Notes: generated from the letters alone by a model not told the origin. A stretch of 64,000 bases of DNA from Longimicrobiales bacterium (GCA_965249725.1 CBDFMQ010000002.1:2720001-2784000), one strand, 5' to 3'; positions 1 through 64,000 are shown, numbered from the stretch's first letter. Made by a program: numbers and translations.

Positions 1-3000
1 GCCCATGCGGCGTCGGCGCGGAGCCCGACCCAGTCCGCGAGGCGCCGTCGCACCTCGAGGAGCCCGAACCCGAGCTCGAGCCCGCTCGCGCCCCGCGCGG
101 CGCCGGACCCGGCCCGCGTGTTCTCGGCCGTGCCCCGGCCGCCGCCCGCCATCGCCCACGCCGACGTGGCCCCGTCCGACCAGCGCAGGTAGGGATGCAC
201 GGCCGTCAGCCCGGTGGCGAGGCGCCCGCTCGCCGAGCCGGCCCGCCAGTCGCCCGCGCCCTCGCTCCTCGAGACCGCCACGCCGGCCAGCCAGCGCGTC
301 CCGAGCGCGCGGTCGAGTCCCACGTAGCCCGTGCGCACGTCGCCCTCGTAGCGCCGCTCCGCCGCCGGCCCGCCCACGAACGTCTGGATGTCGCCCTGGC
401 CCCAGAGCTGCCAGCCGCCGCCTCCGTCCGCCTCCTCCTGCGAGCCGTCCCCGCCGCCGCCCCACGCGAACACGAACTCCGTGCCGCCCATCGGCGCGTC
501 CCCTCCGAGCCCGCCGAGGCCGTTCAGGCCCAGGCTCGCCGCCAGGTCCGGAGGCGCGGCCGGGCCGTCCGGGCCGCGGGCCGCGCCCGCCGCCCAGTCC
601 GCCAGCCGCCGCTCGGCCGTCCGCCTTGCCTCCGCGAGGCCACCGCCCGACAGGACGCGCGACCCCGCCCAGCCCGCCAGCAGCGCCTCCGCCGCCTCCC
701 GCGCCGCCGACTTGCCCAGCGGCACCGAACGCCCCATCACCGTCAGCCGCGACCCGCGGCCCGGACGGCCCGGCCCCACCCGCCGTCCCAGCGTCATCCG
801 CGCGCTCGCCAGGTGCGAACGCGCCATCGCCGCCAGCGTCTCCTCGACCGCCACGCGCACGATGCGGTTGCCCACCCCCACCGCGAACGTCTGCGTGGCC
901 GCGAGCCCGCCCGGATCGCGCGCCGTCACCACGACCGCCACCGACACCGACGCCGAGCCGCCCCGGCCGTCGGAAACCCGTACGCGGATCGTGTAGCCGC
1001 CCGCCCCGGCCGGCGCCGTCCAGCGTGCCGCCGCCCCGTCGGTCGCCCCCGCGAAGCTGCCCCGCGGCGCGCTCCAGGCGTACGCCAGCGTGTCGCCGTC
1101 CGGGTCCGTCGCCGTCGCCGTCAGCCGCACCTCGCCGCCCGGAGCCACCGCGCACGGGTCGCACGACGCCGACACGGCGGGCGGCCGGTTCGTCCCGCCT
1201 CCGCCGCCGCCTCCGCCTCCGCCTCCGTCGTCGTCCGCGATCGTCACCGTCACCGAGGACGGGCTGCCCGCCCGCACCGTCGAGGGCAGCGCGCCCAGCG
1301 CCACCGTGAACGTCTCGTCGTCCGTGTCCGCGTCCTGCGCCGTCGTCACCGTCCCCGTGCCGCTCGTCGCGCCCGAGCTGATCGTGATGCTCGCGAGCGC
1401 ACCGTGGTCGCCCGCCTCCGCCGTGCCCCGCGTCAGCGTCACCGGGATCATCACGTTGCCCGACAGCGCCGCCGACAGCCGCGCCGTCACCGTCACCGGC
1501 GAGCCCTCCGCCACCGGGTTCGGCGCCGCCGATAGCCGCACCGCGGGGGTCGTCCCGCCCTCGTCGTCGGTGATCGTGAGCGTCTTGTCTCCCGGGTTTC
1601 CCACCCCGCCGCCGCTCGCCGTCCCGGACACCGTGACCGTCTTGTCCGGGGCGTCGATCGCGTTGTTCACCGCCGTGATCGTCACCGTCCCGGCGCTCGC
1701 CGTCTGGCCCGCCGCGATGGTCAGCACCTTGTTGTTCGAGAGCGTGAAGTCGCCCGGCAACGCCGGGGAGACCGCGGCCGCCGCGACGGTCACCGTCACC
1801 GCCGCGCTCGACGCGGCCGACAGCGTCGCCGTCACCGTGCTCGCCCCGCCGTTCTCCGAGATCGAGGCCGGGCTCAGCGTCAGGGTCACCGTGGGCGTCC
1901 CGTCGTCGTCGGTGATCGTGAGCGTCTTGTCTCCCGGGTTCCCCACCCCGCCGCCGCTCGCCGTCCCGGACACCGTGACCGTCTTGTCCGGGGCGTCGAT
2001 CGCGTTGTTCACCGCCGTGATCGTCACCGTCCCGGCGCTCGCCGTCTGGCCCGCCGCGATGGTCAGCACCTTGTTGTTCGAGAGCGTGAAGTCGCCCGGC
2101 AACGCCGGGGAGACCGCGGCCGCCGCGACGGTCACCGTCACCGCCGCGCTCGACGCGGCCGACAGCGTCGCCGTCACCGTGCTCGCCCCGCCGTTCTCCG
2201 AGATCGAGGCCGGGCTCAGCGTCAGGGTCACCGTGGGCGTCCCGTCGTCGTCGGTGATCGTGAGCGTCTTGTCTCCCGGGTTCCCCACCCCGCCGCCGCT
2301 CGCCGTCCCGGACACCGTGACCGTCTTGTCCGGGGCGTCGATCGCGTTGTTCACCGCCGTGATCGTCACCGTCCCGGCGCTCGCCGTCTGGCCCGCCGCG
2401 ATGGTCAGCACCTTGTTGTTCGAGAGCGTGAAGTCGCCCGGCAACGCCGGGGAGACCGCGGCCGCCGCGACGGTCACCGTCACCGCCGCGCTCGACGCGG
2501 CCGACAGCGTCGCCGTCACCGTGCTCGCCCCGCCGTTCTCCGAGATCGAGGCCGGGCTCAGCGTCAGGCTCACCGTGGGCGGCGGCGGCGCGCGCGTCAC
2601 CGTCACCGTGTAGGTCTTCGTCGCGATGCCGTCCTCGGCCGTCACCACGGCCTGGATGGCGTTGGCGCCCTCGTCGAGCGCGATGGCCTGGCTCGCCGAG
2701 CCGTTGGCCACCGTCATCAGATTGCCGTTGCCGGTCTTGCCCACCTGGACCGTCGCGTTGTCCTTGGCCGCCGCCGGCGTCAGCTTCACGTGGGTGACGT
2801 TGTTGGCCACCGTCTCCACCGCCGCGTAGGTCGTGGTGGTCGCGGCGAAGCGCCCTAACAGCAGCACCGAGTACGTGCCGTCGGCGCTCGTGCTGCTCCT
2901 CACGGTCAGACTGCTCAGGTTGGCGTTCGAGGACTGGGGGGCCTGGTCACAGGAAGACCCGATGCTCAGCGAGATCATGTCGCCGTCGGACCATGACACG

Positions 3001-3443
3001 GTGGTAGCCCACGCGAAGCGAGATGACCCGATGGCCGCTAAATTAAACGCGGTCGAGCCGACGCAGAAATTCAGGTTTTCGAAGTGACCAAGCGGACTTT
3101 TGTCAAAATTAACCTGGAGGACGCCATTTCCGATATACACCGCTTCGATCCGAAACTCGAGGGCATGTACTGTGAGATCATTGTCCGAGAGCGCTAAGGA
3201 GCAATTGTCCTGCTGGTGGTCATCGTCGTCGCAGCCTGCGAATAATGTCCCACTTTGGGCAGTGACCGTATCCACGGTCAAAGTGGCGGACCAGATGGCG
3301 GTGGTCTGCGCCGCGGCCGGAGCGGGGTTGAGTAGGGAGAGCGCCCCGAGGACGAGGACCGTCAGCGCACCCGCAAGCGTCGGCGGGCGGGACGGCCGAC
3401 GGCGGTGGCGCCCGGGACGCGCGTCAGGCCGGGAGGCGGCCAT
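1..3443 (-). CDS. Autotransporter adhesin (signal peptide, cadherin-like beta-sandwich, Calx-beta-like repeats, PKD/Ig-like domain, C-terminal beta-barrel); 3' end outside window
   Basis: Manual translation from ATG 3443: MAASRPD...LAGALTVLVLGALSLLNPAPAAAQ, then NANLSSL..VTAEDG..KTYTVTVTR, TLTITDDD repeats, TDPDGDTLAYAW, WQLWGQGDIQTF..GYVGLD..HPYLRW. Probably missing from the ORF track because no stop lies in the window; the + strand ORFs here are its antisense shadows. Confidence 0.85.
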   Translation of the reverse strand, partial: MAASRPDARPGRHRRRPSRPPTLAGALTVLVLGALSLLNPAPAAAQTTAIWSATLTVDTVTAQSGTLFAGCDDDDHQQDNCSLALSDNDLTVHALEFRIEAVYIGNGVLQVNFDKSPLGHFENLNFCVGSTAFNLAAIGSSRFAWATTVSWSDGDMISLSIGSSCDQAPQSSNANLSSLTVRSSTSADGTYSVLLLGRFAATTTTYAAVETVANNVTHVKLTPAAAKDNATVQVGKTGNGNLMTVANGSASQAIALDEGANAIQAVVTAEDGIATKTYTVTVTRAPPPPTVSLTLSPASISENGGASTVTATLSAASSAAVTVTVAAAAVSPALPGDFTLSNNKVLTIAAGQTASAGTVTITAVNNAIDAPDKTVTVSGTASGGGVGNPGDKTLTITDDDGTPTVTLTLSPASISENGGASTVTATLSAASSAAVTVTVAAAAVSPALPGDFTLSNNKVLTIAAGQTASAGTVTITAVNNAIDAPDKTVTVSGTASGGGVGNPGDKTLTITDDDGTPTVTLTLSPASISENGGASTVTATLSAASSAAVTVTVAAAAVSPALPGDFTLSNNKVLTIAAGQTASAGTVTITAVNNAIDAPDKTVTVSGTASGGGVGNPGDKTLTITDDEGGTTPAVRLSAAPNPVAEGSPVTVTARLSAALSGNVMIPVTLTRGTAEAGDHGALASITISSGATSGTGTVTTAQDADTDDETFTVALGALPSTVRAGSPSSVTVTIADDDGGGGGGGGGGGTNRPPAVSASCDPCAVAPGGEVRLTATATDPDGDTLAYAWSAPRGSFAGATDGAAARWTAPAGAGGYTIRVRVSDGRGGSASVSVAVVVTARDPGGLAATQTFAVGVGNRIVRVAVEETLAAMARSHLASARMTLGRRVGPGRPGRGSRLTVMGRSVPLGKSAAREAAEALLAGWAGSRVLSGGGLAEARRTAERRLADWAAGAARGPDGPAAPPDLAASLGLNGLGGLGGDAPMGGTEFVFAWGGGGDGSQEEADGGGGWQLWGQGDIQTFVGGPAAERRYEGDVRTGYVGLDRALGTRWLAGVAVSRSEGAGDWRAGSASGRLATGLTAVHPYLRWSDGATSAWAMAGGGRGTAENTRAGSGAARGASGLELGFGLLEVRRRLADWVGLRADAAW
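1561..2580. repeat. Three near-identical 342-bp tandem repeats (114-aa Calx-beta-like units)
   Basis: TCGTCGTCGGTGATCGTGAGCGTCTTG recurs at 1561, 1903 and 2245; only isolated base differences seen. Confidence 0.95.
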
Positions 3444-3490
3444 CGAAGGGGCCGGTCGATGCGGCCCGCCCCGCCGCCGGGCGCACCCTC

Positions 3491-3513
3491 TCGGCTCGGC
3501 TCGGCTCGGCTCG
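3491..3513. repeat. Pentanucleotide SSR (TCGGC)4+
   Basis: tcggctcggctcggctcggctcg, about 50 bp upstream of the adhesin ATG. Confidence 0.9.
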
Positions 3514-3909
3514 AACTAACGATGTGGTGCCGTCATGTTGGCATCGTGTCAAGTACCTTCGCGGCATGGGGGGTGTTGCGATGCGGGAACCGTTCGGCCG
3601 GGATTTCCGTTCCACGCTCCGGATGTTCTCATCCAATACCCTGACAACCAACCTACCCGCGACCCGATCCCGGTCAAGGATCGGCCCGGCGGCGGACGTC
3701 GTCGGGCGAAAGCACTCGGCTCGAGGCCCAGCTCCTTCTCCAACTCGCTTTCGAGTTTGAGACGGCCTCGTTCTCTTCCTGCCGGGCATTCATTGCATAC
3801 GCGACTCGCGAGATCCCGGCTCTTGATGGCGAGCCTTCCGGTCCAGTCATCGGCGGGCGCCTCTCGTGCGGCAATGGAGGGGAACGAACCCGAGGTTGCC
3901 TGAGACCCG

Positions 3910-4122
3910 TCAAGCCGGCATCAGGCGCTCGCCCTTGGGCTCCGGCACGGCTCGTCCCAATTCCTGTGCCCTGTCGATCCAGAACTGTATTGCTTCCTTG
4001 ACGTTCCCCAGCGCGGTCTCCTGATCGGCTCCGTGCGCCATGCACCCGGGCAACTCGGGCGCCTCGGCGACGAAGGCCTGATCTTCGTTGCTCCAGTAGA
4101 GAATGATCTCGTATTTGTGCAT
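3910..4122 (-). CDS. hicB: HicB-family antitoxin
   Basis: YEIILYWSNEDQAFVAEAPELPGCMAHG..ETAL.N.KEAI motif; overlaps hicA stop. Confidence 0.9.
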   Translation of the reverse strand: MHKYEIILYWSNEDQAFVAEAPELPGCMAHGADQETALGNVKEAIQFWIDRAQELGRAVPEPKGERLMPA

Positions 4123-4376
4123 CAGTGGTCGCCTCCCAGTTTGTATTTGAGGATCAACCGCCGAACCTGCCTCACCTGATAGGGCTTGGCGTGCCCGCCG
4201 CGGCTTTGCAGGTTGACGATGTCAACGACGCCTTCCTTGTCGAAGAGGTGGTGGCTGCCCCGGACTCGCTCCTCGAATCCAAGATACCGCATCGGGGCGC
4301 GCAGTTCGTCGAAGCGGATGTTCGCGTCCGACCGTCCGCGGAGTATCGTCTCCACCAGCCGCTCGTGCCGACCCAT
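4122..4376 (-). CDS. hicA: HicA-family mRNA interferase toxin
   Basis: LGFEERVRGSHHLF...KPYQVRQV HicA signature. Confidence 0.9.
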   Translation of the reverse strand: MGRHERLVETILRGRSDANIRFDELRAPMRYLGFEERVRGSHHLFDKEGVVDIVNLQSRGGHAKPYQVRQVRRLILKYKLGGDH

Positions 4377-4379
4377 GGG

Positions 4380-4540
4380 CTATCGGCGGATCCGCACTAG
4401 CCGACCGGAGCGGGCCAGGCGCAAGAGTGCCTGATTCACAGCCCACGGCACCCGAGGCGAAGCAGAGCGACCGGGGAGATCGGCGTGACGTCCGGGGAGC
4501 CCTCCGCATACTCCGTGATCCGCTCGGTTAGGCTGTTCAT
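4380..4540 (-). pseudogene. Frameshifted, truncated AbiEi/DUF6088-like antitoxin N-terminus
   Basis: MNSLTERITEYAEGSPDVTPISPVALLRLGCRG, then in a shifted frame AVNQALLRLARSGRLVRIRR*; resembles the wHTH N-terminus of DUF6088/AbiEi proteins. Confidence 0.6.
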
Positions 4541-4794
4541 GCCTTCGCTCTCCGCGTCGGGAATCGTTCGACCAACATAACGCCGTCCTCCGAGGAGCAC
4601 CCGGCTTCGGGCCGGTGGAGAGTGCTCGCCGCGCGCATCCGTGGACGGCGTTCGAAGGAACCCGCCGAATCGCTCTTTAGTCGCGCGTTCGGAACCTGCC
4701 GCTCCGGGCAGACGATTCCAAGACTGTCCTCCACGCGCCGCCCCAACCGGTCGAGTTCCCTTTCCCCCGGCGGGGCGTCCCCGTCGCCGAGGAG

Positions 4795-5529
4795 GGCGAG
4801 GACCGGATACCCCGGCTCCGCGCGCGGGTGCGGCACACGACGGTGATCGTGCTACCGGCCGACGAGCGGATCCTCGACTTCGTGGCCGGCGACTCGGAGT
4901 ACTGGCACCTGACGGGCGCGGCCAACGTCGCGTACCTGAAGCCCCTGGCCGAGGACGCGGCGACGAACATCGCGCTCGTCTGCGAGTCGGGCCGCATCTA
5001 CTCGTTCCTGGTCGCCGAGCACGGCGAGGAGCCGCCACACCTGGTCGTCCGGGTCGATCCGGGCGCCGAGGCGGCGGGCGCATCCGGCGCTCCCGGGTTC
5101 GTCGCCCGGAGCGAGGTCGCGGCCTACCGTGAGATGGCGGCCCAAGCCGCCGATGCCGCGCGCTCGGCGCGCGAGGAGGCCGAGGCGGGCATCGTCGAAG
5201 CGCGTGAGCAGGCGCAAGCGGAGATCGAGGCGTTCCGGGCCTCCTATCCCGGCCGGCTCGCGTTCGAGTACCGGCTGGACGGGAAGGCGAAGGATCGTCC
5301 GTTCCTCATCGAGGCGATGTGGCACGACGGGCGGTTCACCTACATCCGCTCGCGCGCCCAGGAGTCGCCGGCGCTCTACGAACTGGAGGACGGCGAGCCG
5401 AGCCTGGTCGCGTTCGACCTCGCCGAGGACGGCCTCTACATCGCACGCCGCGTGCTGGGCGACGGGTGGCTCCGGATCGGCGACAAGCGGGCGCGCTGGC
5501 GGTTCACGCCCGGGGAAGCGCTCCGATGA
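4795..5529 (+). pseudogene. virB9: VirB9/TrbG-family T4SS protein, apparently 5'-truncated (no signal peptide)
   Basis: RHTTVIVLP.DERILDFVAGD..W, TNIALV..SGRIYSF, MWHDGRFTYI..ESPALY; frame open upstream only to a stop at 4678 with no hydrophobic leader. Confidence 0.65.
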
Positions 5530-6785
5530 GCCGCTGGAAGCAGTTGGTGAAGCAGCCGAAGGGCGCGCTGCCGGGCGGCATCGTGACGAAGGCCGGGATC
5601 GTGCTGATCGCCGTGCTCGTCGGCGGCATGCTCTTCTCGTCGTCGCTCACGGGTCCCGAGGACGATGCGGCCCTTCCCGGAACCCAAGCGGAGCCGCGGG
5701 CGGTGGACGGCCGCGCGGGCCGCGCGTTCGAGGGCCGCCTCCGCGCGGAAGCGGAGCGTCACACCCAGCAGGCGGCGGTCGAGGCCCGAGCCGACCTTGC
5801 GGACCGGCAAGCCGCCGCCGCCGAGGAGGCCCTGGCCGAGGCGGAAGGCGCGGCGGTGAACCGGGCGGCCGGAATCGGCGGCGCCGAGTTCGAGCTTCGC
5901 GAGACGGTCCGGCTCGAGGAGATCGAACGCCGGACGCGCTCGCTCCGCTCGCTTCCCGTCGCGCAGTCGCACCGGGATCCCGGACAGGCCCGGAACGGCG
6001 CCGGACCGGCGAGCGGCGATACGGTTGACCGGGAACCGGAGTTCCTCGATCGCGCTCTCGAAGAGACGCTCGCGTCCTTCGAGCGGTCGCTGGCGGCACT
6101 CGAGGGCGAGATCGAGACCGGGCTGGCGAGCGGGGAGTTCCCGGCCGCCTCCCCGGGGGCTTCACCGCCAAGCTCTCGCCGCGCGCCCGGCACGGCCGAG
6201 CCGGGCCGGAGCGTCCGTGCGGAAGACCCGCCGGGCTGGGAACGGATCCGCGAGGGCTCGTTCCTCGAGGCCGTGCTGCTGACGCAGCTCTCGGGCGAGT
6301 TCCCCGGCCCCGTGCTCGCCATGGTGTCGGTACCGATGTATTCGGCCGACCGCCAGCGGGTGCTGATCCCGCGCGGCGCGCGCGTCGGCGGCGCGGCCCG
6401 GGCCGTCCAGGACCGGGACCAGAGCCGGCTCGCGGTCGCGTTCCACCGGCTGCTGCTGCCCGGCGGCAGCTGGATCGACCTCGAGTTCGCGGGGCTGAAC
6501 CAGGCGGGCGAGGGCGCGCTCAAGGACCAGGTGAGCCGCCACTACTTCTCGACGTTCGCGGCCGCCGGCGCCGTAGGCGCGCTGAGCGGACTCACGCTGG
6601 CCGGAGCCTCGCCCTACGGACTACGGGCCGGCGTCGGACAGGGGCTCGGCAACAGCGCCACCTCGATCCTCGACCGGTTCCTCAACCGGATGCCCGCCAT
6701 CACGATCCGCGCCGGCCACCGCCTGCGCATCTGGCTCACCTCCGATGTCCTGGTCCCGAGGCCCGGGACCACGCCGATCAACTGA
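5526..6785 (+). CDS. virB10: VirB10/TrbI T4SS protein
   Basis: N-terminal TM; EGSFLEAVLLTQLSGEFPGPV..LIPRGAR..RL.VAFHRL..P.ITIRAGHR; ATGA overlap with virB9. Confidence 0.85.
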   Translation: MSRWKQLVKQPKGALPGGIVTKAGIVLIAVLVGGMLFSSSLTGPEDDAALPGTQAEPRAVDGRAGRAFEGRLRAEAERHTQQAAVEARADLADRQAAAAEEALAEAEGAAVNRAAGIGGAEFELRETVRLEEIERRTRSLRSLPVAQSHRDPGQARNGAGPASGDTVDREPEFLDRALEETLASFERSLAALEGEIETGLASGEFPAASPGASPPSSRRAPGTAEPGRSVRAEDPPGWERIREGSFLEAVLLTQLSGEFPGPVLAMVSVPMYSADRQRVLIPRGARVGGAARAVQDRDQSRLAVAFHRLLLPGGSWIDLEFAGLNQAGEGALKDQVSRHYFSTFAAAGAVGALSGLTLAGASPYGLRAGVGQGLGNSATSILDRFLNRMPAITIRAGHRLRIWLTSDVLVPRPGTTPIN

Positions 6786-6804
6786 CCCCAAGGAGAACAC
6801 CATC

Positions 6805-7707
6805 ATGCGCTACCGCACACTCGCCCCCGCCCTCTTCATTCCGCTTCTACTGCTCGCCAGCCCCGCGCCTGCGAGCGCCCAATTCGGCCTCGGCGGCGTG
6901 ATCCAGCGCGCCCAGATGATCGCCAACCAGGTGACCCAGATCGCGAACCAGGTCCGCCAGGTGCGGGCGATGACCCGCCAACTCACGGAGCTCGAGAACC
7001 AGCTCGACCACATGAGGCGCGCCGCGCGCGGCGAGGTCGACGCGCTGCTCGCGCCGTTCACCCAACTCGCGGCCGGACCCGTCGGGCTCGTGAGCAACGG
7101 ACTCGCGTGGGGGTCCGACTTCCACGGCGCGGCCCGCGAGACGGTAGATGCCGTCCGGGATCTGGGCGGCGGCCGCTCGCTCACCGGACTGTGGCGCAGC
7201 GCGCAAAGCACGGCCGACCGTGTGAGCGAGGCCGACATCCTCGCGCTGTTCCGCGACCATCCGCCCGAGGCCGCGACGCGGGCGCTCGAGGACTACCGCC
7301 GCGCCCGCGTGGCCGCCGACCGGCAGCGCGTGCTCGACTACGCGACGCTCGACGCTGCGGCCGCGCTCGCCGAGACGATCGAGAGCGCGCAAGGCTCGTT
7401 CGCCGGCCTGACCGCGAACCGCAACCTGTCGAACACGGCGCTCAAGCAGGCCGGTGTGGCGGCCCCTCTGAGCCAGGGCCGGATCAACGCGGCCCTCGGC
7501 CAGGTGATGGCCCACCAGGCGGTCGAGCAGGCGAGCCGCCTGCGGCAGGCCGAACTCGCGCGCCTCGAGCACCTTGTCGAGTGGCGCGAGAGCCGGATGC
7601 GCGCGAACGCTTTTGCCGGGACCCTGCGCACCGCCGCGTCCCGCAACCGGGACGCGCTCCGTGACGGGCTGCTGTTCCGGATCCCGTCGTTCTACACGGG
7701 CAATTAG
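6805..7707 (+). CDS. VirB5/TrbJ-like secreted T4SS protein
   Basis: RBS AAGGAG, signal peptide (ASA-QF), coiled-coil QIANQV repeats, position before virB6. Confidence 0.55.
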   Translation: MRYRTLAPALFIPLLLLASPAPASAQFGLGGVIQRAQMIANQVTQIANQVRQVRAMTRQLTELENQLDHMRRAARGEVDALLAPFTQLAAGPVGLVSNGLAWGSDFHGAARETVDAVRDLGGGRSLTGLWRSAQSTADRVSEADILALFRDHPPEAATRALEDYRRARVAADRQRVLDYATLDAAAALAETIESAQGSFAGLTANRNLSNTALKQAGVAAPLSQGRINAALGQVMAHQAVEQASRLRQAELARLEHLVEWRESRMRANAFAGTLRTAASRNRDALRDGLLFRIPSFYTGN

Positions 7708-7725
7708 GCGAGGTGAGCGTTCGCA

Positions 7726-8715
7726 ATGCAACTCCCTCCGCAGTCCATCGATCCGAACGTTCCGGCGCAGATCCCCAACGACCAGCTCCAGGACTTCAAG
7801 AGCTTCCTGGACGTGGTGCTCGATACCGTGGTCGGCGCCGCCGCGCCCGACGTGCACACGCTCGGGCTCCAGCTTTGGGGCGGGCTCGCCGCCGTGATGG
7901 TCGCCTGGACGGGCCTCAAGATCGCGTTCAGCGGCACCTTCGAGCCGTGGGCCATCGTCAAGCTCGTCATCGGGATCGCGATCCCACGCACGCTGCTCCA
8001 CTACTACATCGTCCCGATCCCCGGGGTGGGGCTCACGTTCCCGGCCATGGTGGCGGGAGGGGGGATCTGGCTCCAGAACCTGTTCATCTCCGACGTGGTG
8101 TCGGCCGGCTACACCGAGATGACGGCGCTCGTCCAGGCGTATGCCGCGCACCTGGGCGGCGCGTGGTCGGGCGGGAACCTGCTGTCGGTCATGACCGCGG
8201 GCGTGAGCGTGCTCTTCTCCTCGTTCGTGACGCTGGTGATGGGCGCCTCGCTCGTGTTCTGCCTGCTGGCGCTCTTCTGCATCACCTATGCGCAGGTCAT
8301 CTGGGCGCAGGTCGCCATCGCGATCGTGATTCTCCTGGGTCCCGTGTTCATCGCGTTCCTCTTGTTCGAGCCGCTCGCGTTCCTGTTCTGGGGATGGTTC
8401 CGGTCCCTCATGGTCTACACGCTCTACGGCGTCGTGGCCGGCGCCGTGCTCCGCGTCTTCATGGGCGTCGGCATGGGCTACATCACGACCTACGCCGATG
8501 CGCTCATGGGCACCGGCACGGCCGATGCGGCCGAGCTCTGGCTCTGGGCCGTCGTGCTTCTCCCGCTCGTCGTGTGCGGCCTCATGGCCGGACTCAAGGT
8601 CGGCGAACTCGCCTCGATGCTCGTCTCCGGCTCCGGCTCCGCCGGGTCCGGGTTCGTCGCGCTCGCCATGCAGGGAGCCAGCCGCGCGGCGGCCCCCGCC
8701 AAGCCACCCGTCTGA
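7726..8715 (+). CDS. virB6: VirB6/TrbL polytopic membrane protein
   Basis: Multiple TMs, LLGPVFIAFLLF...F.GWF motif. Confidence 0.8.
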   Translation: MQLPPQSIDPNVPAQIPNDQLQDFKSFLDVVLDTVVGAAAPDVHTLGLQLWGGLAAVMVAWTGLKIAFSGTFEPWAIVKLVIGIAIPRTLLHYYIVPIPGVGLTFPAMVAGGGIWLQNLFISDVVSAGYTEMTALVQAYAAHLGGAWSGGNLLSVMTAGVSVLFSSFVTLVMGASLVFCLLALFCITYAQVIWAQVAIAIVILLGPVFIAFLLFEPLAFLFWGWFRSLMVYTLYGVVAGAVLRVFMGVGMGYITTYADALMGTGTADAAELWLWAVVLLPLVVCGLMAGLKVGELASMLVSGSGSAGSGFVALAMQGASRAAAPAKPPV

Positions 8716-8735
8716 AGCCCAAGGAGATGCCGCCA

Positions 8736-9404
8736 ATGAAACGAGACCGCCATGCGGGCCGCGAGTACGCCGAGATCTGGGCCGAGGCGGTCCACGCGAA
8801 CCGGAGGCTGCGGACGATCCTGATCTTCCTCTCGGCAAGCTGCGTCCTGCTCGCCGTGATCCTGCTGCGGATCGCGGGCGCCGAGCCGCCCAGGCCCATC
8901 GTGGTCCGCGTAGACGAGGTCGGCCGCGCCGAGGCGCTCGCGTACGAGGCCGCAACCGCCCAGGCCGATCCGCTCGATCCGACGACCAAGTACTTCCTCA
9001 ACAGGTTCGTCCACGACTTCCACTCGCGCCGCCGAGCCACCGTCGAGGAGCAGTGGACCCGGAGCCTTCGGTTCCTGTCGACCGAACTCGCGAACGCCGC
9101 GTTCCAGCGGGACGGCGCGGAGGTCGCAAGCGTGGCGGCCGGGACCGCCGACACCGAGCTCCAGGTCGAGCAGGTCGTGCTCCGCATCCATCCGTCTCCC
9201 GAGCCGCCCCACGGCGCGACGGCAGACTTCGACCTCGTGCACCTCCGGGACGGACAGGAGATCCGGCGCGAGCGCTGGTCGCTCACGCTCCGGTTCGAGT
9301 TCCTCAGGTCCATCCCGCGCGAGCTGGTCGTCCACAACCCGATGGGCATCCTCGTCACCTACCTACAGGCCGACCAAGCGCTCGTGACGGAGGACTCGAG
9401 GTGA
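8736..9404 (+). CDS. virB8: VirB8/TrbF T4SS protein
   Basis: RBS AAGGAG; single TM, PIVVRVDEVG, YFL.RFV, C-terminal NPMGILVT. Confidence 0.85.
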   Translation: MKRDRHAGREYAEIWAEAVHANRRLRTILIFLSASCVLLAVILLRIAGAEPPRPIVVRVDEVGRAEALAYEAATAQADPLDPTTKYFLNRFVHDFHSRRRATVEEQWTRSLRFLSTELANAAFQRDGAEVASVAAGTADTELQVEQVVLRIHPSPEPPHGATADFDLVHLRDGQEIRRERWSLTLRFEFLRSIPRELVVHNPMGILVTYLQADQALVTEDSR

Positions 9405-10318
9405 TCGCCCATCTGAAGGGACGCGAGAAGGCGCTCGAGTCCTTGGGCTGGACGGGACGCAGGGCCGAGTGGATCGCGCTCGTATGCCTGCACAGCGGCG
9501 TGTTCACCCGCGCGCAACTCACCGATGGGCTCCGCATCCACCGCCGCACGGCCCGCCGGTTCGTCCGAGCCATGATGGTTCGGAAGCTCGCGGTAGAGGA
9601 GACGCTGCACGGCCGGAAGGTCTGCCGGATCTTCGCCCGCCCGGTCTACCGGGCGCTCGGTGCCGAGCACATCCGCCATCGCAGGACCGCCTCCGAGGAA
9701 GTGCTCATGCGCCGTCTCCTCTCGCTCGACTACGTGATCGAGCAAACGGGCCTGCCGTGGCTCCCGACCGAGTCCGAAAAGGTAGCCGCGTTCGAGGCGC
9801 TCGGCATCGAGCGCAGCATCCTGCCCGTCCGCGTGTACCGGGGCGCCGCAGGCGAGACGCGGCGCTACTTCCCCCTCAAGCTGCCCGTCGCGCTTGACGG
9901 TCGGGGCGCGGTGTTCGTCTACGCCGATACGGGCCACGAGACCGCCGCGGGGCTCCGCTCCTGGGGCCACGCGCACCGCGGACTCTGGGGCGCGCTCAGG
10001 GAGCGGGGCCGGCCGGTAGAGGCCGTCGCCACCGTGCGCACCCAACCGGAACTTGCACGGGCTCGGAAGGTCCTCGGGCACTGGGCCGAGGCACCGACCG
10101 ATCCGCATCCCGCCGACCCGGCCCGCCGCGAGATCGCCCGGATCGAGCGGTCGATCCGCGACATGGACGACGCGGCGGTCGAGAGGTACGGCGGCCTCCA
10201 GGGCTGCTTGATACGGATCGTCGAACTCGAGGAACTGCTGCGATCCGCCCGCCCCGGAACGGCGATCGACGGGTTCGCCGCATGGCGTTCGAGCCGGCTT
10301 CGCGGGGGCCTGTTTTGA
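9401..10318 (+). CDS. Hypothetical protein, N-terminal winged-helix-like (possible relaxosome accessory)
   Basis: GTG start overlapping virB8 stop; HSGVFTRAQL..L....TARRFV HTH-like pattern. Confidence 0.6.
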   Translation: MIAHLKGREKALESLGWTGRRAEWIALVCLHSGVFTRAQLTDGLRIHRRTARRFVRAMMVRKLAVEETLHGRKVCRIFARPVYRALGAEHIRHRRTASEEVLMRRLLSLDYVIEQTGLPWLPTESEKVAAFEALGIERSILPVRVYRGAAGETRRYFPLKLPVALDGRGAVFVYADTGHETAAGLRSWGHAHRGLWGALRERGRPVEAVATVRTQPELARARKVLGHWAEAPTDPHPADPARREIARIERSIRDMDDAAVERYGGLQGCLIRIVELEELLRSARPGTAIDGFAAWRSSRLRGGLF

Positions 10319-10447
10319 GCGCCGGATCGCCGGGTGCCGGGGACCTGCGGCGAGTGCCCATCCGACATCGGGGGCGTGCGGACACGGAATCGCCCTTCCA
10401 AAGGACACGCCGCCGGTTGTGCATGTCGCTGGACGGCTTGCGGTTGC

Positions 10448-10589
10448 GCCACGGCCACCGGAGCGTGCGTGGCACGCGGGAGCCGGCGACCGTGGCCGGA
10501 GCGACCCCCCTCTTTGGATGCCTGGCGTGGCATCGGGGAGGATCGGCATGGGACACCCCCATGCCGTCCTCCGCGGGGGGTCGCTCCGG
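10448..10589. other. Nested inverted-repeat region, candidate oriT
   Basis: Perfect 15-bp IR CCGGAGCGACCCCCC (10496-10510) / GGGGGGTCGCTCCGG (10575-10589) enclosing two hairpins; further hairpin 10448-10496. Confidence 0.45.
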
Positions 10590-10622
10590 GCCAGCGATCC
10601 CTACGGGAAGGTTGTCGGACCG

Positions 10623-12662
10623 ATGAGGCCCTGGACGCTCGTCCTCATCGGCGTGGCCGTGGTCGCGGTCGCGGTCCGCGCCTTCCTCGAGCCGTTCCCG
10701 GACATCGGCGGGAACTCCGTGCTGGACCTGATCGCCTACCACGATCCGGGCCTGCATGCCGTGATTCGCGTCTGGTACTACGCGGCGCCAGCCGTCGCCT
10801 TGCTGCTCGCCGGCAGCGTCTGCCTCTCGGTCACGAGGGTCTGGCTCGAGCCGCGTACCCGGCGCGGCGCTCGCGGGAAGCTTCCCGCCTGGCCCACCTC
10901 GGCCAGGGACGAGGCGCCCTCGCTCGTGATCGGCGAACTGCATCATCCGACCGTGCCGCGCGAGAGCGAGCGGCCCTCCTGGCTCGTCGTCCCCGAGAAG
11001 GGGCTCTACACCGGCGTCCTCATCGTGGGTGCCGTCGGCACCGGCAAGACCACCGCCTGCATGTATCCGTTCGCCCGCCAGATCCTCTCCTGGCGGGCGG
11101 ACGATCCCGGCCGCAGGGCGGGCGCGCTGGTGCTCGAAGTCAAGGGGGATTTCTGCCACCAGGTCCGCGGCATCCTCGAGGACGCCGGCCGCGGGGACGA
11201 CTACCTCGAGATCGGGCTCGGCGGCTCCTGGCAGTGGAACCCGCTCGACGATCCGCTGCTCGATTCCTACTCGCTCGCCTATGGCGTCGCCTCCCTCATC
11301 AACCAGCTCTTCGGCAAGAGTAGAGAACCGTTCTGGCAACAGGCGTACACGAACCTCGTGCGCTGGATCGTGGAGCTGCACCGGCTCCTGCCGGGGGGCT
11401 GGGTCACGCTCCGGGACATCTACCGCTGCACCGTGGACGCGGAGTTGTTCGCGGGGAAGATCGGCGAGGCCCGCGAGATGGCCGACAGGATCTCTCCGGT
11501 GGACGCCGTCATCTCCAGCGACGACATGATCGCCCATGCGGAGGCGCTCAAGAAGTGGGACTGGGCGCCGGTGCCCGGCACTGAACAGGTGCGCTGCCGG
11601 ATGGACGCGGAGCTTCGGGCGCAGCTCGCGAAGCACGAAGTCGCATGCGAAGTGGAAGCGGCCGGGGGAGGCGCGGGCGGCGAGTTCAGGCAGCAGGTCG
11701 AGGCCATCGAGCGGTGGTACCTGCACGACTGGACGGTGCTCGACGCCAAGCTCCGCACCTCGATCGTCGAGGGCATCAGCGTCTTCCTCTCGCTGTTCGA
11801 CGAGCCGCAGGTCGCCGGCGTGTTCTGCCCGCCGCCACCGGCTGAGGAGGAGCCGCCGGCTGAAGCTACGCCGGACGAGAGCGACGACACCGAAGGCGCT
11901 GGCTATCCCGTGCCGGGGCTCCGGCGCCGACTGCCGCCGCTCGCCGATCTGATCGAAGACGGCAAGGTCCTCGCGCTCAACATGCCCGCTGGCGCGAACC
12001 CCGCGCTCGCCCGCGCCATCGGCGTGCTGCTCAAGAACGCGTGGATGCAGGCGCTGCTCCGGCGGCCCGCCGAGGCCGCGCGCCGGCCCGAACGCTACCT
12101 GCGGCCCGCCGTGTTCATCTGCGACGAATACCAGGCGTTCGCCACCGTCGGGCAGGACAACCCTTCGGGCGACGAGAAGGCGTTCGCGCTCACGCGCCAG
12201 TGCCGCTGCATACCGATCGTCGCCACGCAGTCGATCTCCTCGCTCCGCTCCGTGCTGCCCTCGGGCGAGGCTTGGCGCACGCTCGTCCAGACGCTCCGCA
12301 CCCGGATCTTCCTGTCGCTCTCCGATGAGGCGTCGGCGCGGGTCGCGTCCGAGATGTGCGGCACCGTCATGAAGACGCAGGCCTCCTACACGTTCACCGA
12401 GAACACGGGCCGGCCCGAGTTCTCGCTCCTCTCCGGACGCGCCGGAGGCGGACGCGGCACGATCGGCGCGAGCAAGTCGTTCCGCCAATCGAGGGAGCCG
12501 GTGTTCACGCCCCGCGAGTTCTCGCTGCTCGCCAACTACCAGGCGATCTGCCTGCCGTATGACGGGGTCGTGTCGCTCCCCGCGCGGCGCGTCTACCTCA
12601 AGCCCCACTACTTGCCGAAGGAGACCGGCTACTGGCGGCTCCGCGAGGAGGGCCGGATATGA
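10623..12662 (+). CDS. virD4: VirD4/TraD-like type IV coupling protein
   Basis: Two N-terminal TMs, Walker A GAVGTGKT, Walker B FICDEYQ, IVATQSISSL. Confidence 0.85.
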   Translation: MRPWTLVLIGVAVVAVAVRAFLEPFPDIGGNSVLDLIAYHDPGLHAVIRVWYYAAPAVALLLAGSVCLSVTRVWLEPRTRRGARGKLPAWPTSARDEAPSLVIGELHHPTVPRESERPSWLVVPEKGLYTGVLIVGAVGTGKTTACMYPFARQILSWRADDPGRRAGALVLEVKGDFCHQVRGILEDAGRGDDYLEIGLGGSWQWNPLDDPLLDSYSLAYGVASLINQLFGKSREPFWQQAYTNLVRWIVELHRLLPGGWVTLRDIYRCTVDAELFAGKIGEAREMADRISPVDAVISSDDMIAHAEALKKWDWAPVPGTEQVRCRMDAELRAQLAKHEVACEVEAAGGGAGGEFRQQVEAIERWYLHDWTVLDAKLRTSIVEGISVFLSLFDEPQVAGVFCPPPPAEEEPPAEATPDESDDTEGAGYPVPGLRRRLPPLADLIEDGKVLALNMPAGANPALARAIGVLLKNAWMQALLRRPAEAARRPERYLRPAVFICDEYQAFATVGQDNPSGDEKAFALTRQCRCIPIVATQSISSLRSVLPSGEAWRTLVQTLRTRIFLSLSDEASARVASEMCGTVMKTQASYTFTENTGRPEFSLLSGRAGGGRGTIGASKSFRQSREPVFTPREFSLLANYQAICLPYDGVVSLPARRVYLKPHYLPKETGYWRLREEGRI

Positions 12663-13669
12663 AGCGCGCGAGCGGCGTCGGCCACCTCACTCCGTTCCTC
12701 CCGGGCCTTGGAGCCCTGCTCGATGACCCGGAGGTCTCCGAGATCATGATCAACGGACCCGGCAACGTCTGGGTCGAGCGAGGGGGCCGCCTCGAGCCCC
12801 ACGAGGCGCCCGGGCTCACCGCCGCCTGGCTCCACCGCGCCGCGATCCACATCGCCCGGCCGCTCGGGCTCGATCCCGCCGCGAGGCCCATCCTCGACGC
12901 CCGGCTCAGCGACGGATCCCGGGTCGCCATCTGCACCCCGCCCGCGGCGCCCGAGGTCGCCATCACCATCCGCCGGTTCGGGGGCCGGGCGTTCTCGCCC
13001 GAGGACTTGGTGCGCATGGGCTCGCTGCCGGAGGCGGTCCTCCGGTCCGCCCGCACCACGCTTGCGTCCCGCAGGAACATCCTCGTCTCCGGGGGAACCG
13101 GCTCGGGCAAGACCACTCTGCTGAACGCGCTGATCGAACTGCTGCCCGAGGACGAGCGGATCGTCGCCATCGAGGACACGCTCGAACTCAGGATCGACCG
13201 CGCGAACTGCGTCCGCTTCGAGGCCGGGGCCATCGGCTCGGAAGCACCCGTATCGATCCGCGACCTGGTGCGGCACGCGCTCCGCCACCGCCCCGACCAC
13301 ATCGTCGTCGGCGAGGTCAGGGGCGCCGAGGCCGCCGACCTGCTCCAGGCGCTCAACACCGGGCACGGCGGATCGCTCACGACCGTGCACGCGAACAACG
13401 CGCGCTCCGCGCTCTCGCGCCTGGCGAGCTGCGCCATGCAGGCCGAGGGCGCGCTTCCCTGGGAGGTCACCTGCCGGGGCGTGGTCGACGGCATCTCGCT
13501 CGTGCTCCACATCACCCGGCAACGAGGCAGACGGTTCGTCGAGGAGGCCATCCAAGTCCAGGGCTACGACGCGGCCACCGGCCGCTGGATCACCGAACCG
13601 ATATCGGGCGGGGCGGCGAAGCCCCGGAAGAAGGAACAGACCCACACACCGAAGGAGGTGAACGCATGA
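12659..13669 (+). CDS. virB11: VirB11/CpaF-family ATPase
   Basis: EIMING, GGTGSGKTT, IEDTLEL, RHRPDHIVVGEVRG, NTGHGG..TTVHA. Confidence 0.9.
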   Translation: MKRASGVGHLTPFLPGLGALLDDPEVSEIMINGPGNVWVERGGRLEPHEAPGLTAAWLHRAAIHIARPLGLDPAARPILDARLSDGSRVAICTPPAAPEVAITIRRFGGRAFSPEDLVRMGSLPEAVLRSARTTLASRRNILVSGGTGSGKTTLLNALIELLPEDERIVAIEDTLELRIDRANCVRFEAGAIGSEAPVSIRDLVRHALRHRPDHIVVGEVRGAEAADLLQALNTGHGGSLTTVHANNARSALSRLASCAMQAEGALPWEVTCRGVVDGISLVLHITRQRGRRFVEEAIQVQGYDAATGRWITEPISGGAAKPRKKEQTHTPKEVNA

Positions 13670-13863
13670 CGGGCAACGACAGCACCATCCGCGTCGAGAC
13701 GTTCGAGGACTTCGACCGCGAGCTCGCGCGCGACGGCCGCGAGACGCTCGAGGTCCCGGCCTACCTGGCCGAGCAGTACGGCCTCTTCCGCGAGGAGGTC
13801 GGGAGCGAGGAAGACATCTTGGGCGCCGGCGGCGATCCGCACGGGGAGGTGGTGGACCGATGA
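13666..13863 (+). CDS. Small acidic hypothetical protein
   Basis: RBS AAGGAGGT; ATGA overlaps at both ends. Confidence 0.6.
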   Translation: MTGNDSTIRVETFEDFDRELARDGRETLEVPAYLAEQYGLFREEVGSEEDILGAGGDPHGEVVDR

Positions 13864-14888
13864 AGCACGACGAATACCACCGCAAGTTCGCCGACCGGGT
13901 CATCGAGCAGATCCGGCAGGGCACCGCGCCCTGGCAGAAGCCCTGGGCGCCGGGCGAGCGCGTGCTCCCCGCCAACGTGGACACCGACCGCTCCTATCGT
14001 GGCGGCAACAGCCTGCACCTCGCCGCCGTCCAGCAGGAGCGCGGCTATGGCGACGTGCGCTGGGGCACCTACCGCCAGATCCAGGCCCGGGGCGGACAGG
14101 TCAGGAAGGGCGAGACCGGCACCCGCATCCTCTCTTTTCAGGATCACAAGCGGACCCAAGTCACCGACGAGCGCGGACGGCCCAGGAGGGACGCCGAGGG
14201 CAAGCGCGTCTACCGCTACGAACGCCTCGAGGCGCCGTTCGTGCGCCAGTACACCGTGTTCAACGCCGAGCAGGCCGACGGGCTGCCCGCGCGGTCCACC
14301 CCGACGCCCGAGCCGCTCTGGAAGACCCACCAGGAGGCCGAACGGGTGCTCGAGGACAGCGGGGTCCCCGTCCGTCACGTGGCCGGCGACCGCGCCTTCT
14401 ACCACCTGAACCGCGACGAGATCATCCTCCCCGAACGGGTGCAGTTCCCCTCGGCCAACCACTACTACCAGACGGCGCTCCACGAGCTGGGGCACAGCAC
14501 CGGCCACCCGGAGCGGATGAACCGCGAGACGCTCGTCGAAGGGATCAAGACCGGGTTCGGCTCGCCCGACTACGCGAAGGAGGAACTGAGGGCCGAGATC
14601 AGCGCCATGATGACGGGCGAGCGCGTCGGCGTCGGGCACGACCCGAGCCGGGGCGCCGCCTACGTCGAGGGCTGGATCGCCGCGCTCGAGGAGGATCCCC
14701 GCGAGATCCGGCGCGCCGCGGCCGACGCGCAGAGGATCTCCGACTTCGTGCTCGTTCGGCACATCGAGCGCGAGGCCGCACGGGATCCCGTGGCCGTGGC
14801 CGCGTCCCGCACGCCCGGACCTCAGCGGACCCAAGTACCCGTGCCGCCGCTCCCGACGCCCGAACGCAGCTCCGGGCCGAGCCGCTGA
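13860..14888 (+). CDS. ardC: ArdC-family antirestriction protein (ssDNA-binding N domain + zincin-like MPTase domain)
   Basis: APWQKPW, YRGGN, WGTYRQIQ..GGQVRKGE, YTVFNAEQ, HELGHSTGH, YAKEELRAE. Confidence 0.9.
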   Translation: MKHDEYHRKFADRVIEQIRQGTAPWQKPWAPGERVLPANVDTDRSYRGGNSLHLAAVQQERGYGDVRWGTYRQIQARGGQVRKGETGTRILSFQDHKRTQVTDERGRPRRDAEGKRVYRYERLEAPFVRQYTVFNAEQADGLPARSTPTPEPLWKTHQEAERVLEDSGVPVRHVAGDRAFYHLNRDEIILPERVQFPSANHYYQTALHELGHSTGHPERMNRETLVEGIKTGFGSPDYAKEELRAEISAMMTGERVGVGHDPSRGAAYVEGWIAALEEDPREIRRAAADAQRISDFVLVRHIEREAARDPVAVAASRTPGPQRTQVPVPPLPTPERSSGPSR

Positions 14889-14894
14889 GGACCG

Positions 14895-15794
14895 ATGAGA
14901 GGTAGGGAGATGTTCGACCGCACGGTCGAGGAGGACCCCCGTTCCGCCGCGCCACCCAGCCGCGAGAAGCATCACATGCGAAACGGCCATCGTCGAGAAT
15001 ACGCCGCGAGCCGGGACGGCGGGTCCATCTCCTTCACCGAACGGTGCGCCCGCGGACTTGCCGACATCGGCGTCTACGGCGCCGTCTCCTACCGCGACCT
15101 CGCCGAAGCCCGCTTCGGCGGCCATCCCCACACCACCCGGCGGGCCGTGAACGCCTGGATCCGGGAAGGGATCGTCGCGGAGACCCGGGCCACCGGACCC
15201 GGGGGCAACCCGTTCAAGATCCTGACCCTTACGCGCAAAGGCGTGGCCGACGCCCGCGAGCGGGCCGCCGAATGGGGGATGGATCCCGGCCAGGAAATGC
15301 GGTACGCACACACCCGGCCCGCCCAAGCCGCGCACGACACCGCCGTCTATCGCGCTTGCAGGGAGGAGCAGCAACGCCTCCACGCAGAGGGCGCCACCGT
15401 GCGGCGCATCCGCCTCGACGCCGAACTCAAGAGCGCCGTCGCGCGCGGGAGCGAGGCCGCGCGGAAGAAGGACGGGAAGCGGGCCGCCGACGCCGAACGG
15501 CACAGGATCGCCCGCGAGCTCGGCCTCCCCCTCGACGACGAGGGCCGCGTGCTCCACCCGGATGCGCAGATCGAGTACACCGATGCCGAAGGCCGGACCG
15601 GCCGCGTCAACATCGAGGCCGTCTCCGGCAACTACCGCGAACCGGCAGTCCGCGCCAAGGCCGCCGCCGGGTTCGCGCTCCACGCCAACGGGCCGGCGGC
15701 CGGGAAACTCCTCGGCAAGCTCGGCCTGGGCGGCGACGGCGGATCCTGGCTGCGCGGACCGGCCGACCGCGACCCGACCGCCGTCGAACTCTGA
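14895..15794 (+). CDS. wHTH + PD-(D/E)XK-like protein; candidate Replic_Relax/MOB_C-type relaxase
   Basis: N-terminal wHTH-like region (LTLTRKG wing), HD, then HPDAQIEY...VNIEAVSGNY...K. Confidence 0.5.
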   Translation: MRGREMFDRTVEEDPRSAAPPSREKHHMRNGHRREYAASRDGGSISFTERCARGLADIGVYGAVSYRDLAEARFGGHPHTTRRAVNAWIREGIVAETRATGPGGNPFKILTLTRKGVADARERAAEWGMDPGQEMRYAHTRPAQAAHDTAVYRACREEQQRLHAEGATVRRIRLDAELKSAVARGSEAARKKDGKRAADAERHRIARELGLPLDDEGRVLHPDAQIEYTDAEGRTGRVNIEAVSGNYREPAVRAKAAAGFALHANGPAAGKLLGKLGLGGDGGSWLRGPADRDPTAVEL

Positions 15795-15815
15795 CGACCC
15801 GGAGGACTTTAGCCC

Positions 15816-16130
15816 ATGCAGCCTTGGAAGATCAGCGCGGGACTCACCGCCGCAATCGCCGGGACCACCTTCCTCCTCGGCGGCTCCCGCCTCGAATACT
15901 TGTCGCCGTTCTGGCCGGTCATCCTCGCCGATCACGGCGTCCTGCTCTCCCTCCACCTCGCGTTCGCGCTCGCAACCGTCGCGGCCGCCATCTACGCCGT
16001 CGCGCGCGCCACCGGGCTCGCCGACCTCGGGCGCCGCGTCGATCTCGCCGAACGGTCCGTGCGGCGCGGCCAGGGGGATACGGGCCTCACCGAAGCGCTC
16101 CGCAGGGACGCCGAAGGCGACTGGGACTGA
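15816..16130 (+). CDS. Small membrane protein
   Basis: RBS GGAGG; two hydrophobic segments. Confidence 0.65.
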   Translation: MQPWKISAGLTAAIAGTTFLLGGSRLEYLSPFWPVILADHGVLLSLHLAFALATVAAAIYAVARATGLADLGRRVDLAERSVRRGQGDTGLTEALRRDAEGDWD

Positions 16131-16136
16131 ACGCGC

Positions 16137-16526
16137 ATGAGTGACCGAACGTCCGTCGAGACACTGCCCGCCAACTGGCGCAGGCACGCCAAGGCGCTCC
16201 GGCGCTACGGGGGCGAAACTCCGGCCACCGCGCTCGAAAGCTGCGCCGCCGAACTCGAAGCCACGCTCGTCGAGAGGGACGAGACCACCTTCTCGCTGGT
16301 CGAGGCCGCCCATGAGAGCGGCTACTCCTCCGACCACCTCGGGCGCTTGGTGCGAGACGGCAAGATCCCCAACGCCGGAAGGCCCGGCGCGCCCAAGATC
16401 GCCCGCAGCCACCTGCCACGGAAGGCACAAGCACCAGCCGAGCCGCCACTGGCGGAGCAGTCACGCCGACGCGACGTTTCAAACGTGCAGATCGTGCAGT
16501 CCATCATCGAAAAAGGAATCGAATGA
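16137..16526 (+). CDS. Excisionase-like HTH protein
   Basis: FSLVEAAHESGYSSDHLGRLVRDGKIP (HTH_17-like), directly upstream of and overlapping the integrase. Confidence 0.7.
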   Translation: MSDRTSVETLPANWRRHAKALRRYGGETPATALESCAAELEATLVERDETTFSLVEAAHESGYSSDHLGRLVRDGKIPNAGRPGAPKIARSHLPRKAQAPAEPPLAEQSRRRDVSNVQIVQSIIEKGIE

Positions 16527-17686
16527 TGGCACGCACGAAACGAAGCCAGCGCAGCTACGCCGCTGGCGAATGGGGCCGGAACCGGGTGAGGGTCTTTCCC
16601 GATCCCAAGACCGGCTTGTTCCAGATCGAGTGGCGCGACAACGGGCGCAGGCTGAGCAGGTCGCTGAAGCACCGCGACTGGAGGCAGGCGAGGAGGCAGG
16701 CGGACGAGTTCGCCGCAGGATTCGCCGGGCCGGAGCTGAACGGCAAGAAGAACGCCGAGCCCGAGCCGCTCACGCTGAAGACGCTTTTTGACATCTACGG
16801 TGAAGAGGTGACGCCCACCAAGCGTGGGCAGTCGCGGCTGCACGACAGGGCCGCGATGAGGATGTTCCTCGGGTGCTTCGGCAGGGACCGGAAGCCCGCA
16901 ACGCTCTCCCAGCGCGACTGGGACCGGTTCATCCGGGAGCGGCGGGCGGGCAGGGTTGGCCCGAGCGGCAAACCCGTGTCCGACCGGATGATCGAACGGG
17001 ACCTGAAGTTCCTGCTCGCGGTCCTCAACTGGGCCGTGAAGTCGAGGGACGAGCGGGGTGAACTGCTCCTCGGCTCGAACCCGCTCAAGGGCCTGAAGAC
17101 GCCCACGGAGAAGAACCCGACACGGGTGATGCTTACCGAGGAAGAATACGGGGTCCTGCTCCACGTGTCTCTGGAGATGGACTGGCGCTTTCACGTTGCT
17201 CTGGTCCTCGCCCACGAGACAGGACACCGCATCGGCGCCATCCGTCAGCTTCAATGGTCGGACATCGACCTTGAATGCGGAGTGGTGCGGTGGCGCGCAG
17301 AGCACGACAAGTCGGGCTACGAGCACCGGACGCCGGTCACCACCGAGGCGCTCGCCGCCTTGGAGGAGGCGCGAAAGAGGAACCCCGTGACCGGACACAC
17401 TCTCGTGCTGCCCTCGCCGCAGGATCCGTCGAGGTGCGTGGGCTCCTGTCAGGCGCGCGGCTGGTGGCAAAAAGCGGAGCGGCTCGCGGGGCTTGAACCT
17501 AAGCGTGGGAGGGGCTGGCACTCCCTGAGACGGAAGTTCGCCTCCGACCTCATGGACCAGCCGCTCAAGGTGCTCTGCGAACTCGGCGGCTGGAAGGAGG
17601 CCAAGACGGTGCTGCACTGCTACCAGCGGGCCGACGAGGCACAGCTCAGGAAGGCTCTGGAGAGCCGACGCAGAGTTCGCGCCTGA
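16523..17686 (+). CDS. Tyrosine recombinase/integrase
   Basis: Catalytic set: ETGHRIG (R), K, HSLRR (HxxR), LGGW, HCY (Y). Confidence 0.92.
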   Translation: MMARTKRSQRSYAAGEWGRNRVRVFPDPKTGLFQIEWRDNGRRLSRSLKHRDWRQARRQADEFAAGFAGPELNGKKNAEPEPLTLKTLFDIYGEEVTPTKRGQSRLHDRAAMRMFLGCFGRDRKPATLSQRDWDRFIRERRAGRVGPSGKPVSDRMIERDLKFLLAVLNWAVKSRDERGELLLGSNPLKGLKTPTEKNPTRVMLTEEEYGVLLHVSLEMDWRFHVALVLAHETGHRIGAIRQLQWSDIDLECGVVRWRAEHDKSGYEHRTPVTTEALAALEEARKRNPVTGHTLVLPSPQDPSRCVGSCQARGWWQKAERLAGLEPKRGRGWHSLRRKFASDLMDQPLKVLCELGGWKEAKTVLHCYQRADEAQLRKALESRRRVRA

Positions 17687-17690
17687 GGCC

Positions 17691-17718
17691 AATCAGCGGG
17701 AATCAATCGGCGGGAATC
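17691..17718. repeat. 14-bp tandem direct repeat, candidate integrase arm-binding sites
   Basis: AATCAGCGGGAATC / AATCGGCGGGAATC immediately after the int stop. Confidence 0.55.
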
Positions 17719-17739
17719 CGGTCCGGTATGCCCGTAAGT

Positions 17740-18411
17740 TCAATTACCCCAATCAGATACGAATCTGTCTACTTCTACCGCCTCGGCCTTGTGCGCAGCC
17801 TCCACCACGATGTCGCAGCCCGAGTTCCCTCCACCCACGACCAGAACCCGCTTACCAAGCAGGATCTCGGAGACCTTGTAGTCCGCTGAGTGCATCACCT
17901 CGCCATCGAAGGTCCCGGGATACTCGGGCACGATGGGGTCACGGTTGTGTCCGTTGGCAATGACGAGTGCGCCATAGAGACGGCCCTCCCCACCAGCCAA
18001 CGTGACCTCCCAACACGGGTCCCCGGTCGGTCCAGTCGACGAAGCCGGTTCCACGCGCTCCACCTCCGCCCCGTACTCGATGAGGGGCCCGAGCTCGAAG
18101 TGTTCTGCGTAGCCTCTCAGATAGGCGAGGATCTCCGTGTGGTGTGGGTAGTCCGCATACGCATCCGGCATGGGATAGTCCGGAAACTCGGTCCCGGGCT
18201 TCGACGAGATGGTGTGTGTCGATCGGTAGACACGCGCCACCGGCAACGGGTAGTTCCAGTTCCCGCCGAGGTCGTCGCATGCCTCGAGGATATCGACCTC
18301 GAGGCCGACCTCGCGGAGGTTGCGGGCTGCGGCGAGCCCGGAGCTCCCGGCTCCGATCACACAGACTCGGTCGCTTCTGTCCGAGAATTCTCCACTTGGT
18401 GACATGGGCAT
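17740..18411 (-). pseudogene. Flavin-containing monooxygenase, C-terminally truncated at element boundary
   Basis: GAGSSG FAD motif, F.GEVMHSADYK FMO fingerprint, GGGNSGCD NADPH motif; ends about 20 aa after the latter (223 aa). Confidence 0.75.
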
Positions 18412-18449
18412 ATCTTACTCGTTGGACACTCCTCCGCCACCGCTCCGAC

Positions 18450-18545
18450 TCGCTATCGGCCCTGTTCGCAGAACACGAGGAGAGCGGGGTGGTGCGGATG
18501 ACGTACGAAACGAATGTCTACTACGGTCGTCTGGAGTTGGACTGA
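18450..18545 (+). pseudogene. Possible C-terminal remnant of a class I SAM methyltransferase
   Basis: LSALFAEHEESGVVRMTYETNVYYGRL resembles methyltransferase C-termini; no upstream body. Confidence 0.3.
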
Positions 18546-18596
18546 CGCCTCGACGATACGATCACGCCAGGATTGGTGAGCAACCTACCGCCGCGG

Positions 18597-19214
18597 TCAC
18601 TCCACCGGTTGGCGGTTCCCTCGACGACCCGCGTAGGGAAGACCGGGCTTGCCGAGGTGGGCTCTCACTTCGGCCTCGGCGGAGAACGGCTCGCCGGACC
18701 AACCCTCAAACCTCCCCTGGAGATCGAACGCGTCGGACTCCAACGGGATGGTCATGTAGTTGAACCGGTTCTGCATGAGGGGGGTCACGTAGCGACGCGC
18801 GAACTCGAAGATTCCCAACTCGTCGTACTGCACCAGATGGACCATCTCGTGGAACACGACCGAGTGAGAGGGCGGCCAGGGCACCTGATCATCACTCACG
18901 AGAATGACGTCGCCGAAGGTGATGGCGGCCCAGACGCTGAAGTCGAGCGGAATCGACTGACCCGACTCCTCGAACTCTCGGTAGAAGGGCGGATTCTCGA
19001 TCACGGGCACCCTGCGGATGCGGGCTCTATCCAGCGTTTCATCGCTGAAGAACCCCCTGAGAGCCGCCGTAGTCGTGTCCGGCAGGGGCTCTGAATGAGC
19101 TCGATGCAGATCACGCTGATTCGAAATCCAGTGCCCGGCGTTGTCCGCCAGGAACGAAACCAGCTCCTGCATGTTCAGTTTTTTCGGGTCCGTCAACGGG
19201 ATATCCCCGGTCAT
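18597..19214 (-). CDS. HExxH zincin-like protein (DUF4157-like)
   Basis: AAITFGDVI, VFHEMVHLVQY, PLESDAF. Confidence 0.65.
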   Translation of the reverse strand: MTGDIPLTDPKKLNMQELVSFLADNAGHWISNQRDLHRAHSEPLPDTTTAALRGFFSDETLDRARIRRVPVIENPPFYREFEESGQSIPLDFSVWAAITFGDVILVSDDQVPWPPSHSVVFHEMVHLVQYDELGIFEFARRYVTPLMQNRFNYMTIPLESDAFDLQGRFEGWSGEPFSAEAEVRAHLGKPGLPYAGRRGNRQPVE

Positions 19215-19342
19215 GCGTGACGTACGGTCGCAGTCCGGGCCTCACTGGGCCGGACTCCATCGGATCCGGCCAGCGTCTGACCGGACTTCAAAGGTACCGC
19301 CTCGCGCAACCCGGGCTCAAGCGTCCGGATCAACCACCGCCT

Positions 19343-19829
19343 ATGAGCGGTACTTGGCTCATGACTGCACGATCGAACAAGGGACCCGGGATCCGAGACA
19401 GGAGTGGGATCCTCCTACGGATATGCGCCCTGCTCGGGCTGGGGGCACTCACCGGACTACCTGTGCTGTCCTGCTCCGACCCCTTAACCGAGACGTGCGC
19501 CTGCACGACGGAGTTCCGGTTCTTCACGGTCGAAGTGGTCGATGCCCAGGGCCAGCCGGCGACAGAGGTCGAGATCTCAGTGACGCGCCTCTCTGACGGG
19601 CAGGACCTCACGCCGCCCGACGAGATGGGGCTGAACCAACCGGGCGTCTACGTCATCCTCACGGACAACGCCCTCGGCGAAGTCACCGAAGCCGGGACCC
19701 TTGTCGAGGTGGTGGGAACGCGCGGGGACACCGGGTTTCGAGCACAGTTCGTCTTCAACCATGACGACTGCCGATGCCACGTGAGCCAGGTATCCGGTCC
19801 GGGCACGGTCCAGTTGGAGCCGCTCCCCT

Positions 19830-19831
<2 letters not shown>
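19343..19831 (+). CDS. Putative lipoprotein (start uncertain)
   Basis: Hydrophobic leader ending VLSC; CACTTEF...CRCHV cysteine motifs. Confidence 0.55.
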
Positions 19832-21847
<2,016 letters not shown>

Positions 21848-21888
21848 CTAACGTTCGCTCGGTTGTGGGTGACGAAGGTACGAGAGTC

Positions 21889-22206
21889 CTACCCGTCCCC
21901 CTCCATCAGCGTGAGGACGATCCTCTCGATCGCCCCGTCCTCCTCCAACTGTTCGTTGACCCGTTCCAGCAGGGCCCCTTTCATGAAGCCCAACTCCATC
22001 AGCCAGGCGCTGCTCTTCACTTCCACGAAAAGCGTCGTCGCTACGACCGCCCTGGCGTTCGTCACGTTGGCGATCTTCTCACCTACCGCCGCGGCCCACG
22101 CATCGAGGGCACCGACGCGCCGGATCTGATTCCCGACACCACGCGGCTTGAGCACATCGTCGAGCAGATCCCCGACACGGACCGGGCCGCCGCCGGTCAC
22201 GCGCAA
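21889..22206 (-). CDS. dciA: DUF721/DciA-family protein
   Basis: W...VG..IA..T......TLFVEVKSSAWLMEL; lies between recF and gyrB. Confidence 0.75.
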   Translation of the reverse strand: MRVTGGGPVRVGDLLDDVLKPRGVGNQIRRVGALDAWAAAVGEKIANVTNARAVVATTLFVEVKSSAWLMELGFMKGALLERVNEQLEEDGAIERIVLTLMEGDG

Positions 22207-23321
22207 ATCCGTCCGTCCCTAATGCCCCAGCGCGCCAGTCCGTCCCCTTGGAGTGGCACGTCGCTCTCCTTCGGCGCGGTGAGGATCACCTGGCCGAAAC
22301 GGCCATGGTCCATGAGGTGAAGCACACGCTCGCGACGGGCCTCGTCGAGTTCGGCGAACGCATCGTCCAACAGCAAAATCGGGTCCGTGCCTCGGGTCCG
22401 GCGGATGCAATCCCCTTCTACCAACCGGAGAGCCAATGCCGCGGTCCGTCGCTGTCCTCCTGAACCGAACTCACGCACCTCGGTCGTATGGGAACCGTCG
22501 GTCAAACTCAACAACAGTTCGTCGCGATGGGGTCCCGCACTGGTGTTGCGGAAACGGGCGTCGCGAGACCATCCGGCCTCCAGCGCCTCACGATACGCGT
22601 GGAGGACACCCTCTTCGTTCCAGCTTTCGACAGACACGTTGGGCACGTACTTCATGGCCGACGACGGTCCGCCACTCACAGCCTCATAGTAGCCCCGGAA
22701 CGCATCCTCCCACTCCTCCACCCACAGGAACCTGGCCAGCATCACGGTCGAAGCGGACGTGGCCAACGGCTCGTCCCAGGCTCGAACCACCGACGCCTGC
22801 TGATCACCCCTGAGCGCCGCGTTCCGCTGAGCGAGGACGTGCTTGTACTCCCGGAGGGAGGCCAGGTAACCGGGTTCGTTCAGGGAGAGAACGATGTCCA
22901 GGAAACGTCGCCGTGCGGACGGCCCCTCGTTTACGACGGCAACATCGGCTGGTGAGAAGATCACGGCCCCCAACAATCCGACGGCATCGCCGATTCGTGC
23001 CGGCTCGGCTCCGTCGACCGTCACCTTCCGGCGACCACTCGACGACTCGTACGCGGCAGCCACCTCCCTAGACCGGGCCTCGGTACCCTCCGGCGAGTCC
23101 AAGCAAGCCGACACCCGGAACACGTCTTCTCCGAAGGCGATGAGCTGCTCGGCGCGGGCTCCCCGGAACGACCTGAACGTCTCCAGATAGTAGATCGCTT
23201 CGAGCAGGTTGGACTTCCCTTGAGCGTTTGGGCCGACGATCGCCACCCCCTCCGACGGGAAGGTGAGCTCCTGATGCCCTAGGTTGCGAAAGAGCCGGAG
23301 CTTGAGCAGGCTCAGGTACAA
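22197..23321 (-). CDS. recF: DNA replication/repair protein RecF
   Basis: GPNAQGKSNLLEAIY, GPHRDEL, GSGGQRR, LLLDDAFAELD. Confidence 0.95.
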   Translation of the reverse strand: MYLSLLKLRLFRNLGHQELTFPSEGVAIVGPNAQGKSNLLEAIYYLETFRSFRGARAEQLIAFGEDVFRVSACLDSPEGTEARSREVAAAYESSSGRRKVTVDGAEPARIGDAVGLLGAVIFSPADVAVVNEGPSARRRFLDIVLSLNEPGYLASLREYKHVLAQRNAALRGDQQASVVRAWDEPLATSASTVMLARFLWVEEWEDAFRGYYEAVSGGPSSAMKYVPNVSVESWNEEGVLHAYREALEAGWSRDARFRNTSAGPHRDELLLSLTDGSHTTEVREFGSGGQRRTAALALRLVEGDCIRRTRGTDPILLLDDAFAELDEARRERVLHLMDHGRFGQVILTAPKESDVPLQGDGLARWGIRDGRICA

Positions 23322-23439
23322 GGCGCAGGTGCCAAAAATGGCCTTTCAAGCATGGGAGAATTTAACGATTTCCTAGGGTTCCAGCCACCCCTGTGAGACG
23401 TCGAAATCCCTTATGGTGCGCCCGTTTCCGGGCCCGCAC

Positions 23440-24225
23440 TCACTCGCCCTCGAAAGCCGGTTTCCTCTTCTCCAGGAACGCTGTCATCCCCTCCTTCATA
23501 TCGTCCGTCGACGCGAGGAGTCCGAAGAGTGCCGACTCGAAGCTCTGCGCATCGGCCGGAGCCGAGTCCTGGGCGAGATAGATGGACTCCAGCGCCATGC
23601 GAACCGCCACCGGACCGTTCTTGGTAATGCCCCGCGCGAAGGTCTTCGCCTGGTCTAGCAGCTCCTCCTGGGGATACACGGCGCTGACGAGCCCGATGCG
23701 CTCCGCCTTCGCCGCATCGACCATCGCTCCCGTGAGCGTCATCTCGACGGCCCTGCCCAGCCCGACCAAGCGAGAGAGCCTCAGGGTCCCGCCATACCCC
23801 GGGATGATGCCGAGCCCCACTTCAGGAAGTCCGAACTTGGCATTCTCGCTCGCTACCCGAAGGTGGCACGCCAGGGCGAGCTCGCACCCCCCGCCCAACG
23901 CATACCCTCCCACGGCTGCGAGCACCGGCTTGGGAAAGCGTTCGATCTCGGCGAAGATCCGCTGGCCGTCACGACTCACCTGAACACCACCTAGTGGGCT
24001 CATCTTGGCGAGTTCGCCGATGTCGGCACCGGCCACGAACGCCTTGTCTCCCGCTCCCGTCAGAATGACGCCCCGCACGTCGTCGTCATCCCGTAGGTCG
24101 CGGAAGACGGCGCCCAACTCACGGACGACCTCGGCATTCAAAGCGTTCAACTTGTCGGGACGGTCGATCACCACGATCGCTAAGTCGCCGTCCCACTCCA
24201 CACGGATGTATTGAAGGTCGCTCAT
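23440..24225 (-). CDS. Enoyl-CoA hydratase/crotonase
   Basis: AFVAGADI, GGGCELALACH, FGLPEV.LG. Confidence 0.92.
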   Translation of the reverse strand: MSDLQYIRVEWDGDLAIVVIDRPDKLNALNAEVVRELGAVFRDLRDDDDVRGVILTGAGDKAFVAGADIGELAKMSPLGGVQVSRDGQRIFAEIERFPKPVLAAVGGYALGGGCELALACHLRVASENAKFGLPEVGLGIIPGYGGTLRLSRLVGLGRAVEMTLTGAMVDAAKAERIGLVSAVYPQEELLDQAKTFARGITKNGPVAVRMALESIYLAQDSAPADAQSFESALFGLLASTDDMKEGMTAFLEKRKPAFEGE

Positions 24226-24418
24226 AGCCTGACTCGGTCGTTTCGGAATCGCATCGGTAGGCGCCGTCGGCCGGCGCGGGCACTCGGAAAGCTAGGAGGG
24301 GGCTGTGGGTGCCGCCACCCGGCCATAGCGCCCGGTTCCGGCCTTTGGTACTTTGGGCTCCGCCCGGCATCCGAGCCGGATCACGCCCCGCATTTGAAAC
24401 GCCAAGGAGTACTCTGAA

Positions 24419-24862
24419 ATGAGCCGGTCCCTCAACAAGGTCATGCTCATCGGTAACGTCGGAAGTGAGCCTGAGATTCGCGCCACGTCGTCGGGCAGTC
24501 GCGTAGCAAAGCTGTCACTGGCGACCAACCGACAGTGGAAAGACGGCTCCGGGCAGCAGCAGGAGAAGACCGAATGGCACCGGCTCACCTTCTTCGGTCG
24601 GCTCGTCGACATCGTGGAGCAGTGGGTGAAGAAGGGTGATCGCCTGTACGCCGAGGGGCGCGTCGAGTACTCGCAGACCGAGAAAGACGGCCAAACCCGC
24701 TACTGGACCGACATCGTCGTCTCAGAGATGGTGATGTTGGGTTCTACGGGTGGCGGTGGTGGCGGCGGCAGCGGTGGTGGTGGTGGTGGGTTCGGAGGCG
24801 CGCCCCCGAGCCAGGCACCGTCCGCTCCGATCGCGGAACCCGACGACGACCTTCCGTTCTGA
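24419..24862 (+). CDS. ssb: Single-stranded DNA-binding protein
   Basis: SLNKVMLIGN, TEWHR, Gly-rich linker, DDDLPF tail. Confidence 0.97.
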   Translation: MSRSLNKVMLIGNVGSEPEIRATSSGSRVAKLSLATNRQWKDGSGQQQEKTEWHRLTFFGRLVDIVEQWVKKGDRLYAEGRVEYSQTEKDGQTRYWTDIVVSEMVMLGSTGGGGGGGSGGGGGGFGGAPPSQAPSAPIAEPDDDLPF

Positions 24863-24887
24863 TCGCGGACCGGTCGGCCGAAGCTTC

Positions 24888-25238
24888 CTAAGAGTCGAGC
24901 GCCTCTTTCAGATCGCTCTCCCAAAGGCCGAGGAAATGAGCCTCGTACTGCGCGGGGTTGCGGGCGTAGTCCTCTGCCCAAGCGTCATAAGGCGGAAGAG
25001 CCAAGCGACGTGAAACACCCGACGTAGCCAGGTGGACCATTCGCTCATACGTGGGCTCGCCCTGGCCCCCCTCCAAGCGATGGGCCTCTTCTGCGAGCAC
25101 ATAGATCTCGTCGGGCGACAATAGGAGCAGGTGCTCGGCTACCTGAGCCGAACAGTACTCCAGGTACTTCGCCCGCAAGACCACGTCCGGCTCGTCTTCC
25201 TGTTCCTGAGGGGGGGTCTTGGGATCGGCGTCACTCAC
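24888..25238 (-). CDS. Hypothetical protein, stand-alone domain A
   Basis: LRAKYLEYCSAQ...LPPYDAWAEDY, shared with 26037 and 28129 ORFs; RBS GGAGG. Confidence 0.75.
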   Translation of the reverse strand: MSDADPKTPPQEQEDEPDVVLRAKYLEYCSAQVAEHLLLLSPDEIYVLAEEAHRLEGGQGEPTYERMVHLATSGVSRRLALPPYDAWAEDYARNPAQYEAHFLGLWESDLKEALDS

Positions 25239-25458
25239 GCCCGGCCTCCCGACTGACTCTCAGGCCCCTGTTGCGTACCGCCCTTCGGCACGCAAATCCT
25301 GGCCCGTCTTATGGTTACGTATTAGTGGAGGCGCTGCGTAGGGTCAAGGCCCGGGTGAAATACGTCGCAGTCGAAACAGGCTTGGGGCGGGGAGTCGCGA
25401 GGCTGCGTGTGAGACGCCGCAACGAATGGGGGAGACGCTGAAGGAGGAGGGCGACGCC

Positions 25459-25662
25459 CTAGGTGGCGAGTTGCGTCTGAGCGTCGCCGTCGTCGGGACT
25501 CTCACCCCGTTCACGCAAGTGACGATAGATCGATCGGCGGGTGAGTCCGTACAGCACGACCCGGCTCAGAAACTCCGGATCCGTCTTCTGGACTTCTTCC
25601 GCCTGCTCCGCAATATCACGAGGAAGTTGGACCTTGAGTTGAACGGAGCAGGTTTCCCACAT
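25459..25662 (-). CDS. Small hypothetical protein, possibly ribbon-helix-helix DNA binder
   Basis: RBS GAGAGGT; VQLKVQLP strand followed by two predicted helices; near-consensus upstream promoter. Confidence 0.65.
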   Translation of the reverse strand: MWETCSVQLKVQLPRDIAEQAEEVQKTDPEFLSRVVLYGLTRRSIYRHLRERGESPDDGDAQTQLAT

Positions 25663-25782
25663 GCGCGTACCTCTCCCACGATCTGATGGTTGAAATTTCT
25701 TGGAATGTTAGCAGGGATCGGATGATCCCACTGCAATCCAATGTCGTCTGGAAGGGCGAATTTATTTCTTCGAGGCGATCCC

Positions 25783-25811
25783 AGTATACAGGTCGTTTTC
25801 GATGGACGCAA
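25783..25811 (-). promoter_or_regulatory. sigma70-type promoter for the 67-aa protein
   Basis: TTGCGT-17 bp-TATACT on the minus strand in an AT-rich intergenic region. Confidence 0.65.
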
Positions 25812-26036
25812 GCCTTTTCCAGAGTTGTCGTGTGCCCAACGTAATCTTGTAACTTGTTGCACCACAAAGACTTATGAATGCCCATTTTTGGACAAAACCG
25901 GCTGTTCCTCACCACGCCACGGCAACGTTGTTTCCTGATTCCCCGATTTGGAAAACCAGCAACGATAGGCACTTACGGAATTGAGGTCACCGGAAATCTG
26001 CCCCAGGACTGGTGTTCATTTTTTGCAAAAAATGAA

Positions 26037-26678
26037 CTACGGCAGAGTGGACCTGAGGAAGGCGGTGAGTGTGGCCGAAGTGAACGACAGAAACCGGTCG
26101 CGGAGGTCTTGGAGCTCATCCTCGCAGAAGATGTCGCTGGTCCTGACGGAGGATTCAGCGGAGCCTCGATGGAAGCGAACGTACCCTCGCCAGAGGTCCT
26201 CGTCTCTGTAGACTTCGAGCGAGGCCTGCCAACGACGCGAGGCGTGCTCGACCTCCCTGACTTCGACCGTGACCGGCTCGGAGGGCTCGCCGGCATGGGG
26301 GTACGGCGCGCCCGCCTTGAGGTGGGCGAGGCGATGGGATTCGTAGTCCACCAACCAAACGTCGAACGACGGTAGTGGCAGCAGCTCGCGGCAGAAGCGA
26401 TGGAGCGTGGCCATGGGGTCCTTCGATTCGTGCAGACCGTGGTCCATCGCCCACTCTCTCGCCTCTCGATAGAGCGGGCGCACACCTTCGCGCGGCATCA
26501 GTTCCACGAGCCCTGCGGCTTGCCGCTGACAATACTCCGCGTACCTCCGCCTCAACGCCGAGGCGGTCGCGGGACGACCTGCCGCAGCCGGGGAACCCGA
26601 CGTCGGCGTCGGGGGACGCGACGTCGCACTCCGGCGCCCCGCTCTCACTCCTCGAATACGGTCCCGTTGCATCGCCAT
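26037..26678 (-). CDS. Hypothetical protein, domains A-B
   Basis: LRRRYAEYCQRQ...LPSFDVWLVDY then WRGYVRF...VRTSDIFCE. Confidence 0.75.
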   Translation of the reverse strand: MAMQRDRIRGVRAGRRSATSRPPTPTSGSPAAAGRPATASALRRRYAEYCQRQAAGLVELMPREGVRPLYREAREWAMDHGLHESKDPMATLHRFCRELLPLPSFDVWLVDYESHRLAHLKAGAPYPHAGEPSEPVTVEVREVEHASRRWQASLEVYRDEDLWRGYVRFHRGSAESSVRTSDIFCEDELQDLRDRFLSFTSATLTAFLRSTLP

Positions 26679-26698
26679 CGGTCGCGTCGGCCGCGGGC

Positions 26699-27610
26699 TC
26701 AGTGCACCGTACCACCGCCGACGGCGGCAGCATGGGTCCGAAGGGGCTCCGCCTTTACACGCCGCTCGCGGACGAACAGTCGGGCCAACGTCTCACGCGA
26801 GCCGAACGTGGACAGATGGTGCTCGACCGCCTTGAACCGACCCGGCTCGAAGCGGGCCAGGAGGCGGCCCAAGCCACGGCGGATGGTCACGAGCTCCTCC
26901 CGGGCCTCGGCCAAGGTCACCGGCAGGTTGAGGCGGACCTGGTATTGCACCGAGCCGCCCTCGTGGCCTTCCGTGATTCGCAGAACTTCACTATGGGGAA
27001 ACGCCTCGAGGACCGCCGCCTCTAGGTTCGCGTCCGGCTCGGGGGAAGGAGCACGGAAGATCAGCGCGTTGGCGTCGTAGTCCAGATAGGCTCGCGTGAT
27101 CCGGTGCTCCCCCGAGACGATCCGCACCGACGTGCCCTCGTGGAAGTCCAGGTCTCGACAGATGTCACGAAAACCGATTCGGAGGATGGAGGGACGGGTC
27201 AACGGACCGTATCCCACGCGACCGAGCAGGCTCAGAGCCATCTGGAAGCAGTACGCCCCCAGGGGGCCTCCATGCTCGTCCGCCTCACCGACGGCACGCT
27301 CCCTGATGAGGCTGTTCACATGCTCCAGCGTCGGCTCGTAAACCCAGTCCAGCACCACCAGCTCGGAGCTGAGGTCGAGCATCTTGACCGTGGAACTCCC
27401 GAGGTCCAGCACCTCTGCCGACGACGCAAAGCGGCCCTCCAGCACCAATGCCAACCCGATATCCTGAATCCTCCCACCAGGAGGATCGATCTCATGGAGA
27501 TCCCGGTACTGAACCACAGCCCGAGTGAGCGGAAGCTCGCAAATTCCGGGCACATCGGCCATCGCCTCCGGCCGCGCCTCAGACTGCAGTGAAAGGCTCG
27601 TCGCGTTCAT
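26699..27610 (-). CDS. Hypothetical protein
   Basis: RBS GAGGGAG before ATG 27610; normal composition; operonic with 26037 ORF. Confidence 0.7.
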   Translation of the reverse strand: MNATSLSLQSEARPEAMADVPGICELPLTRAVVQYRDLHEIDPPGGRIQDIGLALVLEGRFASSAEVLDLGSSTVKMLDLSSELVVLDWVYEPTLEHVNSLIRERAVGEADEHGGPLGAYCFQMALSLLGRVGYGPLTRPSILRIGFRDICRDLDFHEGTSVRIVSGEHRITRAYLDYDANALIFRAPSPEPDANLEAAVLEAFPHSEVLRITEGHEGGSVQYQVRLNLPVTLAEAREELVTIRRGLGRLLARFEPGRFKAVEHHLSTFGSRETLARLFVRERRVKAEPLRTHAAAVGGGTVH

Positions 27611-27696
27611 CGTGTCTCCCTCTGACGTAAAACGCCCCCAGTGCCGGCAGGCCGGCCCACGAGGGCGATTCCGCGAGTCTGGGGCATACGACGCCC

Positions 27697-27726
27697 TTGA
27701 CACTCGTTCGACGATCTTCTTACTTT
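27697..27726 (+). promoter_or_regulatory. sigma70-type promoter of putative sRNA-1
   Basis: TTGACA-18 bp-TACTTT. Confidence 0.55.
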
Positions 27727-27732
27727 TCCCGT

Positions 27733-27810
27733 AGCGAACGAGGAAAAGCGGGTCGCCACCCGTGTGTTCCAGCGAGAGTCTCGGTGCCAGCCGGGACTCT
27801 CAATTTTTTT
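27733..27810 (+). ncRNA. Putative small RNA 1 (~78 nt)
   Basis: Between the promoter above and terminator GAGAGTCTCGG-TGCCAG-CCGGGACTCTC-AATTTTTTT; no ORF. Confidence 0.45.
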
Positions 27811-27856
27811 CTGGGTATGTCTCGCCCGACCGGCACCACATCGTGGCTGACCGGGC

Positions 27857-27951
27857 AAAAAAACCCGGCATTCTCGCCGGGTTTCGTCTGCGCTCCCAAC
27901 GGCCATCATTGACCGTAGGATGCGGTTTTTCGGGGCTTTCCATGCCCCGAC
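27857..27951 (-). ncRNA. Putative small RNA 2 (~95 nt)
   Basis: Hairpin TCGGGGC-ATGGAAA-GCCCCGA, second long stem, terminator ACCCGGC-GAGAAT-GCCGGGT-TTTTTT. Confidence 0.5.
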
Positions 27952-27957
27952 GTTCCC

Positions 27958-27987
27958 ACGATAACAATATGTTTACCATTCTGGCAA
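27958..27987 (-). promoter_or_regulatory. sigma70-type promoter of putative sRNA-2 (extended -10)
   Basis: TTGCCA-18 bp-TATCGT with TGn extension. Confidence 0.5.
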
Positions 27988-28128
27988 GACGTTTCTCACC
28001 GTGGGCAGAACCGCGGCGTTCGTCTTCCTTGCCCCCAATGACGCGCGCGGACATCTTGGGAATCGTCACGCTGCGCACGGCTGCTCGGCAATCCTCCGTG
28101 CCCCTGAGCACCTCACACGATAGAGAAC

Positions 28129-28821
28129 TTGGCCGAACACGCCTTAATCGATCGCGCGCGCCAACGTTCGCTCGGGTTTCTGGAATCGGACGGTGAGAAC
28201 TGGGCCTGCTTTCTCATCACCTTCCAGGGCCGGGACAGCCAGTGGCATGGCCACCTTTCGTTCCGCCCCCGTGACAGCGAAGGCGAGGTGGACGAGGTCC
28301 GCACGGCGGACATCTTCATCGAGGCCTGCGAGTCGGATATCGACCAGAAGGCGAGAGGGCTCGGCCGACCGCTCATTCGGGCACTGTTTTCCTCTGCTCT
28401 CCACGCCCAGAAGCGGGACGAGGCAGAGTCGCCCAAGCTGCGCAAATGGTTTCGGACACTGCTCTCGGAGAACTCCCAGGAAATGGCGGCGGCAGCGGGA
28501 GCCTGCCTTGAGGATCCGTCCCAAGCCGATGTTGCGGAGCTTCGATCCCTGTACGATTCCTACCGGCTGGATCAGGTCTGTCACTTCATCGCGCTGCTCA
28601 AGCCCGATGACTTCGAGTCCGCGGTGGATCGCATCCTCGAAGGGCAGGCCGTCGACTTCGGGGCGAAGGATCGGCTCCAGCTTGCCATGATGGTCGTGGA
28701 GTACATCGAGAGCCGCATCCCCATGCCGCCTTTCGAGGTCTGGACGGCCGATTTCCTGGCCAACCGGGAGGAGTACCTCCTCTACGCCCACACGCTCCAT
28801 CGCGAGGGAAGACTTCCCTAG
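28129..28821 (+). CDS. Hypothetical protein, domains B-A
   Basis: WHGHLSF...VRTADIFIE then [12 protein letters not shown]...[11 protein letters not shown]. Confidence 0.75.
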
Positions 28822-28886
28822 TCGACCTACCTCCACTATTTTTTTGGCTCTTGGCTTTGGAGTTTCACCAGAGGAGAGCACTTCTC

Positions 28887-29084
28887 TTGGAAGTAACCAT
28901 TCAGGACAACGAGAGCCTCGAGCGAGCGCTCCGGCGGTTCAAACGTAAAGTACAGAGATCGGGACTCTACTCGGAGCTCCGTAAGCGTCGCTTCTACGAG
29001 AAGCCCAGTGCCCAGCGGAAGCGGAAGCGCGAGGCCGCGATCCGACGAGAGCGCCGGCGCCAGCGACGGGGCAAGCGCCCCTAA
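28887..29084 (+). CDS. rpsU: 30S ribosomal protein S21
   Basis: [14 protein letters not shown]...RFYEKPS; TTG start after RBS GAGGAG. Confidence 0.95.
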
Positions 29085-29124
29085 CCCGCGCCCACGTCTC
29101 GGGCCTGCAAAGCCAGCACCAAGC

Positions 29125-29158
29125 AAACGGCGACCCACTCGGGTCACCGTTTTTTTTT
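29125..29158 (+). terminator. Intrinsic terminator after rpsU
   Basis: AAACGGCGACCC-ACTC-GGGTCACCG followed by T9. Confidence 0.85.
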
Positions 29159-29183
29159 GTTATGGAAGCCCCGTTGGGCTGTC

Positions 29184-29975
29184 TTACGCAGCCCGGACGA
29201 AGAGAGGACCCAGGTCAGCCCAGCGGCTGAGGTAGTCCGGGGTAAGCAGCTCGCGACTGATCCGCGTCAGTACGTGCAGACGTCCCTCGAGAGTCGAGGC
29301 GTCCGATAGCGTCAGGCCCGTCAGCGAACGGAACGCCCGGCAGAGGTTGCCGTTGCTCGAGTACCCCAAGTGAAACGCCACCCTGGCCGTGGTCATATCG
29401 TGCCGGTTGAGCAGTTCGCTCGCACAGAGAGCCCGCAGCCGAGTCGTATACGCGAACGGCGACGGCAGGTCTCGCCGCCGGAAACGCGCCTTGAGTGCCC
29501 CTGATGTGAGGCCGACCGCCTCCGCCACCTCGTCGAGGCGAGCGTACTTGGACGGAAACTCCAATGTTCTCCGTCCGAGGGCGCTCAGTTCAGGCGGCAG
29601 AGAATGCCCCGCAGCCCGGCCGAGGTCCCGTAGGAGCCCTTCCACCCAATCGATCGGAAGCGCCGCCTCGTTGATCAGATGGCGCATCCTGGCCGGAGCC
29701 GTATCGATCCGCTGAATCGCTATGGCCGACCGCGAGCGGCGCAGTCCCGGGAGCTCGAGCGGCGCCAGTTCCAGCACCGGAAGATGGGAGCCGGCGGCTC
29801 TGAGCAGCCCCTCCACGCCCCCCTCCACGCCGCGTTCGATGACGGAAACCCTCGGGAAACCCGACTGGAGGGCCGCCGACACATCTTCCGCACGCCAAAA
29901 CACGTCCTCGGCGGGGAAGGCTGCCCTCCGGACGGAATGGAGCAGGAACGGGTTCTCAACGGCTGCGAGGATCAT
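29184..29975 (-). CDS. AraC-family transcriptional regulator
   Basis: LDEVAEAVGLT..AL...F, VAFHLGYSS.GNLCRAFRSLTG. Confidence 0.8.
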   Translation of the reverse strand: MILAAVENPFLLHSVRRAAFPAEDVFWRAEDVSAALQSGFPRVSVIERGVEGGVEGLLRAAGSHLPVLELAPLELPGLRRSRSAIAIQRIDTAPARMRHLINEAALPIDWVEGLLRDLGRAAGHSLPPELSALGRRTLEFPSKYARLDEVAEAVGLTSGALKARFRRRDLPSPFAYTTRLRALCASELLNRHDMTTARVAFHLGYSSNGNLCRAFRSLTGLTLSDASTLEGRLHVLTRISRELLTPDYLSRWADLGPLFVRAA

Positions 29976-30036
29976 ACTTCAATACTGTAAACGCACCGGG
30001 AGCCGGGCAAGCTTCAAGAACTGCGCTCGTCGTCCC

Positions 30037-30915
30037 TCAGATCGGCAGGGGCGTCGGCTGCTCTCCAGACCAGTCGTAGAATCCCTGGCCGGTCTTCCTC
30101 CCGTAGCGTCCCATGGCAACGATCCGCTTGAGCAGCGGGGGCGGCGCGTAGCGCTCCTCTCGATACTCGTCGAACATGATCTCCGAGATGCGGTAGAGCG
30201 TGTCGATGCCCACGAAATCGCACAGTACGAACGGACCCATGGGGTAGCCGAGGCCGAGCGTCATCGCCTTGTCCATATCCACGATGCTAGCGACACCGCG
30301 CTCGAGCTGCCTTATGGCGTCGAGCATATAGGGCACGAGGAGTAGGTTCACCACGAAGCCCGAGTTGTCTTTCGCCGTAATGGGGTCCTTGCCGAGCGCC
30401 GCGGCGAACGCGAACGCGGCGTCGAAGGCCTCGTCACTGGTCGCGATGGTACGCACGACCTCGACGAGCTTCATGACCGGTACCGGGTTGAAGAAGTGAA
30501 GACCCACTACCCTGTCGGGCCGCCCCGTGCCCGCCGCCATATCCGTGATGGGCAGCGAAGACGTGTTCGAAGCGAAGATCGTGTCGGCTCCACAGAGTTC
30601 GTCGAGCGCCGAGAAAAGCTCGTTCTTCGCATCCATGTCCTCCACGATGGCCTCGATCACGAGATCCCGGTCAGCGAGGTCCGCCAGCTCGGTCGTGAAA
30701 CGAATGCGGCCCCAGGCCGCGTCCCGATCGGCGCCCTCGAGCTTACCCTTGTCGACCGCCCGATCCAACGACTTCTTGATCCTCGCCTGGCCCGCTTCCA
30801 GGAATTCGGCGGTAACCTCACGAACGACAACGTCGAAGCCCTTCTTGGCGGCCACTTCGGCGATCCCGCTCCCCATGAGACCGCAACCGACTACGCCCAC
30901 TTTCTCTATGCTCAC
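30037..30915 (-). CDS. hbd: 3-hydroxybutyryl-CoA dehydrogenase
   Basis: GCGLMGSGIA, ASNTSSL, GLHFFNPVPVMKLVE, YPMGP. Confidence 0.92.
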   Translation of the reverse strand: MSIEKVGVVGCGLMGSGIAEVAAKKGFDVVVREVTAEFLEAGQARIKKSLDRAVDKGKLEGADRDAAWGRIRFTTELADLADRDLVIEAIVEDMDAKNELFSALDELCGADTIFASNTSSLPITDMAAGTGRPDRVVGLHFFNPVPVMKLVEVVRTIATSDEAFDAAFAFAAALGKDPITAKDNSGFVVNLLLVPYMLDAIRQLERGVASIVDMDKAMTLGLGYPMGPFVLCDFVGIDTLYRISEIMFDEYREERYAPPPLLKRIVAMGRYGRKTGQGFYDWSGEQPTPLPI

Positions 30916-30992
30916 TGGTCCTCCAGTTGATTAGGTGCGTCGGGACGACGAAGGACCGTCGATTCGTCGGTCGGTCCCGAGCACTCGTTCGT

Positions 30993-31850
30993 TCAAATGT
31001 CTAGGTCATCGCCGGACAGCTCGAGCTTGAACCTCCTGGCTTGCCGGGTCACCCACCTTCTCCACGATGCGGGGGGCGGTGACAAGTCCTCGCCACGCTC
31101 CATCCGATCCAGGATTCCCTCCAATTCCTGCTGTACCTCACCTCGCCGCTTTCGTGAGTAATGGCCCGTAACGCGGACCACTCCCATGGCCACCGCACCG
31201 CCAACCACTGCTCCGAGCGACCACGCTCCAACCGTCGGGACCGCGAGGACTGACCCGAGGAATGCAGCTACCGCGAAAGCAACGCCTCCACCCGCCCCGA
31301 GGCCGCCGATCACGGCGCCTGACGTGTAGTCGGCCCGAACGCCCGGCTCCACGGCGATTTCGACCAGGGTGGTGTCTTCATCGACCTGCTGGAGGCGGAC
31401 CTGGATCTCCTTGGCCGACGCCCAGTAGACCGTCTGCGACATCGAAGCGCCTGCTCGCGCGAAGTTCGAAATCCAGTCGACGGCCGGTCTGTACAGGAGC
31501 ACGTCTGATCCCTGCCGCACCGGCTGAAGAAGATGCCCGGCCACGAGAAACTCGTCCATTATGATGCGGAGCCGCTCCCTGTCCCCTGGCACGACGCGCG
31601 ACACCCGCACCGTCACGGATCCAAAGACACGAGCTACCACCCCCTGTGGATCGTCCGCCGTCCGGAGCTCCGAGAGAGCGCGGCGCACGTGCGCGTCCGG
31701 AAGGCCCACCTCACGCGCGATTCGGAACAGCTCTCCCTCGTCGAGCGCTCCCTCGCCGCCGTCCGGGTCGGACGTCGCGAGTTCCGAAGCACGTTTGATC
31801 ACAGCCTCGAATTCCCGCCGGGTCAGGCTAGTGCCCTTCTCCTCAGTCAT
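30993..31850 (-). CDS. Hypothetical membrane protein
   Basis: E...IAREVGL....VRRAL N-terminal motif; two Gly-rich TMs. Confidence 0.7.
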   Translation of the reverse strand: MTEEKGTSLTRREFEAVIKRASELATSDPDGGEGALDEGELFRIAREVGLPDAHVRRALSELRTADDPQGVVARVFGSVTVRVSRVVPGDRERLRIIMDEFLVAGHLLQPVRQGSDVLLYRPAVDWISNFARAGASMSQTVYWASAKEIQVRLQQVDEDTTLVEIAVEPGVRADYTSGAVIGGLGAGGGVAFAVAAFLGSVLAVPTVGAWSLGAVVGGAVAMGVVRVTGHYSRKRRGEVQQELEGILDRMERGEDLSPPPASWRRWVTRQARRFKLELSGDDLDI

Positions 31851-31862
31851 GCCCCTCGGCCT

Positions 31863-33068
31863 CTACAGAATCTCCACGATCACAGCCCCACCCTGTCCGC
31901 CCCCGATACATGCGGACCCGAGACCGTAGCGACCCCCGCGCCTGCGTAGTTCATGAAGCAGGTGAATCGTGATGCGAGCGCCCGACGCGGCCAACGGATG
32001 CGTAATCGCGATCGCACCGCCATTGACGTTGGTCTTCTCGGGATCCAGACCAAGCTCCTTCTCAACGGACTTGTACTGAGGGGCGAAGGCCTCGTTCACC
32101 TCGACGAGGTCCATGTCATCGAGGGTCAGACCCGCCTGCTCCAGCGCCATGCGGGCCGCCGGTGCCGGACCGATGCCCATGACGCGGGGCTCCACACCCA
32201 CGAAGCCCCAGGACACGATACGTCCGAGCGGCTCGATGCCGTTCTGTTCGGCCCACTCGGCAGACGCCACCACGGCGCTCGCCGATCCGTCTCCGATGCC
32301 GCTGGCGTTCCCGGCCGTGACGAGTCCGTCCTTCTTGAAGTATGGGCGCAGCGCTCCAAGAGCCTTGAGCGTGGCATCCGGACGCATATGCTCGTCATAC
32401 GCGAACTCGGTGTCGCCCCTCCGTGACTTGATGGTGACCGGCGCGACCTCTGCGTCGAAGTAACCCGCGTCCCAGGCCGCCTTCGCCCGCTGCTGGCTGT
32501 TGATTGCGACCTGATCGGTCTCCACACGCGTGACGTCATAGCGCTCGGCCAGTTCCTCGGCGGTCTGGGCCATGGTCAGATCGCAATTAGTGTCCATCAG
32601 CGATTCCCAGAGCATGTCCTCCAGTGCACCACCGGCGGGGCCCAGCCGGAGATTGCCCCACCTGGCCCCCCGGAGTACATGGGGGGCCTGGCTCATCGAT
32701 TCGGTCCCCCCACAGAGGGTGACGTCGGCTCCTCCGAGGAGGATCTCCTTGGCACCCTGGACGATGGCCTCGAAGCCCGAACCGCACAGCCGATTGACCG
32801 TCACGGCCGGCTTTTCTTGAGGCACACGCGACCGGAGTGCAACGTGGCGAGCGAGGTAGATGGCATCCGCCGACGTCTGTAAGGCGTTGCCGAAGAAGGT
32901 ATGGTCGATCTGATCGGCCGCGATGCCCGCTGCCTCGATCGCGGCAACACTGGAGACGACGCCCAGATCGGTGGCGGTGAAGTCCTTCAGGCTTCCCCCG
33001 AAGGTCCCGAAGGCGGTCCTCTTTCCCGAAAGGACGACGATATCCTTGGACTGCCCCTGCGTTCCCAT
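31863..33068 (-). CDS. Acetyl-CoA C-acyltransferase (thiolase)
   Basis: NRLCGSG, NEAF, HPLAASG, ACIGGGQG. Confidence 0.95.
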   Translation of the reverse strand: MGTQGQSKDIVVLSGKRTAFGTFGGSLKDFTATDLGVVSSVAAIEAAGIAADQIDHTFFGNALQTSADAIYLARHVALRSRVPQEKPAVTVNRLCGSGFEAIVQGAKEILLGGADVTLCGGTESMSQAPHVLRGARWGNLRLGPAGGALEDMLWESLMDTNCDLTMAQTAEELAERYDVTRVETDQVAINSQQRAKAAWDAGYFDAEVAPVTIKSRRGDTEFAYDEHMRPDATLKALGALRPYFKKDGLVTAGNASGIGDGSASAVVASAEWAEQNGIEPLGRIVSWGFVGVEPRVMGIGPAPAARMALEQAGLTLDDMDLVEVNEAFAPQYKSVEKELGLDPEKTNVNGGAIAITHPLAASGARITIHLLHELRRRGGRYGLGSACIGGGQGGAVIVEIL

Positions 33069-33173
33069 CTACCCCTAACAATTCTGCGGATTGTGGTCGG
33101 AAAAACGACGCTCGGAGTCGACGCGCCGTTGGCCTTGGGCTACCCCCGTGGGACGGGAACGGTTCGTGACCGA

Positions 33174-34253
33174 CTACACGAATTCCTCTTCGGGCTCCTC
33201 CTCGAGATACTGCCTGAAGGCCTCCTTCTGATTGGCCTTCATATACGCCTCCTTGGAATCGATGACCCCGGACATCAGATACTCGAGGATATGCTGATCC
33301 AGGAGTTGCATGCCGTCCTTCTTACCTGTCTGAATCATGGACGGGATCTGGTGGATCTTGCCTTCGCGGATCAAAGCCCTGACCGCGTTGGTCCCCACCA
33401 TGATCTCCCGGGCCGCGCAGCGACCCTTGCCGCCCTTCTTGCGCAGCAGGACCTGCGAAATCACACCCTTGATCGACTCGGCGAGCATAGCCCGGATCTG
33501 CTCCTGCTGATCCGCGGGGAAAACGTCGATGATTCGGTCGATCGTCTTGGGGGCTGAGTTCGTATGGAGCGTCCCGAACACCAAGTGACCCGTTTCGGCA
33601 GCGGTGATCCCGAGCTCGATGGTCTCACGGTCTCGCATCTCGCCAACCAGGATCACGTCTGGGTCCTCCCTGAGTGCGGCACGCAATGCGTTCGCGAAGC
33701 TCTTCGTGTTCGTGCCCACCTCTCGCTGGTTGACCAGGCACATCTTGTTGGCGTGCACGAACTCGATCGGATCCTCGATGGTCAGGATATGGTCGGCACG
33801 GGTGTCGTTGATGAGGTCCACCATGCCCGCCAGCGTGGTGCTCTTTCCCGAGCCGGTGGGACCGGTGACGAGCACCAGACCCTTCGTGAGCATGCACATT
33901 CTCCTGATCGGTTCGCTGAGACCCAACTGATCCGCCGTGAGAATATCCGTCGGAATCGTGCGCATGACCGCTCCGAGTCCGTTCTTCTGATGGAAGATGT
34001 TGACCCTGAAGCGCGAGACCCCTGGAATCTCGTAGGCGAAGTCGAAGTCCATCTCGTCGAGGAACCGCATCCGCCATTCCTCTTCCATGATCTCGAAGAT
34101 GAGCTTCTCCGTGTCCTTGGCCGTCAGTTCACGAAACTTGATCCGCTGCATGTGGCCGTGGACGCGGATGACGGGTACGGAGCCGGTGGTGAGATGGAGA
34201 TCCGACCCTCCCTGTTCCACCATCACCTTGAGAAACTGGTCAATCTGGGCCAT
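33174..34253 (-). CDS. pilT: Type IV pilus retraction ATPase
   Basis: GPTGSGKSTT, EDPIE, ALREDPDVILVGEMRD, AETGHLVFGTLH, ALIREGK, GMQ. Confidence 0.93.
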   Translation of the reverse strand: MAQIDQFLKVMVEQGGSDLHLTTGSVPVIRVHGHMQRIKFRELTAKDTEKLIFEIMEEEWRMRFLDEMDFDFAYEIPGVSRFRVNIFHQKNGLGAVMRTIPTDILTADQLGLSEPIRRMCMLTKGLVLVTGPTGSGKSTTLAGMVDLINDTRADHILTIEDPIEFVHANKMCLVNQREVGTNTKSFANALRAALREDPDVILVGEMRDRETIELGITAAETGHLVFGTLHTNSAPKTIDRIIDVFPADQQEQIRAMLAESIKGVISQVLLRKKGGKGRCAAREIMVGTNAVRALIREGKIHQIPSMIQTGKKDGMQLLDQHILEYLMSGVIDSKEAYMKANQKEAFRQYLEEEPEEEFV

Positions 34254-34302
34254 CAGGTGTCCTTGTCGGTCGTAATCTCAGTGATTGTTTGCATGCCCCT
34301 GG

Positions 34303-35565
34303 TCAACCGTGCAACGGTTCGAGAGTCCACTCGAGCCGGTCCCCCTCTTGAGCCTCGATCTTCAGCTCCCATCGGATTCCCGCCTCGTGGGCCACACGCG
34401 TTTCCACCTCTCCAGTCCAGCGCACAAAGGCGATGGCGGCGATGTCGAGCGCCGATTGCAGCCACTTCTCCGGGTTCCCCGGCAGATCTACCGTGACCAC
34501 GTCGAAGTGGAAGCCTCGAATGGAGTCCAATTCGGCCGCCCAATCGTCTTCACTCATCGGGAGCTCGACCGAAAACGCATGGTTCGCCGCTCGGCTTTCC
34601 GGGTCGGTCAGGTAGATACTCCTCCACGAAGGATCGAGCATGAGCGTGGGCAAATGGGGGAGAATGTCGTGACCGAGCTCGACCGGATCCGAAATCACCA
34701 GGAATCGAGCCGACCCCGACCGCGCCAGTAGCCGAATCTCAGACAGGATGCCCGCCGGCGGCGGAGGATACTTCGCCTGCAGTTGGGCATAGGCCTCCAC
34801 AGGCCGGAAGAGGTACTCAGCCCCGCTCTCGTCGGCGAGATACTGGACCTCGATCGGAGTGATCATGCCGTCGCGGTTCACGTGCCCGCTCCAGCTCGCC
34901 CTCAGAGCATCGCCGATCTCGTCATTCGGTGAGGGGGAGACGAGCTCCTGCAGCTCGGAGTTCCAGAGGCCCTCGAGCGGTCTTCTCCGGATCCGACCGC
35001 CGTCGTCGTACCATGCCCAGGCCCGGTGACCGCGGGTGGATATGCCGAACCGTTTCGAGGTCGCGTCCAGCGCCATGGAGAACACCTCGGACATGCTGGC
35101 GGGCGCGGGCCGCTCCCCCTCTTCCTGTGCGGCGGCGCGGGCATACACCTGGCGAATCAGCTCCCGAATCTTGGTCGAAGAGGCCAGAGCCAGCTCGATA
35201 TTCAGATCCGTTCGCGCCTGGAGAACGTCCACCGCCTCAGTCTTGATGGGCGAGTCCACAATGACGGTGAGCACCTTCTCCGTCTTCATGATGGGCAACG
35301 TGAGGTGGGCCAGCGCCCACTCGGGCGACACCAGAGCCGCGGCCTCCGGATCGATGCTGTCGGCATCGGGAAAGACGTAGGGGAGGTCAAACTGGGAGGC
35401 GAGTCCCCACTCGAGCTCTTCCGGCGTGACGAGTTCCAGAGCGAGGAGCGACTCGCCGAAGAACCCCCCGGATTCCTGTTGGTGTGCCAGCGCCCTCGCC
35501 ACATCCTCTTCAGTGATGCGGCCGAAGCTCATGAGGATCTGACCGATGGTACGTCGTTCAGCCAT
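34303..35565 (-). CDS. MshEN-domain PilB/GspE-like protein with degenerate ATPase domain
   Basis: RTIGQILMSFGRITEEDVARALAHQ and FFGESLLALELVTPEELEWGLASQ repeats; no GxxGxGKT. Confidence 0.7.
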   Translation of the reverse strand: MAERRTIGQILMSFGRITEEDVARALAHQQESGGFFGESLLALELVTPEELEWGLASQFDLPYVFPDADSIDPEAAALVSPEWALAHLTLPIMKTEKVLTVIVDSPIKTEAVDVLQARTDLNIELALASSTKIRELIRQVYARAAAQEEGERPAPASMSEVFSMALDATSKRFGISTRGHRAWAWYDDGGRIRRRPLEGLWNSELQELVSPSPNDEIGDALRASWSGHVNRDGMITPIEVQYLADESGAEYLFRPVEAYAQLQAKYPPPPAGILSEIRLLARSGSARFLVISDPVELGHDILPHLPTLMLDPSWRSIYLTDPESRAANHAFSVELPMSEDDWAAELDSIRGFHFDVVTVDLPGNPEKWLQSALDIAAIAFVRWTGEVETRVAHEAGIRWELKIEAQEGDRLEWTLEPLHG

Positions 35566-35571
35566 CTTGGG

Positions 35572-36648
35572 TCATCCGTTGCTGTGAGATGTTGAGGGCC
35601 CGCCCGAAGACAGGGTATCACAGATCCACCGACCTACGTCCGACGTGGAACTGCTCCCTCCCAGATCGGGCGTCATCACGCCTCCGCTGAAGGCCCCCCG
35701 AACCGCGGCCTCCACAGCCGCCGACTCCTCGTCCCAACCGAAGTGGGCAAGGAGCAGAGCGACGCATCGGATCGCGCCCATGGGGTTTGCGATGCCTTCC
35801 CCCGCTATGTCAGGTGCAGAACCATGGACCGGCTCGAAAAGAGCGTGGCGCCCCGGGTGCACGTTGGCGGAAGGGGCAAGCCCCAGACCGCCCGTGATCT
35901 CCGCGGCCAGATCGCTGAGAATGTCCCCGAACAGATTGGAGGTCACGATCACCGAATACTGGTCTGGCCTACGCACGAGATCCATGGCCATTGCGTCCAC
36001 ATACATACTGTCTTGGCGGACGCCAAGATAGTCCTCCCCCACCTCCGCGAAGGTCCGACGCCATAGCGAGCCCGCCTTGGGCATCGCATTGGCCTTGTCC
36101 ACCATGGTCACGTGATCGCGTCCGTTCGCCTCCGCGTGCTCGAAAGCCGCGCGGATGATGCGCTCGACCCCGGATCTCGTGTTCAGGTCTTCCTGGATCG
36201 CCACCTCGTCAGGCGTGCCCTCGTCGGTGACCTGGCCGTGGTTCACATATAGACCCTCGGTGTTTTCCCGGAAGATCTCCAGATGAATGGGACCCGCATC
36301 CTTAAGGGGGCACAGCGACGGGTGCAGAGGCACGCACGGCCGGAAATTCACGTAGAGGTCCAGGCGAAAGCGCATACCCAGGAGGATGTCCCTGGCATGG
36401 GCGTTGTCCGGGACTCTCGGATCCCCCAGGGCGCCGAGGAAGACGGCGTCGTAGTCCTCGGAGAGCGCACGGAACTCCTCATCCGTGATCGTCACTCCGT
36501 CGCGGAGGTACCGCTCGGCCCCGAGGTCCTGTTCAACCAACTCGAGGTCCAGGGTCGCGACGTCTCGGAGACACTCCAACACCCGAGTCGCCTCACGTGT
36601 GACTTCGGTCCCGATCCCGTCTCCGGGAATGATCGCGATTCGAGGCAT
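35572..36648 (-). CDS. Isocitrate/isopropylmalate dehydrogenase family (LeuB-like)
   Basis: IPGDGIG.EV, RENTEGLY, NLFGDILSD, FEPVHGSAPDIAG. Confidence 0.9.
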   Translation of the reverse strand: MPRIAIIPGDGIGTEVTREATRVLECLRDVATLDLELVEQDLGAERYLRDGVTITDEEFRALSEDYDAVFLGALGDPRVPDNAHARDILLGMRFRLDLYVNFRPCVPLHPSLCPLKDAGPIHLEIFRENTEGLYVNHGQVTDEGTPDEVAIQEDLNTRSGVERIIRAAFEHAEANGRDHVTMVDKANAMPKAGSLWRRTFAEVGEDYLGVRQDSMYVDAMAMDLVRRPDQYSVIVTSNLFGDILSDLAAEITGGLGLAPSANVHPGRHALFEPVHGSAPDIAGEGIANPMGAIRCVALLLAHFGWDEESAAVEAAVRGAFSGGVMTPDLGGSSSTSDVGRWICDTLSSGGPSTSHSNG

Positions 36649-36698
36649 CGCCTAGAAACCGTGTCTTCGAGCGGCCACTACAATTGGATACGGGGCCA

Positions 36699-37154
36699 CT
36701 ACCGCTCCGCGGACTCCCTCCCGACGGTGACACTCCCGTAGACCGGCTCTCCGTGACTCCTGCTCGTGAAGACGTACCGGCCTTCAGGGGCCTCGCGGAA
36801 ATCTACGAAGAAGCGGGTGCCTCGTTCGAGGAGCGGTGGGCTATGCACCTGACCCGTCGCAAGCAGATACTCGCGACCTCGGTCAGATAGGGAGTCGGCA
36901 ACGAACGAGAGCGTATGCACCCTACGGTCGAGCGTGATGAACTCGACCCACTCTCCGGTCCCGATCTCGATAGCGAGGGGCAGCACATGCTCCTGATCCC
37001 GACCACCGCCCAAGTGGATCACCCGGGACGTCTCCCCGGGAGGGAGGACGGCGCGCCGGCTCTCCACAGCCTCTCCAGATGTCGTCTCGGCCTCTACACC
37101 ACATCCGACCATTACAACGAGGGCCAATACCGAGAGAGCCTGGAGCCTACTCAC
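36699..37154 (-). CDS. Putative lipoprotein, cupredoxin-like fold possible
   Basis: Lipobox-like MVGC; G..VEF..D...H...F...P.G.Y.F pattern, Cu-ligand Cys absent. Confidence 0.55.
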   Translation of the reverse strand: MSRLQALSVLALVVMVGCGVEAETTSGEAVESRRAVLPPGETSRVIHLGGGRDQEHVLPLAIEIGTGEWVEFITLDRRVHTLSFVADSLSDRGREYLLATGQVHSPPLLERGTRFFVDFREAPEGRYVFTSRSHGEPVYGSVTVGRESAER

Positions 37155-38028
37155 TTACGCCGGTCCCGCAGGAGATGCAGAACTGCCAACCGGTCTCGAG
37201 CTCCTCTCCGCACGTGGGGCACGGAGTGAGTCTGAGATCGCTGCCGCAGAAGGGACAGAAATTGAGAAGCTCACGGCTGGGTAGACTCTGACGACACCAG
37301 TGGCAGGCCGACGGACCATCCTCGTCCGACACCTCAGTTGGTGTCTCCCCTTGCTCCTCGATCTCGTCCGACGGAGCCTGCTCCTCGGACTGGAAGAGAT
37401 CCCTTCCCTGTCCGTAATCACGGTCCTGGACCGACTCCTCATCGTAGCCGGACTCAGCCTCCGCGACTTGCGCGTCCAAAACAGGAGAGTCGGTGGCGGC
37501 GGCGGGATCCCCCGCGCCGGGATCGTCTCCTTCCGAGTCCAGGTCGTCTGCCTCCGTGCCCGGCATCGGCACCAAGAAACCGACATCCGCCAGTTCGATG
37601 TGTCCGACTACGCCATCGCTAACGGCGTCGGGTCTCAGCTCGGCTATGTCGACGGTCTCACGTTCCATCACCTCACCCGCCGAAGCCAGGATCCGATCCG
37701 GATTCAAACGGACGTCGGCAGCCGCGAAGTCACGGAAGAGACCCGTGTTCGGAGCCGCATTCTCCAACTCCTGTCGGATCTCGCGGCGCGCCACTTCGGA
37801 ATCGAGAAGCAGATAATCACCCTCACCGGCAAGGAGCCTCAAGAGGATGTCCTCGTAGTCCCCGTTCATCTCGACCCCGATGAGATCACGATGGGACCGG
37901 TAGGGCACCAGGTTCTGATAGATCTCCGCTACGGTAAACGGCTTGGTCAGGTACTCGGGCCGGGACTCCGAGATCTCCTGGAGCAGGACCTGGTGGAAGC
38001 GGTCCAGAGTTTCGCTAGATGGAGGCAT
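37147..38028 (-). CDS. Double zinc-ribbon domain protein
   Basis: C-terminal CHWC..FCPFCG..CPTCG..FCISCG; acidic linker. Confidence 0.8.
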   Translation of the reverse strand: MPPSSETLDRFHQVLLQEISESRPEYLTKPFTVAEIYQNLVPYRSHRDLIGVEMNGDYEDILLRLLAGEGDYLLLDSEVARREIRQELENAAPNTGLFRDFAAADVRLNPDRILASAGEVMERETVDIAELRPDAVSDGVVGHIELADVGFLVPMPGTEADDLDSEGDDPGAGDPAAATDSPVLDAQVAEAESGYDEESVQDRDYGQGRDLFQSEEQAPSDEIEEQGETPTEVSDEDGPSACHWCRQSLPSRELLNFCPFCGSDLRLTPCPTCGEELETGWQFCISCGTGVSE

Positions 38029-38050
38029 GGGGCTCAGTCCGCGAGGGGAT

Positions 38051-39148
38051 TCAGTCTTCGAGATACACCAAAGAAGCCTTGATGGCCGCCTCTAGGAAAC
38101 TCTCCGGATCCATGAACGGAATCTCTACACCGCGCTGCTCGTGCCAGCGCTCTGCCAACCTTCTCATATAATGTGACAGGGTCTCGTGGGAGAAGCCTGC
38201 ATGATCTCGCATCTGTCGTACGATTTCATGCCAGGTTCCCCGAAAGAGATGCCCGTCGGCTAGGCGGATCTGGTGTAGCTCGGCGTCCGCACCACGCTCC
38301 CCTCGCTCGAAGAGTTCCAGCTGGCTGGGGTCAGGCAGGGGTCCTTGGACTCCATTGACCTGGGCTTCGACCTCAGCCAACAGCCGGTCGATCGGGTCGT
38401 GGAGTGCCTCGAGCCCTGCCAGCCTCTCCTGCCAGGGTTCCAGGCGCTTGTCGCCCTCGTCCATGTGCCAAAGGGCTCGTTTCAGCTCGATGAGGCGCCA
38501 CACCGCAAGCGAATCCCAATGATCGAGGGGAGGAACACGCTCGAACTCCCGGAGCGCCCCATCCCAATCGCCGCGGTCGTAGAGCAGGTGGCCGAGATAT
38601 ACCCGTGCCTCATGAAGATCCGGGTCCAGCCGGAGGGCCCGCCTGATCTGTCGACCCCCTCCGACTTCATCGCCCAGCCGGTGGAGCGAATAACCAAGCG
38701 AGGCCGCCGCCTCAGCGTTGTCCGGCCGGGCCGCCGCGGCTTTGGCGAAGACGTCTCGGCTCTCTGCGTATAGGCTCTCCCGGTACAGCGCGCGACCCAT
38801 GGTGAGCATGAGCTCCACATCGTCCTCGAAGCCCATCCCCGCGACCCGCTCGAACAGGCCGAGCGCCGCCTCCCGCTCGCCGAACCGAAGTAGAGTCTCG
38901 CCGAGGCCGACCAACCCGTCCTCGTGTCCCTGGTCGAGTACGAGGGCGCGCTCGAACGCCTGCCTCGCCCACGCGTACTCCTCTCTTGCCAGGCGGGCGT
39001 AGCCCATTCCCACACACAACTCTACGGCATTAGGGTATAGCGAAAGGCCCTCTTTGAGCATCTCGAGGGCCCCTTCATAGTCACCGTCGTTGTAGAGCTG
39101 GTGCGCCTGTTCGTCGTATTCCTCGGAGCTGAGGAATCGCTCTGGCAT
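38051..39148 (-). CDS. TPR-repeat protein with unknown C-terminal domain
   Basis: Repeated A...FERAL.LDP / LG..L TPR pattern. Confidence 0.85.
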   Translation of the reverse strand: MPERFLSSEEYDEQAHQLYNDGDYEGALEMLKEGLSLYPNAVELCVGMGYARLAREEYAWARQAFERALVLDQGHEDGLVGLGETLLRFGEREAALGLFERVAGMGFEDDVELMLTMGRALYRESLYAESRDVFAKAAAARPDNAEAAASLGYSLHRLGDEVGGGRQIRRALRLDPDLHEARVYLGHLLYDRGDWDGALREFERVPPLDHWDSLAVWRLIELKRALWHMDEGDKRLEPWQERLAGLEALHDPIDRLLAEVEAQVNGVQGPLPDPSQLELFERGERGADAELHQIRLADGHLFRGTWHEIVRQMRDHAGFSHETLSHYMRRLAERWHEQRGVEIPFMDPESFLEAAIKASLVYLED

Positions 39149-39282
39149 CGCGATATGGCTCCTTCGGGTAGAAGTTGAGGCGTCTGTCCCGAACTTAATG
39201 AACGCCGATCCCGATCACCACCCTGTCTTTTCCCCGCCGGGAGACCCCACCCATCGGTGGGCTCATCGGAGGGCTCAGGCGC

Positions 39283-39654
39283 TCAGGCCTTGGCGAATCG
39301 CACCCCGCACAGAGGGCACAAATAGTCGTTCTTCACACGAATCAGCAGTTGGTCCACGTGCCGCGGGCACTTAGGCTCCCGGCCCTCCGCAATCATCTCC
39401 CTGACCTTGGTCCGTTCGGTGCGCGTCGCCTTGTTGACATTCAGGCGATACCGAAGAGAGGAAGTGTTGCACTCGAGGAGTATGGAGCCCGACCCGTCGT
39501 CCTCCGGCTGCACTCGTAGCACCATGAGAAAGCCGCCCGCCGGAGACGGCAGACGATTGCCCTCGTAGTAAAGACCCAGGAGGTCCTTCTCGTCGGAGAG
39601 CGGAAAGGGCGTATCGCCTTCCACCACGGCGCTGTCCGGTTTTGTCTTGCTCAT
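39283..39654 (-). CDS. Small hypothetical protein, C-terminal Zn-ribbon-like
   Basis: MSKTKP start; CPRH...CPLCG. Confidence 0.65.
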   Translation of the reverse strand: MSKTKPDSAVVEGDTPFPLSDEKDLLGLYYEGNRLPSPAGGFLMVLRVQPEDDGSGSILLECNTSSLRYRLNVNKATRTERTKVREMIAEGREPKCPRHVDQLLIRVKNDYLCPLCGVRFAKA

Positions 39655-39875
39655 GAGGCCTCGCGGGGTCTGCAGAGCCCGCGGTTTCGTGTTCTCGGAG
39701 AATAGAAGTAAGCGCCGTCGGAGGGCTGTTGGGATGGTCCGACCGGCCCGTCCACACCCACCTTCCGCAGCCAAAGGCCCGGCAAGATATCACGCGCAGG
39801 GCGAGTCCGCAAAACACCAGGTGCGCGCGTACTACCCGCTGGTCGGCGTAGGGCCTTTGCACTAGACAAACAAAG

Positions 39876-39906
39876 AAAAAACGACGGGAAACCGGGTTTC
39901 CCGCCG
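39876..39906 (-). terminator. Intrinsic terminator
   Basis: Minus strand CGGCGGGAAA-CCCGG-TTTCCCGTCG-TTTTTT, downstream of the 39942 ORF. Confidence 0.75.
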
Positions 39907-39941
39907 CTCGCTAACAGCGCAGCTCGATCGCTTCCGAGCGT

Positions 39942-40334
39942 TCAGGCCGCGTTTGCGTCGTCCCCTTCTTCCGGGGTATTCTCGGCTTCATCCGTTGCGG
40001 AGTCCGCAGCAGCGGTCGGCTCGTCGAGCGATTCACCATCTTCGACGGACTCTACGCCGGGCACGACTTCCACCTCAGTCCCATCAAGGGGAGGATCCGC
40101 AACAGCAGTCTGGGTGGGGACGTTGTTAATGGCAGGCTGGCAGAACCGTATCCCTACAGAGTGCAGCTCGGTAAGATCGGGCTTCGCCAACTCGGGGTAA
40201 CGTTCGCCCAGATAGTCGATCGTCTCGTCCATCCAAACGGTCTTGTCCTCATCCGTCGCGTTGAGCACACCACATCGGTTGATATGGCTGAACAACTCGT
40301 CCCGAGCCTTCGCGAAGAGCTTTTCGTTGGGCAC
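39942..40334 (-). CDS. Hypothetical protein with acidic tail
   Basis: RBS GGAGGT; ARDELFSHINRCGV globular N-terminus. Confidence 0.75.
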   Translation of the reverse strand: MPNEKLFAKARDELFSHINRCGVLNATDEDKTVWMDETIDYLGERYPELAKPDLTELHSVGIRFCQPAINNVPTQTAVADPPLDGTEVEVVPGVESVEDGESLDEPTAAADSATDEAENTPEEGDDANAA

Positions 40335-40491
40335 TTACACCTCCGTTATACGTCAGGAACGGCAGTCGGATGCCCGTTCCGAGAATGCTACGTACTGTCT
40401 CAGCCGTTTAACCTAACGCAAGCCCTATGGTCGGCCAACTAGCGGTTTACGCGCTTCGGAAGGCGCGATTCCCACACCCACGGCAGGCACC

Positions 40492-42132
40492 ATGACCCAT
40501 CGAGCGACACCCGACGCGGTGACCCTCGAGGTGTTTCGACATCTCTTTACGGCCCTGACCGAGGAGATGGGTGCGGCCCTTCGGAGGGCTTCGTTTTCAC
40601 CGAACATCAAGGAGCGGCGAGACTACTCCTGCGCGCTCTTCTCACCCGGAGTGATTCCCGTGGCCCTCGGTGATCACATGCCTGTGCACCTGGGTGCCAT
40701 GCCGATGAGCGTGCAGGCCGCCCTCGAGGAGTTGGGCACACTGAATGCGGGAGACGTGGCATGCCTGAACGACCCCTTCCGTGGCGGCACCCACCTCCCC
40801 GACATCACGCTCATCTCACCCGTTCATCTCCCCGGCGAAGAAGCGCCGCTGGGCGGTGAGTCCCTCACCACCGAGGGAGCGCTGCTCGGCTATGTAGCGT
40901 CCCGGGCCCACCACTCCGACGTGGGCGGGACCAGCCCGGGATCCATGCCCCTGGCTCAGGAGATCTACCAAGAGGGGCTACGCATACCGCCCGTACTTCT
41001 CTACCGAGCCGGCGAGCGGCAGAAGGACGTCTGGAACCTCATTCTGGCCAACGTGCGGACGCCGATCGAGCGAGGAGGAGACTTGGAGGCGCAACTGGCC
41101 GCGCTCCACGCCGGAGGACGCCGCCTCCTGGAGATTGCCGCCCGGCGCGGGGCTCCGGCCACGCTGAGAGCCATGGCCGATCTGGTCGAGTATGCCGACC
41201 GGCTCGTCGAGGCCGGACTCGGCCATATCGCAGAGGGTGTGTACCGGGCCGAAGACCTCCTGGACGACGACGGCTTCGGAACCAAGGACATTCTCATCTG
41301 CGTGGCGCTGACCCGCCACGCCCAAGGGCTGGACGTCGACTTCTCCGGTAGCAGCGATCAGGTCGCCGGGGGGGTGAACGCAGTCGCCGCCATCACGGCG
41401 TCGGCAGCCCGTTATGTGGTGCGTTGTATCGTCGAGGCCTTATTGGATGAACCTCTCCCCGCCGGAGGCGGGTCCATGTCCATGGTGAACCTGGTTCTTC
41501 CGGAGGGGTCCATCGTCAACGCTTCCCCTCCCGCCAGCGTCGCAGCCGGCAACGTAGAGACCAGCCAGAGGATCACGGACGTATTGCTGAGAGCCTTCGG
41601 CAAAGCGCTTCCCGACACCGTGCCCGCCCTCTCACAGGGTACCATGAACAACATGACCATGGGCGGCGTCGATCCGCGTACCGGACTCCCCTTCGCCTAC
41701 TATGAGACCGTCGGAGGCGGCATGGGCGGAGGACCTACCGGCCACGGCCTGTCGGGAGTCCATACGCACATGTCGAACTCCCTCAACACGCCCGTCGAGG
41801 CCCTCGAGCACGCCTACCCGTTCCATGTCACTCACTATACCGTGCGACGCGGAAGCGGCGGCGACGGACTCCACCGCGGCGGCGACGGACTTCGCAGGGA
41901 CATTCGAGTCCTCACAGATGCCCAGGTGACCCTCTTGAGTGAGAGGCGCGCGCGTGGACCCGCCGGGGCGATGGGTGGATCAGACGGTGCATCGGGTGAA
42001 AACGTGCTGATCCGAGACGATGCGGAGACCGCGCTGCCGGCCAAGGCCTCGTTCGGGGCCGAGGCTGGAGACATCGTCAGCACCCGATCGCCGGGCGGTG
42101 GTGGATGGGGTGGGCCGGAAACGGACGCCTGA
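40492..42132 (+). CDS. Hydantoinase B/oxoprolinase family protein
   Basis: SPNIKERRDYSCA, PVHLG, NDPF.GGTHLPD, AHHSDVGG, GNVETSQR. Confidence 0.92.
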   Translation: MTHRATPDAVTLEVFRHLFTALTEEMGAALRRASFSPNIKERRDYSCALFSPGVIPVALGDHMPVHLGAMPMSVQAALEELGTLNAGDVACLNDPFRGGTHLPDITLISPVHLPGEEAPLGGESLTTEGALLGYVASRAHHSDVGGTSPGSMPLAQEIYQEGLRIPPVLLYRAGERQKDVWNLILANVRTPIERGGDLEAQLAALHAGGRRLLEIAARRGAPATLRAMADLVEYADRLVEAGLGHIAEGVYRAEDLLDDDGFGTKDILICVALTRHAQGLDVDFSGSSDQVAGGVNAVAAITASAARYVVRCIVEALLDEPLPAGGGSMSMVNLVLPEGSIVNASPPASVAAGNVETSQRITDVLLRAFGKALPDTVPALSQGTMNNMTMGGVDPRTGLPFAYYETVGGGMGGGPTGHGLSGVHTHMSNSLNTPVEALEHAYPFHVTHYTVRRGSGGDGLHRGGDGLRRDIRVLTDAQVTLLSERRARGPAGAMGGSDGASGENVLIRDDAETALPAKASFGAEAGDIVSTRSPGGGGWGGPETDA

Positions 42133-42189
42133 TCGTGCTATTCTCTTGTGACATGGTGCCGTTCACCTGACTCTCTGACCGGAACGTCG

Positions 42190-42603
42190 ATGCAGCTACA
42201 ACTCGCTCTCGTGTGCGACCACGTTGAAGAGACGCCAGAAGGAAAGCTGGATCTCAAGGGCGTGTTCAACGACCTGGCGGCCCCCGGTTTTCCTGCCAAG
42301 CACGACATGTTCCTCGTACTGGCCGTGGAGTGGGGACGATCGGATCAGGGTCGATACGAATTCCAGGTAGATCTCCTGGATCCGTCGAAGAAGACCGCCA
42401 TGACGATACGGGGGCACTCCGATGTCGATCTTCGCGACCCCGAGCGACCTCCTGCACGAACGCGGATCATCATGCCACTACGGGACGTCATCTTCCCTGA
42501 TGCGGGTCAGTACCAGTTCCAGATACAGGTCAAGGGCAGGACCTACCCGGGGCCTTCCCTCTTTCTCGTTGAGGCGGAACCGCTGGGGGATGCACCGGAG
42601 TGA
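42190..42603 (+). CDS. DUF6941-like hypothetical protein
   Basis: LALVCD.....GKLD..GVF, FPDAGQY. Confidence 0.6.
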   Translation: MQLQLALVCDHVEETPEGKLDLKGVFNDLAAPGFPAKHDMFLVLAVEWGRSDQGRYEFQVDLLDPSKKTAMTIRGHSDVDLRDPERPPARTRIIMPLRDVIFPDAGQYQFQIQVKGRTYPGPSLFLVEAEPLGDAPE

Positions 42604-43673
42604 GCCGGACGGGAGTAAGTGCAGCCGTTCACGTAGCTCATGCCGATCGCGTGTGCATCGTACTACTCTCCGGAATCGGGGACGTGGTCCACGGACTCCC
42701 GATAGCCATGGCCCTCAAGCGCGACCGACCCTCGCGTCAGGTCGTGTGGATCGCCGAGCCCGCCCCGGCCCAAGTGCTCGAACACCATCCTGCGGTGGAC
42801 GACATCGTCGTCCTTCAGCCGGGCATCGGTCTCAAGTCGGTCAGGAACCTGTGGACCACGTTCCGGGGAAGGCCGTGCGAGGTCACCCTCAACATGCAGC
42901 GATACGCCAAGACGCTGCTCCCTACGTACCTGTCGGGAGCACCCGTCCGTGTCGGTCTGGCCCCGTCACGGACGCGCGACGGCGTGCGGTTCATCAACAC
43001 GGCGCATACGCCGGAGGGACCTTGGCGGCACACCCAGGACCTCTTTCTGGAGTTCCTCGATTCGCTCGGGATCGATCGACCCGATCCGATGGAGTGGGGT
43101 CTGGCTTTTTCCAAGGAAGAGGAGCGGGAGGCGGCCAGCTTTTTCGCCCATGTCGGGGACCGACCCGTGGTCGGGTTGGTACTGGCCACGGCAAACGCCA
43201 AGAAGGACTGGCTCCCCGATCGGTACACACACCTTGCCGACATGCTGGAGCAGGACCTCGGCTATACCGTCCTGCTGCTCGGCGGCCCGGGAGACGCCGA
43301 CCAGCGCGCGGCGCATTTCGTGGCGGATCACGGATCGGGCACACCGGTCTGGGGGCTCTCCGACTCGGTCCGACGCCTGATCTGGAGCATCCGGGGTTGC
43401 GATCTGGTGATCAGCCCGGACACGGGGGCGCTTCACATCGCCCACGCGCTCGATGTACCGGTCGTGGGCCTCTTTGGGCACACCAACCCCTGGCGGGTGG
43501 GGCCGTACGAACGGTTCCACGATCTGGTGGTGGATCAGTATTCCGATCCCGACGAAGAGCCCGACCCCTCCCGCTACGAGCCTCGTCACGGCCGCATGGA
43601 ACGCATCACGGTGGCGGATGTTCTCGAGCGCGTCCGGGTAGCAGAGAGCGCATACGGAATGGGTGCCGCTTGA
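42600..43673 (+). CDS. GT9 LPS heptosyltransferase-like
   Basis: SGIGDVVH, K.W, ISPDTGALHIA. Confidence 0.9.
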   Translation: MSRTGVSAAVHVAHADRVCIVLLSGIGDVVHGLPIAMALKRDRPSRQVVWIAEPAPAQVLEHHPAVDDIVVLQPGIGLKSVRNLWTTFRGRPCEVTLNMQRYAKTLLPTYLSGAPVRVGLAPSRTRDGVRFINTAHTPEGPWRHTQDLFLEFLDSLGIDRPDPMEWGLAFSKEEEREAASFFAHVGDRPVVGLVLATANAKKDWLPDRYTHLADMLEQDLGYTVLLLGGPGDADQRAAHFVADHGSGTPVWGLSDSVRRLIWSIRGCDLVISPDTGALHIAHALDVPVVGLFGHTNPWRVGPYERFHDLVVDQYSDPDEEPDPSRYEPRHGRMERITVADVLERVRVAESAYGMGAA

Positions 43674-44467
43674 GCGGGGCGCGATCCCCCGAGCCCTGGT
43701 CCGTGCCGGGATTCGAGTCGGTCCAGGTGGGGGGAGCGCTGGTCGTCGCTCGTCCGGAGACCCTGGAGTGGAGCCGTGAGGCTTTGGGTCGATACGGGTC
43801 ACTCCACTCGGCGGCGATGGACAACGCGACCCTCCTACTCCAGGGTCGAGGGTCCATTCCGGTAATGCTCGATCCGTCGTGCGATGGGCCCGCCTGGGCT
43901 GTTCGCCACTACAGAAGAGGCGGTGGCATGCAGTTCCTGGACGACCGCTTCCTTCGCCTGGGCACCCCGCGCAGCCTCCGAGAGCTGGAGAGCAGCGTTC
44001 GAGCTAGGGACCTCGGGATCGCGACTCCACGAGTCATGGCCGCGGCAGTCTACCCATCCGGGCCCTTTTATCGAGCCGACCTGGTTACCGAGTTCGTGTA
44101 CGACGCTCGGGAACTGGCCGACGTGCTGCTGGGCACCGCCGACTCTTCGGTCCCTCCTGCGGACGCAGAGACGCGAACCCGGGCATTGATCTGCACCAAC
44201 GCGCTCATCCGTCTCATGGTGGAGCACGGAGTCCGCCACCCGGACCTCAACGCCCGCAACATCCTCCTGACGCAACGTCCGGATGGGATGGAGGCCGTTC
44301 TGCTGGATCTGGATCGATGCAGGGTCGGAGGCACTCCGGCTCCCGACGACGAGGAACGGCTTCGTCAGCGCCTCGCACGCTCGATCCGCCAGCTCGAGCG
44401 CTCCCGACCAGGGAGCGTGAGCGCCGAGGGGATGGAGGCGATCGTGGAAGGACCCGGCAGATCATGA
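43670..44467 (+). CDS. Kdo kinase / LPS kinase (KdkA-like)
   Basis: VRHYRRGG, YRADLVTE, HPDLNARNILL, LLDLDR. Confidence 0.85.
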   Translation: MSGARSPEPWSVPGFESVQVGGALVVARPETLEWSREALGRYGSLHSAAMDNATLLLQGRGSIPVMLDPSCDGPAWAVRHYRRGGGMQFLDDRFLRLGTPRSLRELESSVRARDLGIATPRVMAAAVYPSGPFYRADLVTEFVYDARELADVLLGTADSSVPPADAETRTRALICTNALIRLMVEHGVRHPDLNARNILLTQRPDGMEAVLLDLDRCRVGGTPAPDDEERLRQRLARSIRQLERSRPGSVSAEGMEAIVEGPGRS

Positions 44468-45522
44468 CCGAGCCGCGAGCCGCGGCCTTCCAGGCCGTAC
44501 CGCCCGAAACGGTATGCATCGTGATGCTGAGTGCCATCGGCGACGCCGTCCACGTCCTTCCGGTCGCCAACGCACTGAAGCGTGTGTGGCCCGACACTCG
44601 GATTTCGTGGATCGTTCAACCCATCCCGCAGATCGTGGCGGAGGGCCATCCCTCGATCGACGAGTTCATCCCCTACCACCGACAGAGAGGCGTCAGCTCG
44701 TGGGCGGGCTTTGCCGAGCTGGGCCACCACCTCAAGGGACGTCAGTTCGACGTCGCGCTGGGTCTACAAGTGTACTTCAAGGCGGGCTTGATCACGGGCA
44801 TGCTGCCGGCCCGACGAAAGATCGGGTTCGACTATGCCCGGGCCCGAGATGCCAATTGGCTTTTCACCAACGAACGCATCCCGGCCCACACGCCCCAGCA
44901 CGTGCAGGAGCAGTACTTCGAGTTCGTACGTCACCTGGGCGTCGATCCCGGGCCGGCGGAGTGGGACATTCGTTTCTCCGACGAGGAACGCGAAGCCCAG
45001 GCCAGCTTCTTCGAAGAACTCGACAAGCCCGCGTGTGCGGTCGTGGTCGGAACCAGCAAGTCCGCCAAGAACTGGAACGCCGAAGGGTACGCCCGAGTGA
45101 TGGAGGAACTGGAGTTCACGCACGGAATCCAGCCCGTTCTCGTAGGCGGACCATCGCCTGTGGAGCGGGAGATGGCGGACCGCATTCTGGGCCTGACCAA
45201 GGCTCACCCCGTGGACACCCTGGGGAATGACCTCCGCAGAGCGATGTACCTCCTGGACGGAAGTGTCCTCACGGTCAGCCCGGACACGGGGCCCCTCCAC
45301 ATCAGCCGGGCACTGGAGACTCCCGTCGTGGGTTTGTACGGATACACGAACCCCAAGAGAACCGGACCGTATCGCAAGTACTACGACCTGGTCGTGGACG
45401 GGTACGCCGAGTTCGCGGGTGAGGAGTATCCGATCTCCATGGAATACCGAGGCGGAATGAAGCGCATCACGACGGAGATGGTCCTCGAGAAGGTGGACCT
45501 CGCGGTGCAGCGGTACTTGTGA
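44464..45522 (+). CDS. GT9 LPS heptosyltransferase-like
   Basis: LSAIGDAVH, KNW, SPDTGPLH. Confidence 0.9.
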   Translation: MTEPRAAAFQAVPPETVCIVMLSAIGDAVHVLPVANALKRVWPDTRISWIVQPIPQIVAEGHPSIDEFIPYHRQRGVSSWAGFAELGHHLKGRQFDVALGLQVYFKAGLITGMLPARRKIGFDYARARDANWLFTNERIPAHTPQHVQEQYFEFVRHLGVDPGPAEWDIRFSDEEREAQASFFEELDKPACAVVVGTSKSAKNWNAEGYARVMEELEFTHGIQPVLVGGPSPVEREMADRILGLTKAHPVDTLGNDLRRAMYLLDGSVLTVSPDTGPLHISRALETPVVGLYGYTNPKRTGPYRKYYDLVVDGYAEFAGEEYPISMEYRGGMKRITTEMVLEKVDLAVQRYL

Positions 45523-45944
45523 ACCGAGCACCCAGGTCGCGTCTGCCGAGTGCTCTGTCGGCGGTGCTCACGCTCGCGGCATGCCAGGCGGGCAGCGACG
45601 CAGACACGCCCATGGCCGCAGGCGATCTACAAGCGCTGTTGCACGAAGTCGCAGCCACGGCCCCGGCCGAAGTAGCCGGGGGCAAGGCGTTGTTCGAGCA
45701 GTACTGTAGTGTCTGCCACGGTCCCGTGGCCGACGGAACGGAGCAGGGGCCCCCACTCGCCGACAGGATCTACGAACCGAGTCACCATGCCGACGCCGCC
45801 TTCATTCTGGCCGTCAGGATCGGCGTCCGATCCCACCACTGGCGATTCGGAGACATGGAGCCGCTCCCCGACGTCACGGACGACATGACGCGAGCGATCA
45901 CGTCCTACGTCCGCTGGCTGCAGCGCCAAGTGGGAATCGAGTAG
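45519..45944 (+). CDS. Monoheme cytochrome c lipoprotein
   Basis: Lipobox LAAC; CSVCH; axial Met candidate in FGDMEP. Confidence 0.85.
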   Translation: MNRAPRSRLPSALSAVLTLAACQAGSDADTPMAAGDLQALLHEVAATAPAEVAGGKALFEQYCSVCHGPVADGTEQGPPLADRIYEPSHHADAAFILAVRIGVRSHHWRFGDMEPLPDVTDDMTRAITSYVRWLQRQVGIE

Positions 45945-46055
45945 GGGCTTGCCGAATCCACAACGACCCGATTTCGTAGGAACCATGAAGGGGCCGTAGG
46001 GTTTAGGGTCACCCCGCTCGCAATCCGCCCCCACCCGACTGTAGGACGACCACAG

Positions 46056-47971
46056 ATGCGACGACTCGCGGCCATCATGTTTACCGACATGGTGGGCTTC
46101 ACCGCCCTGATGCAGGAGAACGAGCATCGGGCGAAGAGCATCCGCGACCGACACCGGGACGCCCTGCGCAAATCGATCGAACAGCACGGCGGCGAGATCG
46201 TACAGTTCTACGGCGACGGAACGCTGAGCGTCTTCGACAGCGCCATCGAAGGCGTCAATGCAGCCATAGCGGCCCAACGCAAGCTACGTGAAGGCGATCC
46301 GATTCCCGTTCGGGTGGGCATGCACATCGGGGACATCAATCACGATGAGGACGGAGTGTTCGGCGACGGCGTCAACGTGGCCTCGCGCATCCAAGACCTG
46401 TCGGTCCCCGGAGCCGTGCTCATATCGGGCAAGGTGTTCGACGAGATCAGGAATCATCCGGAACTGTCCGCCGAGGCGTTGGGCCAGTTCGAGCTGAAGA
46501 ACGTCCGGCAGCCCGTTCAGGTGTTCGCGATCTCCCACCCCGACTTGGTGGTGCCCGATCCGAAGCAGATGAAGGCTCCCGTCGAGCAGAAGAAAAGCAT
46601 CGCGGTGCTCCCCTTCGTCAACATGAGCACCGATCCCGAGAACGAGTTCTTCAGCGACGGCATCTCCGAGGAGCTCATCAACGCTCTGACACGGGTCGAC
46701 GGACTGCAGGTCACTGCCCGCACGTCGTCGTTCGCCTTCAAGGGCAAGAACAAGGACGTGCGGAAGATCGGAAGGGATCTGGGCGTCGGCGCCGTCCTGG
46801 AGGGAAGCGTCCGGAAGGCCGGCAACCGGGTCCGTATCACCGCGCAGCTGATAGACACCCGAGACGGATATCACCCTTCTCCAAGGTCTACGACCGAGTC
46901 CTGGACGACATCTTCAAGACCCAGGACGAGATCTCGCTCGAGATCGTGAACGAGCTCCGTGCGACCCTGCCCGAGAATGGCGACAAGCCCTCGTTGGTCG
47001 TCGCCCCGACGGAAAACGCCGAGGCGTACGATGCATACCTGAAGGGCCTGTACTGTTGGAATCAGTGGACGCCCGATGCCGTACGGCAGGGTGTCGACCA
47101 CTTTCAACGTGCCATCGATCTGGACCCCGACTTTGCGCACGCCTGGGCTGCCATGGCGCGCAGCCACTCGTTCTTGGCGGCGATGGGACGACTCACTCAT
47201 TGCGGGGAGGCGTACGGATGTGCCTGCAACGCCGCCGAGAAGGCCATCGAGCTCAATCCCGACATCGAGGACTCGCACGTGGCCTTGGCCCTCGTGAGGC
47301 TCTTCCACGACTGGGACCTCCCAGGCGCAGAAGCCTCATTCCTCCGGGCCCTGACGATCAATCCGGATTCGGTGGACGTGCTGCACAGCTATTCGCTGTA
47401 CCTCAGTGCGGCGGGTCGGTTCGAGGACTGCATCGTCGCGCTGGAAAAGGCGGCCCAGATCGACCCCCTCAACCTTCCCGTGCTCGACTACCTCGGTCGG
47501 GCGTACATGTCGACCGAACGCTTCGACGAGGCCGTCGCTCAATTCGACCGGGTCCGAGCATTGGACCCCGAGTTCCGGGCTGCCCTGGAAGGGAAGGGAT
47601 GGACGTACGTGTTGATGGACCGCTTGGAAGACGCCATATCCACCTTCGAGGAAGTGCGCCAGCTGACACCCCATCCGAAGGGCGGCATCACGCCCTTGGC
47701 CATCGCCCTGGCCCTCGCGGGTCGCACCTCGGAGGCGGAAGACCTCTTGGCCATCATCGAGGAGCGTGAGCAGGAGGAGGACGACGTATCGCTCCACCTG
47801 GACTTCGCGTCCGTATACGCCGCTCTGGGAAGAACCGAGGACGCATTGGCCCGGTTGCACGCCGCCGTCGAAACGCGGATCGGCGCCCTCGTGTTCCTGA
47901 GACACCACAAGAGTTGGAGGCTCGCCAAGCTAGAGGGGATGTCCGAATTCCTGACGGAGATCGGGCTTTAG
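46056..47971 (+). pseudogene. Class III adenylate/guanylate cyclase-TolB-like-TPR protein, split by a 1-bp frameshift near 46875
   Basis: AIMFTDMVGF, GDG, GDGVNVASR, SIAVLPF.N.S..PENEFFSDG; continues in another frame as FSKVYDRVLDDIFKTQDEI into TPRs. Confidence 0.8.
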
Positions 47972-47972
47972 G

Positions 47973-48464
47973 TCACACCCCCGGTCCCTGCACCAGCACT
48001 CCGTCCTTGAAGACGAAGACGCCCTCGAGCCACATACCGCCCCCAAGTGGCGCATTGTCCGAGGATGCGAGAACGACCTGGTAGCTCTCGTCGATCATCA
48101 GCGTCATCTGCACCCAGAATTCCTGATTGGGACCCTGGTCGTCGGGCGAGTCGTAGGAGTCCGCCTGACCGTCCTTGAGCCGGTCCAGCATGTCCCCCTG
48201 GTAGTCCACCTGACTCCGCAACGGTTCGAAGGTCGTCAGGTCGAACTTCGGATTGGACGTGGCGTTCGGGTAGCCGTAGTTCAGGGCGTAGAATTCCTGA
48301 AGACCCTTGTAGAGGATGTTCGCGTCCCCGGCCACTGAGGCCACATGGGCCTTCACGCGAACCGCCTGCACTCGGGGCACAATAAGTGACGCGAGCAACG
48401 CCACGATCACCGTCGTCATCATGAGCTCCAGAAGAGTGAAGCCCCTCCGATGATCTGGTTTCAC
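47973..48464 (-). CDS. Type IV pilin/pseudopilin
   Basis: GTG start; RRG-FTLLELM prepilin cleavage motif and hydrophobic helix. Confidence 0.85.
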   Translation of the reverse strand: MKPDHRRGFTLLELMMTTVIVALLASLIVPRVQAVRVKAHVASVAGDANILYKGLQEFYALNYGYPNATSNPKFDLTTFEPLRSQVDYQGDMLDRLKDGQADSYDSPDDQGPNQEFWVQMTLMIDESYQVVLASSDNAPLGGGMWLEGVFVFKDGVLVQGPGV

Positions 48465-48688
48465 GATGATCAGCCTCGCCTCTTCGCAGCACTGCACACG
48501 TCGAACCGCCACCCCGCCACAGAAAGGCCAATGGGGCTGGCGGGGCCCGTCCCTTAAAAATCCCAAAGCCCGGCAGCTGGGGCAAGCGCTACGTCCTGCC
48601 GCCCGGTTGCTGGTTGCGACACTCGGCCGGCAGTACTCTTCTTCGACGGGGGCCCTGCTCCTCGGATGGATCGACCCCCAGGCCGACC

Positions 48689-49870
48689 ATGAACCACGCG
48701 AGGAATCCATTGTCCTCAGGTGATCACGACAAGGCCGCCGGCTTCGACATTCAGGACGACTTCGAGCGCTTCAACCAGAAGAACGACGTGTTCCGGCGCT
48801 CTTGGTGGGATGAACGCATCCAGAGTGAGAAGGCCCGGCTCTTCTATGCCACGTACCGGGAGCCGCTGAAGACCTTCAGAAAAGCAGACGGCTTCACGCA
48901 GAAGGACTACGCCTTACGCAACGCCTCCTGGCACGTGAGTGACCTCTTCACCGAACTCAAGGAAGACGAAGATCGCCGCGAGGGCTTCAACGACGAGTTC
49001 ACACTGTACCGGGGCGTCGCGCCCGAGAAGATCGACCTCGGCACACCGGAGGCGGCGGCGGCGGAGATCAAGCATGTCGCGACCACCTTCGGCGCGGACT
49101 TGGTGGGCATCACGCGGTTCGACGAACGCTGGATGTACGTCAACAAGTTCAGCGACATGAGCCAACGCGAGAAGCCTCAAGAGATCCCCGAGGGCATGAC
49201 CAGCGTCATCGTGACGGCCCAGTCCATGGACCACGATCTGATCCGCACCGTCCCCTCGGCCCTGAGCGGTGCCGCCACAGGACACGGGTATTCCCGGGAC
49301 GCCATGGTCGTCATCTCGTTGGCCCAGTACATCCAGAACCTCGGCTACCGGGCGGTCGCCAGCATGAACGACACGTCCCTGGCCATTCCGACGGCGATCC
49401 AGGCGGGACTCGGCGAGTACGGCCGCTTGGGCCTCCTGATCACGAAGGAGTTCGGGCCCCGCGTACGGCTGGGCAAGGTCTTCACCGACATGCCGCTGTC
49501 CCACGACCAACCCATCCGATTCGGGGTCAAGGAGTTCTGTGAGGTGTGCCGGCGCTGCTCGGACTCATGTCCCGTGAAGGCGATTTCGGGCGTAGATCCC
49601 AACGCGGACCGATACAACGAGTCGAACATCCAAGGGGTGAGCAAGTGGTCTGTGGACGGCGAGAAATGCTTCGGCTATTGGACCGCACAGAACACCGACT
49701 GCTCGATCTGCGTGCGGGTATGTCCGTACAACAAGGACTACTCCAAGTGGCAGTACCGGGTCGGGCGCTGGCTGGCCGGCACCTGGCTCAGGCGCGTGAT
49801 GCCCTGGCTCGACGTGAAGTTGGGGTACGGAAAGCGTATGGCCCCGCGGGAGTGGTGGGCACGTAGCTGA
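48689..49870 (+). CDS. rdhA: Reductive dehalogenase catalytic subunit (TAT-less)
   Basis: FGADLVGI, AGLGEYGR.G.LITKEFGPRVRL.KVFTD, CEVCRRCSDSCP and C-x10-CSICVRVCP Fe-S motifs. Confidence 0.8.
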   Translation: MNHARNPLSSGDHDKAAGFDIQDDFERFNQKNDVFRRSWWDERIQSEKARLFYATYREPLKTFRKADGFTQKDYALRNASWHVSDLFTELKEDEDRREGFNDEFTLYRGVAPEKIDLGTPEAAAAEIKHVATTFGADLVGITRFDERWMYVNKFSDMSQREKPQEIPEGMTSVIVTAQSMDHDLIRTVPSALSGAATGHGYSRDAMVVISLAQYIQNLGYRAVASMNDTSLAIPTAIQAGLGEYGRLGLLITKEFGPRVRLGKVFTDMPLSHDQPIRFGVKEFCEVCRRCSDSCPVKAISGVDPNADRYNESNIQGVSKWSVDGEKCFGYWTAQNTDCSICVRVCPYNKDYSKWQYRVGRWLAGTWLRRVMPWLDVKLGYGKRMAPREWWARS

Positions 49871-49893
49871 GGGTGTGACAGGCGCCGGAAGCC

Positions 49894-50448
49894 TCAGCCC
49901 AGAAGGACCATCTTGAGCACGAGCACACCGTAGGCCGCCAGCGCACCCAGACCCGCCTCCCACTCACGATTCCTGACGTACTGGGCTACCGAGAAGCCGC
50001 GGCCCGCCCCTGGAGCGTTGTCCGCCCCACGATAGGGCGCAAAGCGAGGCACGAAGAACGGGACCGCGGCCGAATAGAGTCGGTAAGGCTCACCGAAGGC
50101 CTCGAGCAACTCCGCCTCCTCGCGACGGGCGGTCGCCCGGTAGACAGACAGGTAGAACGTCAGGAAGAGGGCCATGAACACCCACTGCCCTCCCGCAGTG
50201 GTCGCGCCGAGCCCAAGAAAGAAGCTGCCCAGATACAACGGGTTGCGGGTGTAGGCGTAAGGCCCGGCGATGGCAAGTTCCCGGTTCTTCTCGATCGACC
50301 CCGCCGCCCATGCCCGGATCGCCAGCCCGACCGCCCCCAGCGCCACGCCCAGCGCCAATCCGGACGGATAAGGCTCAGCGAAGTAGTAGAACGGAATGAT
50401 GAGGAGCCAGACGGCCCTCAGGCGGAGCTTGCGCAGTGAGATTGGCAC
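49894..50448 (-). CDS. Isoprenylcysteine/phospholipid methyltransferase family membrane protein
   Basis: GPYAYTRNPLYLG, EEAEL...FG..Y..Y...VP.F. Confidence 0.8.
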   Translation of the reverse strand: MPISLRKLRLRAVWLLIIPFYYFAEPYPSGLALGVALGAVGLAIRAWAAGSIEKNRELAIAGPYAYTRNPLYLGSFFLGLGATTAGGQWVFMALFLTFYLSVYRATARREEAELLEAFGEPYRLYSAAVPFFVPRFAPYRGADNAPGAGRGFSVAQYVRNREWEAGLGALAAYGVLVLKMVLLG

Positions 50449-50512
50449 CAGTCTGAGTCAGCGCCCTGGGCCCGACGCTCGATCGCCACGCGATCGTGTC
50501 GGGTACCCGAGC

Positions 50513-51367
50513 CTAATTGCCGCCCGCACCGGGATGGATGGCGGTTCCCTGGGTGACTCTGTTGAGATGGAGCGTCACAGACCCGACGACGGGCATCTTG
50601 ATGCGCATGTAGACCAGGTGCCGGTATTCGTCGTCGGCGAAGTGTAGCTCGGCCTCGCCCCCCTCGCTGAAGAGCCCACTGGTCTTGATCGTGGGCCGCA
50701 CCACGATGGTGTTGAAGACGCCGGCGTCCGTCTCCCGGACGTCCTTGCCTTCCACGTAGATGATGACCGGATTGCCTTCCTTCTTGAAGTAGCGAGGGAC
50801 CGTATAGGTCTTCCCGACCTCGAGGGGCAGGGTTCTCACATAGTAGATGAAGGCGATGTCATCCAAGGGCAGAGCCGTGGCGAGATCGCCCGACTCGTCG
50901 TTGTCCGTCCGCTCCCAGTACAACTCTTCGGGGTAGAACTCGTAGAACCGGTAGCTGTTGTAGCCGGGCTCTTTGAGGTCTCGGATGTAGCGTCGCGTGA
51001 GCAGAAGACGCGTGTCGATCCACGAATCCCAATGATCGTCGACCTTCGCTGCGCCGAACAGGAGGCTTCCGCGCAGAGCCATTTGGACATGGTAGGTAGG
51101 CTCACCCCGGATCGAGTCCAAGCCAATGACGTCCATGTAGGCATCGCCGGCGTTGAAGACGCCGAGCTTAACCCCGTACTCGAGGCGCTCCCCAGGGCCC
51201 CATGGAACGACCGCTGCAAACGGATCGACCTCGTACTGCACGGTCGCCGTCGAATCGTCGGTCGTGACGCTTGAAGCGTCGCCGCTTTCGGCTTCGTTGG
51301 ACACCTGCGCCATCGCCCCCAAAGGAGTGATGACCACCAGGCATCCAACTGCCCAGGTCCAGCGCAT
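50513..51367 (-). CDS. DUF3108-like exported protein
   Basis: Signal peptide; GERLEY, GK.Y, AGVFNT. Confidence 0.6.
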   Translation of the reverse strand: MRWTWAVGCLVVITPLGAMAQVSNEAESGDASSVTTDDSTATVQYEVDPFAAVVPWGPGERLEYGVKLGVFNAGDAYMDVIGLDSIRGEPTYHVQMALRGSLLFGAAKVDDHWDSWIDTRLLLTRRYIRDLKEPGYNSYRFYEFYPEELYWERTDNDESGDLATALPLDDIAFIYYVRTLPLEVGKTYTVPRYFKKEGNPVIIYVEGKDVRETDAGVFNTIVVRPTIKTSGLFSEGGEAELHFADDEYRHLVYMRIKMPVVGSVTLHLNRVTQGTAIHPGAGGN

Positions 51368-52116
51368 CAGTCTGCTTCCTTCCGTTCGAGACCCTCCCAC
51401 TTTTCTCGTCGTACACGGAGCAGACCGCGAAGGGTTCGAATCGCCCGGAATCTGGAAGGGCGCTGTCGGGCGTCGTACCGCAGATCGAACGGGGCCTCGG
51501 TGATCCGCCGAGCGAAGGGAGCCACGATGCCCAAGAGCTCGAGATTGGCCGCCCAACCGTGGCTGTTCAGCAGTGGCCCCGGTCGATCTCGGAGGGCCTT
51601 CTTGAGCACGACCAGTCGATAGGCGCGGAAGCCGCAAAGCGGATCGGACACCGGAGCGCCCGCAAACGCCCTCCCGAGAACCAGAGGGGCAATCCACCTC
51701 GCCACCTTGACGGGGTGCGGGATCGGTCGACCGTTCTCCTCGACGCTTCCAGCCACGACATCGGCACCGCCCTCGAACGCCTTGATGAGTGGCACGATGT
51801 GGTCGGGGCTCTCCGTAAAGTCCCCCTGAAGCACGATCGCCGCGTCTCGCTTGGGATAGCTGGTCCGATCCAGGGCCTCACGGAGCAGTCGTTCGACCGC
51901 ACGGGAATACCCGACCCGCTGGTCCTCTCGTAGGACGTGCACCGGCAGCACCTTACGGTACCGGGCCAGCACCTCCTGCGTCTCGTCCGACGAGCCATCG
52001 TCGAGGCCCAGGACCTCATACTCCCGTCCGAACTCCAGCATCACCTTTCGGATCTTCCAAAGAAGAACGCCGATGGTTCGGCCTTCGTTGTGCGCGGGAA
52101 TGCAGAGGTAGATCAA
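51367..52116 (-). CDS. GT2 glycosyltransferase
   Basis: IPAHNE, DDGSSD.T, DP.CGFRAY. Confidence 0.85.
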   Translation of the reverse strand: MIYLCIPAHNEGRTIGVLLWKIRKVMLEFGREYEVLGLDDGSSDETQEVLARYRKVLPVHVLREDQRVGYSRAVERLLREALDRTSYPKRDAAIVLQGDFTESPDHIVPLIKAFEGGADVVAGSVEENGRPIPHPVKVARWIAPLVLGRAFAGAPVSDPLCGFRAYRLVVLKKALRDRPGPLLNSHGWAANLELLGIVAPFARRITEAPFDLRYDARQRPSRFRAIRTLRGLLRVRREKWEGLERKEAD

Positions 52117-52179
52117 CGGCTCACACCATTAGGAGGTCCGGTCCGGCTTACGAGGCGGAAATCTAATACAGAAGCCCGG

Positions 52180-53076
52180 TCAGCGCGGCTCCGGAGACGG
52201 TCGCGTCTTCCACCGGCGGTGCTGCCAGAAGTACTGCTCGGGCGCCTCCTTGATGCGTTGCTCCAGGAGCGAGGTGTAGCGCTGAGTGAGATCGACGATG
52301 GCCTCTTCGACCGGCACGTCACGACGAACATCCACCCTTTCGGCCCTGACCTTGTAGCGCGAAGGCCAGCCCGGGAGGCGCACTGCGGTTCCGAGAAAGA
52401 CCGGCGCACCGCTGCGCAGAGCGAAAAGAGCCGGTCCCCTGGGGGTCGCCGCGGCACTACCGAAGAAGTCCACGAAGACTCCCCGCCTACGAATGTTCTG
52501 ATCTGAGACGAAGGCAGCGACCCGCCCGTCCGAAAGCGATCGGAGCGCGAGTCGGAACGCGTCGTTCTTGACGATCACGTTGAGTCCCAATCGGGCCCGG
52601 GTTTCGACGAGGTATCGATCGAAGAGCGGGTTCTTCTGGCGGTGCGCCACTACGTCCATAGGCACGCCCCTGGCGGCTGCAGACGCTCCGGCGATCTCCC
52701 AGTTGCCCAGGTGGCCCGAGACGACCACGGCGCCCGCTCCCTTCTCCACCGCGTCACGGAACTCCTCGAAGCCCTCCATGTCGGTCCTTCGGAGCACCTC
52801 TTGGGAGTCCATGCGAGAGAGGCGGAAGGTCATGGCGGCCTCCCTGGCGAAGTGACGGTAGCTGTCCCGGGCCACGCGCCGCCTCCAGCGCGTGGTCCGC
52901 TCGGGAAACGCCAGGGCGAGGTGCCGATCCACGTCGGTCCTCCTGATGCGAAAGACGACTCCGCCGAGCCACCCGAGGCCCGCACAGAGGCCGAGGGCGA
53001 GCCTCTCCGGGGGCACGCCGATCATCCAGGCAAGCGTCCGAAACGCCGCATACTCCACACGGTACCGGAAAGACAC
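52180..53076 (-). CDS. lpxL: Lipid A late acyltransferase (LpxL/HtrB family)
   Basis: SGHLGNWE, DQ, VDFFG, PEQYFWQHRRWK. Confidence 0.85.
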   Translation of the reverse strand: MSFRYRVEYAAFRTLAWMIGVPPERLALGLCAGLGWLGGVVFRIRRTDVDRHLALAFPERTTRWRRRVARDSYRHFAREAAMTFRLSRMDSQEVLRRTDMEGFEEFRDAVEKGAGAVVVSGHLGNWEIAGASAAARGVPMDVVAHRQKNPLFDRYLVETRARLGLNVIVKNDAFRLALRSLSDGRVAAFVSDQNIRRRGVFVDFFGSAAATPRGPALFALRSGAPVFLGTAVRLPGWPSRYKVRAERVDVRRDVPVEEAIVDLTQRYTSLLEQRIKEAPEQYFWQHRRWKTRPSPEPR

Positions 53077-53081
53077 GGGGA

Positions 53082-54938
53082 TCAGGCCTCCGCTGATTCG
53101 TCCGGAGCGGGCTCCGAGAACTGAAGCTCGTAGAGGCGTCGATAGAGTCCATCGGTCGCATAGAGCGACTCGTGATCGCCTCGTTCGACGATCTGTCCTT
53201 CGTCGACCACCAGGATGAGGTCGGCCCTCTGGACCGTCGAGAGGCGGTGGGCGATGACCAGCACGGTCCGCCCCACGAGGAGGTGCTCAACCGCCTGCTG
53301 GACCAGCCGCTCCGACTCGGCATCGAGGGCGCTCGTGGCTTCGTCGAAGACCAGGATCGGCGGATCGTTGAGTATCGCCCTGGCGATGGCGACCCGTTGC
53401 CGCTGCCCTCCGGAGAGGCGAGTGCCCCGCTCTCCCACGACCGTGTCGTACGCCTCGGGGAGCGCGACGATAAAGTCGTGCGCGTTCGCCGCCCTCGCCG
53501 CTCGCTCGACCTCTTCCTGGGTCGCCTCCGCCGCACCATAGGCGATATTGGCTCTGACCGTATCATGGAAGAGCACCGTCTCTTGCGAGACGATTCCCAT
53601 CGCCCCCCTCAGGCTCGATATCGTGAGGTCCCGGACGTCGACACCGTCGACCGCCACTCGACCGGCACTGACGTCATAGAACCGTCCCAACAGATCCACG
53701 ATGGTGGTCTTGCCCCCCCCGCTGGGCCCCACGAGAGCGACCACACTGCCCTTCGGTACGTCGAACGAAATCCGTCGAAGCACCGGCTCGTCCGATTCGT
53801 ACTGGAAGTCCACCTCCTCGAAGGCGAGGCCCTCTTGGAGCCCCACCATGGGCTTGGCTCCGGAACGATCCCGGATCTCGACCGGGGCATCGAGGAACTC
53901 GAAGACTCGCTCAGCGCCCGCCAAGCCTGGCTGGACGAGCGCCGGAAACTTGGCGACGTACTTCACAGGGGCGTACAGCTTGAGGCTGAAGGCCAGGAAG
54001 CCTACGAACTGAGCGCCGCTCAACTCGCCCTGAACCACGACCAGGCGAGCCCCATACCAGAGGATCACCACCGTGCCAACCGTCGCCAGCGTCTCGGTGA
54101 GCGGCCCGGCCAGCGCCCGCAGCCTCTCGGTTCTGACGAAGGTCCTGAAGTAGTCACCCGTGAGGCCGTGGAAACGTCCGCGCTCCATCTCCTCGGCAGC
54201 AGACGATTTCACGAGTCGGATGCCGGTCAAGGTCTCCTGAATGTGGGCATTCACATCCCCGGCGAGATCCAACACCCGACGATCACCTCCACGCAAGCGC
54301 TTCACCAGCGGCCCCCAGACGCCCATCGTGCCGGGAATCACGATGAAGGCCGCCAGCGTGAGCTTCCACGACAGAATGGCCATGAACGCCGCGGCGGCCA
54401 GGAACTCGAAGCTCGACGACAGGACCTTCGCGAGTTCCTTGGTGATGAGCTGGCGAACCTGCTCTACGTCGTGCGTGAGCCGCGACGCGATCTGCCCAAC
54501 ACGGGTCCGCCCGAAAAACGCCAGGTCCAACTCCAGGAGATGATCGTACACCTCGTTCCGGAGATCGCGCGTGACCGACTGTTCGGCCCGGGCCACCAGA
54601 TAGGTCCGGCCGAAGTCGAAGATGTTCTTCACAACGAAGATCAGCAGAATCAGCAGGATGATGCCCTGAACCGCCTGGAGGGGATCGCCCTCCACGTCCA
54701 CGATGCGGTAGACCGTCGCATCGAGCATGCGTGTCATCAGGTCCGGATTGGCGGGGGTCGTGCCAGCGGCAGTGCCGGCTCCCGGCGACTGGACGGCGAA
54801 GAGCGTCTCGACGAAGGGAATCAGCAGCAGGAATGCCGACGCGTCGAGCGCCGCAAAGAGGAACGTAGACACCACCGCCGCCAGGAAAACACCGGCATGC
54901 GGTCTCAAGTACGAGAGGATTCGGAGGTAGAGCTTCAC
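53082..54938 (-). CDS. msbA: MsbA-like ABC exporter
   Basis: TM domain, GPSGGGKTT, LSGGQRQR, DEATSALD; LPS gene context. Confidence 0.8.
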   Translation of the reverse strand: MKLYLRILSYLRPHAGVFLAAVVSTFLFAALDASAFLLLIPFVETLFAVQSPGAGTAAGTTPANPDLMTRMLDATVYRIVDVEGDPLQAVQGIILLILLIFVVKNIFDFGRTYLVARAEQSVTRDLRNEVYDHLLELDLAFFGRTRVGQIASRLTHDVEQVRQLITKELAKVLSSSFEFLAAAAFMAILSWKLTLAAFIVIPGTMGVWGPLVKRLRGGDRRVLDLAGDVNAHIQETLTGIRLVKSSAAEEMERGRFHGLTGDYFRTFVRTERLRALAGPLTETLATVGTVVILWYGARLVVVQGELSGAQFVGFLAFSLKLYAPVKYVAKFPALVQPGLAGAERVFEFLDAPVEIRDRSGAKPMVGLQEGLAFEEVDFQYESDEPVLRRISFDVPKGSVVALVGPSGGGKTTIVDLLGRFYDVSAGRVAVDGVDVRDLTISSLRGAMGIVSQETVLFHDTVRANIAYGAAEATQEEVERAARAANAHDFIVALPEAYDTVVGERGTRLSGGQRQRVAIARAILNDPPILVFDEATSALDAESERLVQQAVEHLLVGRTVLVIAHRLSTVQRADLILVVDEGQIVERGDHESLYATDGLYRRLYELQFSEPAPDESAEA

Positions 54939-55007
54939 GAGGTTCGGCCCGTTCGGATCGAGAGCCTCTCGCCCTCTGGATGGTACATATCGGTCATCGA
55001 ACCGGGC

Positions 55008-56600
55008 CTACAGGCCCGTTGGGCTCGGAGGTCCGGTTGGACGCGGTGTGAGTCGTGCGATGGGCACGATCATCTCCTCCGGCGAGATGCCCCCGTGCAG
55101 GAAGGAGTTCCGGTACCGCTGTTGGTACTCCCTCAGTTTCGTCGGATAGACGAAGAAGTAGTCTTCCAGGGCAAGAACGTAGGTCGTACCCAACCTTCCT
55201 TCGGGAAGACGCAGATCCACGTTGTCCGACGTAGAGAACGCCGCAGCCGGATCCTCGGCCCTGAGGTCCTGGCCGAACTTGTAGCGGAGGTTGCTGGTGG
55301 CGTCACGGCGTGCGAACACGGTCGTCGGATGTTGGCACAGAATCGATCCGTGATCGGTGGTCATGATCACCTTGTGACCCGCGGCGGCGGCTTCCTTGAG
55401 GACCGAGAACGCCGTTGACCCCTTGAACCAGGCCCTCGTCAAACCTCGAAGGGCCGCCTCGTCCTTCGCCACCTCCATGAGGATGGGCGATTCGCTTCGG
55501 CCGTGGGTCATGAGGTCCACGAAGTTGAACACCATGGCGATGACGGACCCGGGCTTCTTGAGGGCCGAACGAACCCGACCCCTGACCTGATCACTGCCCC
55601 GATCGGTGAAGATCTTCTCGTAGTGCACCGGCACCTTGCGGCCGGTGATCCGCTCGAGTTGAGCCTCCAGCAGTTCATCCTCGAACGCGTTCAGGCTGCC
55701 CTCGTCGTCGGACCGATCCCACCAACTCGGGCGATCCTTGGCGATCTGATCCGGATACTGTCCGCTGAAGATGGCGTTCCTGGCATAGGGTGTGGCCGTG
55801 GGCAGGATCGAATAGTGGTACGACTCCTCGATCTCGAAGTGTTGTGCTACCAGTGGAGTCATTACGCGCCACTGGTCGAGACGCATGCAGTCGAGCACGA
55901 CCAGGAACACCGGGTCCTCCCCTAGCAACGGCACGAGGTGCTCCCGAACGACATCCACGGAAAGAAGGGGTGATTCACCCTCGCCGCGGAGCCACCGCGG
56001 ATACTCCTTGCCTACCCAGTGACCGAAGTCGGTACGGAGGTCGGTCATTAGGGACTGGACCGTGTCGAGTAGGCCGGCCTCGCCCGCCTCCTCGAGTCGC
56101 ACGTGCCAATCTGTGAGCTCGATGTAGACCTCCGCGAACTCGTCGGCCGTCCGGGCCTCCTGCCGCTTCATGGACAGCCGCCCAAAGCGCGAAGCGAAGT
56201 CTTGGGCGACGCGTTGCTGCCGTATCGATGACCCCTCCAGAATGCGCGTCACAACCGAGAGCACTTGTCGGGGGCTGGTGGGCTTAACCAGGTAGTCCGC
56301 CACCTGCCGACCGATGGCCTCGGTCATGGTGTGGTCCTCCTCAGACTTGGTCACCATCACCACACTCGCGTGCGGATCTTCCCGGCGCAGAATCTCCAGT
56401 ACCTCCAGGCCCCGCCTCCCGGGCATCTGCTCGTCGAGCAGGACGAGGTCGTACGGGTGCTTGCGCATGAGCACGAGCGCGTCGTCCCCGTTGGTAATGG
56501 CGTCGACGTGGTATCCCCGAGCCTGCAGGAACAGGAGGTGGGGCTTGAGGAGGTGGATCTCGTCGTCGACCCACAGGATGCGTTTTCTGGTGGGTTCCAT
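55008..56600 (-). CDS. PorX-like response regulator with PglZ/alkaline-phosphatase domain
   Basis: REC (ILWVDDE, LLDEQMPG, TKSEE) plus LDCMRLDQW, SILPTAT.YARNAIFSG, FVDL..H, TTDHG, HGGIS.EEM. Confidence 0.85.
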   Translation of the reverse strand: MEPTRKRILWVDDEIHLLKPHLLFLQARGYHVDAITNGDDALVLMRKHPYDLVLLDEQMPGRRGLEVLEILRREDPHASVVMVTKSEEDHTMTEAIGRQVADYLVKPTSPRQVLSVVTRILEGSSIRQQRVAQDFASRFGRLSMKRQEARTADEFAEVYIELTDWHVRLEEAGEAGLLDTVQSLMTDLRTDFGHWVGKEYPRWLRGEGESPLLSVDVVREHLVPLLGEDPVFLVVLDCMRLDQWRVMTPLVAQHFEIEESYHYSILPTATPYARNAIFSGQYPDQIAKDRPSWWDRSDDEGSLNAFEDELLEAQLERITGRKVPVHYEKIFTDRGSDQVRGRVRSALKKPGSVIAMVFNFVDLMTHGRSESPILMEVAKDEAALRGLTRAWFKGSTAFSVLKEAAAAGHKVIMTTDHGSILCQHPTTVFARRDATSNLRYKFGQDLRAEDPAAAFSTSDNVDLRLPEGRLGTTYVLALEDYFFVYPTKLREYQQRYRNSFLHGGISPEEMIVPIARLTPRPTGPPSPTGL

Positions 56601-56702
56601 GGCGGAAACCTAAGCCCGGCCCGAAGCCGAAAGAAGGTTCGGACCGAGTTGACCGCTCCCAATCATGATGAATGAGATCGGCCGCACGGGGCCGCGTATC
56701 AC

Positions 56703-57395
56703 CTACATGCTGATCGTGTAGGGGAACCAGGACCCCACAGGCTTCCCGGCCTTCCTCGCCGGGGCAAAGACCCACTCCGACGCCTCTCGCACCAGACGCT
56801 CGTTGAAGTCGCCATCCGACGTAGGCGGCCGGAGCTGCGTAGAGTCCGCGACCACCCGCCCGCTCTCGTTCACGAAGACCCAGACCTCGACCTCTTGGCC
56901 CTTGAGGCTCTTGTTGGCCGGCGGAATGATCATCCCGCGAGGAGAGGGCGGCACCAGTCGGAAGAACCCCTCGGCGGCGTTCCCTCCGTCGCCCCGACCG
57001 TCTCCTTCGGCGAGCCCCGAGCCTTCGTCTCCCGGCCGGTCGCCGAGAATGGACGCCGTCTCGATCTCCTGCTCCATCTCCATTTCCAGCTGCAGGACCG
57101 GTTCGGCGGTAGGCAGCGGGATCTTGGGAGGAATGATGGGACGGGGAGGAGGGATTCTGAGACTGACGGTCTGCATCCCGCCGGAGGCCGCTCGGTTGTC
57201 CCCAGCCCTCGGACCGGCTGCGGCAAAGGAAGATTGGAGCGGGCCTTCGGCCGACCAGAGGAAGAACACCAGCAGGTGAAACGCGACAGACGCCACGGCA
57301 CCGTTCCGCCAATACCTTCGCTCGGCGAAGCGTCTCTCCTCATTGCTGAGAAAGTGGCTGCTGTGCGTGGTCATCTGGAAAACCGGTTCACTCAT
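56703..57395 (-). CDS. TonB-family energy transducer-like protein (start uncertain)
   Basis: TM with SVAFH, Pro-rich linker, V.VFVNESG.V...W.F.PAR..GKPV. Confidence 0.7.
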   Translation of the reverse strand: MSEPVFQMTTHSSHFLSNEERRFAERRYWRNGAVASVAFHLLVFFLWSAEGPLQSSFAAAGPRAGDNRAASGGMQTVSLRIPPPRPIIPPKIPLPTAEPVLQLEMEMEQEIETASILGDRPGDEGSGLAEGDGRGDGGNAAEGFFRLVPPSPRGMIIPPANKSLKGQEVEVWVFVNESGRVVADSTQLRPPTSDGDFNERLVREASEWVFAPARKAGKPVGSWFPYTISM

Positions 57396-57559
57396 TCCGA
57401 AGACATCCGGGAGACCAAGGGGGTCACCGCAAGGTGACACCCAAGGGGTCATCTATATGTACTGCCCTACCCGTGCTCGGGTTTCGCCCACGGCTACCCA
57501 ACGCGTAGCCTAACAGCCAAGATCCCGCACTTCGCAAGTCCAGGAGACGGCAGACGGCC

Positions 57560-58933
57560 ATGAGTATACCTGATACTACAGCCCCAGGTTCGCGGGAGTC
57601 GTGGGGCAGTCGTTTCGGCTTCATCATGGCTACCGCAGGCTTCGCGGTCGGGCTCGGTAACATATGGCGCTTCCCCTACGTGACAGGAAGTAACGGCGGC
57701 GGCGCCTTTCTGCTGGTCTACGTGGCGTTCTGCATCCTCATCGGCATCCCGCTGCTCACAGCCGAAATCGGGCTCGGACGAAAGGTCCGGCTCACGTCCC
57801 CGGCCGGCATGAGGAAGGTGACCGGCAGCGCCGTCCACCCGTGGAACGCGATCGGTTGGATGGGTACCGCAACCGCCACCATCATCATGGGCTACTACCT
57901 GATGCTTCTCGGGTGGATCGCCGGATACCTGGTGATGGCCATCTCGGGAGACCTCGCCGTGCCCCCCGAGGGGGGGTACGAGGGGCTCTACGTGGGGTTC
58001 GTCTCGCGACCCGGCGTCGTCCTGGCCTATACCGCCGTCGTCACCACCGCGATGTGTGCCATCGTGTGGATGGGTGTTCAAAAGGGTGTGGAGCGCCTGG
58101 CCCAAATCGGTATGCCCCTGTTCTTCCTGATCCTGCTTGCACTCGCCGTCCGCTCGTTGACCTTTCCGGGCGCCGCCGAGGGGCTGACCTGGTATCTCCG
58201 TCCCGACTTCTCGGCTCTGGACGGCGAAGCGGTGCTCATCGCCCTGGGTCAGGCCTTCTACTCCATCGGGATCGGCATGGCAGCGGCTTTCGGCTTCGGC
58301 AGCTACCTGGACCCCGACCGCAGTGACGTGCCCGGCAGCGCAGCCATCGTCGTGGCCTTCGACACGTTGGTCGCATTCATCGCGGGCCTAGTACTCTTCC
58401 CCGCTCTCTTTGCGTTCGGCCTGGAGCCGGACGCGGGGCCCGGACTGTTATTCGTGACGATGGCCAACCTGTTCGGCCGCATGCCGGCCGGTCAGGTACT
58501 CAGCATCGGCTTCTTCCTCCTGCTGCTCCTTGCAGGGGTGACGTCGGCGGTGGCTCAACTCGAGGTGTTGGTGGCGACCCTGGGCGACTCCTGGAGCATC
58601 GGTCGCAAGAAGGGTGTGCTCCTGGTCGGAAGCGGCCTGTTCCTACTCAACGTTCCGGTTGTGCTGTCCCAAGGACCGTGGTCGCAGGTCCGGGTGTTCG
58701 GAATGGATCTATTCGTGCTGACGGACTATCTGTCGGGAAGCCTACTTCTCCCGATCGGTGCTCTGGCGTTGGCCCTTTATGTGGCCCTGTCTTGGGGATG
58801 GCGGGGGTTCCAAGACGACATGAATCTGGGGGCCGGAGCGGTCAAGGTCGGCGCGAGCTGGAAGCCCTTCGTCATGGTCCTCATTCCGATCGCGGTGGCG
58901 ATGATCCTGCTCGTGGGCCTGGGCGTGGTCTAG
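57560..58933 (+). CDS. Sodium-dependent transporter (NSS/SNF family)
   Basis: RESWGSRFGF, AVGLGNIWRFPY, GGGAF, GPGLLF. Confidence 0.93.
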   Translation: MSIPDTTAPGSRESWGSRFGFIMATAGFAVGLGNIWRFPYVTGSNGGGAFLLVYVAFCILIGIPLLTAEIGLGRKVRLTSPAGMRKVTGSAVHPWNAIGWMGTATATIIMGYYLMLLGWIAGYLVMAISGDLAVPPEGGYEGLYVGFVSRPGVVLAYTAVVTTAMCAIVWMGVQKGVERLAQIGMPLFFLILLALAVRSLTFPGAAEGLTWYLRPDFSALDGEAVLIALGQAFYSIGIGMAAAFGFGSYLDPDRSDVPGSAAIVVAFDTLVAFIAGLVLFPALFAFGLEPDAGPGLLFVTMANLFGRMPAGQVLSIGFFLLLLLAGVTSAVAQLEVLVATLGDSWSIGRKKGVLLVGSGLFLLNVPVVLSQGPWSQVRVFGMDLFVLTDYLSGSLLLPIGALALALYVALSWGWRGFQDDMNLGAGAVKVGASWKPFVMVLIPIAVAMILLVGLGVV

Positions 58934-59007
58934 CGCTTGCTCCCCCCCTCCCCTTTGGACAAGTTCGTTCCTCCGTGTGCAGAACCCGCCTCAGTATGAG
59001 CTGAACG

Positions 59008-59829
59008 ATGACAGACACCACGCAGAACGTACCCAGGGGCCTTCGTCCCGACCTCCCCAAGCGGCCCGCCATCGAAGGAGACGCGTGGGAGAAGATCCAG
59101 GCCGCCCAGGAGAAGATGAAGGAGCGGGAGTACGTGCGTTTTTCGGTGTTCCGCGTGGATCCCGCCTGGCGCAGGCTTCCGACGGAGGAACGTGAGCGTC
59201 ACAAAGACGAGTTCGAGTCGGTCATCGCCGACCGCGTCACCGCCATGATGATCTACTCGTACGGCTTGGTCGGGACTCGGGGTGATGCCGACTTCATTCT
59301 GTGGCAGGCCGGGCGTGAACTAGACCGGCTCCACGAGCTGGCAGCGGCCATCAACCACACCGCCCTCGCAGGATACCTGTCGCTCTCCCACTCGTATTTC
59401 GCGATGACCAAGCGGTCCATCTATTTGAACCGTTACGAGGACGAGTACATCGCTGCCTACGGCGGCATGGACGTGGTCGACCGCTCCCGTGTCGCCCTCA
59501 ACCCCCAGGGGTCCAAGTACCTGTTCGTCTATCCGATGGCGAAGACTCGGGAGTGGTACAAGCTCTCGCACGAAGATCGTCAGCGGATGATGGACGAACA
59601 CATTCGGATCGGTCATCAGTGGCCCGACGTGAAGCTCAACACCACCTATTCCTACGGACTGGACGATCAGGAATTCGTGGTGGCGTTCGAGGCGGATCAT
59701 CCGGGGCGCTTCGTCGATCTGCTCATGGCGTTGCGCCTCAGCGAATCGTCGTCGTACACCCTCTTCGACGTGCCCGCCTTTACCGGCCTCGCCATGTCCA
59801 TGCATGACACTCTGGATTCGCTGGGCTGA
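59008..59829 (+). CDS. chdC: Chlorite dismutase-family protein, probably coproheme decarboxylase
   Basis: YPMAK, WY, MDEH, YSYGLDDQEF; Leu at the distal-Arg position by eye; adjacent to cyoE. Confidence 0.7.
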   Translation: MTDTTQNVPRGLRPDLPKRPAIEGDAWEKIQAAQEKMKEREYVRFSVFRVDPAWRRLPTEERERHKDEFESVIADRVTAMMIYSYGLVGTRGDADFILWQAGRELDRLHELAAAINHTALAGYLSLSHSYFAMTKRSIYLNRYEDEYIAAYGGMDVVDRSRVALNPQGSKYLFVYPMAKTREWYKLSHEDRQRMMDEHIRIGHQWPDVKLNTTYSYGLDDQEFVVAFEADHPGRFVDLLMALRLSESSSYTLFDVPAFTGLAMSMHDTLDSLG

Positions 59830-59841
59830 GGCGCTGAACCC

Positions 59842-60834
59842 GTGGGTATACAACCCGACTCAGAGCCTCTCGTGACCGAGGAGATCAACGAGGAGATCGA
59901 AGAGCCGACGGCAGCGGCCCCAGGTGGACAGCCGGGTTCGGGTGGGCCGGAGGCTTCAGGTGCGCAGCCGGCCTCGAGCAAGGCCCGGGCACTCTATGAA
60001 CTCACGAAGCCCGGCATTGCCGGTTACGTGATGATCACCGCCGGCGTGAGCTACTACGTCGCCGCCCGAGGTCAGGCCGAGTTCCTTCCCGTGACCCACA
60101 CGCTGGTAGGGGTCGCTCTCGGGACCGCCGGGGCTCTGGCGCTGAACCAGTACGTCGAGCGCGAGGTGGACGGGATCATGAAGCGTACGCAGACGCGTCC
60201 ACTTCCCTCGGGCCGACTCGCACCCCTCGAGGCGTTGGCCTTCGGTTGGGGGCTGCTGCTGGTGGGCCTGATCTACTTGGGCCTGACGGTGGGATGGCTC
60301 CCGTCCGTGCTCACGGCCGCCTCGGCGGCAGCGTACATCCTGGCCTACACGCCACTCAAGACGCGCTCCTACCTGGCCACCCTCGTGGGCGCCGTGCCGG
60401 GAGCCTTCCCGACTCTGATCGGTTGGAGCGCGGCCACCGGCACCGTGGAGTTCGGGGGCGTCGTGCTCTTCTGCATCGCGTTCCTGTGGCAACTCCCGCA
60501 CGTGTTGGGTCTGGCTTGGCTCTTACGTGAGGACTATGCCCGGGTAGGCTTCTTCCTCAGCCCTCCCACGGATCCCAAGGGGGTTCGTATCGGCAAGCAC
60601 ATGGTGTACCACTCGGTCTCTCTCCTCATGATCAGCGCACTGCCTACTTTCCTGGGGATGACCGGATGGATCTACCTGGCCGGAGCCGTCGTCCTGGGAC
60701 TGATCACGTTGGGTTTTTCCGTGGCAGCGGCCGTCGAGATGTCACGTACCCGGGCTCGCAAAGTCTTTCTCTGGTCTCTGATCTATCAGCCGGCGCTTCT
60801 GACCCTGCTTCTGATAGACACCGTCCGCATCTGA
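59842..60834 (+). CDS. cyoE: Heme o synthase (protoheme IX farnesyltransferase)
   Basis: LTKP, NQYVEREVD..M.RT..RPLPSG, YTPLK, LWQLPH, EDY. Confidence 0.92.
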   Translation: MGIQPDSEPLVTEEINEEIEEPTAAAPGGQPGSGGPEASGAQPASSKARALYELTKPGIAGYVMITAGVSYYVAARGQAEFLPVTHTLVGVALGTAGALALNQYVEREVDGIMKRTQTRPLPSGRLAPLEALAFGWGLLLVGLIYLGLTVGWLPSVLTAASAAAYILAYTPLKTRSYLATLVGAVPGAFPTLIGWSAATGTVEFGGVVLFCIAFLWQLPHVLGLAWLLREDYARVGFFLSPPTDPKGVRIGKHMVYHSVSLLMISALPTFLGMTGWIYLAGAVVLGLITLGFSVAAAVEMSRTRARKVFLWSLIYQPALLTLLLIDTVRI

Positions 60835-60857
60835 CAATCAGGACATGGAGCGCAGTC

Positions 60858-62054
60858 ATGATCACACACAGAGCACTCTTCTTCGTCGCGCTTTCCCTCC
60901 TCGCTCTGGCGCCTGACGCCGAAAGCCAGGACCGACCCCGGGCCCGCGATCTCGGCATGACGGTGGGCGTCCTCGCGCCGGGACCGCTGAACGCCATCAC
61001 CGACGTAGAGGGCGTCCTGGTGGGTCAGGTGACGGTGACCGAAGGGGATCGCGTCAACACGGGAGTCACTGCCATCCTGCCCCACGGTGGCAGTCTGTAC
61101 CACGATCGAGTGCCGGCGGCCATGTACGTGGGGAACGGGTTTGGCAAGCTCCTGGGAGTGACTCAGGTCCGGGAGTTGGGTGAGCTCGAGACGCCGGTTC
61201 TACTGACCTGCACGCTCTGTGTGTGGAAGGCCGCCGACGCGATGGTGGAATGGGCGCTCGAGCAGCCGGGCATGGAACGCGTGGGGTCGTTGAATGCGGT
61301 GGTGGGCGAGACCAATGACGGAGGGCTCAACGACATTCGGAACCGCCCCATCGCGCCGGCCCACGTCCGCGAGGCGATCGAGTCCGCCAGCAGCGGTCCG
61401 GTCGAGGAGGGTTCTGTCGGGGCCGGTCGAGGTACGCGCGCATTTGGATGGAAGGGCGGGATCGGAACGAGCAGTCGTCTCCTCCCGGAGAGCCTGGGCG
61501 GCTTCACCGTGGGAGTGCTGGTCCAGTCGAACTTCGGAGGCATCCTCACCATGGCCGGAGCCCCGATCGGGCAGGAGCTCGGGCGGTATTCCTTCCGAAA
61601 CGCCATCGAGGGTGATGCCGAGGACCAGGGAGCCGATGCCGGCGGTGAGAGCGAGTGGACCGACGAGGACGAAGGCCAAGGATCCATCATGATGGTCGTG
61701 GCGACCGATGCCCCCCTCTCTCCCCTCAAGCTGGAGCGACTCGCCAAGCGAGCCATCATGGGTCTGGCCCGCACCGGGTCGTTCGCGGGGAACGGATCAG
61801 GCGACTACGTCATCGCGTTTTCAACGGCCGAAGGAGTTCGTCGCCAACCCGGTGAGGACTGGACGGAGTCGGTCGAAGTGACCAACGATCGGATCTCGGC
61901 CCTGTTCGAGGGGGCTGCAGAAGCCACGCAAGAAGCGATCTACAACTCGCTCCTCAAGGCGACGACGGTGTCGGGGATGGGACGCACGGTCGACGCGATC
62001 GATGTGGACGAGGTAGTGCGGGTGCTGAGGGAGTACAACGTGATCCGTCCCTGA
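60858..62054 (+). CDS. DmpA-like P1/S58 aminopeptidase
   Basis: NAITDV.GV.VG, NGFGK..G, GETND, KGGIGTSSR, NGSGD. Confidence 0.9.
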   Translation: MITHRALFFVALSLLALAPDAESQDRPRARDLGMTVGVLAPGPLNAITDVEGVLVGQVTVTEGDRVNTGVTAILPHGGSLYHDRVPAAMYVGNGFGKLLGVTQVRELGELETPVLLTCTLCVWKAADAMVEWALEQPGMERVGSLNAVVGETNDGGLNDIRNRPIAPAHVREAIESASSGPVEEGSVGAGRGTRAFGWKGGIGTSSRLLPESLGGFTVGVLVQSNFGGILTMAGAPIGQELGRYSFRNAIEGDAEDQGADAGGESEWTDEDEGQGSIMMVVATDAPLSPLKLERLAKRAIMGLARTGSFAGNGSGDYVIAFSTAEGVRRQPGEDWTESVEVTNDRISALFEGAAEATQEAIYNSLLKATTVSGMGRTVDAIDVDEVVRVLREYNVIRP

Positions 62055-62067
62055 CGGCACGCCTATA

Positions 62068-62106
62068 TCGGTCCTACCTCGGTCCTACTCGGTCCTACTC
62101 GGTCCT
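62068..62106. repeat. About 4 tandem copies of TCGGTCCTAC between convergent genes
   Basis: tcggtcctac-c-tcggtcctac-tcggtcctac-tcggtcct. Confidence 0.85.
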
Positions 62107-62109
62107 GAC

Positions 62110-63714
62110 TCAGTCGCCCAGGAACACCGCCCGGGCGTCGTAGATCTCGTCTTCTTCGCGCAGAGCCGCGAGGATGCTCGATCCGACATTGCCGTCCACG
62201 GTGACAGCCGCCATGGCCTCACCGCCCTCGTCCTGACGGGCCTGCATGTACTCGGCAATGTTCAGTCCGTGGGTACCGAGGAGAGTGCCGACCTTCCCGA
62301 TGACGCCTGGAACGTCTTTGTTGCGGAGCACGACCAGGCACCCCTCGGGCTTCACACTCAACGCGAATCCGTCGATCTGGACGATACGCGGGTGGAGCTG
62401 ATCTCCGAGCAGGGCACCGCAGACCCTGACCTGGTCCCGCTCCGTCTCGAGCACGATCTCCAGATACTCCGAGTAGTCAGGACGCGCTTCAACGAGCTTG
62501 GTCCCGACCGCGATGTTCCTCGACTCGGCCAAGTGGAGCGCGTTGACGAAGTTGACGTTCCGCCGTCCCACGACGGGCGTTAGAAGCCCGGTCATCACTG
62601 CCGCTGACAGCGGATGAAGAATCTCATCCGTCTCGGCCGCCAGTTTGATGTCGACCCGGCGCATGCCTCCCCAACCAAGAATGGCCGCAAGCCGCCCGAT
62701 CTTCCGAGCGAGGTCGAGAAGTGGCCGGAGCACCTTGAGGTCCTCGCCCCCGATCGCGGGCGCGTTGAGCGCCCGGGACAGATCGCCCTCGAGGAGCGCC
62801 GCGCGGACCCCCTTGGCAATCTCGGACGCCACCAACTCCTGCGCCTCCGCCGTGGAGGCTCCTAGATGCGGTGTCAACACGAGGTTCGGGGCGCCCCGCA
62901 GAGGGCTACCCTCGGGAAGAGGCTCTACGTCGTAGACGTCGAGCGCTGCGCCGGCGATCTCCTCAGCCTCGAGGGCCTCCACGAGCGCGTCCTCATCCAC
63001 CACTCCACCTCGGGCTGCGTTGATCAGAATGGCCGTGGGCTTCATGGACTGCAGTTCCCTTAGGCCGATCATCCCCTCAGTGGCCGGTGTCAGGGGCACG
63101 TGGAGGGACACCACATCGGCCTGTGACAGCGCCTCGGCGAGCCCGACTCGCTCGACTTCGAGCTCCAGGGCCCGCTCCTCCGTGAGATAGGGATCGTGAG
63201 CGATGGTCCGCATGCCGAACGCCTGAGCCCGATTGGCGACCTCGGCGCCGATGCGACCCGCTCCCACGAGCGCGAGCGTCTTGCCTCGAAGCTCCATGCC
63301 CCCGAAGCGCGAGCGGGCCCACTCGCCACTCCGTACGGAGTGGTCGGCCGGGGCCACCTTGCGAGCCACCGCCAACATGAGCGCCATGACCAGCTCGGCC
63401 GCAGACACTGTGTTGCCCTCGGGCGCGTTGATGACGGGGATGCCCTGCTCGGTAGCCACCTCGAGATCGATGTTATCCACACCGACGCCGGCCCGGCCCA
63501 CGACCCGCAAGTTGGGCGACGCCTGCAAGAGCTCACGCGTAACCTTGGTGACACTCCGCACGATCAGGCCGTGCGCACGTGCCATGGCCTCGTGCAGTTG
63601 CTCGGTCTCCCACCCGTTCGCCAGCACGACTTCAAAACGGTCGTCCCCCGTCAGGGGCGCGAGCCCGGAAGCGGAGATCTTGTCGGCCGCGACCACCACC
63701 AGCTTGTCTCTCAT
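62110..63714 (-). CDS. serA: D-3-phosphoglycerate dehydrogenase
   Basis: RAGVGVDNID, GAGRIG, INAARG, TPHLGAST.EAQ, C-terminal ACT domain. Confidence 0.95.
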   Translation of the reverse strand: MRDKLVVVAADKISASGLAPLTGDDRFEVVLANGWETEQLHEAMARAHGLIVRSVTKVTRELLQASPNLRVVGRAGVGVDNIDLEVATEQGIPVINAPEGNTVSAAELVMALMLAVARKVAPADHSVRSGEWARSRFGGMELRGKTLALVGAGRIGAEVANRAQAFGMRTIAHDPYLTEERALELEVERVGLAEALSQADVVSLHVPLTPATEGMIGLRELQSMKPTAILINAARGGVVDEDALVEALEAEEIAGAALDVYDVEPLPEGSPLRGAPNLVLTPHLGASTAEAQELVASEIAKGVRAALLEGDLSRALNAPAIGGEDLKVLRPLLDLARKIGRLAAILGWGGMRRVDIKLAAETDEILHPLSAAVMTGLLTPVVGRRNVNFVNALHLAESRNIAVGTKLVEARPDYSEYLEIVLETERDQVRVCGALLGDQLHPRIVQIDGFALSVKPEGCLVVLRNKDVPGVIGKVGTLLGTHGLNIAEYMQARQDEGGEAMAAVTVDGNVGSSILAALREEDEIYDARAVFLGD

Positions 63715-64000
63715 GTGAGTACCTCTTCGAGCGCCCCTAACACGGCCTCGAGTTCCGCCAGCGTATGATCGCCCATGTGTCCGATCCTGAAAGTGGTGCT
63801 CTTGAGCTTCCCGTATCCACCACCGATGACGAAACCACGCTCCTTCATGGCGGAAACCACGAAGGGGCCCTCAACGCCGTCGGGGAGCGCTATGCACGTC
63901 ACCGTAGGCGAACGCTCGCCCTCGGCCGCGAGGACGGAAAGAGCGACGCCGTGCTCGTCTCGCATGGTGTTCACCCACTGTGCACACCGCTCGGCCATGG
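63711..64000 (-). CDS. Class V aminotransferase, C-terminal part (5' outside window)
   Basis: RSPTVT, IGGGYGKLK..TFRIGHMG; coupled to serA. Confidence 0.8.
   Translation of the reverse strand, partial: MAERCAQWVNTMRDEHGVALSVLAAEGERSPTVTCIALPDGVEGPFVVSAMKERGFVIGGGYGKLKSTTFRIGHMGDHTLAELEAVLGALEEVLT

Follow-up and report, generated by a model that had tools for sequence, protein, structure and literature searches.

Gene content of the cluster

The cluster described here lies in a window of 64,000 nucleotides from a member of the Longimicrobiales (Gemmatimonadota; GCA_965249725.1, CBDFMQ010000002.1:2720001-2784000), and includes three neighbouring genes in which two unnamed domains, A (helical) and B (beta-meander), are arranged as A, A-B and B-A. 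The genes, with the names ssb and rpsU read from sequence, are the following:

24419-24862, plus strand: ssb, convergent flank, a positional neighbour only
24888-25238, minus strand: stand-alone domain A, an all-helical protein of 116 aa predicted to pair with R
25459-25662, minus strand: R, a 67-aa strand-helix-helix protein, RHH-like by pattern, single copy, with a mean column identity of 80% over 35 relatives
26037-26678, minus strand: A-B fusion protein (AB), domain A at 26313-26564 and domain B at 26040-26279
26699-27610, minus strand: U303, a 303-aa orphan with a predicted SH3/KOW/MazF-like barrel and an alpha/beta C-terminal domain
28129-28821, plus strand: B-A fusion protein (BA), domain B at 28153-28410 and domain A at 28528-28818, divergent from U303-AB
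28851-29084, plus strand: rpsU, flank, a positional neighbour only

The three domain-bearing open reading frames lie where a first-pass annotation of this DNA had placed them, contain the motifs that it quoted and show the domain order that it gave, with B C-terminal in 26037-26678 and N-terminal in 28129-28821. The annotation had also proposed an old, lineage-specific and co-localised module, a proposal borne out by the order A-R-AB-U303-BA, intact in 20/20 family loci selected by AB match. Its placement of the cluster between ssb and rpsU holds in part: the full order occurs in 41 of 81 loci fetched by R, most of the remainder being seemingly cut by contig ends or by the 4-kb flank, but it is lineage-limited and lost in families f7, f6 and f2. 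Gene order in the family is broadly conserved anyway, from gyrB to thiolase. Compared with two same-genus genomes, all seven segments are under purifying selection (dN/dS 0.01-0.13), with values of 0.01-0.08 for R and A.

The annotation had recognised no named family in the domains, and none matches: no family in Pfam, NCBIfam, PADLOC or PHROGs passed its cut-off with any of the cluster proteins, and PDB sequence searches returned chance matches only (histone doublets at E 0.28-0.92, domain I of DnaA at 0.21, the RSV nucleoprotein at 0.5). A literature search on the locus found nothing, though supplementary gene tables could list these proteins; in the keyword-matched passages of PMC11596202, the RHH mention is a title in the reference list.

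Homology and distribution of domains A and B

The homology proposed for the three proteins is supported by pairwise BLASTP, both for domain A (A/AB, E 3e-5; A/BA, E 3e-7; AB/BA, E 2e-5) and for domain B (AB/BA, E 2e-3), and by profile-profile comparison with hhalign, at 98-99% for A (A versus AB-A, 98.6%; A versus BA-A, 98.1%; AB-A versus BA-A, 99.1%) and 98.8% for AB-B versus BA-B. Cross comparisons of A with B (n=3) stay at or below 2.5%, and 20 column-shuffled controls for each of four pairs all stay at or below 4.0%. The A halves of AB and BA group in the tree at 90/96; the B halves do not group, with a p-AU of 0.32 for their grouping. These trees neither demonstrate nor reject a putative circular permutation of a single AB ancestor.

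The genome holds exactly three A domains, all in this cluster, and a third B that stands alone on another contig. Across the phylum, B occurs in 195/301 genomes and, without R, in 113/125 genomes of family f4, a distribution indicating that B has an R-independent function. In f4 the stand-alone B adjoins rho, and B paralogues elsewhere have unrelated neighbours; all five loci fetched from family f7 carry R, A and B one after another on the same strand. No larger fusion of B to known domains appears among 150 listed of 253 matches, the longest listed being 333 aa. In the ESM Atlas, BA matched only Gemmatimonadota clusters without names, and A gave no named match of use. Two database entries deserve mention: one 443-aa A-containing protein looks chimeric, and the name 'GNAT' on a BA orthologue looks like a mis-annotation.

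Domain A is also found in families f4, f5 and f8, fused to a degenerate TehB-like methyltransferase. The N-terminus of these proteins matches A at 97% (hhalign), and the C-terminal ~160 aa match TehB-like class I SAM methyltransferases (PDB 2i6g and 2xva; E 1.6e-11), from which they differ by a degenerate motif I, V-x-G-A against D-L-G-C-G, and by the added N-terminal A domain. This fusion was not found in the cluster's own genome.

The structural model of BA (pTM 0.48) shows no fixed A-B orientation, and fold searches with it, covering mainly residues 1-97, gave no Foldseek match at E <=0.001 and a best Z of 5.8, to unrelated propellers. The predicted topology of B, an antiparallel meander followed by helices, aligns with (i) the single-strand binders PUR, PC4 and Whirly at Z 3.2-4.1, within the search background (PURA, Z 4.1, rmsd 2.7, 49 aligned residues; Borrelia Pur-alpha, Z 3.5; T5 PC4, Z 3.3; all below background), and (ii) faintly with WGR at Z 4.3-4.5, also within background; B differs from both groups in having no sequence support for either. 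Pfam WGR (PF05406) is found in 0/151 phylum genomes and 0/44 B sequences, with 2/14 controls positive.

The R-A pair

R is single-copy in 76/301 phylum genomes, including 46/48 of family f1 and 22/23 of family f7. The stand-alone A lies within 1 kb of R in 71 of the 76 genomes with R, the two being separated or unlinked in five, one of these at a contig end, and A follows R in 75/76 further loci. The pair persists in f7, f6 and f2 while all flanks change. The core unit is R then stand-alone A, and not the fusions: the paralogues that the first-pass annotation had taken as a module are indeed co-localised, but the invariant element is R with the stand-alone A.

The R alignment shows the pattern of a putative N-terminal strand in which hydrophobic residues alternate, with two predicted helices after it; within the complex, R was modelled at pLDDT 74-76. 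The usual RHH turn between helices A and B is G-x-S/T; in R this turn is D-P. Profiles of RHH families (Arc, CopG, RHH_1 and others) gave no R match at cut-off, with one of 35 members touching Pfam Arc at E 0.12, and R had no match among PDB sequences. The predicted complex of two R chains with A scores 0.53 against 0.01 for the best control (contacts agreeing in at least 84%, partner pLDDT at least 73), a mark reached by 116/157 solved and 2/215 mismatched pairs and, at scores up to 0.60, by 18 solved pairs and both mismatches; the model lends weak support to an R dimer binding the stand-alone A.

RHH regulators that act with a partner protein have the Arc/MetJ/CopG fold and include pairs of the FitA-FitB and CcdA-CcdB type. 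The R-A arrangement resembles these in placing a small strand-helix-helix gene ahead of the gene for a small partner, in a palindrome further upstream and in the weakly supported 2:1 complex. On the other hand, R has neither a sequence match to RHH families nor the G-x-S/T turn, A belongs to no known family and is reused in fusions, the two genes are 220 nt apart, the candidate site lies upstream of the promoter and not over it, and the pair is single-copy and vertically inherited.

DNA sites upstream of R and after AB

The region between R and AB contains four conserved elements:

25783-25811, minus strand: predicted sigma70-type R promoter, TTGCGT-17-TATACT; pattern in 79/80 loci, 5.9 expected from shuffles
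25850-25874, unstranded: 25-bp inverted repeat, candidate operator, consensus TAAGTCGTTG-N5-CAACnACTTA; unique in the genome
25894-25909, minus strand: further conserved site, GGAACANNTGRWT, separated from the inverted repeat by 20-21 nt on the upstream side, mainly in the cluster's own family; 73/80 loci, 0.2 in shuffles
26015-26036, unstranded: AT-rich palindrome around TTTTTGCAAAAA, immediately past the stop of AB; 44/80 loci, its 12-mer core at one genome site

The motifs come from 35 loci, some of which are also among the 80 counted, and the kin are not independent. The inverted repeat lies 38 nt upstream of the -35 element at this locus and upstream of R in 42/80 loci by the strict pattern (0.0 in shuffles), at 37-42 nt from the -35, with a mode of 39 nt in 31 of the 42. 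It travels with R across five families: among 16 more distant loci, 13 have it 182-259 nt upstream of R (shuffle p <=0.01), and it went undetected there in three. The site scores 32.4 bits and the next best in the genome 16.4; with one strong site per genome, no regulon is visible, nor is one evident in the genome for the GGAAC site. Both half-sites of the repeat contain CAAnnnnTTR, the core of IHF sites, so that a global factor could be the binder. TTTTCCACA occurs before R in a few relatives only and is not conserved. An origin of replication was considered for the AT-rich region upstream of R and rejected, the skew minimum lying near 2.90-2.95 Mb on contig C3 and no consensus DnaA box being present here.

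The predicted GCCA-loop RNA, U303 and the leftward leader

The interval between U303 and BA contains the following predicted elements:

27697-27726, plus strand: predicted sRNA promoter, TTGACA-18-TACTTT; 15 of the 16 listed matches have TTGACA and a 17-18 nt spacer, and the other is an unrelated match
27732-27812, plus strand: predicted sRNA of ~80 nt with a pair of GCCA-loop hairpins, of which the second is a terminator whose stem covaries and is followed by a U tail
27857-27881, minus strand: terminator-like hairpin of the U303-AB leader, read from sequence, in a minority of relatives; pattern in 12/67 loci
27958-27987, minus strand: predicted leftward promoter, TTGCCA-18-TATCGT, extended TG; conserved core in 48/67 loci

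Two candidate sRNAs had been proposed earlier: the one at 27732-27812 on the plus strand is well supported by sequence, but the other reduces to a minus-strand leader running from promoter to terminator. The predicted sRNA has no Rfam match at gathering score. Its GCCA loop is present two to three times per molecule and invariant, and each of 14 positions of the terminator stem is paired in 31-37 of the 37 sequences, with a covariation of 0.175, above all 500 shuffles and all slides, in an alignment fitted to the model's structure and including some training sequences.

CsrA and RsmA act with the sponge RNAs CsrB, RsmY and RsmZ, which carry a GGA motif. The predicted sRNA would likewise be a short, independent transcript that repeats a loop motif and ends in an intrinsic terminator, but its motif is GCCA and not GGA, in only two to three copies, no Rfam family matches it, and none of the cluster proteins, all searched, matches Pfam CsrA.

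No fold match of U303 exceeds those to unrelated folds or reaches Z 8, and none is supported by sequence. The N-terminal domain aligns with MazF/Kid of the MazF/Kid/CcdB group at Z 5.3-6.4 (rmsd 2.8-4.2 over 72-81 residues) and scores the same with KOW/SH3 barrels (Ski2, 6.3; Ube2O, 6.0); the C-terminal domain aligns with MotA-CTD and type III chaperone-like alpha-beta domains at Z up to 6.8, with Foldseek E values of 0.01-0.08 to chaperone/YbjN folds.

These elements could form an RNA switch of the CsrA/CsrB kind, in which B or the KOW-like barrel of U303 binds the GCCA-loop hairpins, the sRNA titrates it and the terminators of the U303-AB leader are the targets. The repeated, invariant loops and the covarying stem are in its favour, as are the faint likeness of B to single-strand binders, the stand-alone B beside rho, and the presence of AB in all 34 loci with the sRNA against 26 of 33 without it. 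In addition, the loop-complementary UGGCA is found in the leader of 15/27 sRNA loci (7.3 expected) against 2/21 comparison loci (3.0 expected), but it is missing from the leader in this window. With an sRNA in only 34/67 loci and 3/151 class genomes (30 candidates per genome scored under strict filters) and B far more widespread, with the Z values of B below background, and with an sRNA alignment partly shaped by its own model, we consider the switch rather unlikely.

A proposed transcription-control module and its alternatives

The explanation that we tentatively prefer, and which we hold to be the most plausible although short of probable, is a module for transcription control, inherited vertically, in which AB and BA would be lineage-specific adaptors; the regulatory role, which the first-pass annotation had also suggested, is putative. 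In this module, a dimer of the RHH-like R would associate with the stand-alone A and exert its effect at the 25-bp inverted repeat that precedes the promoter of R itself, both DNA binding and the identity of the site being putative. The position of the repeat near -88 suggests activation or DNA architecture rather than simple occlusion. Because A is also fused to a degenerate SAM-methyltransferase fold, it may be a portable docking or signalling module, which AB and BA would couple to domain B as adaptors, possibly competing with A or relaying to it. The GCCA-loop sRNA and U303 were presumably added later as a further control layer. Co-transcription of R and A is putative at most, given the 220 nt between them and the conserved TTG element there. 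Also counting against this explanation are the missing RHH-family match of R, the lack of a visible regulon, the IHF-like core of the half-sites, the three distant loci in which the repeat went undetected, the five genomes with R and A separated or unlinked, the occurrence of B without R, and the loose A-B orientation in the BA model.

Co-localisation might instead reflect local duplication and fusion, with the paralogues kept by inertia and now doing unrelated jobs, an account that we regard as unlikely. AB, BA, U303 and the sRNA have each been lost in some lineages, and both the unrelated neighbours of B paralogues and the broadly conserved gene order of the family agree with inertia; however, R-A and the repeat move together into different contexts, R, A and B follow one another in f7, fusions join A to B in either order, and U303 stays beside R or A even where AB is lost.

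A domesticated toxin-antitoxin system seems quite unlikely; R would then be the RHH antitoxin and A or U303 the toxin, the operator would be the repeat, and the sRNA would act as a type III-like antitoxin. Such a system would account for a small RHH-like gene upstream of a ~100-aa gene, for the palindrome and the modelled complex, and for the alignment of U303 with MazF/Kid, a likeness offset by the equal scores of KOW/SH3 folds; no cluster protein has a PADLOC or Pfam toxin match. R and A are single-copy, vertically inherited and strongly conserved, neither patchy nor mobile; BA is absent from the plasmid and phage sets searched, and R occurs on one IMG/VR contig. The spacing of R and A and the lack of overlap between repeat and promoter also speak against an operon of this type, and a ToxIN-like type III system, in which pseudoknot repeats precede a Kid/MazF-fold toxin on one transcript, is disfavoured by an sRNA of simple hairpins, antisense-oriented to U303, that lacks tandem pseudoknot repeats.

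An accessory module of replication or DNA repair acting with SSB, RecF, DciA and gyrase, suggested by ssb, recF, dciA and gyrB beside the cluster in f1, by Ku/LigD or LigD in single f6 and f2 loci and by the faint WGR-like fold of B, is highly improbable, given that ssb is convergent, that the linkage is lost in f7, that ~165 kb separate the locus from the GC-skew minimum and from the closest consensus pair of DnaA boxes, and that the phylum genomes lack Pfam WGR and the DnaA domain I match is at chance level.

Significance

The Gemmatimonadota are widespread and barely cultured. The locus yields two unnamed domain families, a candidate transcription factor that is highly conserved, a candidate operator for it, and an sRNA candidate without an Rfam family, and it offers a clean natural case of two domains found alone, adjacent, and fused in both orders. 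Each component is open to test in vitro or in E. coli, with no need to culture the host. A bolder and distinctly speculative extension, to which we give little credence, is a Gemmatimonadota-wide toolkit in which A docks an RHH-like factor to interchangeable inputs (domain B or, in other families, a catalytically dead SAM-binding domain), B would be a new RNA-binding fold and the GCCA-loop sRNA its sponge. If true, domain shuffling would here have coupled a transcription factor directly to a circuit that resembles Csr but arose independently.

Domain Homology and Composition of the Cluster

The cluster lies between ssb and rpsU and comprises (window coordinates):

24888-25238, A, domain A alone
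25459-25662, R, 67-aa RHH-like protein
25850-25874, inverted repeat upstream of R
26037-26678, AB, domains A-B
26699-27610, U303, 303-aa orphan
27732-27812 (+), predicted sRNA
28129-28821, BA, domains B-A

The coordinates of the three domain-bearing ORFs in the first-pass annotation are correct by sequence check, and its proposal that they share two domains is borne out. Whereas pairwise BLASTP links among the three proteins are weak (E 3e-7 to 2e-3), profiles built from relatives of each segment match the three A segments against one another at 98.1-99.1% hhalign probability and the two B segments at 98.8%, with A-versus-B comparisons at ≤2.5% and column-shuffled controls at ≤4%; at the level of sequence profiles, the homology of the A segments and of the B segments is settled. 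The dN/dS values are 0.01-0.13 in all seven segments tested against two same-genus genomes. No cluster protein has a match in Pfam, NCBIfam, PADLOC, PHROGs, or PDB sequences. Relatives with names are Gemmatimonadota, the nearest being Longimicrobiales; one 2-kb contig among 80 loci carries a Thermoanaerobaculia label.

The R-A Core and Portable Domains

Stand-alone A lies within 1 kb of R in 71/76 genomes with R, and is the next gene after R in 75/76 loci with enough sequence. Families are coded f1-f12 here. All 5 f7 loci fetched have R, A, and a stand-alone B in succession on one strand, among unrelated neighbors. In L132 and L133, the one locus each examined from f6 and f2, LigD adjoins R-A, with Ku also present in L132.

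In families f4, f5, and f8, a ∼265-aa protein has an A-like N-terminus (97% to A by hhalign), the rest being TehB-like (E 1.6e-11) with a degenerate glycine motif. This A-TehB-like methyltransferase family (L116-L127, L134, L184-L194) is found near rho-ruvX-mltG-rlmI; a conserved ∼53-aa peptide often follows its gene, and Lys/Arg/Ala-rich, histone-like small ORFs are convergent with it at L118:9427-9651 and L124:6138-6326. Many f4 genomes carry two stand-alone B paralogues: (i) one beside rho, with a lone HisKA peptide encoded immediately downstream, and (ii) one upstream of a gene that we take to be glnA. In roughly ten f4 loci, this ∼60-aa HisKA (DHp)-only protein directly follows the rho-adjacent B; it also occurs near rho in loci without B. 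Examples are:

L121:16892-17074, HisKA (DHp)-only protein, f4
L123:6775-6954, HisKA (DHp)-only protein, f4
L124:13720-13908, HisKA (DHp)-only protein, f4

A third B in the window's genome is stand-alone (contig C1:294194-294436, L105) and is flanked by a transglutaminase-like gene and an ABC-2 permease. In relatives, the orthologues of this B are found close to what we take to be a small AbrB-like gene and an operon for cytochrome c/molybdopterin proteins.

Since A and B occur alone or consecutively across families, and A also in another fusion, they are portable modules, AB and BA being order-level fusions beside the R-A core. Trees of 49 and 40 rows picked among the loci, with midpoint rooting only, favor neither circular permutation nor independent fusions.

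Conserved Elements Upstream of R and the Predicted R-A Complex

An alignment of 35 R-upstream regions discloses four conserved elements, counted in 80 loci, some shared with these 35: (i) a predicted sigma70-type promoter of R (79/80, 5.9 expected from shuffles); (ii) a 25-bp inverted repeat (42/80 by strict pattern, 0.0 in shuffles); (iii) a GGAACANNTGRWT site (73/80, 0.2 in shuffles); and (iv) TTTTTGCAAAAA (44/80, 0.1 in shuffles). The repeat is constant in length, lies 37-42 nt from the -35 element, and is the sole strong site in the genome (32.4 versus 16.4 bits). Of 16 more distant loci, drawn from f1, f2, f3, f6, and f7, 13 again carry it 182-259 nt upstream of R, judged against mononucleotide shuffles; it was not detected in L053, L057, and L128. 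The GGAAC site is largely specific to f1, the window's family. An oriC reading of the region was rejected. The 220-nt R-A gap contains a conserved TTG element and may therefore hold a separate promoter for A; the strict promoter pattern occurs there in 0/79 loci.

The predicted complex of two R copies with A scores 0.53, versus 0.01 for the best control, with contacts agreeing at ≥84% and partner pLDDT ≥73. The score mark is reached by 116/157 solved and 2/215 mismatched pairs, of which 18 solved pairs and both mismatches score 0.60 or under; the model thus hints that two copies of R may bind A.

The most economical reading of the locus, held tentatively and at somewhat less than even chances, is a transcription-control module. 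The conserved small strand-helix-helix protein R and its partner A would act as a control pair; wherever R-A move, the private palindrome keeps a fixed distance to the promoter on its upstream side; and additional A-bearing proteins would tether a second domain. The putative R-A contact is the sole step with a prediction, and that a weak one; all functional steps are our inference.

Predicted sRNA, Leader, and Protein Folds

Between U303 and BA, a predicted promoter precedes the sRNA:

TTGACA-17/18-TAnnnT, predicted sRNA promoter, before the ∼80-nt element

The first-pass annotation had proposed two candidate sRNAs. The first is supported by fold and covariation, whereas the second is a minus-strand leader, running from a conserved promoter to a terminator-like hairpin present in 12/67 loci. 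The ∼80-nt sRNA (fold z -3.9) comprises two hairpins and a U tail, with GCCA kept in both loops and often repeated once at the 5' end. Each of 14 positions of its terminator stem is paired in 31-37 of 37 sequences, and compensatory changes are numerous. The 11 model pairs exceed all 500 shuffles and all slides; the alignment was fitted to the model and shares some rows with its training set. The sRNA matches no Rfam family, is single-copy in the window's genome, and is found in 3/151 class genomes under strict filters and in 34/67 loci spanning the U303-BA interval, AB being present in all 34. In two f3 loci, sRNA-like units are repeated in tandem, apparently with one promoter per unit: L051:8029-9367 shows three on visual inspection, one of which passes the model, and L195:7272-7646 has two that pass. 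A loop-complementary UGGCA site occurs in the leader in 15/27 sRNA loci (7.3 expected) and 2/21 other loci (3.0 expected), and is absent from the leader in this window; this complementarity is a lead to a possible sRNA-leader link.

In the BA model (pLDDT 71.6, pTM 0.48), B consists of a meander of three strands plus a short fourth strand and two helices, A consists of five helices, and the orientation of A versus B is not fixed. Fold searches, covering mainly B and barely A, returned nothing above background, the faint rows at that level including WGR (Z 4.3-4.5) and PUR/PC4/Whirly (Z 3.2-4.1); Pfam WGR has no match in 151 phylum genomes. The confident U303 model (pLDDT 86) combines an SH3/KOW/MazF-like barrel with an alpha/beta domain, with no standout match (Z ≤6.8). 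For the locus as a whole, an RNA-sponge circuit centered on B or U303 is an unlikely alternative reading.

Synteny and Phyletic Range

The order A-R-AB-U303-BA is intact in 20/20 f1 loci selected by AB match, 18 of which show both ssb and rpsU. Among 81 loci fetched via R, 41 carry the full rpsU-BA-U303-AB-R-A-ssb string and seven clearly lack AB; most others apparently end early, at contig ends or the 4-kb flank. The usual f3 layout is A-R with BA divergent (5 loci). Unlinked paralogues are a doubtful explanation of the locus, a shade below one in five.

Across the same 301 genomes, B occurs in 195 (f1 47/48, f3 6/6, f4 113/125, f7 22/23, f5 1/70), A in 117, R in 76 (f1 46/48, f3 5/6, f7 22/23, f6 1/1, f2 1/4; none detected in f4, f5, or f8), and U303 in 37, essentially f1 and f3. 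The B profile retrieves 253 proteins among 1.84 billion representatives; in the 150 matches listed, B is stand-alone, N-terminal, or C-terminal in proteins of ≤333 aa. The families are therefore narrow. An AraC-type regulator (29184-29975, minus strand) follows rpsU in only some family members, and L208, an IMG/VR viral-collection contig that may be host flank, carries an R relative at 72% identity.

Other Features of the Window

An integrative conjugative element-like block (3913-17683), downstream of gyrB, encodes VirB9/CagX, TrbI/VirB10, TrbL/VirB6, VirB8, TraG/TrwB-type and T2SSE/VirB11-type ATPases, ArdC, a tyrosine integrase, and a HicB-like protein. A 4Fe-4S protein (48689-49867, plus strand) that weakly matches a reductive-dehalogenase family in Pfam (E 4.6e-7) could be a QueG-like or dehalogenase-like enzyme.

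Comparison with Known Systems and Novelty

By analogy, the locus is similar in working to an RHH-partner autoregulatory pair; it differs from RHH families by profile, and lacks features tested for membership of type II and type III toxin-antitoxin, Csr, and WGR. A domesticated toxin-antitoxin pair is improbable, and a replication accessory highly so. Several of these readings would accommodate an IHF-type identity of the repeat, because both half-sites carry what we take to be the IHF core. The locus was not found in literature listings or in keyword passages of PMC11596202. The novelty of the system is the use of unnamed domains as building blocks of the cluster.
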